Below, piece after piece: positions 1 to 64,000 of a stretch of DNA of 64,000 nt. A program made the position numbers and the translations under genes. This stretch comes from Candidatus Latescibacterota bacterium (GTDB lineage Bacteria > Krumholzibacteriota > Krumholzibacteriia > WVZY01): positions 256,001-320,000 of the forward strand of contig CAWBQK010000011.1 of NCBI GenBank assembly GCA_963791045.1, written 5' to 3'. Each line of letters opens with the position of its first letter. The stretch's first letter is position 1. The notes beneath the pieces were generated by a model. It did not search any database and was not told the DNA's origin. It worked only from the letters and a program-made list of their open reading frames with translations.

Positions 1-111
1 GATACCGCTTCCAAGGCGAACGGACTGAGCGACGAGACCGCCGCGCATCTTCTCGAGTCAAAAGCCCGGGTCGATCGCGCACTCGATGCGAAACTGCAGT
101 CGTCATTCTGA
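1..111 (+). CDS. 3' end of a CDS entering from outside the window (function not assignable)
   Basis: Frame 1 is open: DTASKANGLSDETAAHLLESKARVDRALDAKLQSSF then TGA at 109-111, followed by a terminator. Confidence 0.6.
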   Translation, partial: DTASKANGLSDETAAHLLESKARVDRALDAKLQSSF

Positions 112-187
112 TTGGTGCTGTCGGCGGGTGGACTGCACGCCTAGCCTTTTTGCGAGCGAGCGGTTCTTAGCTATTGGCTGGCAGTCG

Positions 188-221
188 AAGGCCCCCCTTG
201 GAAACGAGGGGGGCCTTTTTT
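188..221. terminator. Intrinsic terminator between convergent genes
   Basis: AAGGCCCCCCTTG-GAAA-CGAGGGGGGCCTT hairpin followed by a T run. Confidence 0.85.
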
Positions 222-284
222 GTGGGTGGTGGAAGTCGTCGAGACGGTCGCCGTTGCGGAGTTCGGAGTGTGAACTGATTTCAA

Positions 285-926
285 CTAATACCATTCAGAA
301 AAATAAGCGCCCGCGCCCAGGCCGTGGATCTGTTCTTTGAGCTGGTTCATGAATGACAGTCGGTCGCCCGTCCACTTTATCGGCTCACCAATGAACACAT
401 CAAGAAAGAGCGGGACGGGAAGCCACGCTCCCTTTGGCAGGGCTTTTCCCGTACCGTGGAGGAAAATCGGAACGACGGGTACATTGGGATGTTTTTCGGC
501 AACAAACGAGACGCCTTTTTTGAAATCAATCATCTGCTCGGGTTCTCCGCGCGTTCCTTCAGGATAAAGAATAACAATATCCCTGTTGTCGAGCGCTTCA
601 TGCACGCCGACCAGCGGATCTTCACCCTCTTCTCTTTTTGTTCGCGCGATCGGGATGATTCCGATGACATTGAGCGAAAACCACGCCCACGCCTTGCTCT
701 TCAGAAAATAGTCCGCCGCGGCGATCGGCCGCAGTTTGAACAACTGCCGGATGGGGAAGAGCGATATAAGCGCCATGGTATCGAGATGACTGTTATGGTT
801 GGCGACGATGATGGCCGGGCCTCGTTTGGGGAGTCGCTCCCCGTGCCGGACATTGAGGCCAAAGACTATCAACACGAGCGGTCGCATGATCAGTACGAAG
901 AAGAGTATGCGGAGAAGCCAGGCCAT
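285..926 (-). CDS. Lysophospholipid / 1-acyl-sn-glycerol-3-phosphate acyltransferase (PlsC family)
   Basis: NHNSHLD (HxxxxD) and YPEGTR acyltransferase motifs. Confidence 0.92.
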   Translation of the reverse strand: MAWLLRILFFVLIMRPLVLIVFGLNVRHGERLPKRGPAIIVANHNSHLDTMALISLFPIRQLFKLRPIAAADYFLKSKAWAWFSLNVIGIIPIARTKREEGEDPLVGVHEALDNRDIVILYPEGTRGEPEQMIDFKKGVSFVAEKHPNVPVVPIFLHGTGKALPKGAWLPVPLFLDVFIGEPIKWTGDRLSFMNQLKEQIHGLGAGAYFSEWY

Positions 927-938
927 GATTCCGTTTCT

Positions 939-1880
939 TTAATAGTAGAAGTACCGCGTGAAATGAAGGAATAGCGGCGCCGAGTAAATAAGGCTGTCTA
1001 CCCGGTCGACTATCCCGCCGTGCCCGGGGAGCATCCCGCTGAAATCCTTGATCCCCAGGTCGCGCTTGAGCGAAGACATCGTCACATCTCCAAAGAATCC
1101 GGCGATTCCAATTATGGCGCCCGAGACGATCGCGCCCACCAGGTCAAACGGCGTGAGCATGGGAGCGAGAAGAACGGCAAGAGCGACTGTTGTGATCACG
1201 CCACCCACGAAGCCCTCCCAGGTTTTGCCCGGGCTCACCCGCCACAGGATCTTTCGCCGCCCCACGAGTTTTCCCCATACATACTGCGCAACATCGTTGG
1301 ATTGCGTGAGAACGACGAGATACAAAAGCAAGCCGGCGCCCTCCCACGCGGGCCTCGCGTCGCCGGGGACGGCGAGGAGATACGCGGCATGGCTCAGGCT
1401 GAATACCATCATCATCAAGCCCCAGTGAAGAGTTCCGGTCGAACGCAGGAACCCCGATGTCTCGCCCGAGAGGAGCATGCGGACGGGGAGGAAGAGGAAC
1501 ATATATACCGGGATGAAAATTATAAACATCCCGTACCACTCGATTGCGACCCACAGGTACTGGAGCGGGTTCGCGAGGTACGTCCAGAACAACACGCCAC
1601 GGTCCGCCTTCCGGAGCGGGATGAGCGAGAGATACTCTTTCAAAGCGAGATAGCTAATGAAGGCGAAAAAGACGAGCGAGACTATCCTGTTGACCGAAAT
1701 CGCGATGGCGAAAATGATCGCCATCACCCACCACGAGCGGACGCGAAGCGTGAGTTCGGTGTAATCACGCCTGGGGTTCAATCTTCCGAGTACAAATGTA
1801 AACAGCGTCCATGCGATGAGGACGACGAGGACGCCCATGAGTACTTTCGCCACTTCTGTATCCAGGAATCTAACTTCCAT
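939..1880 (-). CDS. Phosphatidate cytidylyltransferase (CdsA/YnbB-like)
   Basis: Multi-TM protein with SPGKTWEG and SSLKRDLGIKD...PGHGGIVDRVDS signature. Confidence 0.92.
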   Translation of the reverse strand: MEVRFLDTEVAKVLMGVLVVLIAWTLFTFVLGRLNPRRDYTELTLRVRSWWVMAIIFAIAISVNRIVSLVFFAFISYLALKEYLSLIPLRKADRGVLFWTYLANPLQYLWVAIEWYGMFIIFIPVYMFLFLPVRMLLSGETSGFLRSTGTLHWGLMMMVFSLSHAAYLLAVPGDARPAWEGAGLLLYLVVLTQSNDVAQYVWGKLVGRRKILWRVSPGKTWEGFVGGVITTVALAVLLAPMLTPFDLVGAIVSGAIIGIAGFFGDVTMSSLKRDLGIKDFSGMLPGHGGIVDRVDSLIYSAPLFLHFTRYFYY

Positions 1881-2484
1881 CTTCGGCTTCTTTCAATGCG
1901 CCGCGCGCCCGGTTGAAAATCGTTATCGCGAGAAGGACGATCATGATACCAAGAACGGCGTTCAGCCAGAACGTTTTTTGAACTTCGAACGCGATAAGAA
2001 GCGCGAGGACTCCAAAAGCGAACGCCCGGTCGCTCTTGCCCATCGGTCCATCGTACCGCCGTGTCGCGCCGATCTGAACGCCAACGACGCCGGTCATTTC
2101 GCTGATGATCGCGAGAATGTTTACGATGACGACGAGTGGGGCTGACAAAGCCGGGATGAGGGCGAAGGGCAAGTACATCGCCGTATCCGATACGACATCG
2201 CCGACCTCGTTAAAAACCGCGCCGAGTTTTGTCATCATATTGTGTTCACGGGCGAGCATTCCGTCAATCGCGTTTAGCGCCATGCGTAGGAAGAGCGCGA
2301 CGGGAATGAAGAACAAAGGCCATCTCTCGAGCGGCCACACGGCGACGAATATACCGGCGGCCACCGACAAGATGAATGCGGAACATGTTATTTGATTGGG
2401 GGTTACACCGATGCGTGCAAGGCTCCGGACGATGGGCCGGAGTGTGTTCTGGAATGCTGGTTTGAGATCGTAGATGCTTGGCAT
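1870..2484 (-). CDS. CDP-alcohol phosphatidyltransferase (YnbA-like)
   Basis: TPNQIT and DGMLAR...G...D...D motif. Start placed at ATG 2484 after a GAGG SD. First gene of a ynbAB-plsC-like operon. Confidence 0.9.
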   Translation of the reverse strand: MPSIYDLKPAFQNTLRPIVRSLARIGVTPNQITCSAFILSVAAGIFVAVWPLERWPLFFIPVALFLRMALNAIDGMLAREHNMMTKLGAVFNEVGDVVSDTAMYLPFALIPALSAPLVVIVNILAIISEMTGVVGVQIGATRRYDGPMGKSDRAFAFGVLALLIAFEVQKTFWLNAVLGIMIVLLAITIFNRARGALKEAEDGS

Positions 2485-2543
2485 ATCACCTCGCATGAAG
2501 TCTGTCACACGCCGCCACCCGCGCCTGTCTCAAAACGAACTTG

Positions 2544-3255
2544 TTAGCGCCAGTAGCTGCCCGAGACTATGTAGAAAGCCCAGTCGTCAGGGCCTCTTGC
2601 GACGTCGATCCCGGCCTGCATCCCAAACAGTCGCGCCAGCAAGTATCTAAAACCGGCGCCGCCCGCGTACTTCGGGTTCGTGTCGTTGAGGTCGCTTAGC
2701 GACATGACCGCGCGTCCGCCGCCGGCGAACCCGACCAGGCTCCATCGACCCTTGACATTCCAGCGGGCTTCGACCTCGCCGGTGATGGTGTGTTTCCCCT
2801 GGTAGCGCATCGCCGGGATGCCTCGAAGACTGATGTAGGGGAGTTGAAAGAACGGAACGTCACCATCCGTGAATTTACCGTCGAGTCTGAATCCGAGTAC
2901 GACACGCTTGTGAACCGGCACGTAGCCGTATCCGTAAATCTTGAGTTTTGTGAAATCATAATCGCTGCCGAAATATTTTTCGAAGAACTGCCAATTCCCA
3001 ATCAATCGCACGGTCTTTTTTCGGGTGGAAAAATGTCAAAAACAATCCGCCGCCATAACCCACCGCGGGTTCGGTGATGATTATGGGAACGGGGAAGAAA
3101 CCAGCGCGGCCGGCAAGCCACGTGCTCATGTCGAACTCGCCGGTTTCGGGGTCCTTGAACTTCGATTTGAAATCCTCGGTTTGAGCCGAGACGGGAAGCA
3201 CGAGCAATATGGCGAACAACGCGACGATGACGCGTCGGGAGATAGGTGTATTCAT
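2544..3255 (-). pseudogene. BamA/TamA-like outer-membrane beta-barrel protein, split and apparently internally deleted
   Basis: N-terminal part (signal peptide, PVPIIITEPAVGYGGG) and C-terminal barrel part (LRGIPAMRYQG...GAGFRY) lie in different frames and join near 3010. Confidence 0.65.
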
Positions 3256-3304
3256 GATCGGCGATGATATCACGACACCGTTGCGGTGGCCACAAATGAT
3301 TGGG

Positions 3305-3408
3305 GGTAAGGGTCCTATCGCCGGGGCCCCCTCAGCGAGCGAAGCCTTAGTGCGGGGTGTCATGCTCAGAGGCTTTAACAACCCAGAACGCGAGCCGCCA
3401 TCCGTGCC
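3305..3408. repeat. Intergenic palindromic element, copy A (degenerate, inverted relative to copies B and C)
   Basis: Matches the reverse complement of copy B: GGGTCCT, GAGCGAAGC, GTGCGGGGTrTCATGCTCAGA and terminal GCCAyCCGTGCC. Confidence 0.75.
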
Positions 3409-3412
3409 AAGT

Positions 3413-4429
3413 TTACGGCTTCTGGAATTTGAAAATGATATTGAAGCGCGAGCTTTCGTAGTACGCCTGGCTGCCGCGGGGTGAGGTGTACATCGTGGGG
3501 TTCAAGAGGTCTTCGTACGGGCCGGTAAAAGCGAATTCGCCGTTGGTCCACTCCTCCACAAGATCGGCGGGTGGATCGAAGGGGGTCAGGCATGGGAATG
3601 TGAGCAGTCCGCGACCGAGATCGATTGCGTCCGACCCAAGATCGACTTTGCCGTCGGGCGGCCCAGTCCCGGTGTCATCGGTCTGGTCGAGGCCGAAGAT
3701 CTGTATCCACGGGATCGAGGAACCTTCCGGGCGCCATGTGCTATCGCGGTTGGCGATTTCGTGGATTTCGATCTCGAGAGTGCGTGGATCGATATTAAAA
3801 ATGCCAAGATTGTAGGTGTTCCGTATCATGTAGGGCCAGGTGTAGGCGAAACGGTCCGTTGGGGTGGCGCCGCCGGGACGGATGAGTTCGAGGTGCAGGG
3901 GGGCTCTAGCATCGTCCGATGGCGATTGGTCATAATCGCCTATCGTATCGTCCTCCTCGTTTACATAGGTGACGGCGAGGACTTCTCCATCGAGAAGTGG
4001 TGTCCCCAGCCAGAGCCCGATCACTTCTTCGGTAGCCGGATCGAGAATGAACCCGAAGTCGTCGTCATATGTGAGAAGTTTGAAACGGCGGAATTCAAAG
4101 TCATCCCCCACGCCAATCCCCGAACCGTCCCCCAGCGAATCGACCCAAGCGGCGCCCCACGTGACGATTGTTTCCGGCGTATAGAAATCGGCAATAGACC
4201 GCCAGACGTTAACCGTTTCCGGGCGGGGAATGAAAAACCGATCGGGGTATGTCTCATCGGGTGGACGGTCAAAGAAGAAATAAGTATTCCAGATGTTGTC
4301 GATGGACGCGATGATCCGGGTCTCTTTTTCGCCGTCGTCGGGGCAGTTGCATGGACCCGTCGAGTCATCGCTGCACGAGACAAGAGAAACAACGAGTATG
4401 GAAGCGATCAACCAAACAAACAGCCGCAT
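3413..4429 (-). CDS. Lipoprotein resembling a segment of the SprA (T9SS translocon) N-terminal region
   Basis: Lipobox LVSC. YMIRNTYNLG...WIQIFGLD...PDGKVD...GLLTFP..PFDP recalls SprA N-terminal motifs. Start at ATG 4429. Confidence 0.6.
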   Translation of the reverse strand: MRLFVWLIASILVVSLVSCSDDSTGPCNCPDDGEKETRIIASIDNIWNTYFFFDRPPDETYPDRFFIPRPETVNVWRSIADFYTPETIVTWGAAWVDSLGDGSGIGVGDDFEFRRFKLLTYDDDFGFILDPATEEVIGLWLGTPLLDGEVLAVTYVNEEDDTIGDYDQSPSDDARAPLHLELIRPGGATPTDRFAYTWPYMIRNTYNLGIFNIDPRTLEIEIHEIANRDSTWRPEGSSIPWIQIFGLDQTDDTGTGPPDGKVDLGSDAIDLGRGLLTFPCLTPFDPPADLVEEWTNGEFAFTGPYEDLLNPTMYTSPRGSQAYYESSRFNIIFKFQKP

Positions 4430-4434
4430 CTGTC

Positions 4435-5385
4435 TCACATGCCCCACGGATACTCGGAGCGGTCGACACAATACGTCCCCAGTGGCGCTGATTTCAGATC
4501 GACCGTGAATTCCAGCTTGGGGTCGCCTTCTTTGACATACGGTTCGTATACCTGAATGATGTACTCGCCCGGTTGGAGATTACGTATTTCGTAATCGAGA
4601 TCGAAGAGACAAGAACAGTCACAAAGTCCTTCGACTTCATTTTCTTCGATACGGATGATGTTTTTTGCGATCGTTATCACTGGATCGATTACGGGACAGC
4701 AGTTGAAACCGGCATTCAGATGCGTGAGCCGGAGGGTGCTTTCACCATCAAAATCATAATCGACGCAATCTTTGGTGGACGGTATAACCTCGATCGCACC
4801 GTTGTCCACAAAATCCTTGCAGTCCGAGGCGTTCAGGAGAAGGCCGTAGGGATTGTCCTGGATAACGCCAATATCCCATGGGTAGTGGTCACGGTCGAGG
4901 CAGGTGACACCCGATGGCCTGGTGTAGAGGTTGACGTCGACTTCGAGGGCTGGATCAGATTCGATCGTGTAGAGTTCGGCGATCCGGATCGTGTATTCGC
5001 CCGGCGGGAGATCGGTGATCTCATACTCGACGTCGTAGAGACAAAGACAATGGCAGGCGGGTTGAGACTCAGCTTCAACGATAAGAATGAGACCGTCCTC
5101 GACGGTGATCGTCGCCGACAGGTCGCCGGGGCAGCAGTTGAACGCCGCGTTGACGTGCGTAATGTTTAGCGTCCCGACTCCGTCCCAGCGGTGCATGATA
5201 CAGTCCGACGTGACGGGCGTGATATCGAGAGGAGGAATTGTCTCAAGTGTCTTGCAACCAGTCGAGCTTATCAAGTCGCCCGAAGGGATTCCCGGACCGG
5301 TCTTGATAACACCGTCATTGTCGCCGCCGCAACCCGCGGCGAAAAGAAGCGCGATTGCCACGAACGCCACAAATCTGGGAAACAT
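4435..5385 (-). CDS. Cys-rich lipoprotein with two tandem copies of one domain
   Basis: Lipobox AAGC. HxNAxFNCCP...CxCxCLxDxxYEIxxLxPGEYxI...CxDRxxYPW occurs twice. GGAGG SD before ATG 5385. Confidence 0.8.
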   Translation of the reverse strand: MFPRFVAFVAIALLFAAGCGGDNDGVIKTGPGIPSGDLISSTGCKTLETIPPLDITPVTSDCIMHRWDGVGTLNITHVNAAFNCCPGDLSATITVEDGLILIVEAESQPACHCLCLYDVEYEITDLPPGEYTIRIAELYTIESDPALEVDVNLYTRPSGVTCLDRDHYPWDIGVIQDNPYGLLLNASDCKDFVDNGAIEVIPSTKDCVDYDFDGESTLRLTHLNAGFNCCPVIDPVITIAKNIIRIEENEVEGLCDCSCLFDLDYEIRNLQPGEYIIQVYEPYVKEGDPKLEFTVDLKSAPLGTYCVDRSEYPWGM

Positions 5386-5601
5386 TTGAAGACCTCCAGA
5401 GCGCTTGACAGCCAAGGGTCAAGTGGGGATCGGTTGAAAGCAGGGAACTCGGCGGGCAATCCAACGTCCCGCGCACCCCCGTACTATAAATGTAGCGGAT
5501 ATTTCAGATGCTGCAACTTGATACCACGTGATTTTTTGAACTCACCTGTGGGCGCGGTGGGAGCGTTCGATGACCCGGCGCGGGTTGTGTGGGTGGATTC
5601 C

Positions 5602-5750
5602 CGGCACGGGTGGCATCGGTGGGGCCCCCGACGCGAGCGGAGCGTAAGCGAGCACGCGCGGGCTTACCGTTGAGGTGACTGAAGCATCTGAGCATGATAC
5701 CCCGCACCTCGCTTCGCTCGGGGTATCCGATGACAGGACCCGTGCCGAGC
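5602..5750. repeat. Intergenic palindromic element, copy B
   Basis: CGGCACGGGT (5602-5611) pairs with ACCCGTGCCG (5738-5747) and CATCGG with CCGATG. The ends and GCGTAAGCGAGCACGC are shared with copy C. Confidence 0.85.
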
Positions 5751-5755
5751 AATAC

Positions 5756-5783
5756 AAAAGGGGGCCCTTGTTGGGCCCCCTTC
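5756..5783 (-). terminator. Intrinsic terminator of hflKC
   Basis: On the minus strand AAGGGGGCCC-AACAA-GGGCCCCCTT followed by TTGTATT. Confidence 0.8.
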
Positions 5784-5809
5784 GTTGATGCGACTTGCAG
5801 TAACTTGCT

Positions 5810-6730
5810 CTACTTGAGGTACTTGTAGAATTCCCCGTCCGTGGTCAGAATCAGCGACGTTTCCGCATCGATCGTATTCTGGTAGATCTCCATCGTTTTG
5901 AGGAATTCATAGAAATCCCTCGTCGAGGGTGATCTATCATAGGCTGCCGCATAAATCGACGTGGCCTGGGCGTCGCCCCGGCCGGTGATCTCGCGGGCCA
6001 AACGATACGCTTCCGATTGGATCTCTTTCAGATCCCTGTCCTTCTCGCCGCGGATCCTCGATGCTTCACCCTGGCCCTCGGACCGGTATCGATCGGCGAT
6101 CCGCCGGCTCTCGGCGACCATTCGTTCGTAGACCTTGCGGCGGACCTCTTCGACATAGTTGATCCGTTTGAACTGGACATCGAGAATTTCGATCCCGAGA
6201 TCGCTCGTTCGGGTCTGCGCTTTGGCGAGAATTTCGTACCGGATCACATCGCGTCCGTACGAAATCGGAGCGAGCATCGCCTCATCGGCCGATTCGAGTT
6301 CCGACCGCTCCGGTTCTCGGTTCGAGGTGCGAATCACCTCGACGAGATTGTGATTCGCGATGGAGTTTCTTGTCTCGCCATCGAGAATATCATCGAGACG
6401 TGTCTGCGCTCCCCGTTCGTCACGAAGCCGCTGGAAGAACAGGAGCGGATCTGTAATCCGCCAACGCGCATACGTGTCGACCCAGATAAAACGCTTGTCC
6501 TTCGTCGGGAGCTGATTCGCGTCACCATCCCATTCGAGAAAGCGTTTGTCGAAACGGTGCGCTTTCTGGACGATCGGGATTTTGAACTTGAGCCCCGGTG
6601 TGTCAACTGGGTCGCCAACTGGCTTTCCAAACTGAGTGATGATCACTTGTTCGGGTTCCTGAACGACATAGAAGGCACCGCGGAGCACGATGATGGCAAG
6701 GAGTGCGATTACGATAAATGCTATTCTCAT
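5810..6730 (-). CDS. hflC: FtsH protease modulator HflC
   Basis: N-terminal TM, SPFH domain (ITQFGKPV...PGLKFKIP) and VYERMVAE...RSEG; ATGA overlap with hflK. Confidence 0.95.
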   Translation of the reverse strand: MRIAFIVIALLAIIVLRGAFYVVQEPEQVIITQFGKPVGDPVDTPGLKFKIPIVQKAHRFDKRFLEWDGDANQLPTKDKRFIWVDTYARWRITDPLLFFQRLRDERGAQTRLDDILDGETRNSIANHNLVEVIRTSNREPERSELESADEAMLAPISYGRDVIRYEILAKAQTRTSDLGIEILDVQFKRINYVEEVRRKVYERMVAESRRIADRYRSEGQGEASRIRGEKDRDLKEIQSEAYRLAREITGRGDAQATSIYAAAYDRSPSTRDFYEFLKTMEIYQNTIDAETSLILTTDGEFYKYLK

Positions 6731-7746
6731 TTGTCATCACCGCCTTTACTTCTGCCGGGAGGTTCTATGTTGAGCAGTGGAATGATTCCTTTTAAATCCT
6801 CGTCCAAGATAATTTTCTTGGAAACCTGCGGCAGAATAATATTCATCGTTTCGAGATAGATCCTCTTTTTTGTGACTTCAGGGGCTTTTTGATACTCCTG
6901 GAACACGACAACGAACCGTGCGGAGTCGCCTCGCGCGGTGTTGACGCGCTGGAGCGCATAGCCCTCGGCTTCATTGATTGTCTGCTGCGCTTCGCCCCTC
7001 GCCCTTGGGATCACCCTGTTGTAATCGGACTGGGCTTCGTTGATGAGTTTTTCGCGTTCTTGTTGTGCTTCGTTGACCTCGTTAAAAGAGGGTTTCACCG
7101 CGTCGGGCGGGTTGACGTCCTGGAGCACCACCTGGTCGACATTGATTCCAGTTTCATATTGCACGCAGAGCTCCTGGAGCTGCTCTTCTACGAGCGTGGC
7201 GATTTCCTGACGACCAACCGTGAGGACTTCGTTGACCGTGCGGTCACCGACGACACGTCTTACGACTGCCTCAGACATATCACGAAACGTACTTTGCACA
7301 TTCCTTACCCTGAAAAGGTACTGGTAGGGGTCGACGATCCGGTACTGGACCACCCACTCGACAACAGCGGCGTTGAGATCGCCCGTGAGCATATTGGATT
7401 CAGACGCCCGCCCCTTTTCGGTGTACGTGCTACGCGCACCCGAGGACGACACCGTTTGAAATCCAAACTCCTCCTTTAGCTGTCGCTGAACCGGAACCTT
7501 TGTCACCCGTTCGATGCCCAGCGGGAGCTTTATATGAAGACCGGGGTCGCTGTTCCGCGAGAATTTCCCAAGACGGAGGACGACGCCGATCTCTTCAGGT
7601 TCAATGGTGTAGAACATCGAAAGGGCAAGAAGACCAATAATCACAAGGATGATGATCGTTCGCGCCCCACCTCCAATCCCACGCCGGAGCCGCATGCGCG
7701 CGGCGTTCACGAATTCACTGAATTCGCCAAATTCGCCTTCGGCCAT
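6727..7746 (-). CDS. hflK: FtsH protease modulator HflK
   Basis: SPFH domain with MLTGD, VNPPDAV..SFNEV, IPRARGEA and APEVTKKRIYLET. Confidence 0.95.
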   Translation of the reverse strand: MAEGEFGEFSEFVNAARMRLRRGIGGGARTIIILVIIGLLALSMFYTIEPEEIGVVLRLGKFSRNSDPGLHIKLPLGIERVTKVPVQRQLKEEFGFQTVSSSGARSTYTEKGRASESNMLTGDLNAAVVEWVVQYRIVDPYQYLFRVRNVQSTFRDMSEAVVRRVVGDRTVNEVLTVGRQEIATLVEEQLQELCVQYETGINVDQVVLQDVNPPDAVKPSFNEVNEAQQEREKLINEAQSDYNRVIPRARGEAQQTINEAEGYALQRVNTARGDSARFVVVFQEYQKAPEVTKKRIYLETMNIILPQVSKKIILDEDLKGIIPLLNIEPPGRSKGGDDK

Positions 7747-7907
7747 AATGACTCAACTCCTTTCTTTTCAAAATGTTTTGATCTGATTTCACGCTATCAC
7801 AAATCGAAAGGCCTACAAAGGAGTAATACCCGTCCCGCGGGAAAACATTCAACGGCCACGCCGAAGGTCGGATGTCCTCGATGGCTCGGCGTGGCCGCAG
7901 GAGACGA

Positions 7908-7937
7908 TTGACACGTTGGCCGCCCGGAATCTATATT
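7908..7937 (+). promoter_or_regulatory. Putative sigma-70 promoter of kefG-kefB
   Basis: TTGACA-18 nt-TATATT. Confidence 0.55.
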
Positions 7938-7985
7938 GGCTCAGAAGCACCGCCGTTAAACGGCACTCCAGAAGCGAGTTGTCTC

Positions 7986-8612
7986 ATGACCAATAAAATG
8001 AAGCAGATTCTTGTGCTCTTTGCCCATCCGACGTACAGGCAATCGCGGGCGAGCAGAGGGCTGGTCTGGGCCGTCCAGAATCTCGATGGGGTGACGTTTC
8101 ATGATTTATATGAGGCGTATCCGGAGTTCGATATCGATGTTTCCGCGGAGCAGGAACTTCTCATCAGACACGATATCATCATTTTTCACCATCCTTTCTT
8201 CTGGTACAGCACGCCGGCGATCCTCAAAGAGTGGCAGGATCTCGTTCTCGAACACGGTTGGGCGTACGGCAAAGATGGCCACGCGCTTCGCGGCAAAATG
8301 TTCTTCAATGTGATTACGACGGGCGGCGGGGAAGAGGCCTATCAACGAAACGGACACAACCGTTTCACGATTCGTGAACTTCTTGCGCCGATGGAACAAA
8401 CGGCGAATTTGTGCGAGATGACATACCTCCCGCCCTTTGTGGTACACGCGACGCATACGCTGGCGGGTGCGGATATCCGTGGGCACGCGGAGGATTATCG
8501 CCGCATCGTGGAAGCGTTTCGGGATGGGTGTATCGATATGAAAGCGCTGCAAAAACAACCACGGCTCAACAAGAACCTGGACGCAGTGGTTATAAATCCG
8601 GCGGGCGATTGA
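7986..8612 (+). CDS. kefG: Kef ancillary NAD(P)H oxidoreductase (KefG/KefF family)
   Basis: FAHP, HDLYEAYP, HPFFWYSTPAILKEWQDLVL..GWAYG; directly upstream of a Kef antiporter. Confidence 0.88.
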   Translation: MTNKMKQILVLFAHPTYRQSRASRGLVWAVQNLDGVTFHDLYEAYPEFDIDVSAEQELLIRHDIIIFHHPFFWYSTPAILKEWQDLVLEHGWAYGKDGHALRGKMFFNVITTGGGEEAYQRNGHNRFTIRELLAPMEQTANLCEMTYLPPFVVHATHTLAGADIRGHAEDYRRIVEAFRDGCIDMKALQKQPRLNKNLDAVVINPAGD

Positions 8613-8613
8613 T

Positions 8614-10506
8614 ATGCACGGAGAAGGATTCTTTTTTCAGGCGTTTATCTATCTCACCGCGGCGGTGGTTTCGGTGCCGATCGCCAAGCGGCTCGGCCTG
8701 GGGTCGGTGCTTGGATATCTTTTTGCGGGAATGATTATCGGGCCGTTCGGGTTCGGGCTGGTCGGTGAAGAAGGTCAGGATATCATGCACTTCGCTGAGT
8801 TTGGCGTGGTGATGATGCTCTTTCTCGTAGGCCTCGAACTTCAGCCGTCGCTCTTGTGGCGGCTTCGCGGCCCCGTCATTGGACTGGGAGGGCTTCAGGT
8901 TGGAATAACCGCGGGTATTGGGATGGGGATCGGTATGGCGTTTGGTCTCGACTGGAGGCCCGCGCTGGCCATCGGTATGACCCTTGCGCTTTCATCGACC
9001 GCTATAGTGCTGCAGACGCTATCCGAAAAACAATTGATGCGGACAGACGCCGGACAAAGTTCGTTCGCCGTACTGCTGTTTCAGGATATCGCCGTGATCC
9101 CAATGCTCGCTCTCTTTCCGCTCCTTGCGATTGGGGCTGTCGGCCACGGACACGGAGCGTCGGGCGGCGGTACATGGGTCGCCGGCTTGCCCGGTTGGGC
9201 TCAGACCCTCGCCGTTCTTGCCGTTGTCGCCGCGATTGTTCTCGCGGGGAGATTTCTTGCCCGGCGTGCGTTTCGGTTGATCGCTCAGACCCGGCTGCGC
9301 GAAACTTTCACCGCAACCGCGCTTCTTCTCGTTATCGGCATCGCCCTTCTTATGTCCAAAGTTGGCCTGAGCCCCGCGCTTGGGACATTTCTTGCGGGCG
9401 TGGTTCTCGCCAACAATGAATATCGGCACGAACTCGAAAGCGATATCGATCCTTTCAAAGGGTTGCTTCTCGGGCTTTTCTTTATCGCCGTCGGCGCATC
9501 GATCGATTTTCACCTCGTTGCCGCGCGTCCGGTCTTGATCGCCTCCGTTGTGGGCATACTGATCCTGGTCAAATTTGCCGTTCTCTTCTTTTTGGGCCGC
9601 GTGTTCAAGATGGGTCTTGACCAGAACGTGTTGTTCGCCTTCGCGCTGGCTCAATCCGGAGAATTCGGTTTCGTCCTTTTTTCATTCGCCGTGCAGAACG
9701 GGGTCATCTCCCCCGAAGTGACGAACATTCTAATGGCGGTCGTGGCTTTGTCGATGGCCGTCACGCCGTTCTTGATGCTCTTGAACGAGAAACTCGTTCA
9801 ACCCCGGTTCGGAACCAAAGAACGTGCCGAGCGCGACGCGGATGAATTCGATGAACGAAACCCCGTAATCATCGCCGGATTCGGGCGTTTTGGAAACATC
9901 GTGGGCCGGTTGCTCGCCGCGAATAACATAAAGGCCACCGTTCTTGAATACGATTCGGATCACGTTGAGGTTCTCAGGAAGCTCGGCTTTGAGGTTTTCT
10001 ACGGCGATGCTTCACGGCACGACCTGTTGCTGGCCGCGGGTGCCGAGGACGCGAGGATCATTGTTCTGGCGCTCGATGATCCTTCGAAAACACTCGGGAT
10101 GGTTGGGACGGTCAGAAAACATTTTCCGCATTTGCAAATAGTGGCGAGGGCGAACGGTCGCCCTGAGGCCTATGATCTTTATTGCGCCGGTGTCGACCAC
10201 GTTTATCGTGACACGCTGGATACGTCTCTGCGAATGGGGATCGATGTGCTCAGAATGATGGGACTTCGCGGTTTCCACGCGCACCGTTCAGCGCGGTTGT
10301 TTCGCAAGCACGACGAGCAATCGGTCCGCGAACTCGCCTCGATGCGTCATGATCAAAAGGCGTATTTTACGGTGGCCCGGCAACGAATCAAAGATCTCGA
10401 GCAAATACTGCTGTTGGAGCTCGAGGGTAAAGGCCAGGAAAGGGACGTTGGGTGGGACACCGAGGCTCTCCGCAAAGAATTCGGCGGAAAGTCAACCGAC
10501 GATTGA
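8614..10506 (+). CDS. kefB: Kef-type K+ efflux antiporter (CPA2 plus KTN domain)
   Basis: LSSTAIVLQ, LLFQD, YRHELESDI.PFKGLLLGLFF and KTN motifs IAGFGRFG, FYGDA. kefB versus kefC cannot be resolved. Confidence 0.88.
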   Translation: MHGEGFFFQAFIYLTAAVVSVPIAKRLGLGSVLGYLFAGMIIGPFGFGLVGEEGQDIMHFAEFGVVMMLFLVGLELQPSLLWRLRGPVIGLGGLQVGITAGIGMGIGMAFGLDWRPALAIGMTLALSSTAIVLQTLSEKQLMRTDAGQSSFAVLLFQDIAVIPMLALFPLLAIGAVGHGHGASGGGTWVAGLPGWAQTLAVLAVVAAIVLAGRFLARRAFRLIAQTRLRETFTATALLLVIGIALLMSKVGLSPALGTFLAGVVLANNEYRHELESDIDPFKGLLLGLFFIAVGASIDFHLVAARPVLIASVVGILILVKFAVLFFLGRVFKMGLDQNVLFAFALAQSGEFGFVLFSFAVQNGVISPEVTNILMAVVALSMAVTPFLMLLNEKLVQPRFGTKERAERDADEFDERNPVIIAGFGRFGNIVGRLLAANNIKATVLEYDSDHVEVLRKLGFEVFYGDASRHDLLLAAGAEDARIIVLALDDPSKTLGMVGTVRKHFPHLQIVARANGRPEAYDLYCAGVDHVYRDTLDTSLRMGIDVLRMMGLRGFHAHRSARLFRKHDEQSVRELASMRHDQKAYFTVARQRIKDLEQILLLELEGKGQERDVGWDTEALRKEFGGKSTDD

Positions 10507-10549
10507 TTTCATGACCGCAATGGAACGCCTGGGTGTCGCCGCGATTTGT

Positions 10550-12136
10550 CTAACGCCGCCGATTCGGCCGCGGTGAGGATGGTCCGGGGGGATCGATCGC
10601 CCATTCGCCCGCGGCGAGCCGAGAGAGAAGCGGTTGGATGATCCGGTAGGTGGCGCCCCAGAGTTTGTATTCGCCGATCCGGTAAAACGCGACTTTCCTT
10701 GGTTCGGGCCATTCGGGGAAGGTCCACATTTCTTCATCGTGATTGTCGGGGTTGAGGTCGGTGACGCTTATGTCGAGGATTTCTTCGATTTCTCTCTCAT
10801 CGCGCCGCCACGGGTTGGCGGGGCGAATCTTCCCAAGGAAGGGATGGATCTGGAAGCCGGTTGTCACGGTGTCGACGATTGGGAGTGTCGAGAGGATCTT
10901 GACCGCCGTGGGGTTGATTCCGATTTCTTCATACGCTTCGCGTAGCGCCGTGTCAAGCAGTGACGTATCCTCGTCGACGGGTTTGCCGCCGGGGAACGCG
11001 AGTTGTCCGCCGTGGACGCCCTCGTTGGATCTTCGGACGAGGATGATTCGAAGATCACCGTCCTCCGTCCGATAGACGGGTACGAGCACGGCTGAGTCCT
11101 GACGTGTCTTTTGCGTGAAGAGTTGTTCGACGCCGGAACGGATCACGGTCCACTGGAGATTCATCTGATCGACGACGGGCACCGGTCGCAGATCCGACGC
11201 CTCGATCTCGGATTCAACCGCGGTGGCGTCGCCATCGCGCAGTCGCGATTGCCAATCGATGATCTTCTCCCGCCAGCTGTCCGCCGCCGGATCGGTTGGG
11301 TCGATGGTCTCGCCGACACCGGGAAGAATAAACAACGGCACCTCGGTAACGATTGTCAACGGGTCTCCGCCGTACGAGCGGATTGTTTCCATCGAACTCG
11401 GACGAAACCTTCTTGCCGTGTCGGAGTCTCCGAGCTTGTTGAAATACGCGACCATCGCTTTTGAATCGGGTCTCGTGCAAAAACCCCTCTCGATTCGCTC
11501 AAATCCCTTTTCGCCGTTACGCTGAACGTCGTGGAGCGCGTATCCCATTCTCCGTACGGCCGCGCCGCAGTTGTTTCTTATGGCTTCGCAGCGCATCGCC
11601 CAGGCGGAATCGATTAGAAACCACGGGCCGCCGCCAAACGCCATCCCGTGGAGCGACACGTGAAGGTCAAAGGGTGCTTCCGCGGTCTGCCACCATTCGA
11701 AGATGGCGCGGTTTTCGGGCCGTGCGCCGTCATCGTTTTGAGCGCGTGGAAACGCGAATTCGATATCGTCGCCAGGAAGCTCCCGGACGACATGACGAAG
11801 GTAGGCGGCGAGATCGTATCGATCCGGATCTCCGTCGAACCATGCGCGGTTCCGTTCCGCCCCATCGGGGTTTGCGTTCGGGACGATCCACCACTCGAAT
11901 TCAGAAAGGACAGAAGAGGAGGGAGAAGCCTGCGAGAGATACCTGACGAGGTTGTCGAGCAGACGCGGGCCGACGGGTTCATCCGCATGGCAACCGGCGA
12001 TGAGACTGACTCTGGTCAGCCCGGAGCCAAACCGGTAGCCCGTTACGGATCGACCGTCGCGTGAGCGCCCAAGATCAATCGCGTTGGAAAGTTTTGTTCT
12101 CTCCCCGGCGAGCAACTCTTCAAAAGATGGCAGCAT
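10550..12136 (-). CDS. M14 zinc carboxypeptidase-like domain fused to a CoA-pyrophosphatase Nudix domain
   Basis: GCHADE, VPNANPDG, SLHG (M14), then HGGQLAFPGG...ALREAYEEIG and LWGATY (CoAse Nudix) in one ORF. Confidence 0.8.
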   Translation of the reverse strand: MLPSFEELLAGERTKLSNAIDLGRSRDGRSVTGYRFGSGLTRVSLIAGCHADEPVGPRLLDNLVRYLSQASPSSSVLSEFEWWIVPNANPDGAERNRAWFDGDPDRYDLAAYLRHVVRELPGDDIEFAFPRAQNDDGARPENRAIFEWWQTAEAPFDLHVSLHGMAFGGGPWFLIDSAWAMRCEAIRNNCGAAVRRMGYALHDVQRNGEKGFERIERGFCTRPDSKAMVAYFNKLGDSDTARRFRPSSMETIRSYGGDPLTIVTEVPLFILPGVGETIDPTDPAADSWREKIIDWQSRLRDGDATAVESEIEASDLRPVPVVDQMNLQWTVIRSGVEQLFTQKTRQDSAVLVPVYRTEDGDLRIILVRRSNEGVHGGQLAFPGGKPVDEDTSLLDTALREAYEEIGINPTAVKILSTLPIVDTVTTGFQIHPFLGKIRPANPWRRDEREIEEILDISVTDLNPDNHDEEMWTFPEWPEPRKVAFYRIGEYKLWGATYRIIQPLLSRLAAGEWAIDPPGPSSPRPNRRR

Positions 12137-12188
12137 TTTTCCTGTGTTGTCTGTGCTCGAGCGAGGGGATGAGGGACTAATTGTCTGG

Positions 12189-12695
12189 TCACTCTTCTGA
12201 AATCGTCACGAAGAACGTCAGATTAACCTCGCTCTCGAGGTGGCCGCTAAATATTCCTTTTTTGGAATCCCAGTCCTGGATCTTCAGTGTGCCGTTGAGA
12301 GCGGTTTCAACTGTGGTCGCCGGACCGAGTGCGCCGCCTTCGTCGGTTATTGCCGTTGTCGCGGACACAAATCCGGGGCAATCTCCCGATAGGCCGGAGA
12401 GAACGATCCGATCTTCAAACGCACATTCATCACCACACATCCCCCGCCGCGTAAGCACAAGCCTGTCTTCTTCGACAGCGGCGATCCAGGCCTGCTGGAT
12501 ATCGTTCCAGTCTACCACAAAACCGGACCGTTCCGTAAGCTTAAGATCTACATCGCATTTGACGTCGATCTGGGGGCTCTCTTCACTTTTCGATCCGGCG
12601 ATGTTGCAGCCGACGATACAAAACGCCAAAGAAAGCAAAGCCGTACAACTCGAAAGCAAAATACATCGTGAGATTCTTCTCATTAACTTCTCCAA
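12189..12695 (-). CDS. Hypothetical lipoprotein
   Basis: Hydrophobic leader with IVGC lipobox; no recognisable family. Confidence 0.6.
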   Translation of the reverse strand: MEKLMRRISRCILLSSCTALLSLAFCIVGCNIAGSKSEESPQIDVKCDVDLKLTERSGFVVDWNDIQQAWIAAVEEDRLVLTRRGMCGDECAFEDRIVLSGLSGDCPGFVSATTAITDEGGALGPATTVETALNGTLKIQDWDSKKGIFSGHLESEVNLTFFVTISEE

Positions 12696-12955
12696 TTTCG
12701 GTCAAGGCCTCTGCGTCAAAAAATTCTTTGAACGTAATGAGTATGTTATACCTGGTTCAATATTAACAACGCATGGTGTCGGGCCACAAATATTCTACAA
12801 CATAAAAATTTGGTTATCCAAGCATACTTCTAACAATCAGAGGTTCACAATAGTGAAAACACTACGACAAAGTAATTCGTCGTTGTGTTTGTGAAATGTT
12901 TCTCCATGGAGTGTGAGTTTGTTGCATTAGAATGCGGTTAATCACGTGTTTTGTG

Positions 12956-12985
12956 TTGACACTCGCAAAATATAAAGTGTAGCCT
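12956..12985 (+). promoter_or_regulatory. Putative sigma-70 promoter in the AT-rich region upstream of the M43 peptidase
   Basis: TTGACA-18 nt-TAGCCT within an AT-rich intergenic stretch of about 500 bp. Confidence 0.4.
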
Positions 12986-13189
12986 CCCTCCACCATATCA
13001 ATGGTGCAGCTCTTGACCGATCAAAAATATTTCATTGCTTTGCCGAACTCCGGGTTTTGAGGGGATGGGCAACGTTGTCTCTGCGAAACCTTTTGTGGAA
13101 TGTTTTGGCAGCGCGTTATTTTATTTTTGTCGGTTGTATCGCCCAACACTCATCGTCAACCCCCACCCTCTTTGTAAGGAGGAAAGCGC

Positions 13190-15745
13190 ATGCGCTTGAG
13201 ATTCAAAATTGGACTCATTGCACTCGTAGCTTTCATCGTATTCCTGGCGCCCGCGTGGTTTACACCACAGAACGCGGTGTCGGAAGTTCCGTTTCTTGAC
13301 TGTGGATCGGCCGTAACACCCGAAGAAGCGGCGGCGTTCAAGGCTCGATGGGCCAATGAACCCCCGATGCTGGCTCCCCCAGTGGTCCCGGCATCGATGT
13401 GCGTGCCGATTGCCGCGCATATCGTTCGTACGGACGAAGGAACCGGCGGTCTCCCGATGTCGCAGCTGGACCAGGCGATGCTCGATGCCAACGCCTATTA
13501 TGCGAACACGGGAATTTCGTACTATGTTTTGAGCGTCGATTACATTGACGACGATGATTACTACTACAACATCAACACCAATGCGGAAATCGCCGCGCTC
13601 AAAGGCGAAAATGTTGTCGCCGACGCGATCAACATCTATTTCACGCCGAACCTGAGCAACGAAAATGGTGGGCTCTGCGGCATTTCTTCGTTCACAACGA
13701 ACCCGGTTCAGGGAATCGCGATGGCGAATGGTTGCACCGGTGTCTCCTCCAATCCGTCGAGTTTTCCACACGAGATAGGCCACTACTTCGATCTCTACCA
13801 CACACACGAGACGGCGTTTGGAGACGAACTCGTCGACGGTTCAAATTGTGGGACCACAGGCGACCTTCTCTGCGACACACCAGCCGATCCGACGCTGAGG
13901 ACTTCCGGTGGAAGTCAGAACATTGGCGCCGACTGCGTCTACTACGGTACGGAGACAGATGGTAACGGGGACTCTTACACACCCGACACGAGTCAACTCA
14001 TGTCCTATGCGCCGAAGGCTTGCCGTACGACGATCAGCCCTCAGGGCGAGGCCCGTGCGCTCAGCACGCTTCTCGTTCTCCGTCCGAATCTGCTCACCCG
14101 CGGGTGTCCTCCGGAAGCGGACGCCGGCCAGGACAAGACGGTTGAATGTGCCTCTCCGACGACGACCGATGTGACGCTCGACGGCACTGGTTCGAGCGAT
14201 CCCGAGGGCGTTTCGCTTAGCTTTGTTTGGGTGGCTACCGGCGTGACTTTTGATGACGCGACGTCGGCCACGCCGACCGGCGGTTTCTCTTTTGGACAGA
14301 CCATGGTAGTTCTCACCGTCTCGGACGGCGCATTGACGGACAGCGACACGATGTATGTCGATGTCGTCGACACCACGGCCCCGTCGATCACTTGCGCGCC
14401 CGCCGACACGGTTGAGTGTGTCGGTTTCTGCGGTGTGCCAAAGGATGACGCGCAACTCACCGCTTTCTTTGCCGGCGTGTCGGCGAGCGACGTGTGTTGC
14501 GGAGGCGACGTGACGATTACCAACGACGCCCCGGATTGTTTCCCCATGGGGACCACTGACGTGATATTTACGGCAACGGACTGCAATGGGAACGCGGCGG
14601 CGTGCACGACATCGGTAACCGTCGAAGACACAACGCCGCCGGAAATCACGGTGACACTCGACCGCGATCGCCTCTGGCCACCCAACCACAAAATGGCCGA
14701 CATCGGAGCCACGGTGGTTGCTACGGATATCTGCTGTGAATTCCCAACATTCGTGCTCACTTCGATAACAAGTAACGAGCCGGACAACGGTAAGGGCGAC
14801 GGCAACACCGTCGATGACATCCAGGCCGCGAATTTCGGCGCCGACGACACCTCGTTCCAGCTTCGTTCGGAGCGGAGCGGCAAGGGTGACGGCCGTATCT
14901 ACTCGATCGTTTATACGGCGAGTGACTGCGTCGGAAACACGGCCAGCGATACCGTCGAAGTTCATGTCCCGCACGATCAGTCGGGCTTTGCGTGCGCTTC
15001 GTCAGGATTTGAAACCACGGGCCTCGGGTTCGACCCGGCGCTTGACAAGTTCGTACTTATAGTTCCGTCACGGCAGCAGAGCGACGACGGTGTCCAGGCG
15101 TTCGACGCGACGACCCTCGATGTGTCCAGGATGTACGTTGGAAACGTCAAGGGCGTCACGACTCCCATCGAACACAAGCTCATTGACAACAATGTCGATG
15201 GTATGATGGACCTCGCCGTGTATTACTCGGCCCAGGCCGTCAATTTGATTCTCGATGATTCGACACCGACGACAGACGGTTCGGTTGCCATCGACGAGAA
15301 CTATGGCGCGATTGGTCTTCACTATGTCGGCGCCGACGGCACCGATTACCTTGTGCCGAATATCTTCGAGTTGGGTGAGCCGGTGCCGCTGGTGCCGACA
15401 GTTACACTGGGCCGCACGGGTGGTCTCGGTGGCGGCACGCCGGGTGACCGCGATGCGGACACCCCAACGGTGACGGCGCTGGGTGAAGCCTACCCGAACC
15501 CGTTCAACCCGACGACGACCGTTCCGTTCACCCTGTTGACTTCGGAGACCGTAACGCTCCGAATCTATGACGCCACGGGCAAGCTCGTTCGCACGCTCAA
15601 GAATGAAAGCATGCCGGCGGGTGTCCACCAGGCCGTATGGGATGGACGCGACGATGTTGGAAGCCAGGCAGCCACGGGTGTGTACTTTGTGCGCCTTGTT
15701 GCCGGCAGCCAGCAGATGACCAAAAAGGTCGTGATGCTCAAGTAG
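13190..15745 (+). CDS. Secreted M43 (pappalysin/ulilysin-like) metallopeptidase with PKD/HYR-like domains and a C-terminal FlgD-Ig/T9SS-type domain
   Basis: Signal peptide, HEIGHYFDLYHT zinc motif, CDTPAD, Met-turn LMSY, DTTAP/DTTPP repeats, LWPPNHKM and YPNPFNP...IYDATGKLV...WDG...GVYF tail. Confidence 0.9.
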   Translation: MRLRFKIGLIALVAFIVFLAPAWFTPQNAVSEVPFLDCGSAVTPEEAAAFKARWANEPPMLAPPVVPASMCVPIAAHIVRTDEGTGGLPMSQLDQAMLDANAYYANTGISYYVLSVDYIDDDDYYYNINTNAEIAALKGENVVADAINIYFTPNLSNENGGLCGISSFTTNPVQGIAMANGCTGVSSNPSSFPHEIGHYFDLYHTHETAFGDELVDGSNCGTTGDLLCDTPADPTLRTSGGSQNIGADCVYYGTETDGNGDSYTPDTSQLMSYAPKACRTTISPQGEARALSTLLVLRPNLLTRGCPPEADAGQDKTVECASPTTTDVTLDGTGSSDPEGVSLSFVWVATGVTFDDATSATPTGGFSFGQTMVVLTVSDGALTDSDTMYVDVVDTTAPSITCAPADTVECVGFCGVPKDDAQLTAFFAGVSASDVCCGGDVTITNDAPDCFPMGTTDVIFTATDCNGNAAACTTSVTVEDTTPPEITVTLDRDRLWPPNHKMADIGATVVATDICCEFPTFVLTSITSNEPDNGKGDGNTVDDIQAANFGADDTSFQLRSERSGKGDGRIYSIVYTASDCVGNTASDTVEVHVPHDQSGFACASSGFETTGLGFDPALDKFVLIVPSRQQSDDGVQAFDATTLDVSRMYVGNVKGVTTPIEHKLIDNNVDGMMDLAVYYSAQAVNLILDDSTPTTDGSVAIDENYGAIGLHYVGADGTDYLVPNIFELGEPVPLVPTVTLGRTGGLGGGTPGDRDADTPTVTALGEAYPNPFNPTTTVPFTLLTSETVTLRIYDATGKLVRTLKNESMPAGVHQAVWDGRDDVGSQAATGVYFVRLVAGSQQMTKKVVMLK

Positions 15746-15773
15746 CGATCGGATCTTATTGCTTCGATAGCTG

Positions 15774-15807
15774 AAAAGGGAGCGGGCGAAGAGCCCGCTC
15801 CCTTTTT
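15774..15807. terminator. Bidirectional intrinsic terminator
   Basis: AAAAGGGAGCGGGC-GAAGA-GCCCGCTCCCTTTTT between convergent genes. Confidence 0.9.
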
Positions 15808-15841
15808 GTTGGCCCAGTGCGATGGAACGCACAAATGAATG

Positions 15842-16837
15842 CTAGAGCGATTCGAGTATTGTTTCAGCCAGCATGTGCCCGCTCATAAAAGCGTCCTCAA
15901 CACGATCGCCGAGGCACCAGTCCCCGCAGACACCGATTCCAAGAGCAGGATCGTAGAGATTCTCCTCCCCCAGCGCTTTTTTGGTTTTGGCAAACCGCCA
16001 ACGATGAATGGCCAGGAATTCAGGTGTCACCTGCGGCAAACCGATCGCCTCGAAGAAAGCGGTAGCGAGCTCTCCGCCCACAGTCTTGGCATCGGTTTCG
16101 ATGTGGGCCTCGGACCATTCGGGAGATCCGTGAATCACCCATGTTTCTTTGTCAGGGCGGCCTGGTTTTGATCGATTTCGCGCGACCCATGAAATCGGTG
16201 ATTCGAAGGCGAACGCGGCGTCCCAGTCAACATCGATGCGATCATTGAATGCGATCATCACCGTCCAACAGGGGAGCATCTCGGCCTTTGCGACCCGGTG
16301 TGAAAGACTGCTAGCACCTGGGAGCAAATCGAGTGTTTGTTCCGGAGGCGCCGTAATGATAATGCGATCAAAACGTCCAGGTTCACGCTGCGTCTCCGAA
16401 AAGACAATCCAGGCTCCGTCCGTCCGTTTGATCCTGGACACCCGTGTGTCAAAAGTGACGGGCACAGAATTCGATAGTTCGCGGCACAACGCGTTCATTT
16501 TCGGCACCGGCACAAGCCTCTCCACTTCGACGAAATCGGATCGAACCACGCCGCTGGTTATATTGACAATCCGGCCTCGCCAAACGTCAACCATCCCCAA
16601 GGAGCGCCACCGGTTGACCGTGTCACGAAACGTCTCGCCGCGGACGGTGAAGTACTGCGCTCCATGGTCAAATTCATAACCGTCCTGCCGCCGGGTGGAC
16701 ATTCGCCCTCCTGGCCCCCGGGCCTTGTCAAAAACGTGAACCCTGCAACCGGCGTCTGAGAGATGACGTGCCGCAGTGAGTCCCGAGAGTCCTGCGCCGA
16801 TGACGGCGATCGCAGAGTCAAAGGATTTTTGGACCAT
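15842..16837 (-). CDS. Renalase-like FAD/NAD(P)-dependent oxidoreductase
   Basis: IGAGLSG, DKARGPGGRMSTRR, FDHGAQYFT, HRWRFA and CGDWCLG.RVE.A..SG. Confidence 0.9.
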   Translation of the reverse strand: MVQKSFDSAIAVIGAGLSGLTAARHLSDAGCRVHVFDKARGPGGRMSTRRQDGYEFDHGAQYFTVRGETFRDTVNRWRSLGMVDVWRGRIVNITSGVVRSDFVEVERLVPVPKMNALCRELSNSVPVTFDTRVSRIKRTDGAWIVFSETQREPGRFDRIIITAPPEQTLDLLPGASSLSHRVAKAEMLPCWTVMIAFNDRIDVDWDAAFAFESPISWVARNRSKPGRPDKETWVIHGSPEWSEAHIETDAKTVGGELATAFFEAIGLPQVTPEFLAIHRWRFAKTKKALGEENLYDPALGIGVCGDWCLGDRVEDAFMSGHMLAETILESL

Positions 16838-16906
16838 CGAATTAGTTTCCGTTCTTTCCTGTGAGTCAAAAAGTTTTTTTGAATAGGTTCCGCGTGTTGC
16901 GGGGGA

Positions 16907-19201
16907 TCACGATCCCTCAATGATTCCGGTCTCGAGATCGAATTCGGGTGGACCAATTGTCACGATTCCGAGATGCCCGTCGACCGTTACGATTTCACCG
17001 TTGGTGATTGCGAGAATATTGTCGCTCACGCCGTTGACGCACGGAATCCCAAGTTCTCTTGCGATAATCGCGCCGTGAATGAGCATTCCCCCTCGACGTT
17101 CGACGATAGCGGCCGCCAACGGAACAACGTGTGACATCGTTGGCTGTATTGCATCGCATACCAGAATCTCTCCGGCGTGGAACGCTTTGAGATCTCCGGG
17201 GCCGAGAACGCGGCGAGCCTTTGCGGTGGCGAGCCCGGGCGCCGCCGGCTGTCCCACGATCTGGCGGGGTTTCTCTCCCTTTTTTGCGGTACGCGACTGA
17301 GCAGCAGTTTTGCCCGGTTCTTCAAGAACGATCGTGCCGCCACTATCGTCTCGAAGCGCCGCGCTCAATGCCGGCGATGATTCTAAGGTTATTGTCGCCC
17401 CGTGCGCGAGACGGCCAGATTTCTTGAGCCTTTTGGCTGCGGTGCCTGCCGCACGCAGGAGTTGTTTTTCGACACGGCCAAGAAGAACGTTATCGTCATC
17501 GCGCAGTTTCCAACTCAACCGCGCGATCTCGATGACCGATTTGGCTTCTTCGTGGCGAGACGGCCCGACAGCGTCAAGCAGACGTTTTTCGAGCTCACCT
17601 GCGCTGCCCGCGTTATGCGGCACGCCGGTGCCGGTTGCGGCTTCCGTTTGGGTCAACTCGACCACGGTATGAAGTACAATATCCGGTCTGGTGTCGAGGG
17701 CCTCTCCACCATAAACGACGCCCATAAATTGATTGCAGAATCGATCGAATTCGTCACCGAACTCCAGGCCACCTTCGAGACCACTTAGTGTTTTTCGAAA
17801 CGATGCCCAGGTTTCCGGTGTAAGTGACTCGGCTGATTCCGCTGCGCGTTCAAGTTTTTCGAAGAGTGCTGGATGTTTTGTCAGAATCATCGCGAGTTTG
17901 TTCAGGGCCGCGTTTCGCTCCGCCGCAATCATTGGTTGGTTTCGCAAGATGCCGATAAACTCATACGAGTCGCTGGGCTTGACGACGTCATTGTAATACT
18001 GCCCCAACTGCCGGACACCGTGGGCAAAGGGAATGAACTCGTCCCAATAAATCTTTTTCCAACGCGCGTGTGTTTCGAAACGGGAATCGATGGCATCGGC
18101 GAGCGCTTCGTCATCGAAGTCTTCGATCGGATCTTTAGCGAGCCGCAGCCCCTCGGCTTCGAGCGCAGGAATCAACTCCTCCGTTACCCGCGCACAAAGC
18201 GCTTTGAGCTTTGACTTGCCCGGACGGAGCGACAGATACCATTCGCGCTGATCATCCTTGTCCTGGGGATGCGAGGCCGTTACCGGGCGTGCCTGGAGCA
18301 CGGTGAAATCGTTCCTTCTTCCGGTCCATTCGATGTCAGGGGGCCAACCGAATTGCTTTTCGATGTCTCGGAGCGTTTGGTGAACCAGAGAGACATCCCC
18401 ATTATCGAGAATCGGAGCGGCGTTGGTGTCGCCGCGTTCGCCCCGTCGGTACTCGATGATCTCGCCGTCGGACCGGCGCACAAACCATCGGTCGGGATCG
18501 ACGGCGCCGTCGACCAGGTCCTGGCACAGCCCAGGAACCGCTTCGATAATTTGTTTATCCTCTCCCGGATTTCTGGGGTCTCTCCCAAAACCCACTCCGG
18601 ATCTGTCTGTGGTCACGAGTGTTTGCACGACGACGGCCATGGCGCTTTCCCCTGCGTCGAGCTCGATCTCCCGACGGTAGAGAAGCGCTGCGTCAGACCA
18701 CAACGACGCCCATACAATTCGAACGGCATCGAGCAGGGCTTCGTCACCCATTACACCAACGACGGATTCATGAAGTCCCGCATACGATTTTGTCTCAGAG
18801 TCCTCTCCAATGGCGGACGAACGAACGGCGAGCGAGACACGAGGTCCGCTGCCAGGAGAGATTTCAGCGAGTTCCCGGTACGATTTCAGGATCATTCGCG
18901 ACACATCTTCGGGAATACCACTTCGCAAAAAAGCTGTTCTGATTCTGAGCGCGGCATCCCATATTTCTTCCCACCGCATGTTCGACATTGATTTGCGCCG
19001 GATCTCCATTTCGATCACTTTTTTGAGTTTTCCATGCTCGAGAAACCGGCGATAGGCTTCTGTCGAAATACAGAAACCATCAGGGACTTTGTAACCCGCA
19101 TCGATGAGTTTGGAGAGTTTAGCCGCTTTGCCGCCGATCCATTGTTCGCTGGTTGACGCGGCTTCCGCAAGAGGAATTACCCATGGGATGGGGGCACCCA
19201 T
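16907..19201 (-). CDS. PEP-synthase/rifamycin-phosphotransferase-like enzyme (ATP-grasp, helical domain, C-terminal phospho-His swivel)
   Basis: IGGKA, AVRSSA..ED...SYAG, DIEW, LQARPVT and GGMLIHGAIIARELGIP. Start uncertain (19201 or 19267). Confidence 0.85.
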   Translation of the reverse strand: MGAPIPWVIPLAEAASTSEQWIGGKAAKLSKLIDAGYKVPDGFCISTEAYRRFLEHGKLKKVIEMEIRRKSMSNMRWEEIWDAALRIRTAFLRSGIPEDVSRMILKSYRELAEISPGSGPRVSLAVRSSAIGEDSETKSYAGLHESVVGVMGDEALLDAVRIVWASLWSDAALLYRREIELDAGESAMAVVVQTLVTTDRSGVGFGRDPRNPGEDKQIIEAVPGLCQDLVDGAVDPDRWFVRRSDGEIIEYRRGERGDTNAAPILDNGDVSLVHQTLRDIEKQFGWPPDIEWTGRRNDFTVLQARPVTASHPQDKDDQREWYLSLRPGKSKLKALCARVTEELIPALEAEGLRLAKDPIEDFDDEALADAIDSRFETHARWKKIYWDEFIPFAHGVRQLGQYYNDVVKPSDSYEFIGILRNQPMIAAERNAALNKLAMILTKHPALFEKLERAAESAESLTPETWASFRKTLSGLEGGLEFGDEFDRFCNQFMGVVYGGEALDTRPDIVLHTVVELTQTEAATGTGVPHNAGSAGELEKRLLDAVGPSRHEEAKSVIEIARLSWKLRDDDNVLLGRVEKQLLRAAGTAAKRLKKSGRLAHGATITLESSPALSAALRDDSGGTIVLEEPGKTAAQSRTAKKGEKPRQIVGQPAAPGLATAKARRVLGPGDLKAFHAGEILVCDAIQPTMSHVVPLAAAIVERRGGMLIHGAIIARELGIPCVNGVSDNILAITNGEIVTVDGHLGIVTIGPPEFDLETGIIEGS

Positions 19202-19695
19202 TGGCCTACCTCCTGAAATCGGGTCACGTGAAAGAATCGGAATACGTCGATTCGAAAAAGCGCGCACGACGACACCGTGACGAATGAACCGAGTTGGGGA
19301 TGACGATTTGTAAGTAGCCGAGCGTATTCTTCAAAAAGGGGTCCGCGGTCGACATTGGTCACCTTGCCCGTTGCCGTCACGGCCTCAACCTTCATCATGT
19401 CGTTGGGGTATAAAGGACGGTTATCCACGACAAGGGCCACGTGATCGCACTCGGTCAAAAGACGATATTTGCGTGTGGCGACCGGAGTGGTAAAAACAGC
19501 GTATGAAAGGTCCTCGGAGAATGCGAAAGCCACCATTGACCCATACGGTTGGCCGTGACCCTGAGTGCACAAGACGCCGTAAAGCTGATCCTTCACCAGC
19601 CGTTGGATTTTTGGGCCAAGCCCGGACTCGTTCTCGTCTGGATCCAGCTCATGCGGAGGTCTCCGCGGGAAAAGGGGTTCGTCTGCGATGGGCAT
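19177..19695 (-). CDS. Pyridoxamine 5'-phosphate oxidase-like split-barrel protein
   Basis: VLCT...QPYGSMVAF...FTTP..TRKY..L...V.L.VDNR pattern. Confidence 0.8.
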   Translation of the reverse strand: MPIADEPLFPRRPPHELDPDENESGLGPKIQRLVKDQLYGVLCTQGHGQPYGSMVAFAFSEDLSYAVFTTPVATRKYRLLTECDHVALVVDNRPLYPNDMMKVEAVTATGKVTNVDRGPLFEEYARLLTNRHPQLGSFVTVSSCALFRIDVFRFFHVTRFQEVGQWVPPSHG

Positions 19696-19741
19696 ACAAG
19701 AACCTCGCCTGTGTTATAGGCCGAAATCTGATCCGTGACTC

Positions 19742-20566
19742 TCAGGCCACAAAAGAATAGGCAACCAGGCAGACGAACACTAAGGGGAAAAACCAGCGAC
19801 AAACGTCGTCCATTTTCTGCGCGAGAACGGGCTTGTTGCCTGCCGCCAATCGGCTCGTCACAATGGCCTGGAGGAGGGCAAAAAACACCATAATGGTGGC
19901 CCCGGTAATAAATATGTCCATACGGGTGAAATACGAAATTTTTGGAACCAGGTTCCCCAGTGCAAAGCGATAGGCGATCAAGGTGAGCATCGACGCCGTA
20001 GCGGCCCCGATTTGCGGCCCGAAAGCGCTCGGATCGATCCAGAAAACCGTCCACGACATGAACACAATCAGGGCAAGGGGAACGATCACCTTCCACAAAT
20101 AGAACGCAAAATACCTGGTCACGGCGATCTCATAAACGGCCGACGGGAGCTCCCGATCGACTATTTTATAAGTGCTGTTGTAGGCGTTCCCCTCACCGAC
20201 CTCCCAGTCGGCGACTGTGAGCGTGGAAGCTTTGCCGGTGCTTGACTGATCGATTTCTAATTCTACGGGTTCTCGGCTCCCCGCAACCAACTCGATTTTG
20301 ACAATTTGTTGGTCGAGCGGAAAATCGGTAAGGTTCATGCGAGAAGACAAAGAACCGACATATCTGGTTCGTTGCTCTGCCTTGCCGTCCGGTCTCACCG
20401 CTACCCAATCACCGGTGATTTCCCTCATCCCCTTGTTGCCGACCACCTGCAACCTGGGAGTCCAGAGCTTCTTGCTGTCCATATTGAGTGTTTCGCCGGA
20501 CTCGGCAGCCATTGATTTGTCTGTCCAGGCCGAGCGGACGACTAAGTCGATCACCACCTTTTGCAT
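19742..20566 (-). CDS. Prokaryotic pentameric ligand-gated ion channel (GLIC/ELIC family), N-terminally truncated
   Basis: WTD, WTPRL, LTDFPLDQQ (Pro-loop) and four TM helices including PKISYFT. No signal peptide; in-frame stop 20 codons upstream of the ATG. Confidence 0.8.
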   Translation of the reverse strand: MQKVVIDLVVRSAWTDKSMAAESGETLNMDSKKLWTPRLQVVGNKGMREITGDWVAVRPDGKAEQRTRYVGSLSSRMNLTDFPLDQQIVKIELVAGSREPVELEIDQSSTGKASTLTVADWEVGEGNAYNSTYKIVDRELPSAVYEIAVTRYFAFYLWKVIVPLALIVFMSWTVFWIDPSAFGPQIGAATASMLTLIAYRFALGNLVPKISYFTRMDIFITGATIMVFFALLQAIVTSRLAAGNKPVLAQKMDDVCRWFFPLVFVCLVAYSFVA

Positions 20567-20686
20567 ATCGGTTGCCTCTTCCAGTGGTTCTTCAAAAACA
20601 GTGTAGTCCCAGGCGCAATAATATTACTTTCCCTGGCTCCCAAAGGTCAACGGGTTCGCGAACTTTTCCCCGTAAATGGAAGGGTC

Positions 20687-20869
20687 TTAGTGGGAGTCAG
20701 GAGGCAACTGACAAACAGGTTTCATTTCAATTTTACCGGGTGTGACAACACGGAAATCCAGCCATGGCGGCGTGATCTTTTGAAGATTGCCCGCGTCTGC
20801 AAAAAAGGGGAAGACTTCTTCAACTGGTCGCGGTAGCCATATCTCGGTGTTCAAGGTGTGGGTCTTCAT
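20687..20869 (-). pseudogene. Truncated SRPBCC-family protein
   Basis: LPRPVEEVFPFF.DA.NL.KITPPW is a typical SRPBCC N-terminus; similarity ends after about 50 aa. Confidence 0.75.
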
Positions 20870-21868
20870 GCGCCATCCCTTTGCCTTATTAGTTTTGAAC
20901 CGAAATCAGGACGCGACAGTGGTCTAGTGCCATTTTTGTCTATTTGGATCCGGCGCGACGGGCCGTCCAATATGTCCTTGAGCGCTGCGTCCAGCTTAGG
21001 ATAGGCAAACGCGAACCCGTTGGCGAGCGGCTTTTCGGGGAGAACTCTTTTGCTGTTTAGGACTTCTGATGCTATCCCCCCGAAAAGCCTGAGAATGAAC
21101 CGCGGTATGTTGACCAGCGGCCGCTTTTCGATAGCGCGTGAAAGAGATTCAGTGAATTCGGCCTGACCCGACGGGATGGGGCGCGACTGCGTTGAGAGGC
21201 CCGTTTATCCCGCTTCCCAGAGCAAAAATAATCAATCGGGCAACGTCTTCGATGTGAACCCAGGGCCACCACTGCGCTCCGCCGCCCATGCGGCCGAACA
21301 ATCCGGCTCGAGCCGCAGTGAGCAGCGATTGGAGCATCCCGCCGCCCCGGCCAAGTACGAGGCCGATTCGAACGGGGACGACGCGTACGCCCATTTTCGT
21401 TGCTTTCATGGCCTCGAATTCCCATTCCTGGCAGACTTCGGACAGAAAATCTCCTCCGTGTGGAGACGAGTTTTCCGTCAGCCGGTCGTCGTCCCGACTG
21501 CCGTAGTAGCCCACTCCGCTCGCAGTGATCAGCACTCTCGGGCGAAGGGAGACTTTCCCGAGTGCCGAAACGAGCTTCATGGTTCCCGCAACCCGACTCT
21601 CTCTAATCGCACGCTTCTTCGCGGGGGTCCAAAGACCGACGACGCTTTCTCCCGCGAGATGAATTATTGCGTCCGCCCCCTCGAGAATTGAAGGGGACAG
21701 GTCCGCATTGATTGGATCCCATTCGACGAAACGGTCAACATAAGTGTTTTCGCGTCGTGTGACTTCGGCGTTGCGTGTCAAACCGGTTATCACATGCCCG
21801 GCCTCCGACAGCTTCTCGCACAAGTGTCTCCCGACAAAACCTGTTGCTCCTGTAACGATGATTTTAAT
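20866..21868 (-). pseudogene. TIGR01777/YfcH-family NAD-dependent epimerase with ATT in place of the start codon and a +1 frameshift
   Basis: SD AAGGA then ATT-KIIVTGATGFVG; IHLAGE, ESRV.GT, WVHIED. The frame shifts near 21168 and continues QAEFTESL...SKRVLP...GFAFAYP to TGA at 20866. Confidence 0.8.
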
Positions 21869-22009
21869 TTTGTTCCTTTAGAATTGTTGCGATGCTCTTT
21901 ATCAATTATCAAAAGCCGGGCCTCGGATAGTCATCCCCACTGAGTTTTAAAACCCCATGACTAACCACAAACCCGGCCTTTGGATCGCGTCAAGAGGTGA
22001 AGAACTCGA

Positions 22010-22474
22010 TCAAGTACCCCTTGTTCTTAATGTTCCCAACCCTCCATCGACACCAAAAACCTGACCCGTCACCCAATCGTTTGTTGGCGCTAACAACCAT
22101 TCGATCATCGATGCCACATCATCCGGTTTTCCAATTCTCCCCAGTGCGTGCATCGCGGTGGAAGTCTTGAGCGCTCTTTCGCTCGTCGTGATTCGCGATG
22201 TCGCCGGGGTGTCTACCATTCCCGGAGCGACACAGTTCACGATTCCAGCGATTCCCCCAAGCGCTTCGGCGGATTCGGCGATCAGGCCTTCAACCTGGCC
22301 GGCGTCGGTGGCGTCGGCGACCATTGGAATTGACCCGGTGGCCTGCGCGAGCAACTCAATCTTCTCGGGGGCGCGTCCGGCGGCGACTACGTCGGCGCCT
22401 CGGGAACGGAGCCGTTGGGTGAGCGTTGTCCCAACTCCCCCCGAGGCGCCGAAAACCACATATCCAGCCATCAT
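22010..22474 (-). pseudogene. Short-chain dehydrogenase/reductase with in-frame internal deletion
   Basis: GASGGVG N-terminus joins at NCV directly to APGMVDT...GRIG.P.D...VTGQ...VDGG; no YxxxK catalytic segment. Confidence 0.8.
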
Positions 22475-22660
22475 TTCATCTCCAAGGGTTTATTTAGTAA
22501 CAACTTAAGGTATCTCGACTTTTAATTGGCCTTGATGCACAATCTGTGTACTGCTTATGAGTCGCACTTTTGTCTATTAAATTACATAGAAAATAATGGA
22601 CAAATCCTGGACAGAGTGGCTGCCGCAGCCTGTGCTGTAACGTAAACATGTGAATGCGGG

Positions 22661-24091
22661 CTATTGTTTGTTTGGAGCGATGGCGCTGAACAGCGGGTTT
22701 GCAACGAGGGAGACGAGCATACCAATGGTGCCTGCTTCGGGTGACGATGAACCATTTATGTAAAGCGCGAGGCAGGTGCCGAGACCGAGCACTGCGGATG
22801 CGATCGCACCGACCTTGTTGACCTTTTTTGTAAATAGCCCCCAAATAAATGGACCGAGAAATACGGATCCGATTGCGCCCCATGACACGGCAAGAATCGC
22901 GACGATCGTCGCCGGTTTGAAATACGCGAGCACGACAGAGAGTGCGATAAAAATTGTGCTGCAAATCCGCATCATCGTAGTGAGTTTCTTGTCGTCGGCG
23001 TTCTTGCCGATAAATCCCGCGTACAGATCTTTTACAACCGATGAGCTCGATACGAGAACCAACGCGGCGAGAGTCGACATCGATGCGGACAGGATGAGAA
23101 GCAGCATCAGCACGGAGAGTGACTCCGGGACAACCTGGACGAGAAGCTCCGGCATCAGCGCGTCAAACACGGGCTTTCCGTCGTTGAACGCGGCTGGCGC
23201 GTTTTCCGGCGACAAGAAAAGGCGCGTGGTCGCGCCCGCGAAGTACGCGATCCCCGCTATCAAGATCGCGAAAAGGGTCGACGCGATCATTCCGATTCGT
23301 ATCGAGCGTTTGTCCTTTATCGCGTAGAACTTTTGCACCAGTTGGGGCATCCCCAGCGGCGCGATACTGGTGAGAAAAACAAGACAGAAGAGTGGCCACC
23401 ATCCCGGGGGGCCGACGACGCGCGTCAGATCGGGATGAATTTGGGTAAGTCCCTGGGTAATGTTCGCGAGCCCGCCTCCATGGTGGAGCGTGTATCCGAA
23501 CAGGATAACGACACCGGCGATCATTATCTGTCCGAATACTACATCGATCATCGCCATCGACCGGTAGCCGCCCATCACCATATACATGGCGGTGAACCAG
23601 CCCATCAACGCCAGCGCCGACGTGTACTGTATATTAAAATTTGATTTGAAGAGATAGGACAGCCCCATGAAAACAGCGGCTGAGTAGGGGACAAAGAAAA
23701 CAAAGATGGCCAGCGCGGCGAAGAGTTTCAAGAACCGGCTTCCGTACCGTTTTTCCAGGAATTCGGGCATCGTGTGGACGTCGTACTCCAGCGACATTTT
23801 TTTGATCCGATGGCCAACGAGCCCCCAAACGGCCAGCACGCCGATCAACGAGTTCCCGACGGCAATCCAGAGGCCCGAATACCCGAAACCCCATCCGATT
23901 TTGCCCGCGAAGCCAATGAACAAGACGGCGGAAAAGTATGCCGTCGCGTACGTAAACGCCGTCATCCACGGGCCGACGTTACCGCCGCCAAGAAAGAAGT
24001 CCGAGAACGAACGCGTCCTTCGCATCCCAACCACGCCCACCGCGATTATCATCACCGCGTACAGGACTATAACAACCACTTTGACGATCAT
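22661..24091 (-). CDS. Sodium:solute symporter (SSS family)
   Basis: DFFLGG..GPW, TMPEFLEKRY, PQLVQKFY, LSASMST; many TM helices. Confidence 0.92.
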   Translation of the reverse strand: MIVKVVVIVLYAVMIIAVGVVGMRRTRSFSDFFLGGGNVGPWMTAFTYATAYFSAVLFIGFAGKIGWGFGYSGLWIAVGNSLIGVLAVWGLVGHRIKKMSLEYDVHTMPEFLEKRYGSRFLKLFAALAIFVFFVPYSAAVFMGLSYLFKSNFNIQYTSALALMGWFTAMYMVMGGYRSMAMIDVVFGQIMIAGVVILFGYTLHHGGGLANITQGLTQIHPDLTRVVGPPGWWPLFCLVFLTSIAPLGMPQLVQKFYAIKDKRSIRIGMIASTLFAILIAGIAYFAGATTRLFLSPENAPAAFNDGKPVFDALMPELLVQVVPESLSVLMLLLILSASMSTLAALVLVSSSSVVKDLYAGFIGKNADDKKLTTMMRICSTIFIALSVVLAYFKPATIVAILAVSWGAIGSVFLGPFIWGLFTKKVNKVGAIASAVLGLGTCLALYINGSSSPEAGTIGMLVSLVANPLFSAIAPNKQ

Positions 24092-24164
24092 TCGTTAACC
24101 CTTCCTGGAATGTGCCCGCCCGCCGCCGCGTGTCGTCCAGTGAACGCCAACCCGTCCACAAGAA

Positions 24165-25463
24165 TCAAAAATCGAGATCGACTTCCCAGAACGCCTCGGT
24201 CGCGGGGTCATTCCGGTCGACAAACGCGCTTCCGGGGTCGATCATGGCGGCGTAAACAGCGACTGAGACGTGTTTTGAATATCGGTACTTTCCGAAGAAC
24301 TGATAGTAATCCCCAAAATCATCGCTGGTTCCCGCCGTGTACCGATCCACGAAGATTTTCGAATAAGACAGCCGCGCCGTCAACGATTCGATTGGCTGAA
24401 AGCCGATTCCGCCGCCGAACATATTGAAATTCGAATAGACCGCCTCGCCGCCGACCGTGCTCCCGGAATTGTACTTTGGATCATAGATCGCGATCGAGTT
24501 ATTCGAACCGACATTGACGTATTTCCAAACGAGAAGATCGCCGTACTGCGGCCAACCGCCATAGAACACGTCCCAAGCCTCGTTCTTGTCTTCCGTGCAC
24601 GAATGGTCCCCGGATAATCTCACAAACTGTCCCCACAGCCGAGGCCGAGTCGCGACTTCTTTGAACCGGAAACCGGCGTCGAGTTTGAAACCGTATGCGT
24701 CCTGATCGACTCCCGTCATGAATTTCCCCATCTGCCACGCGCCCTCGGCCTGGTAGTCAAATCCGATTCCGTAGGTCTTCGAGAGCCGAGCCCCGGCCAT
24801 GTAGATGTCCTTGCCGATCAGCTCGTCGTGTCGGTTGAGCGCGTAGACTTCCTGCTTACCGACAGGGTTGGAGTAGTCCGCCGTGAAATAGAGACCGGCC
24901 ATGGTGATGTCGTCGGGTGACGTGTTGTCGCGCGCTTTCTCTTTCTCCTTCAAATACATCGCATCGAGGCTCAAGCCTTCGCGAATTCGCCACGCGAGTT
25001 TGACCCCGTCAAAATACAATGAGGTGGAAGCAAACTGGGACTGCCCGTCGAAAAGCACCCATCCCGCACCGTACATCGCGGACTGTCTGCCGAAACGAAT
25101 GTCGATCGGTTTGTCGAATACATTGCGGATGTCGACATAGGCGGCGTCGACAAAAAACTTATTGCTGCGGTTGTCCGATTCCCACTGGCCGTCGTATGTC
25201 ACGCCCTCGCCGAAATTCTGATTTCCAAAACGAATGTATGCCTGAATATCCTCGTCGACGTCGACCGAAAAGAATATACGGGTCCGTTGCCGGAATGTGG
25301 TCCACTGGTCCCAGTTGTTCGAGTCGTCGAAGTCCCACATGTTATTGAGATAGTACCCGCGCATCCGTACCTCGCCGCCAAACTTGACATCCTTCATGTC
25401 GACCGCGAACGATGTCCCGCAGATGAAGAGCAGCAGCGCCGCACAAATATGTCGTGATTTCAC
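24165..25463 (-). CDS. Alginate-export (AlgE-like) family outer-membrane porin
   Basis: Signal peptide, GGEVRMRG, RFGRQ...YG, FDGVK, SGD and C-terminal Phe. Confidence 0.75.
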   Translation of the reverse strand: MKSRHICAALLLFICGTSFAVDMKDVKFGGEVRMRGYYLNNMWDFDDSNNWDQWTTFRQRTRIFFSVDVDEDIQAYIRFGNQNFGEGVTYDGQWESDNRSNKFFVDAAYVDIRNVFDKPIDIRFGRQSAMYGAGWVLFDGQSQFASTSLYFDGVKLAWRIREGLSLDAMYLKEKEKARDNTSPDDITMAGLYFTADYSNPVGKQEVYALNRHDELIGKDIYMAGARLSKTYGIGFDYQAEGAWQMGKFMTGVDQDAYGFKLDAGFRFKEVATRPRLWGQFVRLSGDHSCTEDKNEAWDVFYGGWPQYGDLLVWKYVNVGSNNSIAIYDPKYNSGSTVGGEAVYSNFNMFGGGIGFQPIESLTARLSYSKIFVDRYTAGTSDDFGDYYQFFGKYRYSKHVSVAVYAAMIDPGSAFVDRNDPATEAFWEVDLDF

Positions 25464-25654
25464 GGTTCCTCCCGGGTGTGAATGTCAAACAGCCTGAAAT
25501 GAGAGCGAGCGACAACCAGCGCCAGTCATCACGATTCGATCAATGAAGGCCATTGTTGAAAACGCAATCGTTCGCCGGTTTGTGCGGCGATGGCGGTGGA
25601 TGCCGCTCGCACGGGTTCGGGGCTTGACGAGCGTAAATCCCTACAGAGAATTAC

Positions 25655-27301
25655 TTAGAATTTTTCGTCGTACTTTGTCCAAAGCTCGTCGCCGAGTGTC
25701 CAGGCCCTCTCAACCACTCGATCTCCCCACTCGATTCCGTATTCGGTCAGATATTTTCGTGCTTTTTTGTCGTTCTTCTCCAGGAGTCGGACCGCTTCTG
25801 ACTCGACGGCCGCCTGGTTGTCGAACAGTTCTTTTTGCATCGGTCCCCATACGGCGGTGACGTCGTGGCGCATGTCGCCCCAACGCTGCGCGGTCAATGT
25901 GCCCAGACGGTTGAACGCCCACCACGCCGAATCATGGGTATATCCGGTTACCCTTCCCGGTGTCTTGTAGAAATCCGAGACATCGGTCACCGAACAGTAG
26001 ATCGGGACATAAATCGAAGACGCGACATTATCCATCCCTATCCATGAGACTCCGCCGACCTCGTCGGGGAGCCAGTCGCGCGACTGGGTGATCGTGGCAT
26101 ACATCGTGTACCAGCGTGCGATCGTTCTCTCGCCGCGCCAGCTCCAACCGCCGTTTATGTCGAATATCTTATTCATGTCGTAGGGCATGAACGGGTTGGC
26201 CAGCGGGGAGATTTCGTGTTTTCCATCCTCGTTTACCCACGTGATGTTTTTGACGAAATTATAATCGGTGCCCTCATAGTAATCCTGAAACATCCGGACC
26301 ATCTTTTCGAGGGTGATGAGCGTGTCCGGTTTGACCGAGAAAGGGAACAGGTTCGAATTGGCGTGAAGACCGGCTGACGGCGCGCTCAGGTCGAGAACGC
26401 GCCACTCCCGCCGCGTTGCGGCGTACGACCGCCGGCCATCCGGATCGTACGAGTAACAGTAACTAAACGGACCCTCTTCCGGATTCCACCATCCGCTGTC
26501 CTGCGCCATGGTTGTGACGTGTTTGGCCGCCATGAAATACTCGGTATCCTCGAAGTCGATTGTATGGATCCGGCTCGCGTTGGCGCTTACACACACCTCG
26601 TCATCGGGCACACGCTGAGCGGCCCAAATCGAGCCGCGGTTGCCCTTGCCGGCGCCTGTGACTTCGAAATGCCATGCCTCGTCGGGATCGCAGAACGAAA
26701 GACACTCGCCGACATCCGTCCATCCATATTTCTCGGTCAGTTCGCCCGCCATTTTCACTGCTTCCCTCGCCGTTTCACAGCGTTCGAGGAGAAGCTGAAC
26801 GAGCTGCTGGCAGTCGATAAGCCCGTTGTCGGATTGGAGCGACTCGCGCCCGCCAAAAGTGGATTCACCTATCGCGAGCTGTTTGTCGTTCATGCATGGA
26901 TACGCTGTATTTATAAACCCATGTGTATATTCAGCTTGTGGGATTTCTCCGACGGTCGGGTGCATGTAGCCGGGCATGGCCAGCGTATCGCATTTCATCC
27001 GCCTGACCATCGTCGCCATCGAGCCCTTCTTGTGCTTTTTTGCCGGGACAATGTTGAACCACGAACGCGTCCGATGGCTGTCACATGTGTGTGATGTCAT
27101 AACGGAACCGTCGGCGGACGCCTTTTTGCCGACCGTAATAATAGTGCATTCATCTACGCGTTTATCAACGGGGTACGGATTATTGGATTTTTCGGTTCCC
27201 CCGGCCGCTCCCGCGAAGAGGGCGACGGCCACGAATGCCGTCACCGGCCAGATCATGTTCTTGTGAAAGTCGAATGCGCGTTTGATGGTGAAGCCTCCCA
27301 T
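25655..27301 (-). CDS. C69-family dipeptidase (Ntn hydrolase), secreted
   Basis: CTIITVGKKASADGS (nucleophile Cys), MNDKQLAIGESTF, WAAQRVPDD and RREWR; hydrophobic leader. Start uncertain. Confidence 0.88.
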   Translation of the reverse strand: MGGFTIKRAFDFHKNMIWPVTAFVAVALFAGAAGGTEKSNNPYPVDKRVDECTIITVGKKASADGSVMTSHTCDSHRTRSWFNIVPAKKHKKGSMATMVRRMKCDTLAMPGYMHPTVGEIPQAEYTHGFINTAYPCMNDKQLAIGESTFGGRESLQSDNGLIDCQQLVQLLLERCETAREAVKMAGELTEKYGWTDVGECLSFCDPDEAWHFEVTGAGKGNRGSIWAAQRVPDDEVCVSANASRIHTIDFEDTEYFMAAKHVTTMAQDSGWWNPEEGPFSYCYSYDPDGRRSYAATRREWRVLDLSAPSAGLHANSNLFPFSVKPDTLITLEKMVRMFQDYYEGTDYNFVKNITWVNEDGKHEISPLANPFMPYDMNKIFDINGGWSWRGERTIARWYTMYATITQSRDWLPDEVGGVSWIGMDNVASSIYVPIYCSVTDVSDFYKTPGRVTGYTHDSAWWAFNRLGTLTAQRWGDMRHDVTAVWGPMQKELFDNQAAVESEAVRLLEKNDKKARKYLTEYGIEWGDRVVERAWTLGDELWTKYDEKF

Positions 27302-27309
27302 GGTTGAAT

Positions 27310-27660
27310 CTACTTGGACGATTCCGTGTTTTCGCCTTCCGGCGTATCCGCCCTTTTGATGGCGAGGGCGCGTGTCAGTTCGGTTATCGACTCCTGGAGT
27401 TCGCGTATTCGCGAATACAGCAGCATGCACACAAAGGCAAGACCGAGAATGGTCAGATAAAAAAACAAATCGACGCCGCGGCCGACGCCAACGGCGTTCG
27501 CCACTGTCGTGGTAAAATCGGGAACGACGGTCATAACAATACCCAGGGCCGCAAAAAATAAAACGATCAAACGATCGAGCACACCGGTGCGAAGGCGGCT
27601 GAAATACGCGTAAGTCCCGGCGATCAACAACACGATGAGAATAAATTGGACCGGTCTCAT
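27310..27660 (-). CDS. DUF2304-family membrane protein
   Basis: A..VGVGRGVDL motif, TM helices and C-terminal ITELTR..A; ATGA overlap with the GT2 gene. Confidence 0.85.
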   Translation of the reverse strand: MRPVQFILIVLLIAGTYAYFSRLRTGVLDRLIVLFFAALGIVMTVVPDFTTTVANAVGVGRGVDLFFYLTILGLAFVCMLLYSRIRELQESITELTRALAIKRADTPEGENTESSK

Positions 27661-28340
27661 CGAAAAATCCTCCTCAGCAACATGTCCATCACGATCTTGA
27701 TCGAGTTCCACATCGATTGGCCTTTGGCCCTGGAATAGTCAGTATAAACGATTGCCGTTGGGCGTTCGACAACTCTGAGTTTGTTGTGCCGGATCTGCGC
27801 AAGGATCTCCGAAGCGTGGGCAAAGCGATTCTCCTGAAGATCCAGTTTGCGGGCGGCATCGGCCGTCATTGCGCGAAAGCCGTTGTGAGCGTCGGTCAGC
27901 CGAACTCCGGTCAGAACCCAGTTTACAAAAACGCCTGTCTTGAGCAGCAGCCTCTTCACCGATGGGACCGCGGCGCGATCCTCGTCGCGAAGGAAGCGCG
28001 AGCCAAGAACGACATCCGCCTCGCCCTTCTCGAGTGGTTCAAGGAGAACGGGAATGTCGGCGGCGTTGTGTTGTCCGTCGGCGTCGAAGTGGACAAGGTA
28101 CGCGGCCTTTTTGCAGAGAGCGAATGACATCCCCGTCTGGAGCGATGCCCCCTGACCGAGATTTATGGCATGATGAAGCGAATAAACGGGAAGCGACCTG
28201 ATGACGGCGAGGCCGTTGTCGGTGGACGCGTCGTCAACACACACAACCGAGTACCCTTTATCGAGAAGGGACTCGAGGGATGATGCAATGACGGCGCCTT
28301 CATTGTAGAGAGGCACGACGATAAATACGGAACTGTTCAT
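27657..28340 (-). CDS. Family 2 glycosyltransferase (DPM1-like)
   Basis: VPLYNE, VDDASTD, NLGQGASL, FDADGQH, GSRF and TDAHNGFR. Confidence 0.92.
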   Translation of the reverse strand: MNSSVFIVVPLYNEGAVIASSLESLLDKGYSVVCVDDASTDNGLAVIRSLPVYSLHHAINLGQGASLQTGMSFALCKKAAYLVHFDADGQHNAADIPVLLEPLEKGEADVVLGSRFLRDEDRAAVPSVKRLLLKTGVFVNWVLTGVRLTDAHNGFRAMTADAARKLDLQENRFAHASEILAQIRHNKLRVVERPTAIVYTDYSRAKGQSMWNSIKIVMDMLLRRIFR

Positions 28341-28427
28341 ACCCCATCAGGATACACATTCCAAGCGTGTGGGTCAGTGATATTCTACGCCGGAGAAGAA
28401 GATTCGAAGAAGAGTTGAAATGCGGCG

Positions 28428-29147
28428 TTAGCGTTTGAGCGGTTTGAGGGCGATCTCGACGGCCTTTTTGTTTCGTTTGGGGTTTGTAAACAATTCCTGC
28501 CGGGGGACATTTTCAAAATCTTTCCCCGATATTCTCGATAGCGCCTCGATTCCGCCGGCGCTCGAATAAAGCTCGGTCCCGTCTTCGTCCCGGATGCTGA
28601 CGATAAGCGACAACGCACCGATAATTCCGCGCTGCGAACCGGAGAACACCGATGACATCGGTCCGCCGGAGTCAATCCGCTGCGAGGCGCCGTCCCAAAC
28701 AGCGTTGCCCGCGGCGAACTCCGCCTCGACCACAACAATATCCGGAATCAGTACGGCATTGAGCTCGAAACCTGCTTTCAACGTGTCGAGCGTCGCGAAC
28801 ATCGCCTGTGTCAATTTGACCTGATTGCGGAGCCCCGTATCCGGATCGTGAATTCCGCCCAACTGCGAACAGACTCTCTCCCAAACGGTCGTATATTCCT
28901 CCGGGCGGAGAACGGTATAGCCGTAACTCCTGAGGCGCTCCTCGATCATCTCCTCAAACTCGATCTGGATCGCCTCCGCATCGGGAAGTCCCTCGGTAAT
29001 TGTGACCGGGGCCAGCGCGATGATCTTGACCGTGTTCTTGAATTCCTTCTTGGGGACGAGATACGGATCGGTTTTGACAACCTTCGGTTTGGTCGAACAG
29101 CCGGCCACAAAAAAGGCCGCGAGCAGTATAATTACAATCGTTCGCAT
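28428..29147 (-). CDS. Hypothetical lipoprotein
   Basis: VAGC lipobox, GAGGA SD and an upstream sigma-70-like promoter. Confidence 0.75.
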   Translation of the reverse strand: MRTIVIILLAAFFVAGCSTKPKVVKTDPYLVPKKEFKNTVKIIALAPVTITEGLPDAEAIQIEFEEMIEERLRSYGYTVLRPEEYTTVWERVCSQLGGIHDPDTGLRNQVKLTQAMFATLDTLKAGFELNAVLIPDIVVVEAEFAAGNAVWDGASQRIDSGGPMSSVFSGSQRGIIGALSLIVSIRDEDGTELYSSAGGIEALSRISGKDFENVPRQELFTNPKRNKKAVEIALKPLKR

Positions 29148-29190
29148 CGACTGTCCTCTGGGAAACGAGACGGGGTTCTACCCAGCGGGT

Positions 29191-29219
29191 AGCTTAACGT
29201 GGGGTGACTGGCGTGTCAA
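29191..29219 (-). promoter_or_regulatory. Putative sigma-70 promoter
   Basis: Minus strand TTGACA-17 nt-TAAGCT. Confidence 0.6.
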
Positions 29220-29317
29220 TGGTTTCAAAAATCGCTCGTCGACACGCGAAATCCGTTCTATATCAATGTGGTGAAAAGGGAAGCTCAGGTCAATGTCTTA
29301 TTCTCGCGTTTGTCCCG

Positions 29318-30763
29318 TTACGCGCGGCGAAAGGGCTGACGTTTGCCGTAGGTAAGCGATCGCCACACCCACTCCATAGGTCCGAACCGGAATTTCCCGA
29401 GCCAGAGGGGTGAAAGAACGAGCTGGCAGGCACAAATCGCCAGGACGATAAGCAATTGTTCGGTTCGTTCAACCCGTCCGTACAATCCAAAACCGTGGCC
29501 GTAGAATATTGTCGTGCAAATGATCGTTTGCATCAAATAGTTGGTCAGGGCCATTCGCCCCACGGCGGCAAGACGCGAAGTGAGTGGGGTCAGCACACCG
29601 TTGTTGACGAGGAGCATGATGCCGCCCGCGTATCCCAGGCACGTGAGAACACTCCCCCAGTAATTGTATTGTGTGCCTTTGAAAAAAGAATACTCAATCG
29701 CCCAGTCGTGTCGGAACTGCTGATGAATTCCAAAGCCGACCACGGGGAGCCCCACGAGGAGTCCCACACCAAGAAGAGCGAGATAGAAACTGTTGGATCG
29801 ACTTGCCGCCAGGACTCCCGACTTGAACAGGCCCATTCCGAGGAGCATCAGGCCGCTCACCCGCCAGATCCCCCAAAAAAAGAACACCGACGTCTGCATC
29901 CCCAGCGAGTAGGGGGCACGAAATGCAACCTGACTGAGCCAGCCGCCTCGGTGCGCCGCGATATCCCGCGCGATGTCTTCGGAAGTCGGGTTGAACCCTT
30001 TGACGAACTCGGCCATCGCCTCGGGCGGCCAATGCGGCATCGACCACCCGGAGACCACAAACAGGGCCGATCCGACCGCCAGCCCTCCGATACCCATGGC
30101 GATCAGGGTCGTCGCGCGGCGGTTTCTAAAAAGATAGACAAGCAAACCACACATCGAATACCACACGAGGATGTCGCCGTTCCAGAAAAGGTACGCATGG
30201 CACAGTCCGATCACCAGGAGAACGAGCATCCGCCTGTAGTGGAGGGGGGCGGACCGTACGCCCTTAGCCTCGGTCCGGCCGGACATAAGGAGAATGCCGG
30301 CGCCGAAGAGCATCGAGAATATCGCCATGAATTTGTATTCGAAGAACAGGTCGTTGGCATACCAGGCCCAGTAGTTCAAACCCTCGAGGCTGCCGTACGC
30401 GGTCGGATTCACCCATGTCGCGTCATTCATCGAAAAGCCTTCGATGTTGACAACGAGGATGCCAAAAAGCGCGAACCCCCTGAGGGCGTCAATGGCGGTG
30501 ATGCGCTCGGCTCCGCCGACCGGTGCGGCCGTCCTCTCAGCCGGTGCGTGTTCGGGCTTCGCCGTCGGCGTGTCGTCACTCGCCTCGAATCCCTCGCACA
30601 CACTCACGGGAAGCGGTGGGTATCTCAAAAAGCGGGGGTCGTTGGCCGCCCGCCGGCACATATAAAAGACGGATCCCTTCGAAGAACGGATAATCCGGAC
30701 GTGGCGGCACCGGGCGCACAGGCCCGCCTGCCTGTCGGCATCAGATGTCTGGTTGGCAGTCAT
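29318..30763 (-). CDS. DUF418 (YeiB-like) membrane protein with an N-terminal 4-Cys domain
   Basis: RI..IDALRGFALFGILVVNI, FSMLFGAG, GRMALTNYLMQT and GPMEWVWR; preceded by CxxC...C...C. Start could be 30799. Confidence 0.85.
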   Translation of the reverse strand: MTANQTSDADRQAGLCARCRHVRIIRSSKGSVFYMCRRAANDPRFLRYPPLPVSVCEGFEASDDTPTAKPEHAPAERTAAPVGGAERITAIDALRGFALFGILVVNIEGFSMNDATWVNPTAYGSLEGLNYWAWYANDLFFEYKFMAIFSMLFGAGILLMSGRTEAKGVRSAPLHYRRMLVLLVIGLCHAYLFWNGDILVWYSMCGLLVYLFRNRRATTLIAMGIGGLAVGSALFVVSGWSMPHWPPEAMAEFVKGFNPTSEDIARDIAAHRGGWLSQVAFRAPYSLGMQTSVFFFWGIWRVSGLMLLGMGLFKSGVLAASRSNSFYLALLGVGLLVGLPVVGFGIHQQFRHDWAIEYSFFKGTQYNYWGSVLTCLGYAGGIMLLVNNGVLTPLTSRLAAVGRMALTNYLMQTIICTTIFYGHGFGLYGRVERTEQLLIVLAICACQLVLSPLWLGKFRFGPMEWVWRSLTYGKRQPFRRA

Positions 30764-30936
30764 GCTCCGAAGAGCGTACCAGATTGGCGTGGATCGCATC
30801 AATCCCTCCGACTCCCGATGTGCCGTTCTTAAACCGATTGTCACCGCCCATCATCTCTATTATGATGAAATCAAACACAGCGGCGATGCCGCGATAGCCA
30901 CCGGTTAAACACAGCTACCCATCGGAGAAATCACAG

Positions 30937-31461
30937 ATGCCCGAGCTTTCCCCTGCCGAACAGAAATTTATTCTCCATTGGGGAGAAATGGGCACCCGGT
31001 GGGGAATCAGCCGGACGGTCGCCCAGATCCATGCCCTCCTCTACCTCTCTCCCAATCCACTTACCGCTGAAGAGATTGCGACCACACTCTCCGTCGCGCG
31101 TTCGAATGTAAGCACAAGCTTGAGGGAACTCCAGACCTGGGGGCTGGTGAGCGTTGGGCACGTTCTCGGTGACCGCAAAGACCGCTACGAATCGATGCAG
31201 GATGTGTGGGAGCTATTCAAGGTGATCATCGATGGGCGAAAACGCCGCGAGGTCGATCCCACGCTGGCCGTCCTTCGACAGAGCGTCGCGGAGCTGAACG
31301 AATCTCCTTCGGCCGAGACGTTCACCAAGCAGAGGCTCCAGGAGATGCTCGAGTTCTTCGAAATCATGACGAAATCGTACGAACAAGTTCGCGAGATGCC
31401 AAAAGAAGAACTACTGAAACTTCTCAAGTTGGGGGACAAATTGAGAAAGCTGTTCGGCTGA
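30937..31461 (+). CDS. GbsR/MarR-family transcriptional regulator
   Basis: FILHWGEMGTRWGISRTVAQIHALL and ARSNVSTSLREL..WGLV. Confidence 0.88.
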   Translation: MPELSPAEQKFILHWGEMGTRWGISRTVAQIHALLYLSPNPLTAEEIATTLSVARSNVSTSLRELQTWGLVSVGHVLGDRKDRYESMQDVWELFKVIIDGRKRREVDPTLAVLRQSVAELNESPSAETFTKQRLQEMLEFFEIMTKSYEQVREMPKEELLKLLKLGDKLRKLFG

Positions 31462-31489
31462 GGGCGGCTGAGCACCTCCCCCTCGTATA

Positions 31490-32110
31490 ATGAAACTACC
31501 CGCACTCCTCAAACTCCCAATGTCCACTTTTGTGTCATTCTGTCTCTTGGCGTTCCTGGTAACGCTTTGTCCGGCGCGGGCCAACGCCGACCCGGACAAG
31601 AAGCCTTTCGAAACCATCACGCTCGGGGCGCACTTTATTACCGGCTCCGCCGATGACACCTTCGAACAATTTTGGAAACCGACAAATGGCGCGCGGTTCG
31701 AACTCTCGACGCCGTTCTATGCGGGGATCGTTCAGGCCGGCGTTCACCTTTTTAACAACGACAATGTTACGGACGATCTCCTGAGTTTTAGCACGGCGTT
31801 TTTGTATCTTGGTTGGGGATACGAATGGCGGCTACCGCTCGATGTCCGCTGGTTTGCCGGCGTTCAGGCGGGAGGATCCCACATGGACACCGAGGATCCC
31901 AACCTTCCCGAAGAAGGACAAAAAGAAAGCGAGATTGGGGTTGGGCTTCAAACGCGGTTCGACTATCCGCTCGGCCGCGGCTGGTCGGTCCTCGTCACCG
32001 GGGACTACCGGCGAATCTACACGCACAAACGTATCAATTACTTGTTTATCGGGGGCGGTGTGAGCTACACATTCGAATCGCCAAACTGGCTGCGGGAGTT
32101 TCTCGAATGA
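31490..32110 (+). CDS. Small outer-membrane beta-barrel protein
   Basis: Signal peptide and alternating aromatic beta-strand pattern. Confidence 0.6.
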   Translation: MKLPALLKLPMSTFVSFCLLAFLVTLCPARANADPDKKPFETITLGAHFITGSADDTFEQFWKPTNGARFELSTPFYAGIVQAGVHLFNNDNVTDDLLSFSTAFLYLGWGYEWRLPLDVRWFAGVQAGGSHMDTEDPNLPEEGQKESEIGVGLQTRFDYPLGRGWSVLVTGDYRRIYTHKRINYLFIGGGVSYTFESPNWLREFLE

Positions 32111-34071
32111 GGTTCCTGGCCGTAATCATTATTTTGTTGCCGGTCGTTGCCGGGGCACTCTACGCGGCGGACGATGCGCCCGAGGGAATCGGCCGCCGTG
32201 TCTTCGACGCCGAGGCTCTCGATGAAGCGGGCGTTGCCAGGCTCTCCGACATCATGCTCCTCATCGACGGATGGGCGCCGGTGACGGTCGACGGTTTTTC
32301 GTGGCAGTCAAGCCCGCGCGGCCTCGATGTTCTGCAGACGCAGCAGTGGATTGTCGTGGTCGACGGGATACGAGTCGATATCAATCTTCTCGGGGTTACG
32401 AGCCTCAATCGGATCCCGGTCAATGCGGGCCAGATCGATTCGGTCGAAGTGGTAAGCGTTCCGCAGTTTTACCAGGGAGAGTTTGCCGACGGCGGGCTCA
32501 TCCACATTTTCACCAAACGCGCGGGGAATGGGGTCGAAGTCCACGGGGCGGCGTTTTCGGGCAATGAAAGCGGTGATCCCGGACCGTACCGGTACACGGA
32601 GTACTCCTCGCCGAATGTCGACAGGATCGGTCCCGACTATGCCGCCGATGTGGCATACGGCGCCACCGACGTTTATGCCGGAGCGGAGTTCAACAGTCAG
32701 CGGCACTACGCCACCGACTCGGCGACACGCTACCGCAACTTCGCGATTTCCTCGGGCGCGTATCCTCAAATAGAATTGGGTGGTGGCGCCGCCGCAGCCG
32801 GAGGCAAGCTCTTTGGCGGTTGGCTCCACGGGTTTTTCGGCAGTTCGAAGCTTGAGGACTACTTTTTTTACAAGCCATACGGACGCGAGATTCCCATCGT
32901 CAGCCGTCTGACAACCACGGGTGTCCGCGGTCATCACACGCTGAGTCCGGGACTGGGGTTGGATTATCGGCTCGTTTACAATCAAAACGAGCTGGGCTAC
33001 AGGCAAAACGCGTTCGATCTGAATTTTGACTGGCGGCTCAACACGTTTCGCGCCGAGTTAGACCTGTCGGGTGAGATTGGGCGCTCTCGGAACCGTGCCG
33101 GAGTGAATTTCGAAAGGCACGAGGCGGTCACCGGCTATGCCTTGAGCAAGAACGATGTTGTTTTGACGCGTTTCTTTGCCGACACCGATATTGGGTTCGC
33201 CCGGCGGTACCGCCAGCGATTTGCCGTATCGGCAACGTCGGGGGAGGGCGACGCCACGTTCGATGCGATGACCGCGGCGGAGTTCGTCGTAGGCCGCAGA
33301 CATCGATTTGACCTGGTTCTCGCTTACGCCGAGCGGCGGCCCGAACGCGATGGCCGCATCTGGTTCTGGCGCGAGCGCGGTTACGGTTTTCTTGATGATG
33401 CAGGCGTTACGGTCACCGCGGACGCGCCCATGGAAACGGCGAGAAAAATCACTCTCGACGGTGCGTGGTCGTTTGATCCTGGTGGCGCGTACAACTGGCG
33501 GGTGAGCGCGTTCTACCGGGAATTTAAAGATTATCAGCTCGAGGATCAGCGGTTCGCGTTTGACGCCGACCAACAGGCGTTTGGCGGCCCGATCCATCTG
33601 CGCGCCGGTGAAGGGGGCGCCATGGCTGGTGGGGAGGCGGTATTTAAATTCCGGCCGGATCGCCGCGTGGAACTCAGGACAACGTATCGGTTGCAGTCCT
33701 CCGTTTCGGGTGATGATTTCTTCAAACGACAATGGGACGCCGTGCCGACACACCAGTTTCGTCAGTACGCGAGCTTCTCGCCGGTTTCGAGTTTTACCAT
33801 CTGGGCGCGGTTGGGATATCTGAGTGGGACGGAATGGTATGACTACCGCGACGCGGCGACTCAGACCGACGGGCTCTACAACGGGACGATCGATGGTTTT
33901 GTGTGTCTCGACGCCGCGGCGCAAAAATGGTTTTGGCAGCGGCGGATCCGGGGCAGCCTGCTCTTTACCGATCTCCTTGGCCAGTCGCCCACGTATCATC
34001 CGATCGGCGCGTCATTTGATTTTAGCTTGTTTGTTCAGTTGGAAATCATTCTCGGCCGCAAGCACGATTAG
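32107..34071 (+). CDS. TonB-dependent receptor-like outer-membrane protein
   Basis: Signal peptide from ATG 32107 (ATGA overlap); plug motifs VVVDG, IDSVEVV, GGLIHIFTK; barrel strands. Confidence 0.75.
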   Translation: MRFLAVIIILLPVVAGALYAADDAPEGIGRRVFDAEALDEAGVARLSDIMLLIDGWAPVTVDGFSWQSSPRGLDVLQTQQWIVVVDGIRVDINLLGVTSLNRIPVNAGQIDSVEVVSVPQFYQGEFADGGLIHIFTKRAGNGVEVHGAAFSGNESGDPGPYRYTEYSSPNVDRIGPDYAADVAYGATDVYAGAEFNSQRHYATDSATRYRNFAISSGAYPQIELGGGAAAAGGKLFGGWLHGFFGSSKLEDYFFYKPYGREIPIVSRLTTTGVRGHHTLSPGLGLDYRLVYNQNELGYRQNAFDLNFDWRLNTFRAELDLSGEIGRSRNRAGVNFERHEAVTGYALSKNDVVLTRFFADTDIGFARRYRQRFAVSATSGEGDATFDAMTAAEFVVGRRHRFDLVLAYAERRPERDGRIWFWRERGYGFLDDAGVTVTADAPMETARKITLDGAWSFDPGGAYNWRVSAFYREFKDYQLEDQRFAFDADQQAFGGPIHLRAGEGGAMAGGEAVFKFRPDRRVELRTTYRLQSSVSGDDFFKRQWDAVPTHQFRQYASFSPVSSFTIWARLGYLSGTEWYDYRDAATQTDGLYNGTIDGFVCLDAAAQKWFWQRRIRGSLLFTDLLGQSPTYHPIGASFDFSLFVQLEIILGRKHD

Positions 34072-34073
34072 TT

Positions 34074-34823
34074 TCAGCGCGTGTCCCTGCTTTCATCTTC
34101 CCGCGCCGCTTCTTCCGCCTTTTCCGCGACCGCGTGATCGACCTGAAACTGCGCGGTGTAGAGACCGACGAGCCGGGCAACAAGTATCGCTGAATAGAGC
34201 GTTCCCGTCGCTGCCTCGAGAAATGACAGCGATCTCACCTGCTCGGTAACGGGCGTGATATCGCCATATCCCAGAGTGGTTAGTGTTACAAAACTGAAGT
34301 AAAGAAGATCCGCTCCGTCCAGAACGCCATTTAAATTTTGTGCGTCTCCGCAATAAAATGAGCCGGGATTGATGTGCTCGAAGAAGCTGTAGATCATGTA
34401 CCAGGTGAGACCGAGCATCAAGTACACGCAAACGGCGCCGTAAAGCGTGTCGGCCTGGATTCGCTTATCGCGGATGATGTGGACGAGAATGATAACGGAA
34501 GAAACAGCGTAAAATGCGATGCCCGAAATGTAGCCGATCGTCATTGAAATCAGATCCGCGCCGAAAATGATATCGATTCCGGTAAGGACAAGCGGAATCC
34601 CCAAAATCAACAATACGACGAGTCCCGGTCGGCTGAAACTGACCGCGTACATTCCCGCCAACGGGATTGTCATGTACAATGCGACGATGAATATTCGGCC
34701 CGCACCACCCTGCCCAACATAGGGGTAGAGAATCAACAGAAGGATGAGGAGCGAGAAGAGATAAAAAAACTTGCCCGTCATTTCTTTGAATAACTTTACC
34801 AATTCCCCGCGAGGTCTCAGCAA
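34074..34823 (-). CDS. Potassium channel family protein
   Basis: Pore signature YFSFVTLTTLGYGDITP; TTG start after GGAGG. Confidence 0.88.
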   Translation of the reverse strand: MLRPRGELVKLFKEMTGKFFYLFSLLILLLILYPYVGQGGAGRIFIVALYMTIPLAGMYAVSFSRPGLVVLLILGIPLVLTGIDIIFGADLISMTIGYISGIAFYAVSSVIILVHIIRDKRIQADTLYGAVCVYLMLGLTWYMIYSFFEHINPGSFYCGDAQNLNGVLDGADLLYFSFVTLTTLGYGDITPVTEQVRSLSFLEAATGTLYSAILVARLVGLYTAQFQVDHAVAEKAEEAAREDESRDTR

Positions 34824-34900
34824 TTTGTCCTCCCCTTCTCGGGTGACCGGAGGTTTTACGCAGGTGACGCTCTGGCTCTCAGAGCGCGATTCCCAAACAA

Positions 34901-34928
34901 GACTAGATGACCATCTGGTATCCGTCAA
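34901..34928 (-). promoter_or_regulatory. Putative sigma-70 promoter of the K+ channel gene
   Basis: Minus strand TTGACG-17 nt-TAGTCT. Confidence 0.55.
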
Positions 34929-35056
34929 CGCCAACAGGGAGCCCGGTTGAGTGATTCTGATCGCTTGATTTCACGGGGTCAGATCGATTACATTGAGGAC
35001 ATGCCGGAGATGTTCCGGTGTGGACCGTATTTTGTTGAGTTTAGAAGATCGTATCG

Positions 35057-35842
35057 ATGAGAAATTTGACTATCTGCATACTTTGCTTCTTCGCGCTCGC
35101 AACCGCCTGCGACAAAAAGAGCGAATGGACCACGGAATCGGGGCTCCAGGTGATCGAGCTTGCTGAAGGGGACGGCGCCAGCCCGAAGAAGGGTGACATC
35201 ATCTCGCTCAATTATACGGGATGGTATCTCGATGGGGACGAGTTTGATTCGACGTCGAAGCTCGGGCATCCCAGGAAGTTCAGGTTGGGGACGGACACAC
35301 TGCTGCCGGGGCTCGAGGAAGGTGTTTATTCGATGCGCAGGGGTGCGAAGCGGATATTTATACTTCCACCGGAGCTTGCTTTTGGCGCCGAAGGCCGCCC
35401 CGGCGTCGTTCCCCGCGACGCATGGGTCAAGTTTGAGGTCGAGATGGTTGAGATCGAGGCCGGCCAACCCTTGCCGCTTCCCTGGAACGAGGCTGGGATG
35501 GAGTTTTACACGACAAAGAGCGGCCTTCAGTTTGTGGATTTTCTCACGGGCGACGGAGAGTTCCCCGAATTGGGGAGCACGGTTGTTATTCATTATTCGG
35601 GATACCTCGACGACGCGACGCTCTTCGACAGTTCGTCTCTCAGGGGGCGGCCCGTCGAGTTCGAGCTTACGGAAGACTGGCTGATCCGCGGTCTTGTCGA
35701 AGGACTGCTCACAATGCGCGCCGGCGGGAAGCGAAAACTCGTGATTCCCCCATTCCTCGGTTACGGTGAAGACGGATTTGGGAAGAAAGTCCCGCCCAAC
35801 GCCACACTAATCTACGACATCGAACTCCTCGAAGTCCGATAG
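35057..35842 (+). CDS. Lipoprotein with two FKBP-type peptidyl-prolyl isomerase domains
   Basis: ATAC lipobox; two copies of SGLQ...G.G..P...Y.G...FDS...GL.EG...M..G.KR...PP.L..G. Confidence 0.92.
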   Translation: MRNLTICILCFFALATACDKKSEWTTESGLQVIELAEGDGASPKKGDIISLNYTGWYLDGDEFDSTSKLGHPRKFRLGTDTLLPGLEEGVYSMRRGAKRIFILPPELAFGAEGRPGVVPRDAWVKFEVEMVEIEAGQPLPLPWNEAGMEFYTTKSGLQFVDFLTGDGEFPELGSTVVIHYSGYLDDATLFDSSSLRGRPVEFELTEDWLIRGLVEGLLTMRAGGKRKLVIPPFLGYGEDGFGKKVPPNATLIYDIELLEVR

Positions 35843-35958
35843 CTTCACTGGTTCGGACAGACCCCCATCCTATCCTGACGGGAATTTAAGGATTCATTAA
35901 GTGGTATGGCCGCCGATTCGTGTCTATCCTATAGATGGACTCTAATGGGAGGTTTGAG

Positions 35959-38121
35959 ATGAAACGGATGATGGCTGTGTTGATGGTCTTTTGCGCTGTG
36001 ATGGTGTGGTGTGCGGGTGCGTTCGCGGGAGATGTGTTCGATATTCCAAAAATGGATGAAATCAAGATCGACGGTCTGGGCGAAGACTGGGGTGACGGTG
36101 GGTTTCGGGTGGCGTTTTTGGCGGCGCCGGATGGACGTGTGCTTCCCGCCGATGATTTTGATGCGCAATTCAGAATCGGATGGAACCATGACGGGCTTGT
36201 CGTGCTCGCGCTGGTTACGGATGACATGCCGGCCGAGAACGAAGAACTCTCAAGTCTTTGGCGCATGGATTGTGTGGAGATCTTCGCTTCTGAGAGCGTG
36301 GGTTCGTCCAACCGGTACCAGGTGGTTGTCGCGTCCGGCGCGGATCCTGACTTTGGAAAACTGCGTAAAAAGGTTTACGACCACCGTCCGGAAGGAACCG
36401 GCGCGGGCGATCTTACCGCCGAGATGGTGAGCCGTGTGTCCAAAAACGGTTACACGGTCGAGATGATGCTTCCGTGGTCGAACCTCGGGGTCACCCCGTC
36501 CGAAGGTGTCGAACTGGGTTTTCAATTTGTGGCGAACGATTATGACGGGGATTGGAAGACGAGTCTTCGTGTCGCCTGGTACCCGAGTTATGACGCGCAT
36601 TCGAATTCGACGGCGATGTACGCGATCCGGCTTTCCGGAGAGCCGAGTGACGCGGTTTTGATGCGTGCCGATCGTGAGATCCGTTTCGAGGGGTGTACCG
36701 CCACGGTTCGTGGAGCCCGCGAACTCGTCGGCACACCGGTAGAGGTTCACTCGGGCGGCAAGGTTATCGCCCAGGCCAAACTCGTGGAAGACGAAGGACG
36801 TGCGTGGACACGCATAGAGATGCCGGTACCCCAGGGCTCGGCCGCCTGGCCGCAGATGGATGTCGTCGTTGGCGGAAATACGATGGTCACGGCGAAGCCG
36901 CTGCCGACTCTCGATTCCGTCATCGAGAAATTCATCGAAGTCTGCGGCGGACGCGAAGCCATGCAAAAGCTCCAGACCCGGGCGTGCCGGGGGCAGCTCG
37001 TAACTGATCTCTCCTGGCACGATCCTCCACGCGACTCGATACCCTTCGAGGCGTATGCCAAAGCGCCAATGAGCTGGGTGCTCATCCACAAAGGACCCGG
37101 CGGGACACAACGGGTCGGTAGTGACGGAGCAACAGGGTGGGAGCAGACGCTCGACGGCGTGAAAGATTCCGAGAAGATGCGGTTCGCGAGACTGGGATGG
37201 TTCCTCAATCCACAGGGGCCGCTTTACATGCGTGACTACTTTCCAGGAATGGTTCTTGTCGCGAAGGAGAAACAAGCAAATCGAACGGTGTATGTCATCG
37301 AACCGCGGGGCGCGGGCGCTGACAAGGATCGAAAGACTCTCCGTTTCGACGTGGAAACGGGGATGCTCGTCCAGATCGGTTACCACTGGGGTCTTGAAGA
37401 CTTCCGTGAAATCGATGGCGTGCTATTTCCGTATCGTATCATCCTCGGCCGAAAGGGCGGGTCGAGCACGTATGTCTTCGACGAGGTCTCGCACAACAAC
37501 GATGTTGACGACGCGCTGTTTGAAAAGCCGGATCCGCGTACGACGGTTCCGGGTCTGTTCGATGGGATTGATGACGTAAAGGCGCTCCCGATGCTCGAGC
37601 ACCTTCCTCGCGTACATGGTGGCATGAACGTCCCCGCACGCGACGGCCGGTTCTTGTACGATATGATCATTCGTAATGGTTACAAACGTGGTCTCGAGAT
37701 CGGTACATCCAACGGGTACTCGACGCTCTGGCTCGGACTTGCGTTCCGGGAGACCGGCGGCCGTGTCATCACGCTCGAAATCGATCCGGCGAGTGGAAAG
37801 GAAGCCCGGGGAAATTTTGAAAAGGCCGGGCTAGACGACACCATCGACGCGCGAATCGCCGACGCCTTCGAAGAGATACTGAAGATCGAGGGTGATTTTG
37901 ATTTTGTATTCATCGACGCGTGGAAACCTGACTACATCAAGTTCTGGGGAATGTTGAAGGGGCGGGTCGCCCCAGGGGGCGCGATCACGGCTCACAACGT
38001 GAGTTCACAGGCGCGCGACATGCGCGACTTCCTGGACGCGATCAAGAACGATCCTGATTTCGAAACGACACTGCACGAGGTTAGCCCGGCGGGGATTTCG
38101 GTGAGCATCCGCCGCCGTTGA
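35959..38121 (+). CDS. Secreted multidomain protein: CBM9/DOMON-like domain, LolA-like domain and class I SAM O-methyltransferase
   Basis: Signal peptide; IKIDG..EDW, DCVEIF, GYTVEMMLPW; KFIEVCGG...FDVETG...DFREIDG...FP; LEIGTSNGYST, FDFVFIDAWK and PGGAITAHNV. Confidence 0.75.
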   Translation: MKRMMAVLMVFCAVMVWCAGAFAGDVFDIPKMDEIKIDGLGEDWGDGGFRVAFLAAPDGRVLPADDFDAQFRIGWNHDGLVVLALVTDDMPAENEELSSLWRMDCVEIFASESVGSSNRYQVVVASGADPDFGKLRKKVYDHRPEGTGAGDLTAEMVSRVSKNGYTVEMMLPWSNLGVTPSEGVELGFQFVANDYDGDWKTSLRVAWYPSYDAHSNSTAMYAIRLSGEPSDAVLMRADREIRFEGCTATVRGARELVGTPVEVHSGGKVIAQAKLVEDEGRAWTRIEMPVPQGSAAWPQMDVVVGGNTMVTAKPLPTLDSVIEKFIEVCGGREAMQKLQTRACRGQLVTDLSWHDPPRDSIPFEAYAKAPMSWVLIHKGPGGTQRVGSDGATGWEQTLDGVKDSEKMRFARLGWFLNPQGPLYMRDYFPGMVLVAKEKQANRTVYVIEPRGAGADKDRKTLRFDVETGMLVQIGYHWGLEDFREIDGVLFPYRIILGRKGGSSTYVFDEVSHNNDVDDALFEKPDPRTTVPGLFDGIDDVKALPMLEHLPRVHGGMNVPARDGRFLYDMIIRNGYKRGLEIGTSNGYSTLWLGLAFRETGGRVITLEIDPASGKEARGNFEKAGLDDTIDARIADAFEEILKIEGDFDFVFIDAWKPDYIKFWGMLKGRVAPGGAITAHNVSSQARDMRDFLDAIKNDPDFETTLHEVSPAGISVSIRRR

Positions 38122-38211
38122 CGCGCCGGGTCTTCTTGGGTGATTGATGTGTTTTGTACTATACTCACACAATACATATCGAACCCGCGCCGGATTGGGA
38201 GGACATATTAG

Positions 38212-38895
38212 TTGCACATACTCGTCGTTGAAGATGAACCGAAGGTAGCGCGCGCCGTTCGCGAAGGGCTCGAGACCGAGCACTACGATGTGACCGTGGC
38301 GATTACCGGTGAGGAAGGTTTTTTTCTCGCGACCACCCAGGTGTTCGACCTGATTCTTCTCGATCTCATGCTTCCCGGCCGAAGCGGTTTTGAAATACTC
38401 TCCACCCTTCGTGACAAAAACTGTGACACTCCCGTTTTGATACTCACCGCGAGGGATGCCGTCGAGGATCGTGTGAAAGGCCTCGACAGTGGCGCCGATG
38501 ATTATCTCGTAAAGCCATTCGCTTTCGCCGAACTTCTTGCGCGGATTCGCGCGTTGACACGCCGCGGCCGTGCCGACCAGACGCTTCGACTGGTCCTTGC
38601 CGATCTCGATCTCGATTGTGTGACCCGTCGCGTAACGCGAGGCGGTCAGGATATCGCGCTCACGGCAAAGGAGTTTGAACTCCTCGAATACCTGTTGCGG
38701 CACCAGGGACACGTGGTATCCCGCGAGATGCTCGCGCGCGATGTGTGGAAAGACGAGGAGCGGACGGCGGCGGTAGACAATGTGATCGACGTCCACGTGA
38801 CGCGGCTTCGCCGCAAAGTGGACGCACCGTTTGCAACGAACCTTTTGAAGACCATCCGCGGTGTGGGGTTCGAAATGAAAAAGGACGAAGGCTGA
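38212..38895 (+). CDS. OmpR-family response regulator (CusR/CopR-like)
   Basis: LVVEDE, LDLMLP, GADDYLVKPF and winged helix VIDVHV.RLR.K; TTG start after GGAGG. Confidence 0.93.
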   Translation: MHILVVEDEPKVARAVREGLETEHYDVTVAITGEEGFFLATTQVFDLILLDLMLPGRSGFEILSTLRDKNCDTPVLILTARDAVEDRVKGLDSGADDYLVKPFAFAELLARIRALTRRGRADQTLRLVLADLDLDCVTRRVTRGGQDIALTAKEFELLEYLLRHQGHVVSREMLARDVWKDEERTAAVDNVIDVHVTRLRRKVDAPFATNLLKTIRGVGFEMKKDEG

Positions 38896-38897
38896 TC

Positions 38898-40265
38898 ATG
38901 CGACCTTCGAGTATTCGTTTTCGGATCACAATGTGGTACGCGGTGGTTCTCTTTCTCATTCTTGCCGCGGGTTCGACGGGCGTCTATTTCTTTATGAAAG
39001 GCAAACTCGAATTAGCCGCCCGCAGCCGGCTCGACCACGGGTACACTCTTGTCATGACGATCCTCGTGAACTCAGGCGGTGATGTCTACGACATCATGCA
39101 CCTCGGCGATGCGTATCCCTTTCTGTTGACCAAAAACGGTCTTATCGAACTCGAGACACGCGCGTGGACTCGCTCGGGTCTGGGCGAATTCGTTGAAGCC
39201 GGTTACGACAGCCCGTACGACTCCTGGACATCACCCTCCGGCGAGATTTATGAAATCAGATCCGGGACGGTTCCCGAGTACGGCTTCGAGCTTGTTTTCG
39301 CGCACGTGACCACGGGGGTGGCGGAAAACCTTCGCGTTCTGGCGTCGGTGCTTCTCGTGGGAATGCCGATCGTCCTCGTGCTTGCGTTGGTAGCCGGCTA
39401 TTTTCTTGCCGCGCGTGTTCTCGCGCCCGTGGAAGAAGTGACGAATAAGGCCCGCGAAATAACCGCGGATCTCCTGTCGGAGCGGTTGCCCGCGAGCAAT
39501 TCCACCGATGAGATCGGCCGTTTGACCGGGGTTGTGAACGATATGTTGAGCCGTCTCGAAAACTCCTTCGACGACCTCCGGCGGTTTACCGCGGACGCGT
39601 CACACGAGCTGCGGACGCCGTTGACATCGATCAGAAGTGTCGGTGAGGTTGCCCTCAAGCAGCCGGCGGATGCTGGCGCTACGGGCGCCGACGACAAATT
39701 GCGGGAAGCGATATCGAGTATGCTCGAAGAAACCGATCGGCTCACAGGCCTCGTTGACAATCTGCTTGTCCTCGCCCGCGGCGATTCAGACAACGTCAAA
39801 CTCACGCCCGCGAAGATCGATCTGTCACCATTTGTCGGCGCTATTGCCGGCCAGTTGAAGGTCGTCGCCGATGAGAAAAACCAGGCGCTGACGTGTGCCG
39901 CAGAATCTCCTGTCCGCATCACCGTCGATGAGGGAACGTTCCGCCATGCGGTTATCAACGTACTCCACAACGCGATTCTGTACACGCCCCCCGGCGGCCG
40001 CATCGACATCACCGTCGCCGACAACGACGGACTTGCAATCATAGACGTGATTGATAACGGGCCCGGTATATCCGCGGAAAATCGCGAACGCGTGTTCGAC
40101 CGGTTCTACAGGGTGGACAAGGCACGGACACGAGCCGAGGGCGGGACGGGACTGGGGTTGTCGATCGCTCGCTGGGCCACCGAAATCAATGGCGGCAGAA
40201 TCGAATTCCTCGACACCGATGCCCCCGGCACCCACTGCCGTATCTCACTCCCAACAACGATATAA
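38898..40265 (+). CDS. Sensor histidine kinase (two TM, HAMP; CusS-like)
   Basis: ADASHELRTPL, NVLHNA, DNGPG, FDRFYR and GTGLGLSI. Confidence 0.93.
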   Translation: MRPSSIRFRITMWYAVVLFLILAAGSTGVYFFMKGKLELAARSRLDHGYTLVMTILVNSGGDVYDIMHLGDAYPFLLTKNGLIELETRAWTRSGLGEFVEAGYDSPYDSWTSPSGEIYEIRSGTVPEYGFELVFAHVTTGVAENLRVLASVLLVGMPIVLVLALVAGYFLAARVLAPVEEVTNKAREITADLLSERLPASNSTDEIGRLTGVVNDMLSRLENSFDDLRRFTADASHELRTPLTSIRSVGEVALKQPADAGATGADDKLREAISSMLEETDRLTGLVDNLLVLARGDSDNVKLTPAKIDLSPFVGAIAGQLKVVADEKNQALTCAAESPVRITVDEGTFRHAVINVLHNAILYTPPGGRIDITVADNDGLAIIDVIDNGPGISAENRERVFDRFYRVDKARTRAEGGTGLGLSIARWATEINGGRIEFLDTDAPGTHCRISLPTTI

Positions 40266-40292
40266 CTGCCGGCACCGACCTCGTAGGGAGAA

Positions 40293-40476
40293 GGTACGGG
40301 TGGCGTCGATGGGGCCCCCGAGGCGGCGCAGCGTCGCGGAGTGCGGGGAGCTACCACAACGCTCCTATTGACGCATCTGCGGGGGCAGTGCAAATTGCTC
40401 TTGTCGGCGAATGGCCAACCGCACGAAGCGTAAGCGAGCACGCCTGGGGTAATCGACGACAGGACCCGTACCGAGC
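40293..40476. repeat. Intergenic palindromic element, copy C
   Basis: GGTACGGGT (40293-40301) pairs with ACCCGTACC (40464-40472) and CGTCGAT with ATCGACG; the ends are homologous to copy B. Confidence 0.85.
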
Positions 40477-40554
40477 CTTCACGCGAGGGCCTGAGGAAGG
40501 CCGCGCCGTCAAGCCAAGCGGAGCGAGGGCTAGAGAATGACTGCACCGGTCGCC

Positions 40555-41265
40555 TCAGTCGAGGTTTTTGGGGCAGAGGTGAGTGACGGGGCATACGTCG
40601 CACTGCGGCTTTCGCGCCGCACAGTAGCTTCGGCCATGATCGGCAAAGAGATGCGACATGTGCGTCCATTCCTTCTCCGGTGCGATCGCGGCGAGGTCGC
40701 GTTCGATCTTGTCGGGGTTGGTCTCTTCGGTGAATCCCATCCGCTTCGAGAGCCGCTTGACATGCGTGTCGACAACGATTCCCGGAATCCCGTAGGAGAC
40801 GCCAAGTATGCAGTTGGCCGTCTTGCGCCCCACGCCGCCGAGCTTGATGAGTTCCTCCATCGTCGATGGCACTTCGCCGCCGTGCAGTTCAACGAGTGAC
40901 GCGCAGCATTTCTTGATGCTCTTGGTCTTGTTCCGGTAGAAACCTGTTTTGAAGATATCCTGTTCGATCTCTTCCGAAGGGGCGTCGACGAACGCCTGGG
41001 GAGTGGGGTACCTTACGAAGAGCGAAGGTGAGATCCGGTTGACCATGGCGTCGGTGCATTGTGCGGCGAGGATCGTTGCGATCAGAAGTTCGAATGGGCT
41101 GCGGTGGTCGAGCATGCAATGGGCATCGGGATACTCAGCGGAGAGAGCCTCAATGATTTTGGAAAGACGCTTACCATCCTCGGCGCCACCCGCGCCACCC
41201 GCTCGGCCGGTGCCACCCGCGCCTGCTTTGGATTTCGACGTTTTTTTCTTAGAGCTGTCTGCCAT
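40555..41265 (-). CDS. nth: Endonuclease III
   Basis: ILAAQCTD, HhH GVGRKTAN, VDTHV and C-x6-C-x2-C-x5-C cluster motif. Confidence 0.95.
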   Translation of the reverse strand: MADSSKKKTSKSKAGAGGTGRAGGAGGAEDGKRLSKIIEALSAEYPDAHCMLDHRSPFELLIATILAAQCTDAMVNRISPSLFVRYPTPQAFVDAPSEEIEQDIFKTGFYRNKTKSIKKCCASLVELHGGEVPSTMEELIKLGGVGRKTANCILGVSYGIPGIVVDTHVKRLSKRMGFTEETNPDKIERDLAAIAPEKEWTHMSHLFADHGRSYCAARKPQCDVCPVTHLCPKNLD

Positions 41266-41268
41266 GCG

Positions 41269-43071
41269 TCACACGCCCTTTCGTCGTTTTTCGAAAACCG
41301 CTTTTACGCCGTCGGCGTCGAGTGAGTTGATAATGTCGTCTTTTGTCAGCCAGCCCTTTCGCGCGATTCCAACGCCGTAGAGATATTCGTGCATCCCATC
41401 AATCGTGTGCGAGTCGGGGTTGATCGCGATCATGACGCCGCGCTCTTTAGCCGAGCGAAGGTAGCGCCAGTCGAGATCGAGTCGGTGCGGGTTGGCGTTG
41501 ATTTCAATGAGAAGATCGTTCTTTGCCGCAGCGTCGATGAGTGCGTGGACGTCGACTTTGTATCCTTCGCGCGCGAGAAGCAGTCGGCCCGTAGGATGTC
41601 CCAGTATTGTCGAGTACGGGTTCTCTATCGCTTTTATGATCCGCGCCGTCATGTCGGCTTCCGACATCCCGAAGTTCTGATGGACCGATATGACGACAAA
41701 ATCGAGAATGTCGAGGACATCGGGCGGATAGTCGAGCGAACCGTCGGGAAGGATGTCCGATTCGATCCCATGAAAAATCCTGAACCCCCCGAGTCGCGAG
41801 TTAACTTCTTTTATTTCATCGGATTGGCGTTTGAGGTCGTCGGCCGACAGACCCCCGGCATACGCGGCGGTCTGGCTGTGGTCGGCGAGCCCGAGGTACT
41901 CGAACCCCATTTCCTGTGCCGCCCTTGCCATTTCTTCCACGGAGGCGGTGCCGTCGCTGTACGTGGTGTGGACGTGGAGGATCCCGCGGATGTCGTCCGC
42001 GGTGACGAGATTGGGAAGCGTGTGGTTTTCTGCCGCTTCCAACTCGTGCTGCGCTTCGCGAAGCTCGGGGGCGATATAGTCGAGACCGAGCGCGGCAAAT
42101 ATCGCCGCTTCATCCGCGCACGTCACACGTTCCTCACCCTTGAAGAGCCCGTACTCGTTGAGCTTGAAACCCATTTTCTTGGCGCGCCCGCGCATCTCGG
42201 TATTGTGTTCTTTGCTCCCCGTAAAATACGCGGAGGCGAACGGAAACTCTTCGTCGGTGACAACGCGGAGATCGACATTTATTCCGGACTTGAGCGTGAC
42301 ACTCGACTTGGTCTTGCCTTTCGCGATAACCGATGCGACACGATGGAATGTTGTGAAATCCTCCATGATCGAATCCGTCTTCGACGCGCTCACAAGTATG
42401 TCGATATCTTTGACTGTTTCCCTGTGGCGCCGGAGGCTTCCCGCGACGAGTGATCTTTTGACGTCGGGGTGGGCGTCGAGTGCTTCTTGCAGCACCTTCG
42501 ACTCGGCAAGGGCCTTATTGATCCGGTGGCGCTCGCTGTATCTCTTGACGTTTTGGATCCCCTCGAGAATCTTGATCTGCGTCCGTTCTCCAAACCCTTC
42601 GAGACCGGAGATCTTATCGTCCCGCGCCGTCTTCTCGAGGTCCTCGATCGATGTTACGCCGAGTTTTTCATAAAGCACACGGACCTTCTTCGGCCCGAGA
42701 CCGGGAATTCGGAGGAGCGCAAGCAGTCCGCCTGGGATTTTGCCGCGCGTCTCTTCGTAAAGGTCGAGCCGTCCGGTGGTGTACAACTCTTCGATCTGGG
42801 CAAAGAGCGACTTGCCGATTCCCTTGACCTCGAGGAGTTCGCCCGACGCGAGCATTTCGCCCAGGTCGCGCGGCAGGTTGTCGAGGGCTCTCGCCGCGTT
42901 CTGATACGATCGAATCTTGAAGGGGTTGTCGCCGAGAATTTCGAAGATGTTGGCCATTTCCTGAAGAGTCTTCGACACATCGGCCTTTGTCGTCGATGCG
43001 GCTCCGGCTTCGTGAGACTTTATCGGTCGGGCTTTATTCGGTGAATCGGATCGGTCGGAAGGCTTTTTCAT
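41269..43071 (-). CDS. polX: DNA polymerase X with PHP exonuclease domain
   Basis: AGSLRR, KDIDIL, DLRVV, FTGSKEHN; PHP motifs HVHT..SDG, DHS, GHPTGR and DSH. Confidence 0.95.
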   Translation of the reverse strand: MKKPSDRSDSPNKARPIKSHEAGAASTTKADVSKTLQEMANIFEILGDNPFKIRSYQNAARALDNLPRDLGEMLASGELLEVKGIGKSLFAQIEELYTTGRLDLYEETRGKIPGGLLALLRIPGLGPKKVRVLYEKLGVTSIEDLEKTARDDKISGLEGFGERTQIKILEGIQNVKRYSERHRINKALAESKVLQEALDAHPDVKRSLVAGSLRRHRETVKDIDILVSASKTDSIMEDFTTFHRVASVIAKGKTKSSVTLKSGINVDLRVVTDEEFPFASAYFTGSKEHNTEMRGRAKKMGFKLNEYGLFKGEERVTCADEAAIFAALGLDYIAPELREAQHELEAAENHTLPNLVTADDIRGILHVHTTYSDGTASVEEMARAAQEMGFEYLGLADHSQTAAYAGGLSADDLKRQSDEIKEVNSRLGGFRIFHGIESDILPDGSLDYPPDVLDILDFVVISVHQNFGMSEADMTARIIKAIENPYSTILGHPTGRLLLAREGYKVDVHALIDAAAKNDLLIEINANPHRLDLDWRYLRSAKERGVMIAINPDSHTIDGMHEYLYGVGIARKGWLTKDDIINSLDADGVKAVFEKRRKGV

Positions 43072-43931
43072 TTTTTGGTTTGGAAACCGAGCTTCTTCAT
43101 CAGCTCATCGAAATCAACCTGGTGGCCGTCGAGATTTATTTGACCCGACAAGTCGGGTGCTTCGCGCGTGCCCTCACTCCCGTCGGGTTGAGCAGGCGCG
43201 ACGTCGGGAGCATCGAACACGGCGGCAAGACTAATCGTCGTCGGGATGCTGAAGGGGCGCGTCGTGTCCGACGCGGATTTCAAAAACTTGATCGGACCGG
43301 CGGCATAGACGTGTTCGATTTCTTGTATCTGATCGCACACCGCTTTGAGTGTTTGCCGGACGGGGCCTTTGATGCCGTAGCTCCCATCCTCGGTGATCAC
43401 ATAGAGTTCATCGCAGTATTTGTCGAGCCGATCCAGCCAGAAGATTTCATTCTTCGACGGATAGCCCGCGATGAGCATTGTATAGCAACCCTTTTCCTTT
43501 AGCTCTCGGAGTCTTGTAAAAACGGCCGGCACGCCGAGACCCTCGGCAACAAGAAGCGCTTTGCCGGGGACAGGCATGTTGCCTGCCTGCTCCACCGTGC
43601 CGTCGATGTGTACGACCGAGTTCTCATCCAATTCCTGCGTGGTGACCGAAGAAGTGTCCTCCGCAGGCGCCGCGGTGTCGCCACTCGCGGTAAAAGAAGA
43701 GACGGGGTCGCGGAGAGCATCGGAATCCGCGGCAGGGTTGCGGATCACGATTGTGATGGTTCCCTTGTCCGTGTCGAAATCAGCAATGGCCCGCGGATGC
43801 GCCTCGGCCTGATCGCCGAGCCGGGTCATGACGACCTGGCCCGTCAGGGCGGCCGCTGCGATTTCAGGCGCCTCGATCTCGATCGCTGTAATAGAGTCCG
43901 TCAGTTTTTCGATAGATACGATTTGCGTCAT
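43068..43931 (-). CDS. NfnA/PyrK-like protein lacking the [2Fe-2S] and flavin/NAD motifs
   Basis: Collinear with NfnA (APEIA...GQ, IAD, TEDGSYGIKG, AGP, DGHQVDFDELM) but the DGxGxCGxC...C motif is absent. Confidence 0.75.
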   Translation of the reverse strand: MTQIVSIEKLTDSITAIEIEAPEIAAAALTGQVVMTRLGDQAEAHPRAIADFDTDKGTITIVIRNPAADSDALRDPVSSFTASGDTAAPAEDTSSVTTQELDENSVVHIDGTVEQAGNMPVPGKALLVAEGLGVPAVFTRLRELKEKGCYTMLIAGYPSKNEIFWLDRLDKYCDELYVITEDGSYGIKGPVRQTLKAVCDQIQEIEHVYAAGPIKFLKSASDTTRPFSIPTTISLAAVFDAPDVAPAQPDGSEGTREAPDLSGQINLDGHQVDFDELMKKLGFQTKK

Positions 43932-44018
43932 GTTTTCCTTTCCCGTGAAAACGGGGCGAATCATACACCACTATGATACCGGTATTCAAATGGGAAATGG
44001 AGAAAAGATCGAGCCGCG

Positions 44019-45211
44019 TCAGTCGGCAAACATCGATTTTATGGCGCCCCAGGACCGTTCTCTGACAGGGACACCACCGCAGCCCACCGGGTGAGCGCCG
44101 ATTTGCCCGCAAGAAACCCCGTCGGGATGGTTGCCGGGTGCGCACGGGGATGTTCCCTCGAGAAGGAGATCCAGGGAAAGCGGTGCGCAAAACAGCGGGT
44201 TCAAGCGGAAATTCCCGTTCACGCCTTCCTGATCCGCCAGAGGGCCGACCCAGTTGCCGCCGTTGTTGCCAAACAGGTCCGAACAGGAAAAGATCATCGA
44301 GGTCGTCTCGTGGAGCGCCGCGGCGCCGCCGGAGATACTATTCGCGATGATGGTGTTGTTGACCATGAGATCGGTGTCGGAGAGAAGCGCAATGCCGCCG
44401 CCCGCCGCCGCCTGGTTCTTATAAAACGTGCAAAAGCTAACGCTCGACGGTTCGCAGTTCTGGAGCGCCAATCCGCCGCCGTCCGACAGTCGATCGTGTT
44501 CCTGCGATATCGTGCAGTTCTCCATGACAAGCGGGACGTTGTAGCCGAACAGACCGGCGCCGTACCCGGTGGCCGTAGTTGTTTTGAATCACGCAGTTGG
44601 AAACCAGGCAGGTGAGCGGGGAATTGACAAAGAGAATCGCCCCGCCGTGATGTGCGGTGTTGCCTTCAAAAAAACAGTCGATGAGCTGTGGCGCTCCCCA
44701 ACCACCGTACCAGTACGCTCCGCCTTGTGTGGCCGAGTTGTATTTAAATATCGAATTCTTGATGATTGGCGACGAGAGATGCGCGGTGAATCCGCCGCCG
44801 ACCAGGTTGCCACGTTGTGTGGGACGCCGCGTGGGTAAATGTAAACCCATCGATGGTCAGACCGCCGGGGAAGTCCGGATAGTGTCCCTGGTAAAAGAAG
44901 ACCCGGCCCTGGTTCTCTCCGTCGAGAATAGTCATCGCAGGGCCTTGTTCGCTCACGATGGTCATCGCGGGCCAATCGCGCATGATCCGGATCATGCCGT
45001 AATCGTCCCCCGTCCCCTGGCTCGACCAGCTGTAAACGCCGGGACCGACGAGAACGGTGTCGTCCTGCGCCGCCGATTCGATGCCCGCCTGGATTGTCGG
45101 GGCGTCGCCCGTGCCGTCGGCTTTGATATACCACGTTCTCGAGTGCGAGACGGATACGGATGCCAGCATAAAACAAGCGATGGCGAGCAACATACGGCAG
45201 GTACGGTTCAT
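44019..45211 (-). pseudogene. Secreted right-handed beta-helix protein with SWGAIKSMF tail, frameshifted at least twice (possibly sequencing error)
   Basis: DGTGDAPTIQAGI...VLVGPGVY, N.A..GGA repeats, NPLFC...SPC...GC...SWGAIK, spread over three frames with +1 shifts near 44830 and 44572. Confidence 0.75.
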
Positions 45212-45379
45212 TGACGGTCTCCCAGGGTAGAGACGATGTGGGGATTTAAGGGCGGGGCTATGCCTAATTATAAAACATCGAAAGGGTGAAAGCAACGGCA
45301 CGGCTTCAAGTTAGCCGTGCCGAAGACTCGAACACAATTCGAGGTGGCAGTATTTTGAACACAACGTCAGGCAGTGTCC

Positions 45380-46874
45380 TTAACTCACGCCTCCCATCAA
45401 CCGTTTTATCGGTTTGATAAAGAAAGCAAGAATGAGCCCGGCGCCGATGGGCACCAGCGCGACAATAAGAAACAACTGCGGCAGCGGGAGCGTGTCGTAG
45501 AATCCGGCGAGACGCCCACCCATGTAGTTGCCGACCGAACCGGCGAGGAACCACACCCCCATCATCAGGCCACCCACACGCGCCGGCGCCAGTTTGGTCA
45601 CCGTGCTGAGTCCAACCGGACTCAAGACTCAACTCCCCAAATGTGTGCAGGAGCATCGCCGACACAAGCCACATCGAGCTCACGCGCGACACCCCTCCCG
45701 AAGACATCGCGGCGGCGACCATTATGAGATATCCGACTCCAACGAACACCATTCCGATCGCGAATTTGCTCGGGCTTGACGGTTCGCGACCGCGTTTGTT
45801 GAGCCACAACCACAGCCAGGCGAACACACCGGCAAAGACGACAATGAAGAGCGCGTTCAACGATTGGAAATACCCCGCCGGGAACTCCCAGCCAAGGATA
45901 ACGCGGTTTGTAAAATCGCGTGCAAAGAGGTTAATGGACGAGCCGTGCTGCTCGAACGCGCCCCAGAAAAGTGCCGCGCAAAAGAACAGCAAGAGGATTA
46001 CAAGAAGTCTGTTCCGCTCGACGGGTGTCCAGTGGCCTGCCTTGAATATCCATATGAAAGTAATGGCGGCGATGAGTGCGAGGACGATGCCAAACACATT
46101 TGATACGCCCTCCGCCGTTACAGCCACAATCCCCGTCTTCTTGAGGATGACGATGAGGATGATTGCCGCCACAACCGATCCGATTCCGACGATAAAGTTT
46201 CGGATCCGGCTCAGCCTCTCCTGTTCGTCCCTGGCGGGCGCCGGGTGTTTTCCGGCCTCGCCGAGGTATTTGCTTCCATAGACAAACTGAACAAGACCAA
46301 GAATCATCCCGACACCCGAGGCGACAAAAGCGAGGTGCCAGTTGACCTGCTCGCCTATGAAGCTGCAGATAAGTGGAGCCGAGAAGGCGCCGATGTTGAT
46401 TCCCATGTAATAGACGCTAAAACCGGAGTCGCGGCGTGCATCTCCTTCTTTGTAGAGCATCCCGACCATCGTGCTTGCGTTGGGCTTGAGAAGGCCGGTG
46501 CCCAGCGCGATAGTGGCAAGGCCGAAATAGAACAACAACATGCCCGGCGCGGCGAGCATGAAGTTGCCCGCTGAAATAAAAATACCGCCAAGGATAACCG
46601 ACTTCCGGTGCCCGAGAATGTTGTCGGCAAACCATCCGCCGGGAAGGCTCGCCATGTAACCGGAGGCCGTGTAGACGGCGTAGATTGCACCCGCCTTGGC
46701 CACGTCGAACTCGAGACCGCCGTCGGTGTTGCGCGCCGTCATATAAAGAATGAGGAGTGCCCTCATCCCGTAATAACTAAAACGCTCCCACATCTCCGTG
46801 AAGAAGAGCGTGGAGAGACCGCGCGGGTGACCGAGCCACTGTTTTTCATGGGCGTTGGAAGCGGTACTGCTCAT
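45380..46874 (-). CDS. dtpT: POT/PTR-family di-/tripeptide:H+ symporter with a +1 frameshift near 45625
   Basis: GHPRGL, EMWERFSYYGMRA, LKPN, YMGINIGA; the expected SPVGLS..TKLAP continues in another frame. Confidence 0.85.
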
Positions 46875-46985
46875 GTTTGACGATCCTTGTCAGAATTGTT
46901 TCGTCATGGGCGGATTCGCGGAAGTGGAAGTCCGCCGGTAAATCACCGGGACCGATGCGGGGCGCAAAATCAAAAATGTGGACGG

Positions 46986-47030
46986 ATTGTAACGGACGAC
47001 TTGCAATAAGTCAAGGCAACCCACTAAGAT
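46986..47030. promoter_or_regulatory. Overlapping divergent sigma-70 promoters
   Basis: Minus strand TTGACT-17-TACAAT (47014 to 46986); plus strand TTGCAA-18-TAAGAT (47001 to 47030). Confidence 0.55.
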
Positions 47031-47098
47031 ACACAGACGAAGAGAAAGGGAGGCGCGAAGCCGACATTGCAGTTGAATTCGGTTAAACTCAAGACGTT

Positions 47099-48064
47099 AT
47101 GTGTGCTGAGAAAAAAAAGATCACGTTGAGCTGTGAGGTGGATAACTACCGGTCGGGTTGGTCGGTCGTCCAATTCTTGTCCCACCGCTTCAAGTACCAC
47201 ACGGCCGATCGGTGGACTCAGCGCGTGCTCGACGGCTTCGTCCGCGTCAACGACGCCGATGTGACTCCCGATCATGTTGTGAAAAAGGACGACACGATCA
47301 CCTACACATTCCATCACACCGAACCCGATGTTGATTTCAAATACGATATTGTTTATGAAGACGAGTATCTGCTGGCCGTTTCGAAATCGGGGAACATCCC
47401 CGTCCACGCTTGCGGCGTCTACATCAGCAATACGTTGATCGGTACGCTCAAAAACATCCACGGCGATCACTTGAATCTCGCCCACCGGCTCGATCGGGAG
47501 ACCAGCGGCCTGGTGCTGTTGTCAAAGGATCCAAAAACCGCGCGAATTATGGGGCGGATGTTTGCCGACTCCGAGGTGACCAAACGGTACAAGGCTGTTG
47601 TCCACGGCAGGGTAGAGCAATCGGTTGTCGATATCGATGCGCCGATCGGCAAGACCATCGAAGAAATCACCGACCGCCCCGATGAAGAAATCGACGGTGA
47701 CCTGGCCGAGGATCTACCACGGTACGTTCCGAGGCGGCGAGTTGATTTCGAAAAAGGGAAACAGGCGGCGACCAGATGTGAAGTCGAAGAGTATCTCGGG
47801 GACTTTACGTTGGTGAAAGCATTCCCGGTGTCCGGCCGAACCAACCAAATACGGGTGCATCTCGACTATATCGGTCATCCCATTGTTGGGGACAAGGTGT
47901 ACAAACCACCCGGCGTTGAATCGTCCGGGGAACTTATCGCGAGGCACGCCCTCCACTGTGCTGAGCTCGGTTTTACGCACCCCATCACCGGGCGTTCGAT
48001 CGAACTCTTCGCGCCCCCCGCGGAGGATATCGAAAAGCTCATCGCTTCGCTCCGTCGACTATAG
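47099..48064 (+). CDS. RluA-family pseudouridine synthase
   Basis: S4-like N-terminus, HRLDRETSG, GRTNQIRVH, GHPIVGD and ALH. Confidence 0.93.
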   Translation: MCAEKKKITLSCEVDNYRSGWSVVQFLSHRFKYHTADRWTQRVLDGFVRVNDADVTPDHVVKKDDTITYTFHHTEPDVDFKYDIVYEDEYLLAVSKSGNIPVHACGVYISNTLIGTLKNIHGDHLNLAHRLDRETSGLVLLSKDPKTARIMGRMFADSEVTKRYKAVVHGRVEQSVVDIDAPIGKTIEEITDRPDEEIDGDLAEDLPRYVPRRRVDFEKGKQAATRCEVEEYLGDFTLVKAFPVSGRTNQIRVHLDYIGHPIVGDKVYKPPGVESSGELIARHALHCAELGFTHPITGRSIELFAPPAEDIEKLIASLRRL

Positions 48065-48724
48065 CGAGAGGTTTATCCCGGTGTTGAATGCGTGGACGAT
48101 GGGTCGCCCTTTTGTGTCCTGTCGGACATAATTGACGGTGACGCCCATATGATCGATGAGGAAAATCTGTGTTCCCAGGAGGAACCGATTTCGATTTGGA
48201 TAGTCGCCCCAGTGCTCCCTGTCGTCGCCGAATACCTCGGTGGCGACAAACGGCGCAACGGAGAATCTGCCAAACTGTGCCTTGTAGGAGAAGCCGACTT
48301 TTGCTCGGAACCGGATATGGTCCTCGATCAGGTTCTGCTCGAAGTATCTTGATTCTACACGGAATCGCGAAATAAGCGTTATGCCGCCGAAGATACCCGG
48401 CGTCCATCCACCCTGAACCGCCACCCGGTTCTCGCTCTCCTCGAGCGTTTGTGTTTGCAGGTTTTCACGTCTGTAGAGAACGCCGACATAAAATTTAGCG
48501 GGCAGTTTGGATGTCAGCCCACCCTGGATACCGTCGAGGAACGGATCGCCGAAGGACATTCCCTCCGCGTAGCGGCTTTCGTGGCAAAATTGTAAACTGA
48601 AGTTTTTTGAAGCGCTGATTTTCAGCGTGTTTGTCATCCAAGCCTGATCAGCGGCCAGCGCACAATTCGCGGCCGCTCCCACAAAAAGAAACAGTAGCCC
48701 CGATGTGAATACAATGCGTTTCAT
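48059..48724 (-). CDS. DUF2490-like outer-membrane beta-barrel protein
   Basis: Signal peptide; ENR, RFRVESR, RFR, E.F and NR..LG pattern. Confidence 0.7.
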   Translation of the reverse strand: MKRIVFTSGLLFLFVGAAANCALAADQAWMTNTLKISASKNFSLQFCHESRYAEGMSFGDPFLDGIQGGLTSKLPAKFYVGVLYRRENLQTQTLEESENRVAVQGGWTPGIFGGITLISRFRVESRYFEQNLIEDHIRFRAKVGFSYKAQFGRFSVAPFVATEVFGDDREHWGDYPNRNRFLLGTQIFLIDHMGVTVNYVRQDTKGRPIVHAFNTGINLSL

Positions 48725-48885
48725 TCCAACAACCCAACCTCTCATCGCCTTCCAAAATATCTGTATGTCGTTTAGAGCCGACACTCTTCGAGTGCGGCTC
48801 AAACGACACTAAAAATGTGGGCGCAAGCGTTGTCATAAGTCCTTCCGGCCGCGCCCGGTGTTGCGCGGCGGCGGTTCTTTGGCGG

Positions 48886-50982
48886 CTATTGCGCTGCAAC
48901 GGCTGTCTCGTCCGAGTCCTTCGCTCCGCACAGCGCTTCCAACTCACGGTTGTAACAGTAAATCCCGCAGTTAAGACAGCGTTCCGCCTCGTAGCGGGCG
49001 TCTTTTTCGTCGATTGTCCCCTCGACTTCATGAAACGTTCCCAGACGTTCCTCGAGCGGAATTTCCGGTTCGTGGACACGCGGTTTGGGGGCGACGTCGA
49101 GAATCGATTCGAGCATGCACGCCGAAATCATATCGCGTTGACGGTCACAGATCGGTGGAATCTCGCCCTCCATCATGTAGAAATGAATCGAGCGCGCCAC
49201 ATAACGTCCCGCCGCGATCGCGTCAACCATTAGTGCGGGGCCTGTAAAACAGTCGCCCCCGGTGAAGATATAGGGAATGTCCGTTTGCAGCGTGTCTTCG
49301 CTCGCTTCGATGGTGTTCCACTTTGTGGTTTGAAGGATCGTCGTCTTGTCGTGTTCGACGAAATCAAGGTTGGGGAACTGACCGATGGCTTCGACGATCA
49401 TGTCGCATTCGATGATCTCTTCGGACCCTTCGATGGGAACCGGCCGGCGCCGTCCGCTCGGGTCGGGATCGCCAAGCTCCATTTTTTGCACTTCGAGTCC
49501 CCTGACATGTCCGTCGACGACGATCATTCGTTTTGGCGAGGAGAGGAAATGGAATTTGATTCCTTCCTCCTCTGCCGCGACGATTTCAACCGGGTTTGCC
49601 GGCATCTCGTTTCGCGATCGCCGGTACACCATCGTGACGTCTTTGGCTTCCATCCGCAGCGCGCTCCGCGCGGCGTCGATCGCCGTGTTGCCGCCACCGA
49701 CAACAATGACGCTCTTGCCGACCTCGACGCCCTCGCCGGTGTGGAACCGCCTCAAGAAATCTATCCCGCTGAAGACACCTTTGGACTCGCGTCCTTCGAT
49801 GTTGAGCGCATGATCGTTCCATGCGCCGACGGCAAGGAAGATAGCGTCAAAACCACCGGCGCGGAGAAATTCAATAGTGAAATCCTCACCGAGCGCGACA
49901 CCGGTGGTCGCCTTGATGCCAAGCCCGAGTATCCCATCGATCTCCCAGTCGAGGATTGCCTTTGGCAGGCGATACTCGGGAATCCCGTAGCGAAGCATGC
50001 CGCCGAGCTTTTCCTGTTTTTCGAAGATTTCGACATCGTGTCCGAGCCGCCTGAGATAGTATGCCGCGGAAAGTCCTCCGGGACCGCCGCCGATGACGGC
50101 GACCTTTTTCCCTGTAGAGGCGCCGACGGGAATCGACAGCCTCCCGCCGGAGTTCATTTCCCAGTCGGCGGCGAAGCGTTTGAGATAGTTGATCGCCACG
50201 GGCTCATCGTTCAGTTTGCGTCTGCATTCCAACGCACAGAGTTCGGGACACACCCTTCCCGTGCTCAAGGGCATCGGGTTGCACTCTTTTATTGTCAGAA
50301 GCGCCTGCCCATATTCCCCTTTTTTGATGTGTTGAATATATTTTGGAATGTTGATCTGCGCGGGGCACCTCTGGCGGCACGGCGCGAGACACTCCGTGTA
50401 CTGGTTCCAATGGAGGATTTTCGCTTTTTCGGAAATCAACGTGATGATGCCCTTCGGACATGCGCGCGCGCACTGACCGCATCCCACGCAGCGATTGGGG
50501 TCGAACTTGGGCAGACCGTTTGGCCCCATTGTGATTGCGCCGAATTTGCACGCTTTGACGCATGAGCCCAAACCAATGCAGCCGTGCTCGCACATGATCG
50601 GCCCGTGATAGTAAAGCATCGCCGCGCGGCAGTCGTCGAAGCCCGAGTAATCATATTTGACGGCTGCCCGTTCGCCCCCGCGGCACTCGTGAACCGCCAC
50701 CTGGGGCTCGGTTCCAACCATGCGGATTCCAAGATAATCGGCTATTGCGTTCGCCGTTTCGGTTTGACCGATGACGCATACATTGGCTTCCGCTTCTCCC
50801 TTGACGATCGCTTCCGCGCACGCGCTGCATCCCGCATACCCACATCCCCCACAGTTTGCCCCGGGGAGCAGATCGAGGACGCCTTTGATGCGCGGATCCT
50901 CTTCAACGTAGAAAATAATTCCCGCGATCCCAAGAATGACCGCCGCGAGAAAACCGATTCCAGCTAAAACCAACACTGGCAT
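48886..50982 (-). CDS. rnfB: RnfB fused to a GltD/NfnB-like FAD/NAD(P)H oxidoreductase
   Basis: TM, LPGANCGGCGYAGC, two ferredoxin motifs, then APC...CP, GRVCP..C, IGGGPGG, YGIPEYRLP, GGGNTAID, YRRS and ERCLNCG. Confidence 0.9.
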   Translation of the reverse strand: MPVLVLAGIGFLAAVILGIAGIIFYVEEDPRIKGVLDLLPGANCGGCGYAGCSACAEAIVKGEAEANVCVIGQTETANAIADYLGIRMVGTEPQVAVHECRGGERAAVKYDYSGFDDCRAAMLYYHGPIMCEHGCIGLGSCVKACKFGAITMGPNGLPKFDPNRCVGCGQCARACPKGIITLISEKAKILHWNQYTECLAPCRQRCPAQINIPKYIQHIKKGEYGQALLTIKECNPMPLSTGRVCPELCALECRRKLNDEPVAINYLKRFAADWEMNSGGRLSIPVGASTGKKVAVIGGGPGGLSAAYYLRRLGHDVEIFEKQEKLGGMLRYGIPEYRLPKAILDWEIDGILGLGIKATTGVALGEDFTIEFLRAGGFDAIFLAVGAWNDHALNIEGRESKGVFSGIDFLRRFHTGEGVEVGKSVIVVGGGNTAIDAARSALRMEAKDVTMVYRRSRNEMPANPVEIVAAEEEGIKFHFLSSPKRMIVVDGHVRGLEVQKMELGDPDPSGRRRPVPIEGSEEIIECDMIVEAIGQFPNLDFVEHDKTTILQTTKWNTIEASEDTLQTDIPYIFTGGDCFTGPALMVDAIAAGRYVARSIHFYMMEGEIPPICDRQRDMISACMLESILDVAPKPRVHEPEIPLEERLGTFHEVEGTIDEKDARYEAERCLNCGIYCYNRELEALCGAKDSDETAVAAQ

Positions 50983-51000
50983 GATCGAACTCCACCTTGC

Positions 51001-51576
51001 TTAATTGACCATTCCGGCAAAACCGAGAAAGGCGAGTGACATGATTCCCGCTGTAACCAGGGCGATAGCTGTTCCCTTCATCGCCTCGGGGACGGGAGAA
51101 ACCATTAGTCTTTCGCGCAAACCGGCAAAAAGGATTATAGCCAGGGCAAATCCAGCCGCGCTGGCCATCGAGAATACAACCATATCGATAAATCCGAACT
51201 CGTGCTTGATGTTGAGAAGCGCCACACCCATAACCGCGCAGTTCGTCGTGATGAGCGGAAGATAAATGCCGAGCGAGTTGTACAAGGCGCGACTCTGTTT
51301 TTTGAGGAAGATCTCCACGAACTGGACCAGCGACGCGATTATCAGAATGAAGGTCAGCGTCCGGAGGAATTCCATATCATAGGGCTTGAGAAGGTAGTGA
51401 TACGCAAGCCATGTAAAAATAGACGCCAACGTGGTGACGAATATTACCGCCACGCCCATCCCGATCGACGTTTCGAGCTTTTTCGACACACCGCAGAACG
51501 GACAGTTGCCCAGGTACTGTGCGAGAAGAATATTGTTTACAAAGATGGCGCTTATGGCCAGATACAGGAGATCCAT
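51001..51576 (-). CDS. rnfA: Rnf complex subunit A
   Basis: NNILL..YLG.CPF, LVQFVE, LGIYLPLITTNCAV. Confidence 0.95.
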   Translation of the reverse strand: MDLLYLAISAIFVNNILLAQYLGNCPFCGVSKKLETSIGMGVAVIFVTTLASIFTWLAYHYLLKPYDMEFLRTLTFILIIASLVQFVEIFLKKQSRALYNSLGIYLPLITTNCAVMGVALLNIKHEFGFIDMVVFSMASAAGFALAIILFAGLRERLMVSPVPEAMKGTAIALVTAGIMSLAFLGFAGMVN

Positions 51577-51585
51577 CTACTGCTC

Positions 51586-52200
51586 CTAAGTTTGAACAAA
51601 CGTTTCTCCGCGTTTGCGACTGAATGCGTTCATAAGTCCGAGAATTATTCCCAGACAAAGAAAGGCGCCGGGCGCTTGTACCATGAACTCGAACGGTTCA
51701 TACGAGCTCCCAAACACCGGAATTCCGAAGAAGGTGCCTGCGCCGATAACTTCGCGCAGCGAACCGACAACCGTAAGCGACATTGTAAAACCCGCGCCGA
51801 CACTCAGACCGTCGGCGATCGACAACCCGACACTATTTTTGGAGGCGAAAGCCTCTGCGCGGCCGAGAATGATACAGTTGACGACGATGAGTGGAATGTA
51901 GATTCCGAGCTGTTCGGAGAGCGTAAAGAAAAACGCTTTCATCATGATCTCGACGATTACGACGAGCGTGGCGATGATAACGATAAAACTCGCGATCCGG
52001 ACCTTGTCGGGAATCGCCTTTCTGAGCATCGATATAAACATATTTGAGAACACGAGCACGAATGTAGCTGCTACGCCCATCCCCAGGCCGTTCTCCGCCG
52101 ACGAAGTGACGGCGAGCGCGGGACACAATCCCAGGACGAGACGAAACGGTGGCAGATCGTTCCACAAACCGTGAGTCAGAGCTTTCTTAAACGTCATCAT
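51586..52200 (-). CDS. rnfE: Rnf complex subunit E
   Basis: LGLCPALAV, LGIYIPLIVVNCIILGRAEAFA and PGAF. Confidence 0.95.
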   Translation of the reverse strand: MMTFKKALTHGLWNDLPPFRLVLGLCPALAVTSSAENGLGMGVAATFVLVFSNMFISMLRKAIPDKVRIASFIVIIATLVVIVEIMMKAFFFTLSEQLGIYIPLIVVNCIILGRAEAFASKNSVGLSIADGLSVGAGFTMSLTVVGSLREVIGAGTFFGIPVFGSSYEPFEFMVQAPGAFLCLGIILGLMNAFSRKRGETFVQT

Positions 52201-52221
52201 CAAACCCTTTTTGGTAACGGG

Positions 52222-52298
52222 AAGCGGATAAGCCGTCGATCCCATCCACGTCGTGTCCGATCGGTGATCTCCCGGGTAACAGACGGCTCTATCCGCTT
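52222..52298. other. Long stem-loop in the rnfG-rnfE spacer
   Basis: AAGCGGATA-AGCCGTC (52222-52237) pairs with GACGGCT-c-TATCCGCTT (52282-52298). Confidence 0.65.
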
Positions 52299-52299
52299 A

Positions 52300-52893
52300 T
52301 CAGTCCTTTTTGTCCTCTATCGACGCGATTATCAAATCGCGGTTTTTTGTAAGCAGTTCAACGATCCGGTTGGTGCCGTTGACCATTGCTTTCGACGAAT
52401 AGGTGGCTCCGCTTATCGCGTCAATTCCGCCGCCCATGGTTCTCAAAGCCACCGGCTCGTCCACCGGAATTCTCCGCCACTGATTTCGGAACGATTCTCT
52501 TTCGACTTTTGATCCGACACCGGGCGTTTCGTTGTGTTGAATGATTTCAATTCCGACCATCTCGCTGTTCTGAACGTCGATTCCGATCATGACGGAGATG
52601 TCTCCGCCGTAGCCGCCTTTTCCCGCCGCTTCGAGGGCGAGGAATGTCACTTTGCCGTCTTCCGTCAGATAAAAGACCGGGATCGTCTCGCCTTCGACGT
52701 TCACGCTGACTTTTTGTCCGAGAAGCTCCGAAGCGGGGAGGTCAAAGAGCCGCTCGAGTGCGGGTCCGCGGACGTAAAAGTCATTCTGCCGCTCGATCCT
52801 CGGTCCAAGCGATTGACGAGCAGCCGTGAGCGCGGCGGCGGATATGCCGCAGATCAACGTGAGCACGAGGGCGAGACGACCGATCTCACGCAT
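52300..52893 (-). CDS. rnfG: Rnf complex subunit G
   Basis: TM anchor, GYGG.I, HNETPGVG and FMN site DAISGATYSS. Confidence 0.93.
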   Translation of the reverse strand: MREIGRLALVLTLICGISAAALTAARQSLGPRIERQNDFYVRGPALERLFDLPASELLGQKVSVNVEGETIPVFYLTEDGKVTFLALEAAGKGGYGGDISVMIGIDVQNSEMVGIEIIQHNETPGVGSKVERESFRNQWRRIPVDEPVALRTMGGGIDAISGATYSSKAMVNGTNRIVELLTKNRDLIIASIEDKKD

Positions 52894-53860
52894 TTTCTAC
52901 TCCTTCCAGCCCGCGCACCTTTGGGGTGATACGGTCGAGCAAAGGCGTGCACATATTGACGAGCAGAATCGCAAATACAACTCCGTCGACATGGTTGGAA
53001 AACGCCCGGATGATCATCAGAAGCGCGCCGCCGAGAAATCCATAAATCAACATCGGTATTGGATTCACCGGAGAGGTCGAGTGGTCCGTCGCGAGGAAGA
53101 ACGCCGCGAACACCGTACCGCCCGAAAGCAGGTAGAATGTCGGCGACGCGAACAAGTCGGGGCTCACCGCTCCGATGACTCCGGCCATGAGCAGATTTCC
53201 CGCCAGAAAACCCGCCGGGATCTGCCATGAGATTTCACGCATAATGAGAAGGAACAGCCCGCCAATCAGCAGGAACAAGACGAGTCCGTTGCCAATGCCG
53301 GCCGCTTGTTTGCCAAGAAGAAGGTCCTGCCATGCAAACATTGATTCCGCGCTGCTTCCCATGGACCTGGCTACCCTGAGCGGTTCGATCATCTTGACTC
53401 CCCAGTCGATTGACACTAGGGACGCCGTGTAATCGAGCCGTTGCGGCCAGGACACCTGCAGCATTGCAAAACTTAGCAGTGCGGGATGGACGGGGTATGA
53501 CCCCGTGCCGCCAAAAAGCTTCTTGCCCACGACTATCATCAAGAGACACCCCACCATGATGATCCACCACGGCGTGGTGCATGGCAGGAGCAGCGCGAAG
53601 ATGACCGCGAGCGTTACGCTGCTCCAGTTTGCCGTGAAGTCCTTGGAGGGAATGAGCCTGTTCATAATCGAGTCGAAAGCGGTGGAAAAAACCACCGCAA
53701 GCCCGATGATCCGGATTGTATCCCATCCAAAAAGCCAAACGCTTGCCGCGATTGCCGGCAAAAGCGCGATGAGCCAGCGTTGATGAACGCCGGGCAGGTT
53801 ACTTCCGTCCCTCCAATGGGGACTCGATGCAACATCAAGGTGTCCAAATTCTTCGGGCAT
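52886..53860 (-). CDS. rnfD: Rnf complex subunit D (atypical)
   Basis: SSPH, K.LFGG.G...HPAL and AFFLATD..TSP; no ATPL or GETS motif. Confidence 0.9.
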   Translation of the reverse strand: MPEEFGHLDVASSPHWRDGSNLPGVHQRWLIALLPAIAASVWLFGWDTIRIIGLAVVFSTAFDSIMNRLIPSKDFTANWSSVTLAVIFALLLPCTTPWWIIMVGCLLMIVVGKKLFGGTGSYPVHPALLSFAMLQVSWPQRLDYTASLVSIDWGVKMIEPLRVARSMGSSAESMFAWQDLLLGKQAAGIGNGLVLFLLIGGLFLLIMREISWQIPAGFLAGNLLMAGVIGAVSPDLFASPTFYLLSGGTVFAAFFLATDHSTSPVNPIPMLIYGFLGGALLMIIRAFSNHVDGVVFAILLVNMCTPLLDRITPKVRGLEGVENA

Positions 53861-53864
53861 CCGA

Positions 53865-55149
53865 TTATCCTTCGTACTGATTGCAGAGTTTGATCATTTG
53901 TACCAGGGGCCGGTGCGCCGGACAGACATAGGCGCACAGACCGCATTCGTTGCATGCTTCGGGATGAAACTTTTTGATGTCCAGGAACAAGTTGTGTTCG
54001 ATGTATCGCCCCAGGAGATGCACTTGAATATTCGCCGGACACGCGCGCGTGCAACGGCCGCAGTTGATGCACGGCAAGTTGATGTCCGGCGGCACCTTGT
54101 CTTCCGAAACGAGGTAGACCCCGTGCACCGATTTGGTCAAAGGCGTTTCATCGGTGAACTGCGCATTGCCTTTCATTGGGCCGCCCACGAGAAGTCGTGA
54201 GTAGGGGACGTTGTCCAACCCCAGGTCATGGAGGATCGTCCGGATCGATGTCCCGATGGGGAATCGAGCCACGACGGTTTTGGAGAAGAGAATCCCCGCC
54301 AACCGTCACATACTTCTCCGTGAATGGCCCGATTCCTTCCAGTGCGTCTATCATCGCGAGAAGGTATTCAACAGAAAGGACGGCGACGCCTTTTCGCCGG
54401 TAAGCGATCGTATTCGGAATTGTCTTGTTCGTGATCTTCGGAATGAAAAAACGCTCGATCCGTTCTTTGTATTGATCGGGAAGCGCCACCACCTTCGCCT
54501 TGTCTCCGAACTCATTCGAGGCCCAGGACGAGAGCCGCTTCGGCACGGTGAGAAGGACCTTGGCATTGGGCGCGATGCCGCCCAGAAGATCCATCCCGCG
54601 TTTGATGTCTTCCGGCACTTTTTGTAGAAGGGTTTCAAACGTAAAAACCGAGGGTTCTTCGTTGACACCCTTTATTACGATGGTATCGACTTCGGGAAGC
54701 CCTTCGGGCGATTCCTCGTGATGAAATTTCCCCGGGAGTGTCCACGGACAAACGACTCCGGACACTTTGAGGCGGTCGACCCATGAGGTGATTTCACCCT
54801 GCGAGCCCGACCTCTCAGTTATTTCGTCACCACTCAGCGGTGGTTCGCCGTTCTTTGAGATTACCACCGCCGGCACGTGATAACTCCGCGCGGTCCAGAT
54901 CGTTTTTATCTCTTTGACAACCCCGCTAATTGAAGCGTGGACGCAGTTGCCGAGTTTGGAGCGACCGATGATCTGGTTCTTGCGGACGCTGTCTCCTTCG
55001 CGGACTTCCGGCATGTACAGGATCTGTCCGGGATACTCGAGCGGAATTACAACCGAGTCAGGGTCGGAGATCTTGTGTATTTCGCCGTCGCACGAGTTGC
55101 CGTTCGGCACGTACGTCAATGGTTTAAAAAATGTTCGGAGTGAGATCAT
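53865..55149 (-). CDS. rnfC: Rnf complex subunit C (atypical), +1 frameshift near 54290
   Basis: V..GD.V...Q.I, VHASISG.V, GGPMKG, CINCGRC..ACP and CNECGLCAYVCP; split over ORFs 54226..55200 and 53865..54302. Confidence 0.85.
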
Positions 55150-55221
55150 GGTTGTTTGATTCTCATGTTGTTGGTTGCTCGTTGTTCCCGGAGCGCGCAT
55201 GCCTGCGCCCCGGCGGGTTTG

Positions 55222-55848
55222 TTACTCGAGATGGCATGACTGACAGCGAGCGCCGCCATTCTGGTCGGCAAAAATACCGGGACGTACGGTCAAGTGACAG
55301 TGACTGCAGTGTCCATGAAAAACCGCGCCGATGGCCCGGGGATGATGACATCCCTCACAACCATGCCCCTCCACACCCAACATCTCATCGTGTGTCATCA
55401 GATCCGGTGTGTAGTCGTCGTCGTGGCATTCCACGCACCCGACGGCCGCGAGATCGACCGGCTCGTCCGTCGGATGACAACCGCGGCAGGAGTTTGCCCG
55501 GGCGTTTTTGTCCACCTGGTGGCAGCGCTCGCACGCATGGCCTTCTATGGTTTTCAATTCCTCGTGATCAAAATCTTCGTGTGTCATGCCCTCATCATGA
55601 CAGTCACTGCACGGAACTCGTGAATCGGCCAGGAGGAGTTCGTGGTGACAACTTTCGCAACCTTCGGCATAACCGGCGTGGGCCTTGTGATCAAAGACCA
55701 CGGCTCCGGCGCTGCTGCGGATGTAGTACCTCTTGGACTCGTCGGGGCCGTTGTCCACCACGTACGCTACGCACGCCGCCAGGGCTGCGATTGCGGTCAG
55801 GATCAAAAGAGTCCGTGTGCCTGGAAGGCCGTGGAATCTACCATTCAT
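55222..55848 (-). CDS. Membrane-anchored octaheme cytochrome c (class III/c3-like)
   Basis: N-terminal hydrophobic helix, GAVVFDHKAH and eight CxxCH motifs. Confidence 0.9.
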   Translation of the reverse strand: MNGRFHGLPGTRTLLILTAIAALAACVAYVVDNGPDESKRYYIRSSAGAVVFDHKAHAGYAEGCESCHHELLLADSRVPCSDCHDEGMTHEDFDHEELKTIEGHACERCHQVDKNARANSCRGCHPTDEPVDLAAVGCVECHDDDYTPDLMTHDEMLGVEGHGCEGCHHPRAIGAVFHGHCSHCHLTVRPGIFADQNGGARCQSCHLE

Positions 55849-56311
55849 GACTGTCCTCAAGCATTATTTGTTGTTCATCGTCCGGATCTATCTCGTGCCA
55901 TGGACAACCGGCCCTGAGGCAAATGAGAAACGGCACTTTCGCTTCGGATACCGTCACCAGAAAGCTCGCCACCTGCGAATCGCCGATGCCGCAGTGCTTT
56001 CCGGGGACGACGAGCGATTTGTGGCAGTGGGGGCATCGAAGATCTTTGAGCTCCTCGCCTTCGGGGACGACCATTGCTGTTTTCCGCTCGTAAACATTGA
56101 GGTAGGCGCTCAGTTCGACAGTGCCGGTTTCTCCGGACTGGTTGATCGCCTCGAACAAAATCACGTTGTTCTGTGACAACTTTTCGTCGCAGTGCGGGCA
56201 AAACGAACGGAGATACGTTCCGGATTTGACTTTGATCCGTTCGTTATATTTGTGGGCTTTCCAAGCCAGATTTTCCCAGCTCTTTCCCCGTTCAGGCTTT
56301 TTCTCCGTCAT
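55838..56311 (-). CDS. Cys-rich putative metal-binding protein
   Basis: CPHC twice, an extra Cys and C-x4-C-x2-H; overlaps the cytochrome gene start. Confidence 0.75.
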   Translation of the reverse strand: MTEKKPERGKSWENLAWKAHKYNERIKVKSGTYLRSFCPHCDEKLSQNNVILFEAINQSGETGTVELSAYLNVYERKTAMVVPEGEELKDLRCPHCHKSLVVPGKHCGIGDSQVASFLVTVSEAKVPFLICLRAGCPWHEIDPDDEQQIMLEDSHEW

Positions 56312-56374
56312 TGTTTCCTCGTCTCCGCGCCCGTGCGTTTGTATAGGATTCGTGACATTTGTGGCGGATTCGTT

Positions 56375-57475
56375 CTATATCTGCCCGGCATCTGCTGCGC
56401 TCTGATAGAGGGCCGTGGTTGCCGGTGCCTCTCGTATTGGATAAAGCCGGTCAAATTCCGGCGTTGAGATTTCTTTGAAACCTTCATCCGTATTGACTAT
56501 CAAGTGGGCGGCGAGCGAAAGCTCCACCGCCAGTTCGTATCCGTCTTCGGGTCCGAGAACGCTTATCGCTGTCGCCATGGCATCCGCGTAGGCGCACTGT
56601 TGGTGGACGACGGCAGCGGATACTAGTCTGTGTGTTATGGGGTATCCGGTCCTTGGGTCGATCAAGTGCGAGTACTTCTTCCCGCCGCTCTCGAAATAGT
56701 TGAGATAGTTGCCTGACGTTGCCATAGAAGCGTTCTTGAGCGAAATGACTCGTGTCACGCCTACGGTTTCTTCGGGCTTCGCGATTCCGATTTGCCAGCA
56801 TGTGTTTTTGTCGTTTCGCCCTTGTGTTCTGATTTCTCCCCCAATTTCGACCACATAGTCCGAATGTCCGCTGATGTCGAGATAACCTGAGATTCTATCG
56901 ACGGCGTATCCCTTCGCGATTCCCGAGAGATCGCAGTAAATATCACCCTGGGATTTTCTGAGCGACGCGGGAGAGAGTCGTACCTCCACCTTTTGATAAC
57001 CGGTTCGTGAAAGGGCTCTGCCGATTTGAATGTCCGATGGCACGCTCGGTTTTCTCGCGACCGGGCCGAACCCCCACAAGTTTACAACCGAGCCGATTGT
57101 CATGTCATACGCGCCCCCCGTTGCCTCGCTGACTTCGATCGCCTGTTTGACTACCGCGGCGGTGTTGACCGATACGGGGAACCAGTCCGAGCCTTTGAAT
57201 TTGTTGAACCGCGAGATTTCCGAACCGGGAAGATACGTGGACATCTGTGCGTTGATTTCCACAAGTATCGCGTCGATGTCTTTCTCGGTTTTCTTGATTC
57301 GCTGTTCCGGATATCTGGGATCAACGCAGATCTTGACCATGTAAGCCGTCCCCATCGTTTCACCTCTGATTGCGACGATTCTGCTCGATCCTGGGTTCGA
57401 GCAACTCGGAATCACAAGGGGAACGAGCACGAACAAACAGAAGAGCGATTTTATATGCTGTGCAAGAAAGGTCAT
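56375..57475 (-). CDS. apbE: FAD:protein FMN transferase
   Basis: Lipoprotein leader; TMGT, SEISRFN, DLSGIAKGY, EIGGE, ATSG.Y, HLIDPRTG and ADAMATA. Confidence 0.95.
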   Translation of the reverse strand: MTFLAQHIKSLFCLFVLVPLVIPSCSNPGSSRIVAIRGETMGTAYMVKICVDPRYPEQRIKKTEKDIDAILVEINAQMSTYLPGSEISRFNKFKGSDWFPVSVNTAAVVKQAIEVSEATGGAYDMTIGSVVNLWGFGPVARKPSVPSDIQIGRALSRTGYQKVEVRLSPASLRKSQGDIYCDLSGIAKGYAVDRISGYLDISGHSDYVVEIGGEIRTQGRNDKNTCWQIGIAKPEETVGVTRVISLKNASMATSGNYLNYFESGGKKYSHLIDPRTGYPITHRLVSAAVVHQQCAYADAMATAISVLGPEDGYELAVELSLAAHLIVNTDEGFKEISTPEFDRLYPIREAPATTALYQSAADAGQI

Positions 57476-57478
57476 GTG

Positions 57479-58699
57479 TTAGTCAGCCACCCATCCGAAA
57501 AGAGGAATTCCGATGACACTGTGGGCCAGAACGGCGGTTCCATATACTGCCTCCACGATTTTGTTTACATCGACATGTTCGTTGGCCGCGTGGGCGGAGA
57601 TTTCATCGCCGGGGCCGAAGCAGACCGTGGGGATCTTGTAGTTGCCGACCAGTTTGCTTCCCGCCGTCCCCATTCCAAGCCGATCCAGCGCGCATTTGCG
57701 AATCGGAACATCGCCAAAACCCGCGGCGGCAAGCGCCGTATGAGCTTTGTCGACTGGAGGATCCAGCGGTTGAGTGGTCCAGGGTTCGGTTCTGTAGGAC
57801 ACGTCGGTCGCCAGTCCCGTGTACATTTTTTGACGTTCCTTGTGAACGTGGATGCCGAACGGGACGCGGTCGAGAATCTTCAAAGCAGAAATGACTTTGT
57901 GTTGCACCCGAGCGACGCAATCGTCGGCGGATTCGCTCATCCTGATTCGGTGGCGAATTCTTATGGTAGCCTCCGTGGTGTCGTCGACTTCCATGTATGA
58001 CGGCTGATCGATCTGGGTCATCTCGTGATCGTCCTGGTCGGTGAGATCGGGGTCCGGAGCATCAAGGTATTGATAAATCAGTTCCGATGCGCGCTTGACT
58101 CTGAATTTCTCTTTGCCCTCGATGTTTACATCGACATCGACCCACCCGTCGTGGCCGTTGCACATGGTCAGCGAGGTTGGCTCACCGAGGACGGCAAGAT
58201 CCGGTTCGAATCCGAGTTTTGGAAGTGTTTCCTCGAGCAGATGCTGGGTGCCCGCGCTGCAGCCGTTTTCTTCCGCCACCGTCGATGCGACGACGAGGTT
58301 TCCCCTCAGCGGCAGCCGGCTCTGATCCAGCACGTGTCCCGCCATGATTTGAGCGGCAAGCCCTCCCTTACAGTCGGCCGCGCCGAGACCGAAAACGTGC
58401 CCGTCCCGGCGCTCGCCTGAAAATGGGGAATCATTCCATGAACCATCAGGGCGGACCGTGTCCATATGGGAGCTCAGAAGTACCGTCGGCCCATCCTCTC
58501 CTCCCACCATGATGCCGATCACGTTCCCCGCGGCATCTCTGAAGACGAGATCATAATCCATCTCCTCCAATATATTCTGGACGCGGTCCGCCATTTTCCT
58601 TTCCTGCAGGCTGAAGCTCGGAATCCGGATGAGTTGTTGGGTAATCCGGATCGTCTCCTCGCGGAGGTTGTCGGTCATTTCTCTAATTTGCCGGTACAC
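57479..58699 (-). CDS. M20-family metallohydrolase (ArgE/DapE/YgeY-like)
   Basis: SHMDTV, G.GAAD.KGG, EE, LGEPT and FGPG...AH..NEH. Confidence 0.9.
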   Translation of the reverse strand: MYRQIREMTDNLREETIRITQQLIRIPSFSLQERKMADRVQNILEEMDYDLVFRDAAGNVIGIMVGGEDGPTVLLSSHMDTVRPDGSWNDSPFSGERRDGHVFGLGAADCKGGLAAQIMAGHVLDQSRLPLRGNLVVASTVAEENGCSAGTQHLLEETLPKLGFEPDLAVLGEPTSLTMCNGHDGWVDVDVNIEGKEKFRVKRASELIYQYLDAPDPDLTDQDDHEMTQIDQPSYMEVDDTTEATIRIRHRIRMSESADDCVARVQHKVISALKILDRVPFGIHVHKERQKMYTGLATDVSYRTEPWTTQPLDPPVDKAHTALAAAGFGDVPIRKCALDRLGMGTAGSKLVGNYKIPTVCFGPGDEISAHAANEHVDVNKIVEAVYGTAVLAHSVIGIPLFGWVAD

Positions 58700-58748
58700 G
58701 GCCCTTTGACTCCCTTAAATTCAGTAGTTAGTTGAACCTTAGCTAAGG

Positions 58749-58763
58749 GCAAGGGGCATGCCA
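58749..58763 (-). promoter_or_regulatory. Sigma-54 promoter of the M20-apbE-cytochrome-rnf operon
   Basis: Minus strand TGGCATGCCCCTTGC (GG-N10-GC), 50 nt upstream of the M20 start. Confidence 0.85.
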
Positions 58764-58820
58764 TAATAGCAGGACCTTGTAAGCGATTTAATATTAGCAG
58801 GTTATGTGGCAAATCCACGC

Positions 58821-58875
58821 TTGACAAATAGGCGCAATCATTCTATTATGGAATATAAGTATTTCAAAACGAAAA
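58821..58875 (+). promoter_or_regulatory. Sigma-70 promoter of the activator overlapped by two putative UAS palindromes
   Basis: TTGACA (58821)-17-TATTAT (58844); ATTCTATTATGGAAT (58840-58854) and ATTTCAAAACGAAAA (58861-58875), 21 bp apart. Confidence 0.7.
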
Positions 58876-58876
58876 G

Positions 58877-60511
58877 GTGGTCGCGATGCGCGCCGAGGAC
58901 CTGAGACTCGAAGATTTGGTGACATTTTCTGAAGGAATCGTCAGCCTCCACGGGAGACGGTTGGTGCTGCATGATATCCACGCGATGGCCCAGTTGCGCA
59001 AGGACCTCGTCGAGACTATCGGTGGGCAGCAAACCCGGCGTATATTGACGCGTTTTGGATTTTACTGGGGAGAAGCGGATGCCGCCGCCATGCAGCGCAT
59101 TGTCCAATGGCGAAACGTTGCGGAGTGGATGCGGGCGGGTCCCCAGCTCCACCGTCTCCAGGGTGTCGCCAATGTGGAGATAAAGTCCTTTAATCTAAGG
59201 GATTATGGGGAGTTTCACATCGAAGTGCACTGGCATGAATCCGCGGAAGCTGAAGAACAACTCATTGAACTTGGAGAGACCGCGGCTGGCGGTTGTTGGA
59301 TCACGCTTGGTTACGCCAGCGGATACGCATCCTATTGTCTTGGCAGTCCGGTTTATTTCAAGGAGACGAGTTGTCGGGGGCGGGGTGACAAGCACTGTAT
59401 TGCCGTCGGGAAAGATAGTAAAACGTGGGGTGAGGATGCGGAGGTCTTGTCGCTGGACTACCAGGGGGATGATATCAAGGGCAAGATTGATGAGATGGCG
59501 ACTGAACTCCGAAAGAAAACGCTCGAGTTGGCGCGGCAACGTAAAAAACTCAAACGGGTCAACCCGATCGCGGGTCCGAACACCGCGGAGACGAGGAGCA
59601 AGTCCTTTCAGCAGGTTCTTGACTCGGCGCGCCGGGTGGCGCGATTCGACTCGTCGGTTTTGATTACGGGAGAGAGTGGTGTCGGAAAAGAAGTTGTGGC
59701 CCGATTTGTCCATGAAAACTCACCACGAAGCCGCAAAGCGTTTGTTGCAATCAACTGCGGGGCGCTTCCCGAAACACTCCTCGAAAGCGAACTTTTTGGC
59801 CACAAGGCTGGATCCTTCACTGGCGCCATCCGCGACCGGGCGGGGTTGTTCGAACAGGCGTCCGGCGGGACGATTCTTCTCGATGAAATCGGTGACGTAA
59901 CGCCGGCGCTTCAGGTGACCCTGCTTCGGGTCCTTCAGGAGAAAAAAATCCGGCGCGTGGGGGACAATACGTTTCGGGATGTTGATGTCCGCATCATCGC
60001 CGCGACCAACCGAAAGCTGGATCAGGAAGTGCGCGAGGGGCGTTTCCGTGACGACCTGTTTTATCGGCTCCGTGTTGTCGAAGTCCACATTCCGCCGCTG
60101 CGGGAGCGCGTCGTCGACATTATGCCCCTTGCCCGCTTCTTTGTGGAGCGGCTGAGCAAACGGCTCAGAATTCGCCGTCTGGCGATTGAGCCGGATTGTC
60201 TCCGCTTCCTCGAAACCTACCCGTGGCCGGGGAACGTGCGCGAACTCGAGAATGCCCTCGAAAGAGCGGCAGTGATGACCGATGATGGCTGGATTCGTGT
60301 GGAGCATCTGCCGCCCGACATGGTCGAAAACGATGTCTTTGGCAGCGGGACGGTTTCGAGCCTGAAGAGAACGCTTGCCGACACGGAACGAGATTACGTT
60401 CTCGCGGTATTAAAGACGGTCGATGGGAACAAGACCCACGCGGCGAAGATTCTCGGAATCGGCAACACAACACTCTGGCGAAAACTTAAGGAGTGGGGCA
60501 CAGAGACCTGA
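58877..60511 (+). CDS. Sigma-54-dependent activator with XylR-N/V4R sensor domain
   Basis: XylR-N (RLVLH...QLRKDL...RFG..WG..D), V4R (C...GYASGY...E..C.G.GD..C), GESGVGKE, ESELFGH..GSFTGA and Fis HTH. Confidence 0.93.
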   Translation: MVAMRAEDLRLEDLVTFSEGIVSLHGRRLVLHDIHAMAQLRKDLVETIGGQQTRRILTRFGFYWGEADAAAMQRIVQWRNVAEWMRAGPQLHRLQGVANVEIKSFNLRDYGEFHIEVHWHESAEAEEQLIELGETAAGGCWITLGYASGYASYCLGSPVYFKETSCRGRGDKHCIAVGKDSKTWGEDAEVLSLDYQGDDIKGKIDEMATELRKKTLELARQRKKLKRVNPIAGPNTAETRSKSFQQVLDSARRVARFDSSVLITGESGVGKEVVARFVHENSPRSRKAFVAINCGALPETLLESELFGHKAGSFTGAIRDRAGLFEQASGGTILLDEIGDVTPALQVTLLRVLQEKKIRRVGDNTFRDVDVRIIAATNRKLDQEVREGRFRDDLFYRLRVVEVHIPPLRERVVDIMPLARFFVERLSKRLRIRRLAIEPDCLRFLETYPWPGNVRELENALERAAVMTDDGWIRVEHLPPDMVENDVFGSGTVSSLKRTLADTERDYVLAVLKTVDGNKTHAAKILGIGNTTLWRKLKEWGTET

Positions 60512-60556
60512 CGTCACAAACCCTCGATTTTCAACGTCCTTCTTCAAAATCATACC

Positions 60557-60660
60557 ATTTCAAATCGGAATAAATGTTTTGTCGGGTTGAACGTCACCTG
60601 GCTGCAACCGGATATATATAAATAGGTTATAGCGCCCGTGAAATTTGGCATGTGAGTTGC
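60557..60660 (+). promoter_or_regulatory. Sigma-54 promoter of gdh with putative UAS and IHF site
   Basis: ATTTCAAATCGGAAT (60557-60571), IHF-like TATAAATAGGTTA (60617-60629) and TGGCATGTGAGTTGC (60646-60660). Confidence 0.8.
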
Positions 60661-60839
60661 CGTCGTACTTCCTGTATAGTTAAATATCACTTGATTTTAT
60701 CGGCGGTGGCGAGTGGAGCGGATGATGGCGGATGAGAATGGGGATTACAACCGGCCGAAAAACAAGATTGCATTGACCGCACCATTAAACGATTGAGAAC
60801 CCTTTGGTTTTCCGTGGGAGGAGGCGACAGGTAATCATT

Positions 60840-62156
60840 ATGTCGACAAACAAAGGCGGATCTTCTGGCAGTAAAAACAAAGCATTTAATTCGTTTGAGA
60901 TGGCACAAGCTCAATTTGACACTGTTGCTGAAATTTTGACTCTGGATACCGCGACGCGGCATCTGCTTCGACAGCCGCTTCGTGAATTCTCGTTCGCAAT
61001 ACCGGTGAGAATGGACGATGGGAGTGTCGAGGTGTTTCGCGGATTCCGCGTTCAGCACAATGACGCGAGGGGTCCGGGAAAAGGCGGGATCCGATTTCAC
61101 CCGCAGGAGACACTGGACACTGTTCGAGCGCTCGCCATGTGGATGACCTGGAAGTGTGCCGTGGTCGACATCCCTCTTGGTGGTGCCAAGGGAGGGGTTA
61201 TCTGCGATCCCCACAACCTCAGCGCTCGTGAACAGGAACGGCTGTGCCGCGGTTGGGTTCGGCAGATCGCCCGGAACGTTGGTCCGACGACCGATGTACC
61301 GGCACCCGACGTGATGACGTCCGCACAGCATATGCTGTGGATGCTGGATGAGTTCGAAACGATCCATGGGAGCAAGCTTCCGGGGTTTATCACTGGAAAA
61401 CCTGTTGGCATGGGCGGGTCATTGGGTCGAACGGAGGCCACCGGATTTGGCGTTGTGTTCACGATCCGTGAAGCACTCAAGGAACTCGGAATCCGGGCTT
61501 CCGACACAACAGCGAGTGTCCAAGGATTTGGCAACGTAGCGCAGTACGCGATCGAGTTGTACCTTCAGCTTGGTGGAAGGGTGTGTTGTGTATCGTCCTG
61601 GGATCAGGAAGAGCAGACGTCGTACGCCTTCAGAAAAAGCGACGGATTAGATCTCGACGAACTTCGCGGCATAACAAATCGCTTCGGTGGGATCGACAAG
61701 GAAAAAGCGCGCGACCTGGGTTACGATGTGCTTCCAGGTGATGATTGGATTTCTCAGGATGTGGATATATTGTTGCCGGCGGCGTTGGAAAATCAGATCA
61801 ACGGCGAGAGCAGTCTCCGGATCAGCAAAAAAGTCAAAATCGTGGCAGAAGGAGCCAACGGCCCCACGTCTCCCGAGGCAGATGCGGTGCTCAAGGAACG
61901 GGGGATTTACGTCATCCCCGATTTCCTTGCAAACGCCGGCGGAGTGACCTGCAGCTACTTCGAACAGGTTCAAAGCAACATGAACTATTTCTGGGAGCGG
62001 GACGACGTGCTTGGCCGACTCGACATCAAAATGACATCGGCATTCGTCGCGGTGAGTGAACTTGCCAGGAAGAAGAAGCTCTCCATGCGTGAAGCAGGGT
62101 ACGCGATCGCTATCGACCGTGTTGCCAAGGCCTGCAGAGATCGAGGATGGGTGTAG
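60840..62156 (+). CDS. gdhA: Glu/Leu/Phe/Val dehydrogenase, probably glutamate dehydrogenase
   Basis: RVQHN.ARGPGKGGIRF, MTWK, GGAKGG, DVPAPD, GGSLGRTEATG, QGFGNV and EGANGP. Confidence 0.88.
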   Translation: MSTNKGGSSGSKNKAFNSFEMAQAQFDTVAEILTLDTATRHLLRQPLREFSFAIPVRMDDGSVEVFRGFRVQHNDARGPGKGGIRFHPQETLDTVRALAMWMTWKCAVVDIPLGGAKGGVICDPHNLSAREQERLCRGWVRQIARNVGPTTDVPAPDVMTSAQHMLWMLDEFETIHGSKLPGFITGKPVGMGGSLGRTEATGFGVVFTIREALKELGIRASDTTASVQGFGNVAQYAIELYLQLGGRVCCVSSWDQEEQTSYAFRKSDGLDLDELRGITNRFGGIDKEKARDLGYDVLPGDDWISQDVDILLPAALENQINGESSLRISKKVKIVAEGANGPTSPEADAVLKERGIYVIPDFLANAGGVTCSYFEQVQSNMNYFWERDDVLGRLDIKMTSAFVAVSELARKKKLSMREAGYAIAIDRVAKACRDRGWV

Positions 62157-62224
62157 CGACCATCGTACGCGGCCGGGGAGCGTATTAGCCGTGTAATTTC
62201 TTCCGGAAGTGATGATAACTGCCA

Positions 62225-63969
62225 TGGCTGTTTTTGGAAAAAAAGATCTTCCTCCTTTCTCAAGGGCTTTTTGGGAGTCGGATGAACCGTTCAGCCGGAT
62301 TGGCGATGGTGAACTTGGAGGCAAGGCCCATGGTCTGGTTTTTATAAGGGACATTGTCGAAGCGGAGCTCAAGAATGGGCGGTATCGTGACATCGTTTTG
62401 AACATTCCCAAGTCCGTTGTGTTGACGACGAGTGTTTTCGACGCTTTTATGGATCGAAACGACTTGTTCGACATGGCCTTATCGGATGCGCCGGATGACA
62501 GAATTGCCCTCGCGTTTCAGGAGGGAAGCCTCCCGGTGGAAGTTGTCGGTGACTTGAGGGCGTTGGTCCAGGGAATCCACCAGCCGCTGGCCGTCAGGTC
62601 ATCGAGCTTGTTGGAAGACGCGCTCTTTCGCCCGTTTGCCGGTGTTTATGGAACCAAAATGATTCCGAATAATCAGCCTGATCCTGCGGTTCGTTTCAAA
62701 AAGCTGGTTGAGGCCATCAAATTTGTTTACGCCTCGGTGTACTCGAAATCGGCAAAAAGTTATATCGGCACAACCGACACCGATATTCAACATGAGAAAA
62801 TGGCTGTGCTCATCCAGGAAGTCGTGGGCGTACACCGGAACGAACGTTTTTATCCGCATATTTCCGGCGTGGCGAAGTCCTTTAATTTCTATCGGTCTGG
62901 GCCCGCCAAACCATCTGAAGGTGTCGTTAGCCTTGCGCTGGGGCTTGGGAAAACGATAGTCGATGGGGGACTAGCCTGGTCCTATTCTCCGGCACATCCC
63001 AAGGCTCCGCCGCCGTTTGCATCGGCAACCGACATGTTAAAGCAGACCCAAGCGAAGTTCTGGGCGGTTGGAATGGGCAAACCACCGGCGTTCGATCCAA
63101 TTAATGAGGCCGAGTATCTAACAGCGTCGGATTTGGCAACTGCGGAATACGACGACACGCTTCGGTATGTTGCGTCGACCTACGACGCCCGATCGGACCG
63201 TATAGTCCCCGGTACCGGGCCCGACGGTCCACGGGTAATCAATTTCAGCCCGATTCTCGTTCATAAGCAGCTTCCGCTCAATGAGCTTTTGAAAGAGCTC
63301 CTTCACGTTTGTGAGAATGCCGTGGGGGCCAAGGTCGAAATCGAGTTTGCCGTGACGTTACCGGACAGCCGGTCATCGACGGCGCGTTTTGGTTTTCTCC
63401 AGATCAGACCGATGGTTGTCTCGGATGAAGTCGTCGAGTTGGATGACGATGCCTTCGACTCGCCGGATATCCTCGTCGCGTCGGATCGTGTCATGGGTAA
63501 TGGGGTCGATTCGACGATTCACGATATCGTTTATGTCAAACCGGATGAGTTCGACGCGAAGTTTACACGTCAGATTGCCGGGCAGCTGGACGTCGCTAAC
63601 AAGAAACTGATTTCCGAAGCGTGTCCCTATCTTTTGATTGGATTCGGCCGATGGGGCAGCGTCGATCCGTGGCTCGGAATCCCGGTGGAATGGGGACAGA
63701 TCTTCGGCGCAAAAGTCATCGTGGAGGCGACGCTCCCGAAGATGAATGTCGACCCGAGTCAGGGAGCCCACTTTTTTCACAACCTATCGAGCTTCAAGGT
63801 CAGTTATTTTTCGATACATCACGGGCGATCTCCCGGTATTGATTGGGAGTGGCTGGAAAGCCGGCAGACCATCAGCGAAACCGAGTTTATCCGGCATGTA
63901 CGGTTGGGTTCTCCCTTGCAAGTCAGGGTGGACGGCCGAACGGGCCGGGGTGTCATTCGGCATGCGTGA
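62225..63969 (+). CDS. PEP-synthase-like ATP-grasp (PPDK_N) protein without phospho-His domain
   Basis: LGGKA.GL, AVRSSSLLED, FAGVY.T, EIEFA, LQIRP, G.GRWGS.DPWLGIPV.W..I and PSQG.HFF.N. Confidence 0.85.
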
Positions 63970-64000
63970 CCGGTCTGCACTTAAATGCAACGCCAAAGGC

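Follow-up and report, generated by a model that had tools for sequence, protein, structure and literature searches.

Each of the genes that the original prediction had listed, namely those for an M20 hydrolase, ApbE, a Cys-rich protein, an octahaem cytochrome, RnfCDGEA, an RnfB::GltD fusion and a glutamate dehydrogenase, was found by Pfam and NCBIfam profile searches in the window, i.e. the whole 64 kb stretch of DNA analyzed here. The leftward operon on the minus strand starts with an M20 family metallohydrolase gene (57479-58699, Pfam Peptidase_M20), the top NCBIfam match of which is YgeY-like with 188 bits, under the cut-off of 321. A gap of 3 nt separates its stop codon from the start of apbE (56375-57475; Pfam ApbE, 282 bits), which encodes an FAD:protein FMN transferase predicted to be a lipoprotein from its N-terminal lipobox IPSC. 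Next come the genes for the 157-residue Cys-rich protein of no known family (55838-56311, seven cysteines) and for the octahaem cytochrome c (55222-55860, likely ATG at 55848; Pfam Cytochrom_CIII), the former overlapping the start of the latter by 23 nt. The cytochrome contains exactly eight CxxCH motifs and is predicted to be a periplasmic lipoprotein with lipobox LAAC. The remainder of the operon consists of rnfC (53865-55200, in two frames, 54226-55200 and 53865-54302), rnfD (52886-53860; TIGR01946, 221 bits), rnfG (52300-52893; Pfam FMN_bind), rnfE (51586-52245; TIGR01948, 238 bits), rnfA (51001-51576; TIGR01943, 255 bits) and the rnfB::GltD fusion of 698 codons (48886-50982; Pfam FeS, Fer4, Fer4_20 and Pyr_redox_2), the three TIGR scores being over their cut-offs. 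The top NCBIfam model for rnfG is RnfG_DVU2794 with 167 bits, under the cut-off of 205. No terminator-like site was found in the minus-strand gaps between the leftward genes.

On the plus strand, the activator gene (58877-60511) encodes XylR_N, V4R, Sigma54_activat and HTH_8 domains, with a GSFTGA loop in the AAA+ domain, and has a sigma-70-like promoter, TTGACA-17-TATTAT (58821-58849, plus strand, 11 of 12 positions matching). It is followed by gdh (ORF 60804-62156, likely ATG at 60840; Pfam ELFV_dehydrog and ELFV_dehydrog_N), for which GdhA_Arch is the top NCBIfam match (464 bits, under cut-off), and by a gene for a 586-residue protein (62209-63969). The latter, originally called an ATP-grasp protein, matches PPDK_N (111 bits), which has the ATP-grasp fold, but no ligase family, and a PDB sequence search with it returned no match; its orthologues (59-68% identity) come after gdh in relatives as well. 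The rightward arm extends past the window with a 1119-residue PPDK_N and NTP_transf_2 gene, the 5′ part of which lies at 63843-64000 (plus strand; L043:843-4202).

The activator gene is flanked by two outward-facing sigma-54 -24/-12 sites with one mismatch each, TGGCATGCCCCTTGC (58749-58763, minus strand, 50 nt ahead of the M20 start) and TGGCATGTGAGTTGC (60646-60660, plus strand), and the proposed placement of a single activator, here of the XylR_N/V4R type, between two sigma-54 promoters is thus borne out. In all, the window has three sites that deviate at no more than one position, two of which form this pair. Genome-wide the count is 131 over 7.3 Mb of strand, or about 0.018 per kb, so that a correctly oriented pair within some 470 nt between genes far exceeds chance. 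The genome also encodes RpoN. A count against control by this one activator is the presence of 16 further paralogues. Judging from position, co-regulation of the leftward and gdh arms is plausible in this genome.

The two frames of rnfC result from a one-base frameshift with an extra letter at 54286/54287. Were it real, this strain would have an inactive Rnf complex at a decaying locus, which is regarded as very improbable. Letter 54286 is absent from a Logan contig of run X3 (162 nt, one substitution, depth 3.3, and weak if taken alone), and without it a single rnfC frame of 444 codons opens. Furthermore, the assembly has the essential rpoB divided among three or more frames as well as a fragmented NuoF-GltD-like gene, pointing to assembly indels, while every other gene of the operon is intact. 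On account of the independent contig and the fragmented rpoB the frameshift is probably an assembly error.

The leftward operon encodes an Rnf2 complex of the type found in Desulfobacula toluolica Tol2, a putative membrane redox pump already in print (Doerries et al. 2016, PMC5109826). This identity follows from three features that match the passages on Rnf2 in that paper, namely an NAD(P)-binding RnfB, an RnfC devoid of Complex1_51K and SLBB, and a cytochrome upstream of rnfC.

The fusion protein is composed of an RnfB part (residues 1-190) and of Fer4_20 and Pyr_redox_2 domains at residues 195-680. NCBIfam RnfB models cover residues 3-257 and PRK12771 residues 194-678. In the PDB, residues 2-190 align to residues 8-197 of the 333 of A. 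woodii RnfB, and residues 195-677 to the NfnB-like modules of 9bov, 9n5u, 8oh5, 4ylf and 5jca. The fusion partner is an NfnB/GltD-like module for NAD(P)H, FAD and two [4Fe-4S] clusters. It is retained in 31 loci from other assemblies, and identity to the RnfB copies of Desulfobacteraceae and Desulfovibrionaceae amounts to 51-56%. The NfnB-like modules of Nfn and Stn are bifurcating, hence the chemistry of Rnf2 may be more complex.

Within rnfC, the N-terminal part matches RnfC_N only and the C-terminal part Fer4 families only (Pfam). An intact orthologue (L003) scores 17.9 bits against Complex1_51K, under the cut-off of 31.2, whereas the genome's canonical RnfC (contig C7) reaches 149 bits for Complex1_51K and 45 bits for SLBB. 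The Rnf2 RnfC lacks the FMN/NADH domain, with neither Complex1_51K nor SLBB present, and retains two [4Fe-4S] clusters. In the alignment, the canonical GLGGAAFP and NGCECEPY stretches are replaced or deleted, the canonical loop motif being found in none of 26 Rnf2 RnfCs, while all eight cluster cysteines are invariant. RnfD contains no [ST]G[AS]T covalent-FMN threonine motif; the motif is absent throughout RnfD in 23 of 26 orthologues, and the SSAT at residue 176 of the canonical RnfD of the same genome faces K-MIEP of the Rnf2 protein. In RnfG, residues 161-164 form the flavinylation motif, SGAT, which 23 of 28 orthologues retain.

Since its eight cluster cysteines are invariant, electrons arguably still pass RnfC, and a simple path from NAD(P)H to the cytochrome may be incomplete. 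Rnf2 could then still be ferredoxin-linked, the electrons of ferredoxin or of some other carrier with low potential being exchanged at the RnfC clusters or at a docked Cys-rich protein. In that case it would not be a simple conduit but would couple ferredoxin, NAD(P)H and cytochrome, for instance by confurcation, bifurcation or a three-way exchange. The likeness of the RnfB-fused module to those of Nfn- and Stn-type enzymes is in line with this, as is the call, in the discussion of Rnf2 in PMC5109826, for an RnfC electron donor or acceptor other than NAD to be identified. A candidate is the cytoplasmic Cys-rich protein, which is encoded in all 13 flanked loci of its Rnf2 subtype and the seven cysteines of which are invariant across ten orthologues. 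No family over cut-off was found for it in Pfam or NCBIfam, and its beta-rich AF2 model (mean pLDDT 68.6) had no match in a PDB fold search. However, it is absent from all 12 loci of the Desulfovibrionaceae and Desulfobacteraceae type and therefore cannot be a general RnfC partner. Moreover, RnfD is devoid of the covalent-FMN site joining RnfG to RnfC in canonical Rnf, and neither Pfam nor NCBIfam detects a ferredoxin gene in the operon. A ferredoxin-linked Rnf2 is considered unlikely.

An octahaem orthologue of the cytochrome lies immediately ahead of rnfC in 13 loci, and a multihaem cytochrome ORF just upstream of rnfC is found in 21 of 25 Rnf2 loci with flanking sequence, the other four showing none by the filter used. 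In the genome, 17 ORFs have at least three CxxCH motifs, two of them encoding 19-haem proteins.

With the Tol2-type Rnf2, as far as it is described in PMC5109826, the complex shares an RnfB of about 700 residues with NAD-binding sites, an RnfC lacking both the NADH-ubiquinone-oxidoreductase and the SLBB domain, the presence of a cytochrome gene within the cluster and the coexistence with a canonical Rnf1, here encoded on contig C7. In contrast, the host belongs not to the Desulfobacterota but to an uncultured lineage within the FCB superphylum, the cytochrome is a lipoprotein of about 21 kDa with eight haems instead of the 15 kDa cytochrome given there, an additional conserved Cys-rich protein is present, M20 and apbE genes are placed ahead of the operon, and the sigma-54 promoter arrangement is common to the gdh operon. 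The rewired Rnf of the original prediction is upheld by the NAD(P)H/FAD module on RnfB, the loss of the FMN/NADH site from RnfC, the retained RnfG motif and the predicted periplasmic cytochrome. Its novelty is not, because this architecture, including the open question of the RnfC partner, has already been described in PMC5109826. According to the same source, the cytochrome of the D. multivorans cluster was detected only in lactate-grown cells.

Cytochrome-associated Rnf complexes have been reported elsewhere. In Methanosarcina acetivorans, too, a multihaem cytochrome c is co-transcribed with rnf and NAD(P) is not used at RnfC; the cytochrome is proposed to receive its electrons from the periplasmic flavin of RnfG (Suharti et al. 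2014, PMC4023990). There, electrons pass from ferredoxin at an ordinary RnfB to methanophenazine, whereas here a flavoprotein module for NAD(P)H is part of RnfB, and the scores of the present Rnf proteins against Methanosarcina-type NCBIfam models are far under the cut-offs. A multihaem cytochrome c is also part of Desulfovibrio Rnf operons, and the D. gigas genome paper (PMC4287179) puts forward the hypothesis that it connects cytoplasmic NAD(P)H/ferredoxin to the pool of periplasmic cytochromes. In its passages on Rnf the complex is treated as ferredoxin:NAD+ type and an RnfB fusion is not mentioned.

The six subunit families and the order rnfCDGEAB are those of canonical Rnf (A. woodii 9eri, C. 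tetanomorphum 7zc6, A. vinelandii 8ahx and contig C7), but without the RnfC FMN/NADH site and the RnfD flavinylation motif, with the NAD(P)H module in place of the distal part of RnfB, and with a cytochrome and the Cys-rich protein in addition. Nqr possesses a separate NqrF subunit as well as covalent FMN on NqrB and periplasmic covalent FMN on NqrC, its NqrA (the RnfC homologue) has, like the present RnfC, lost the nucleotide site, and it reduces quinone. By analogy, with NCBIfam scores as the only sequence comparison, a pyridine-nucleotide flavoprotein would feed RnfA/E (NqrD/E) from the cytoplasmic side in both systems and electrons would reach the periplasmic covalent FMN on RnfG (NqrC). 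Different from Nqr are the GltD/NfnB-like fusion as input, the RnfD without FMN threonine, and cytochrome c as the likely acceptor.

Taking the observed gene content and motifs together, the complex is most likely an ion-coupled conduit between NAD(P)H and periplasmic cytochrome c. NAD(P)H would reduce the FAD of the NfnB/GltD-like module on RnfB, and electrons would proceed via the two [4Fe-4S] clusters of the module and then those of RnfB to the RnfA/RnfE pair in the membrane and on to the periplasmic FMN of RnfG, presumably attached by the lipoprotein ApbE from the same operon. From RnfG they could pass to the lipoprotein octahaem cytochrome c and into the periplasmic multihaem network of the cell. 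The flow may also be reversed, and ion translocation would be coupled as in Rnf and Nqr. RnfC with its two [4Fe-4S] clusters and RnfD may have been kept as a structural or ion-channel module or, alternatively, as a side branch to a cytoplasmic partner.

Only in this uncultured sediment bacterium, represented by one indel-rich genome (81% complete, 5.8% contaminated), does an Rnf2 operon stand at one sigma-54 activator together with the hydrolase gene and a gdh operon. The claim of a conserved general module, for which lack of conservation had been named in advance as refuting, cannot be maintained, as the M20, gdh and PPDK_N genes adjoin none of 31 related Rnf2 loci and none of 80 activator-like loci, and a search of 40 relatives, including 12 of the same family, did not find the fused RnfB. 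Within a phylum sample of 207 genomes, full-length orthologues of the fusion occur only in another family (12, plus two cut at contig ends). The adjacency might consequently be an accident of gene flux, in which a transferred Rnf2 operon and a resident gdh module came to lie beside the activator without physiological link, the two promoters serving whatever adjoins or answering to different activators. The gdh module is conserved in relatives, with an upstream sigma-54 site or activator in none of five, and such a site precedes the Rnf2 operon in just one of 21 relatives. Likewise, no upstream activator-binding motif common to both promoters was found, the best being a 15-mer with three mismatches. 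Against such an accident, which we consider quite conceivable though somewhat improbable, both sigma-54 promoters are near-consensus and correctly placed, and apbE, required for RnfG flavinylation, stands in a tight operon with M20, so that the leftward unit looks assembled for function. Oxidation of the NAD(P)H made by glutamate dehydrogenase would also be a sensible pairing.

The combination of an Rnf2 electron conduit with co-induction of the gdh operon under one activator is given a somewhat better than even chance. In this genome alone, the M20-apbE-Rnf2 operon and the conserved gdh / PPDK_N / PPDK_N-NTP_transf_2 operon would each have gained a sigma-54 promoter facing away from the single XylR_N/V4R activator. 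With paired promoters at one activator, NAD(P)H from glutamate oxidation and its respiratory outlet would probably be co-induced by a small-molecule signal. The only orthologue found for the activator sensor domain (63% identity) belongs to a genome of the same family, G002, and lies likewise between two outward sigma-54 sites, with which no upstream motif common to the present promoters was found. Its cargo is unrelated, with epimerase and radical SAM genes to one side and genes for a glycosyltransferase and a Pat-like protein to the other, which again fits gene flux around the activator. A sigma-54 response regulator is also drawn beside rnf of D. gigas in PMC4287179.

The locus is arranged around one sigma-54 activator gene on the plus strand, with a leftward and a rightward arm. 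Gene calls were taken from the ORF list and from Pfam and NCBIfam profile scans of the window, and every gene named in the original prediction was recovered. The leftward arm, on the minus strand, begins with an M20 metallohydrolase gene (57479–58699), followed by apbE (56375–57475), whose start lies 3 nt beyond the M20 stop, a gene for a cysteine-rich protein of 157 residues (55838–56311) and a gene for a cytochrome with exactly eight CxxCH motifs (55222–55860) directly upstream of rnfC. Downstream follow rnfC, rnfD, rnfG, rnfE, rnfA and the gene for an RnfB of 698 residues, to which a GltD/NfnB architecture (Fer4_20 and Pyr_redox_2) is appended at residues 195–680. The rightward arm, on the plus strand, contains the glutamate dehydrogenase gene gdh and a gene for a PPDK_N-domain protein of 586 residues; these two correspond to the predicted gdh and ‘ATP-grasp’ genes, but the latter is not the last of the arm, being followed by a gene for a 1119-residue PPDK_N and NTP_transf_2 protein that extends past the window end. 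On the minus strand 83 nt 3′ of rnfB lies a gene for a DUF2490 protein (48059–48802), which was not found in related loci, and 2 kb beyond the operon, with an opposite-strand pseudouridine synthase gene in between, one for a POT-family di/tripeptide transporter (45306–46874, minus strand).

The activator comprises XylR_N, V4R, AAA+ and HTH_8 domains with the GSFTGA motif at residue 312, its Sigma54_activat domain scores 233 bits, and its gene possesses a sigma-70-like promoter of its own (11 of 12 positions matched). Two −24/−12 sites facing outward flank this gene, one on the minus strand 50 nt upstream of M20 (58749–58763) and one on the plus strand (60646–60660). Both deviate at one position from the consensus used for scanning (TGGCAC-N5-TTGC, up to one mismatch allowed), show the right −24 GG/−12 GC spacing and orientation, and represent two of three such sites within the 64 kb window; the whole genome contains 131, or about 0.018 per kb of strand. 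The third site, TGGGACATTTCTTGC, is found at 9381–9395 on the plus strand and likewise has one mismatch. The source genome encodes RpoN (460 bits, above the cut-off). The near-consensus pair confirms the predicted placement of one activator with a sigma-54 site facing outward on either side. When the two intergenic regions were searched for k-mers and palindromes, no convincing activator-binding motif common to both was found.

In the window rnfC is split into two overlapping frames, while it is a single frame in related loci. A contig of 162 nt from the public sequencing run X3, with one substitution and, at a depth of 3.3, weak if taken alone, has one letter fewer at position 54286; when this letter is omitted, rnfC becomes a single open frame of 444 codons, and its product shares 58% identity with the intact orthologue at locus L003 in another assembly. 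Similar damage is seen elsewhere in the source assembly, where rpoB is matched over at least three frames (contig C5, 44991–48769) and a NuoF-GltD-like gene lies in three or four pieces (L043:15358–17842 and L044:52–549, both regions of the source genome), the assembly as a whole being 81% complete with 5.8% contamination. The break in rnfC is therefore attributed to an assembly indel and not to a pseudogene, and any one broken gene in this frameshift-rich assembly should be distrusted.

A second, canonical rnf cluster in the source genome served as an internal control. It is located on contig C7 (5378–18660), where rnfC, D, G, E, A and apbE stand behind genes for a 1559-residue POR_N/PFOR_II/Fer4 protein, an unusual upstream partner for Rnf, and for a 234-residue RnfB-like ferredoxin. 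The RnfB of the window carries FeS and Fer4 domains at residues 39–181 and Fer4_20 and Pyr_redox_2 at 198–592 in Pfam, and matches the NCBIfam model PRK12771 over residues 194–678. Its Rnf part can be aligned to residues 8–197 of the 333-residue RnfB from A. woodii, and the remainder aligns best with NfnB itself and with the NfnB-like NAD(P)H modules in fusion enzymes of known structure. The canonical RnfC on C7 contains RnfC_N, Complex1_51K (149 bits), SLBB (45 bits) and Fer4 domains, whereas the RnfC pieces of the window match RnfC_N and Fer4 only, with neither Complex1_51K nor SLBB detected by Pfam, and the intact L003 RnfC reaches 17.9 bits against Complex1_51K, for which the cut-off is 31.2. 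In the alignment of canonical and Rnf2 RnfC sequences the canonical GLGGAAFP is found opposite CPWTLPGK of the window RnfC; the subtype of the window has other residues in place of this loop and of the NGCECEPY stretch, and in the Desulfovibrio-type copies both are deleted. By regular expression the glycine-rich FMN/NADH loop was found in none of the 26 RnfCs adjoining a fused RnfB, while the eight cluster cysteines of RnfC are invariant. Where canonical RnfD has SSAT at residue 176, the window RnfD shows K-MIEP, and it is devoid of the threonine motif for covalent FMN (S/T-G/S-A/S-T); the motif is missing anywhere in 23 of 26 RnfD orthologues, the three matches being situated at other positions. 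RnfG, as in the canonical ferredoxin:NAD+ Rnf, retains its motif (SGAT, residues 161–164), which is kept in 23 of 28 orthologues. With respect to the canonical Rnf of the same genome, the cytoplasmic-side flavin sites of RnfC and RnfD are thus both gone and the periplasmic site of RnfG is kept, and together with the NAD(P)H module on RnfB this confirms that the complex is rewired.

This architecture is the already-described Tol2-type Rnf, hereafter Rnf2. In the parts of their report that concern Rnf, Doerries et al. 2016 (PMC5109826) describe for Desulfobacula toluolica, D. multivorans and D. autotrophicum a differing Rnf type with an RnfB of about 700 residues bearing NAD-binding sites and with a cytochrome included in the rnf2 cluster; Rnf2 was expressed on all tested substrates in a sulfate reducer, and its mode of action is there still to be verified by experiment. 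The window shares with that type the RnfB of 698 residues with its added NAD(P)-binding domain, the RnfC devoid of Complex1_51K and SLBB domains and the cytochrome c gene within the cluster. Among the papers listed in a literature search for a fusion of RnfB with GltD or glutamate synthase, none was relevant. For related cytochromes, in the sections bearing on them, the rnf-operon cytochrome of Desulfovibrio is proposed to join the periplasmic cytochrome pool with cytoplasmic NAD(P)H and ferredoxin (PMC4287179), and in M. acetivorans the Rnf-linked cytochrome is proposed to receive its electrons from the flavin of RnfG, in a complex that does not use NAD(P) (PMC4023990).

Since the flavin sites of RnfC and RnfD are lost and that of RnfG is kept, fewer electron paths are plausible. 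Electrons from NAD(P)H would enter at the FAD of the module fused to RnfB and could pass via the two clusters of this module and those of RnfB to RnfA/RnfE, further to a periplasmic FMN on RnfG, presumably attached by ApbE, and finally via the octahaem lipoprotein to a multihaem network, with ion movement as for Rnf and Nqr; co-induction of GDH would match a source of NAD(P)H with its outlet. By analogy, Rnf2 appears to resemble Nqr, in which the NqrD/E pair is fed by a flavoprotein that binds the nucleotide, and NqrA, the homologue of RnfC, is free of cofactors. Judged from sequence, a pump running from NAD(P)H through RnfG to the cytochrome and co-induced with GDH is the best explanation, to which we assign a little better than an even chance. 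So simple a path is weakened by the invariant clusters of RnfC and by the relatives of the fused module, which we take to be bifurcating, and a ferredoxin-linked or three-way Rnf2 could be envisaged instead, which we regard as unlikely.

Lipoboxes are found in both the cytochrome (LAAC) and ApbE (IPSC). The cytochrome gene is located directly 5′ of rnfC in 21 of 25 related loci. The cysteine-rich protein and the octahaem cytochrome precede rnfC in all 13 flanked loci of the group comprising Desulforhopalus and MAGs labelled Calditrichota, Zixibacteria, ‘Fibrobacteraceae’ and Marinimicrobia, while the cysteine-rich protein is found in none of the 12 loci of the Desulfovibrionaceae/Desulfobacteraceae group. 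It possesses seven invariant cysteines and belongs to no family recognised by Pfam or NCBIfam. Its AF2 model (mean pLDDT 68.6) gave no match in the PDB with Foldseek at E ≤ 0.001 and a best Z of 3.2 in VIA-align wide, at which no fold was assigned, and the Atlas feature search returned unnamed and zinc-ribbon-bearing clusters only. The best Foldseek match, the C-terminal domain of RIG-I-like receptors, was rejected at E 0.07, above the threshold. The locus thus adds to Rnf2 a conserved partner that has no known family. The subtype of the window is marked by this protein, the lipoprotein octahaem cytochrome, the RnfB-NfnB fusion and the flavin sites lost from RnfC and RnfD. It is conceivable, though we hold it to be doubtful, that this subtype resembles Nqr in pumping ions and acts as an NAD(P)H:cytochrome c oxidoreductase which, in uncultured FCB sediment bacteria, passes reducing power from GDH-dependent amino-acid oxidation directly to a multihaem network in the periplasm or outside the cell, with the cysteine-rich protein as a new subunit replacing the lost nucleotide domain of RnfC; if true, it would constitute a quinone-independent and new respiratory entry point.

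Rnf2-type complexes are widespread, with fused RnfB found at 31 loci in species-representative genomes of Desulfobacterota and FCB-type lineages. Identities to the RnfB of the window are 65–74% for the MAGs labelled Calditrichota, Zixibacteria, ‘Fibrobacteraceae’ and Marinimicrobia, 57–59% for Desulforhopalus and 51–56% for Desulfovibrionaceae and Desulfobacteraceae; the Zixibacteria genome RBG-1 contains no Rnf (PMC3903129). In a tree of 28 fused proteins with stand-alone GltD-like outgroups all 28 form a single clade (support 0.999), which establishes the common descent with the Desulfobacterota copies that was to be checked; within the clade, support for two separate subtypes is weak (0.60 and 0.19). 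An RpoB fragment of the source organism is 77% identical to that of one MAG and 68–70% identical to those of Gemmatimonadota, Ignavibacteria, KSB1, Zixibacteria and Krumholzibacteria MAGs, which places the organism in the FCB superphylum. Among 40 relatives, 12 of them from the same family, fused RnfB was not found and GltD-like paralogues are the sole matches; of 207 further genomes sampled from the phylum, 12 have a full-length fused RnfB (65–71% identity) and 2 more have one cut at contig ends, all in one other family. Acquisition of the Rnf2 operon by transfer would fit these sequence data.

The predicted linkage of M20, gdh and Rnf2 is not conserved. No M20, gdh or PPDK_N gene was present within the fetched flanks of the 31 related Rnf2 loci, apbE was near the operon in two of them, and a sigma-54 site preceded it in 1 of 21 (L012). 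Likewise, in none of 80 activator-like loci does an Rnf, M20, gdh or PPDK_N gene lie nearby; two of the 80 are full-length matches, both from Myxococcaceae MAGs (45–47% identity). The sensor domain of the activator has one orthologue among the 40 relatives, in the same-family genome G002 (63% identity over the whole protein). Its gene (L219 on contig C47, 9937–11652, plus strand) also lies between two outward sigma-54 sites (9812–9826, minus; 11793–11807, plus), one of which would drive genes for an epimerase and a radical-SAM protein, the other those for a glycosyltransferase and a CoA-ligase/GNAT protein of the Pat-like kind; an M20 orthologue (43% identity) is found 7 kb away. Comparison of the intergenic regions of both genomes gave no convincing common upstream motif. 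The arrangement suggests a portable regulatory frame, the cargo of which is swapped entirely in G002.

The genes for GDH, the 586-residue PPDK_N protein and the 1119-residue PPDK_N-NTP_transf_2 protein (window 60804–64000, continued in L043:843–4202) form a conserved module of their own: GDH (75–80% identity) stands directly 5′ of the PPDK_N orthologue in six of the seven loci whose PPDK_N identity is 58% or higher, and in the five relatives examined the 6 kb upstream contain neither a sigma-54 site nor an activator. Neither PPDK_N protein has a named family or a match among PDB sequences (E ≤ 0.01 for the 586-residue protein). About 20 kb downstream a duplicate set is found (L044:1362–9291, contig C11) with a GltB-like FMN-domain protein, PPDK_N (600 residues) and PPDK_N-NTP_transf_2 (1057 residues) proteins and an NADP-type GDH. 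The linkage is a mosaic in one genome, of which the Rnf2 operon, the activator and the gdh arm are each conserved separately. That the link to gdh is accidental, a reading with which the same pump mechanism is still compatible, has in our judgement a substantial though less than even chance; on the other side stands the activator between its two outward sites, and the local arrangement may be functional in the source genome. The original interpretation thus stands as to the rewired Rnf and the flanking sigma-54 sites, but the Rnf type was already in print and the linkage is not shared. New here are the Rnf2 subtype with its cysteine-rich partner, the lineage and the unique sigma-54 wiring. As one natural case of an Rnf2 operon and a gdh operon apparently wired to the same activator, the locus hints at NAD(P)H generated in amino-acid oxidation as the physiological donor of Rnf2, a hint of modest weight because it rests on one imperfect assembly.

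In the source genome 17 ORFs contain three or more CxxCH motifs, two of them 19. A cluster of such cytochrome ORFs on contig C15 (249464–261696) with 19, 19, 9, 8, 6 and 4 motifs possibly represents an extracellular or periplasmic electron-transfer system able to accept electrons from the Rnf2 cytochrome. In a related Rnf2 operon a 377-residue ORF with 13 CxxCH motifs (L002:3373–4506) is situated directly 5′ of the gene for the cysteine-rich protein. A 270-nt contig from the sediment metatranscriptome run X10 covers the cytochrome/rnfC junction (window 55040–55300) with one difference, a weak hint of expression in view of possible DNA carry-over. The runs containing up to 0.32 of the sampled words are sediment metagenomes, and among four runs compared, short near-identical contigs were seen in the marine-sediment run X2.
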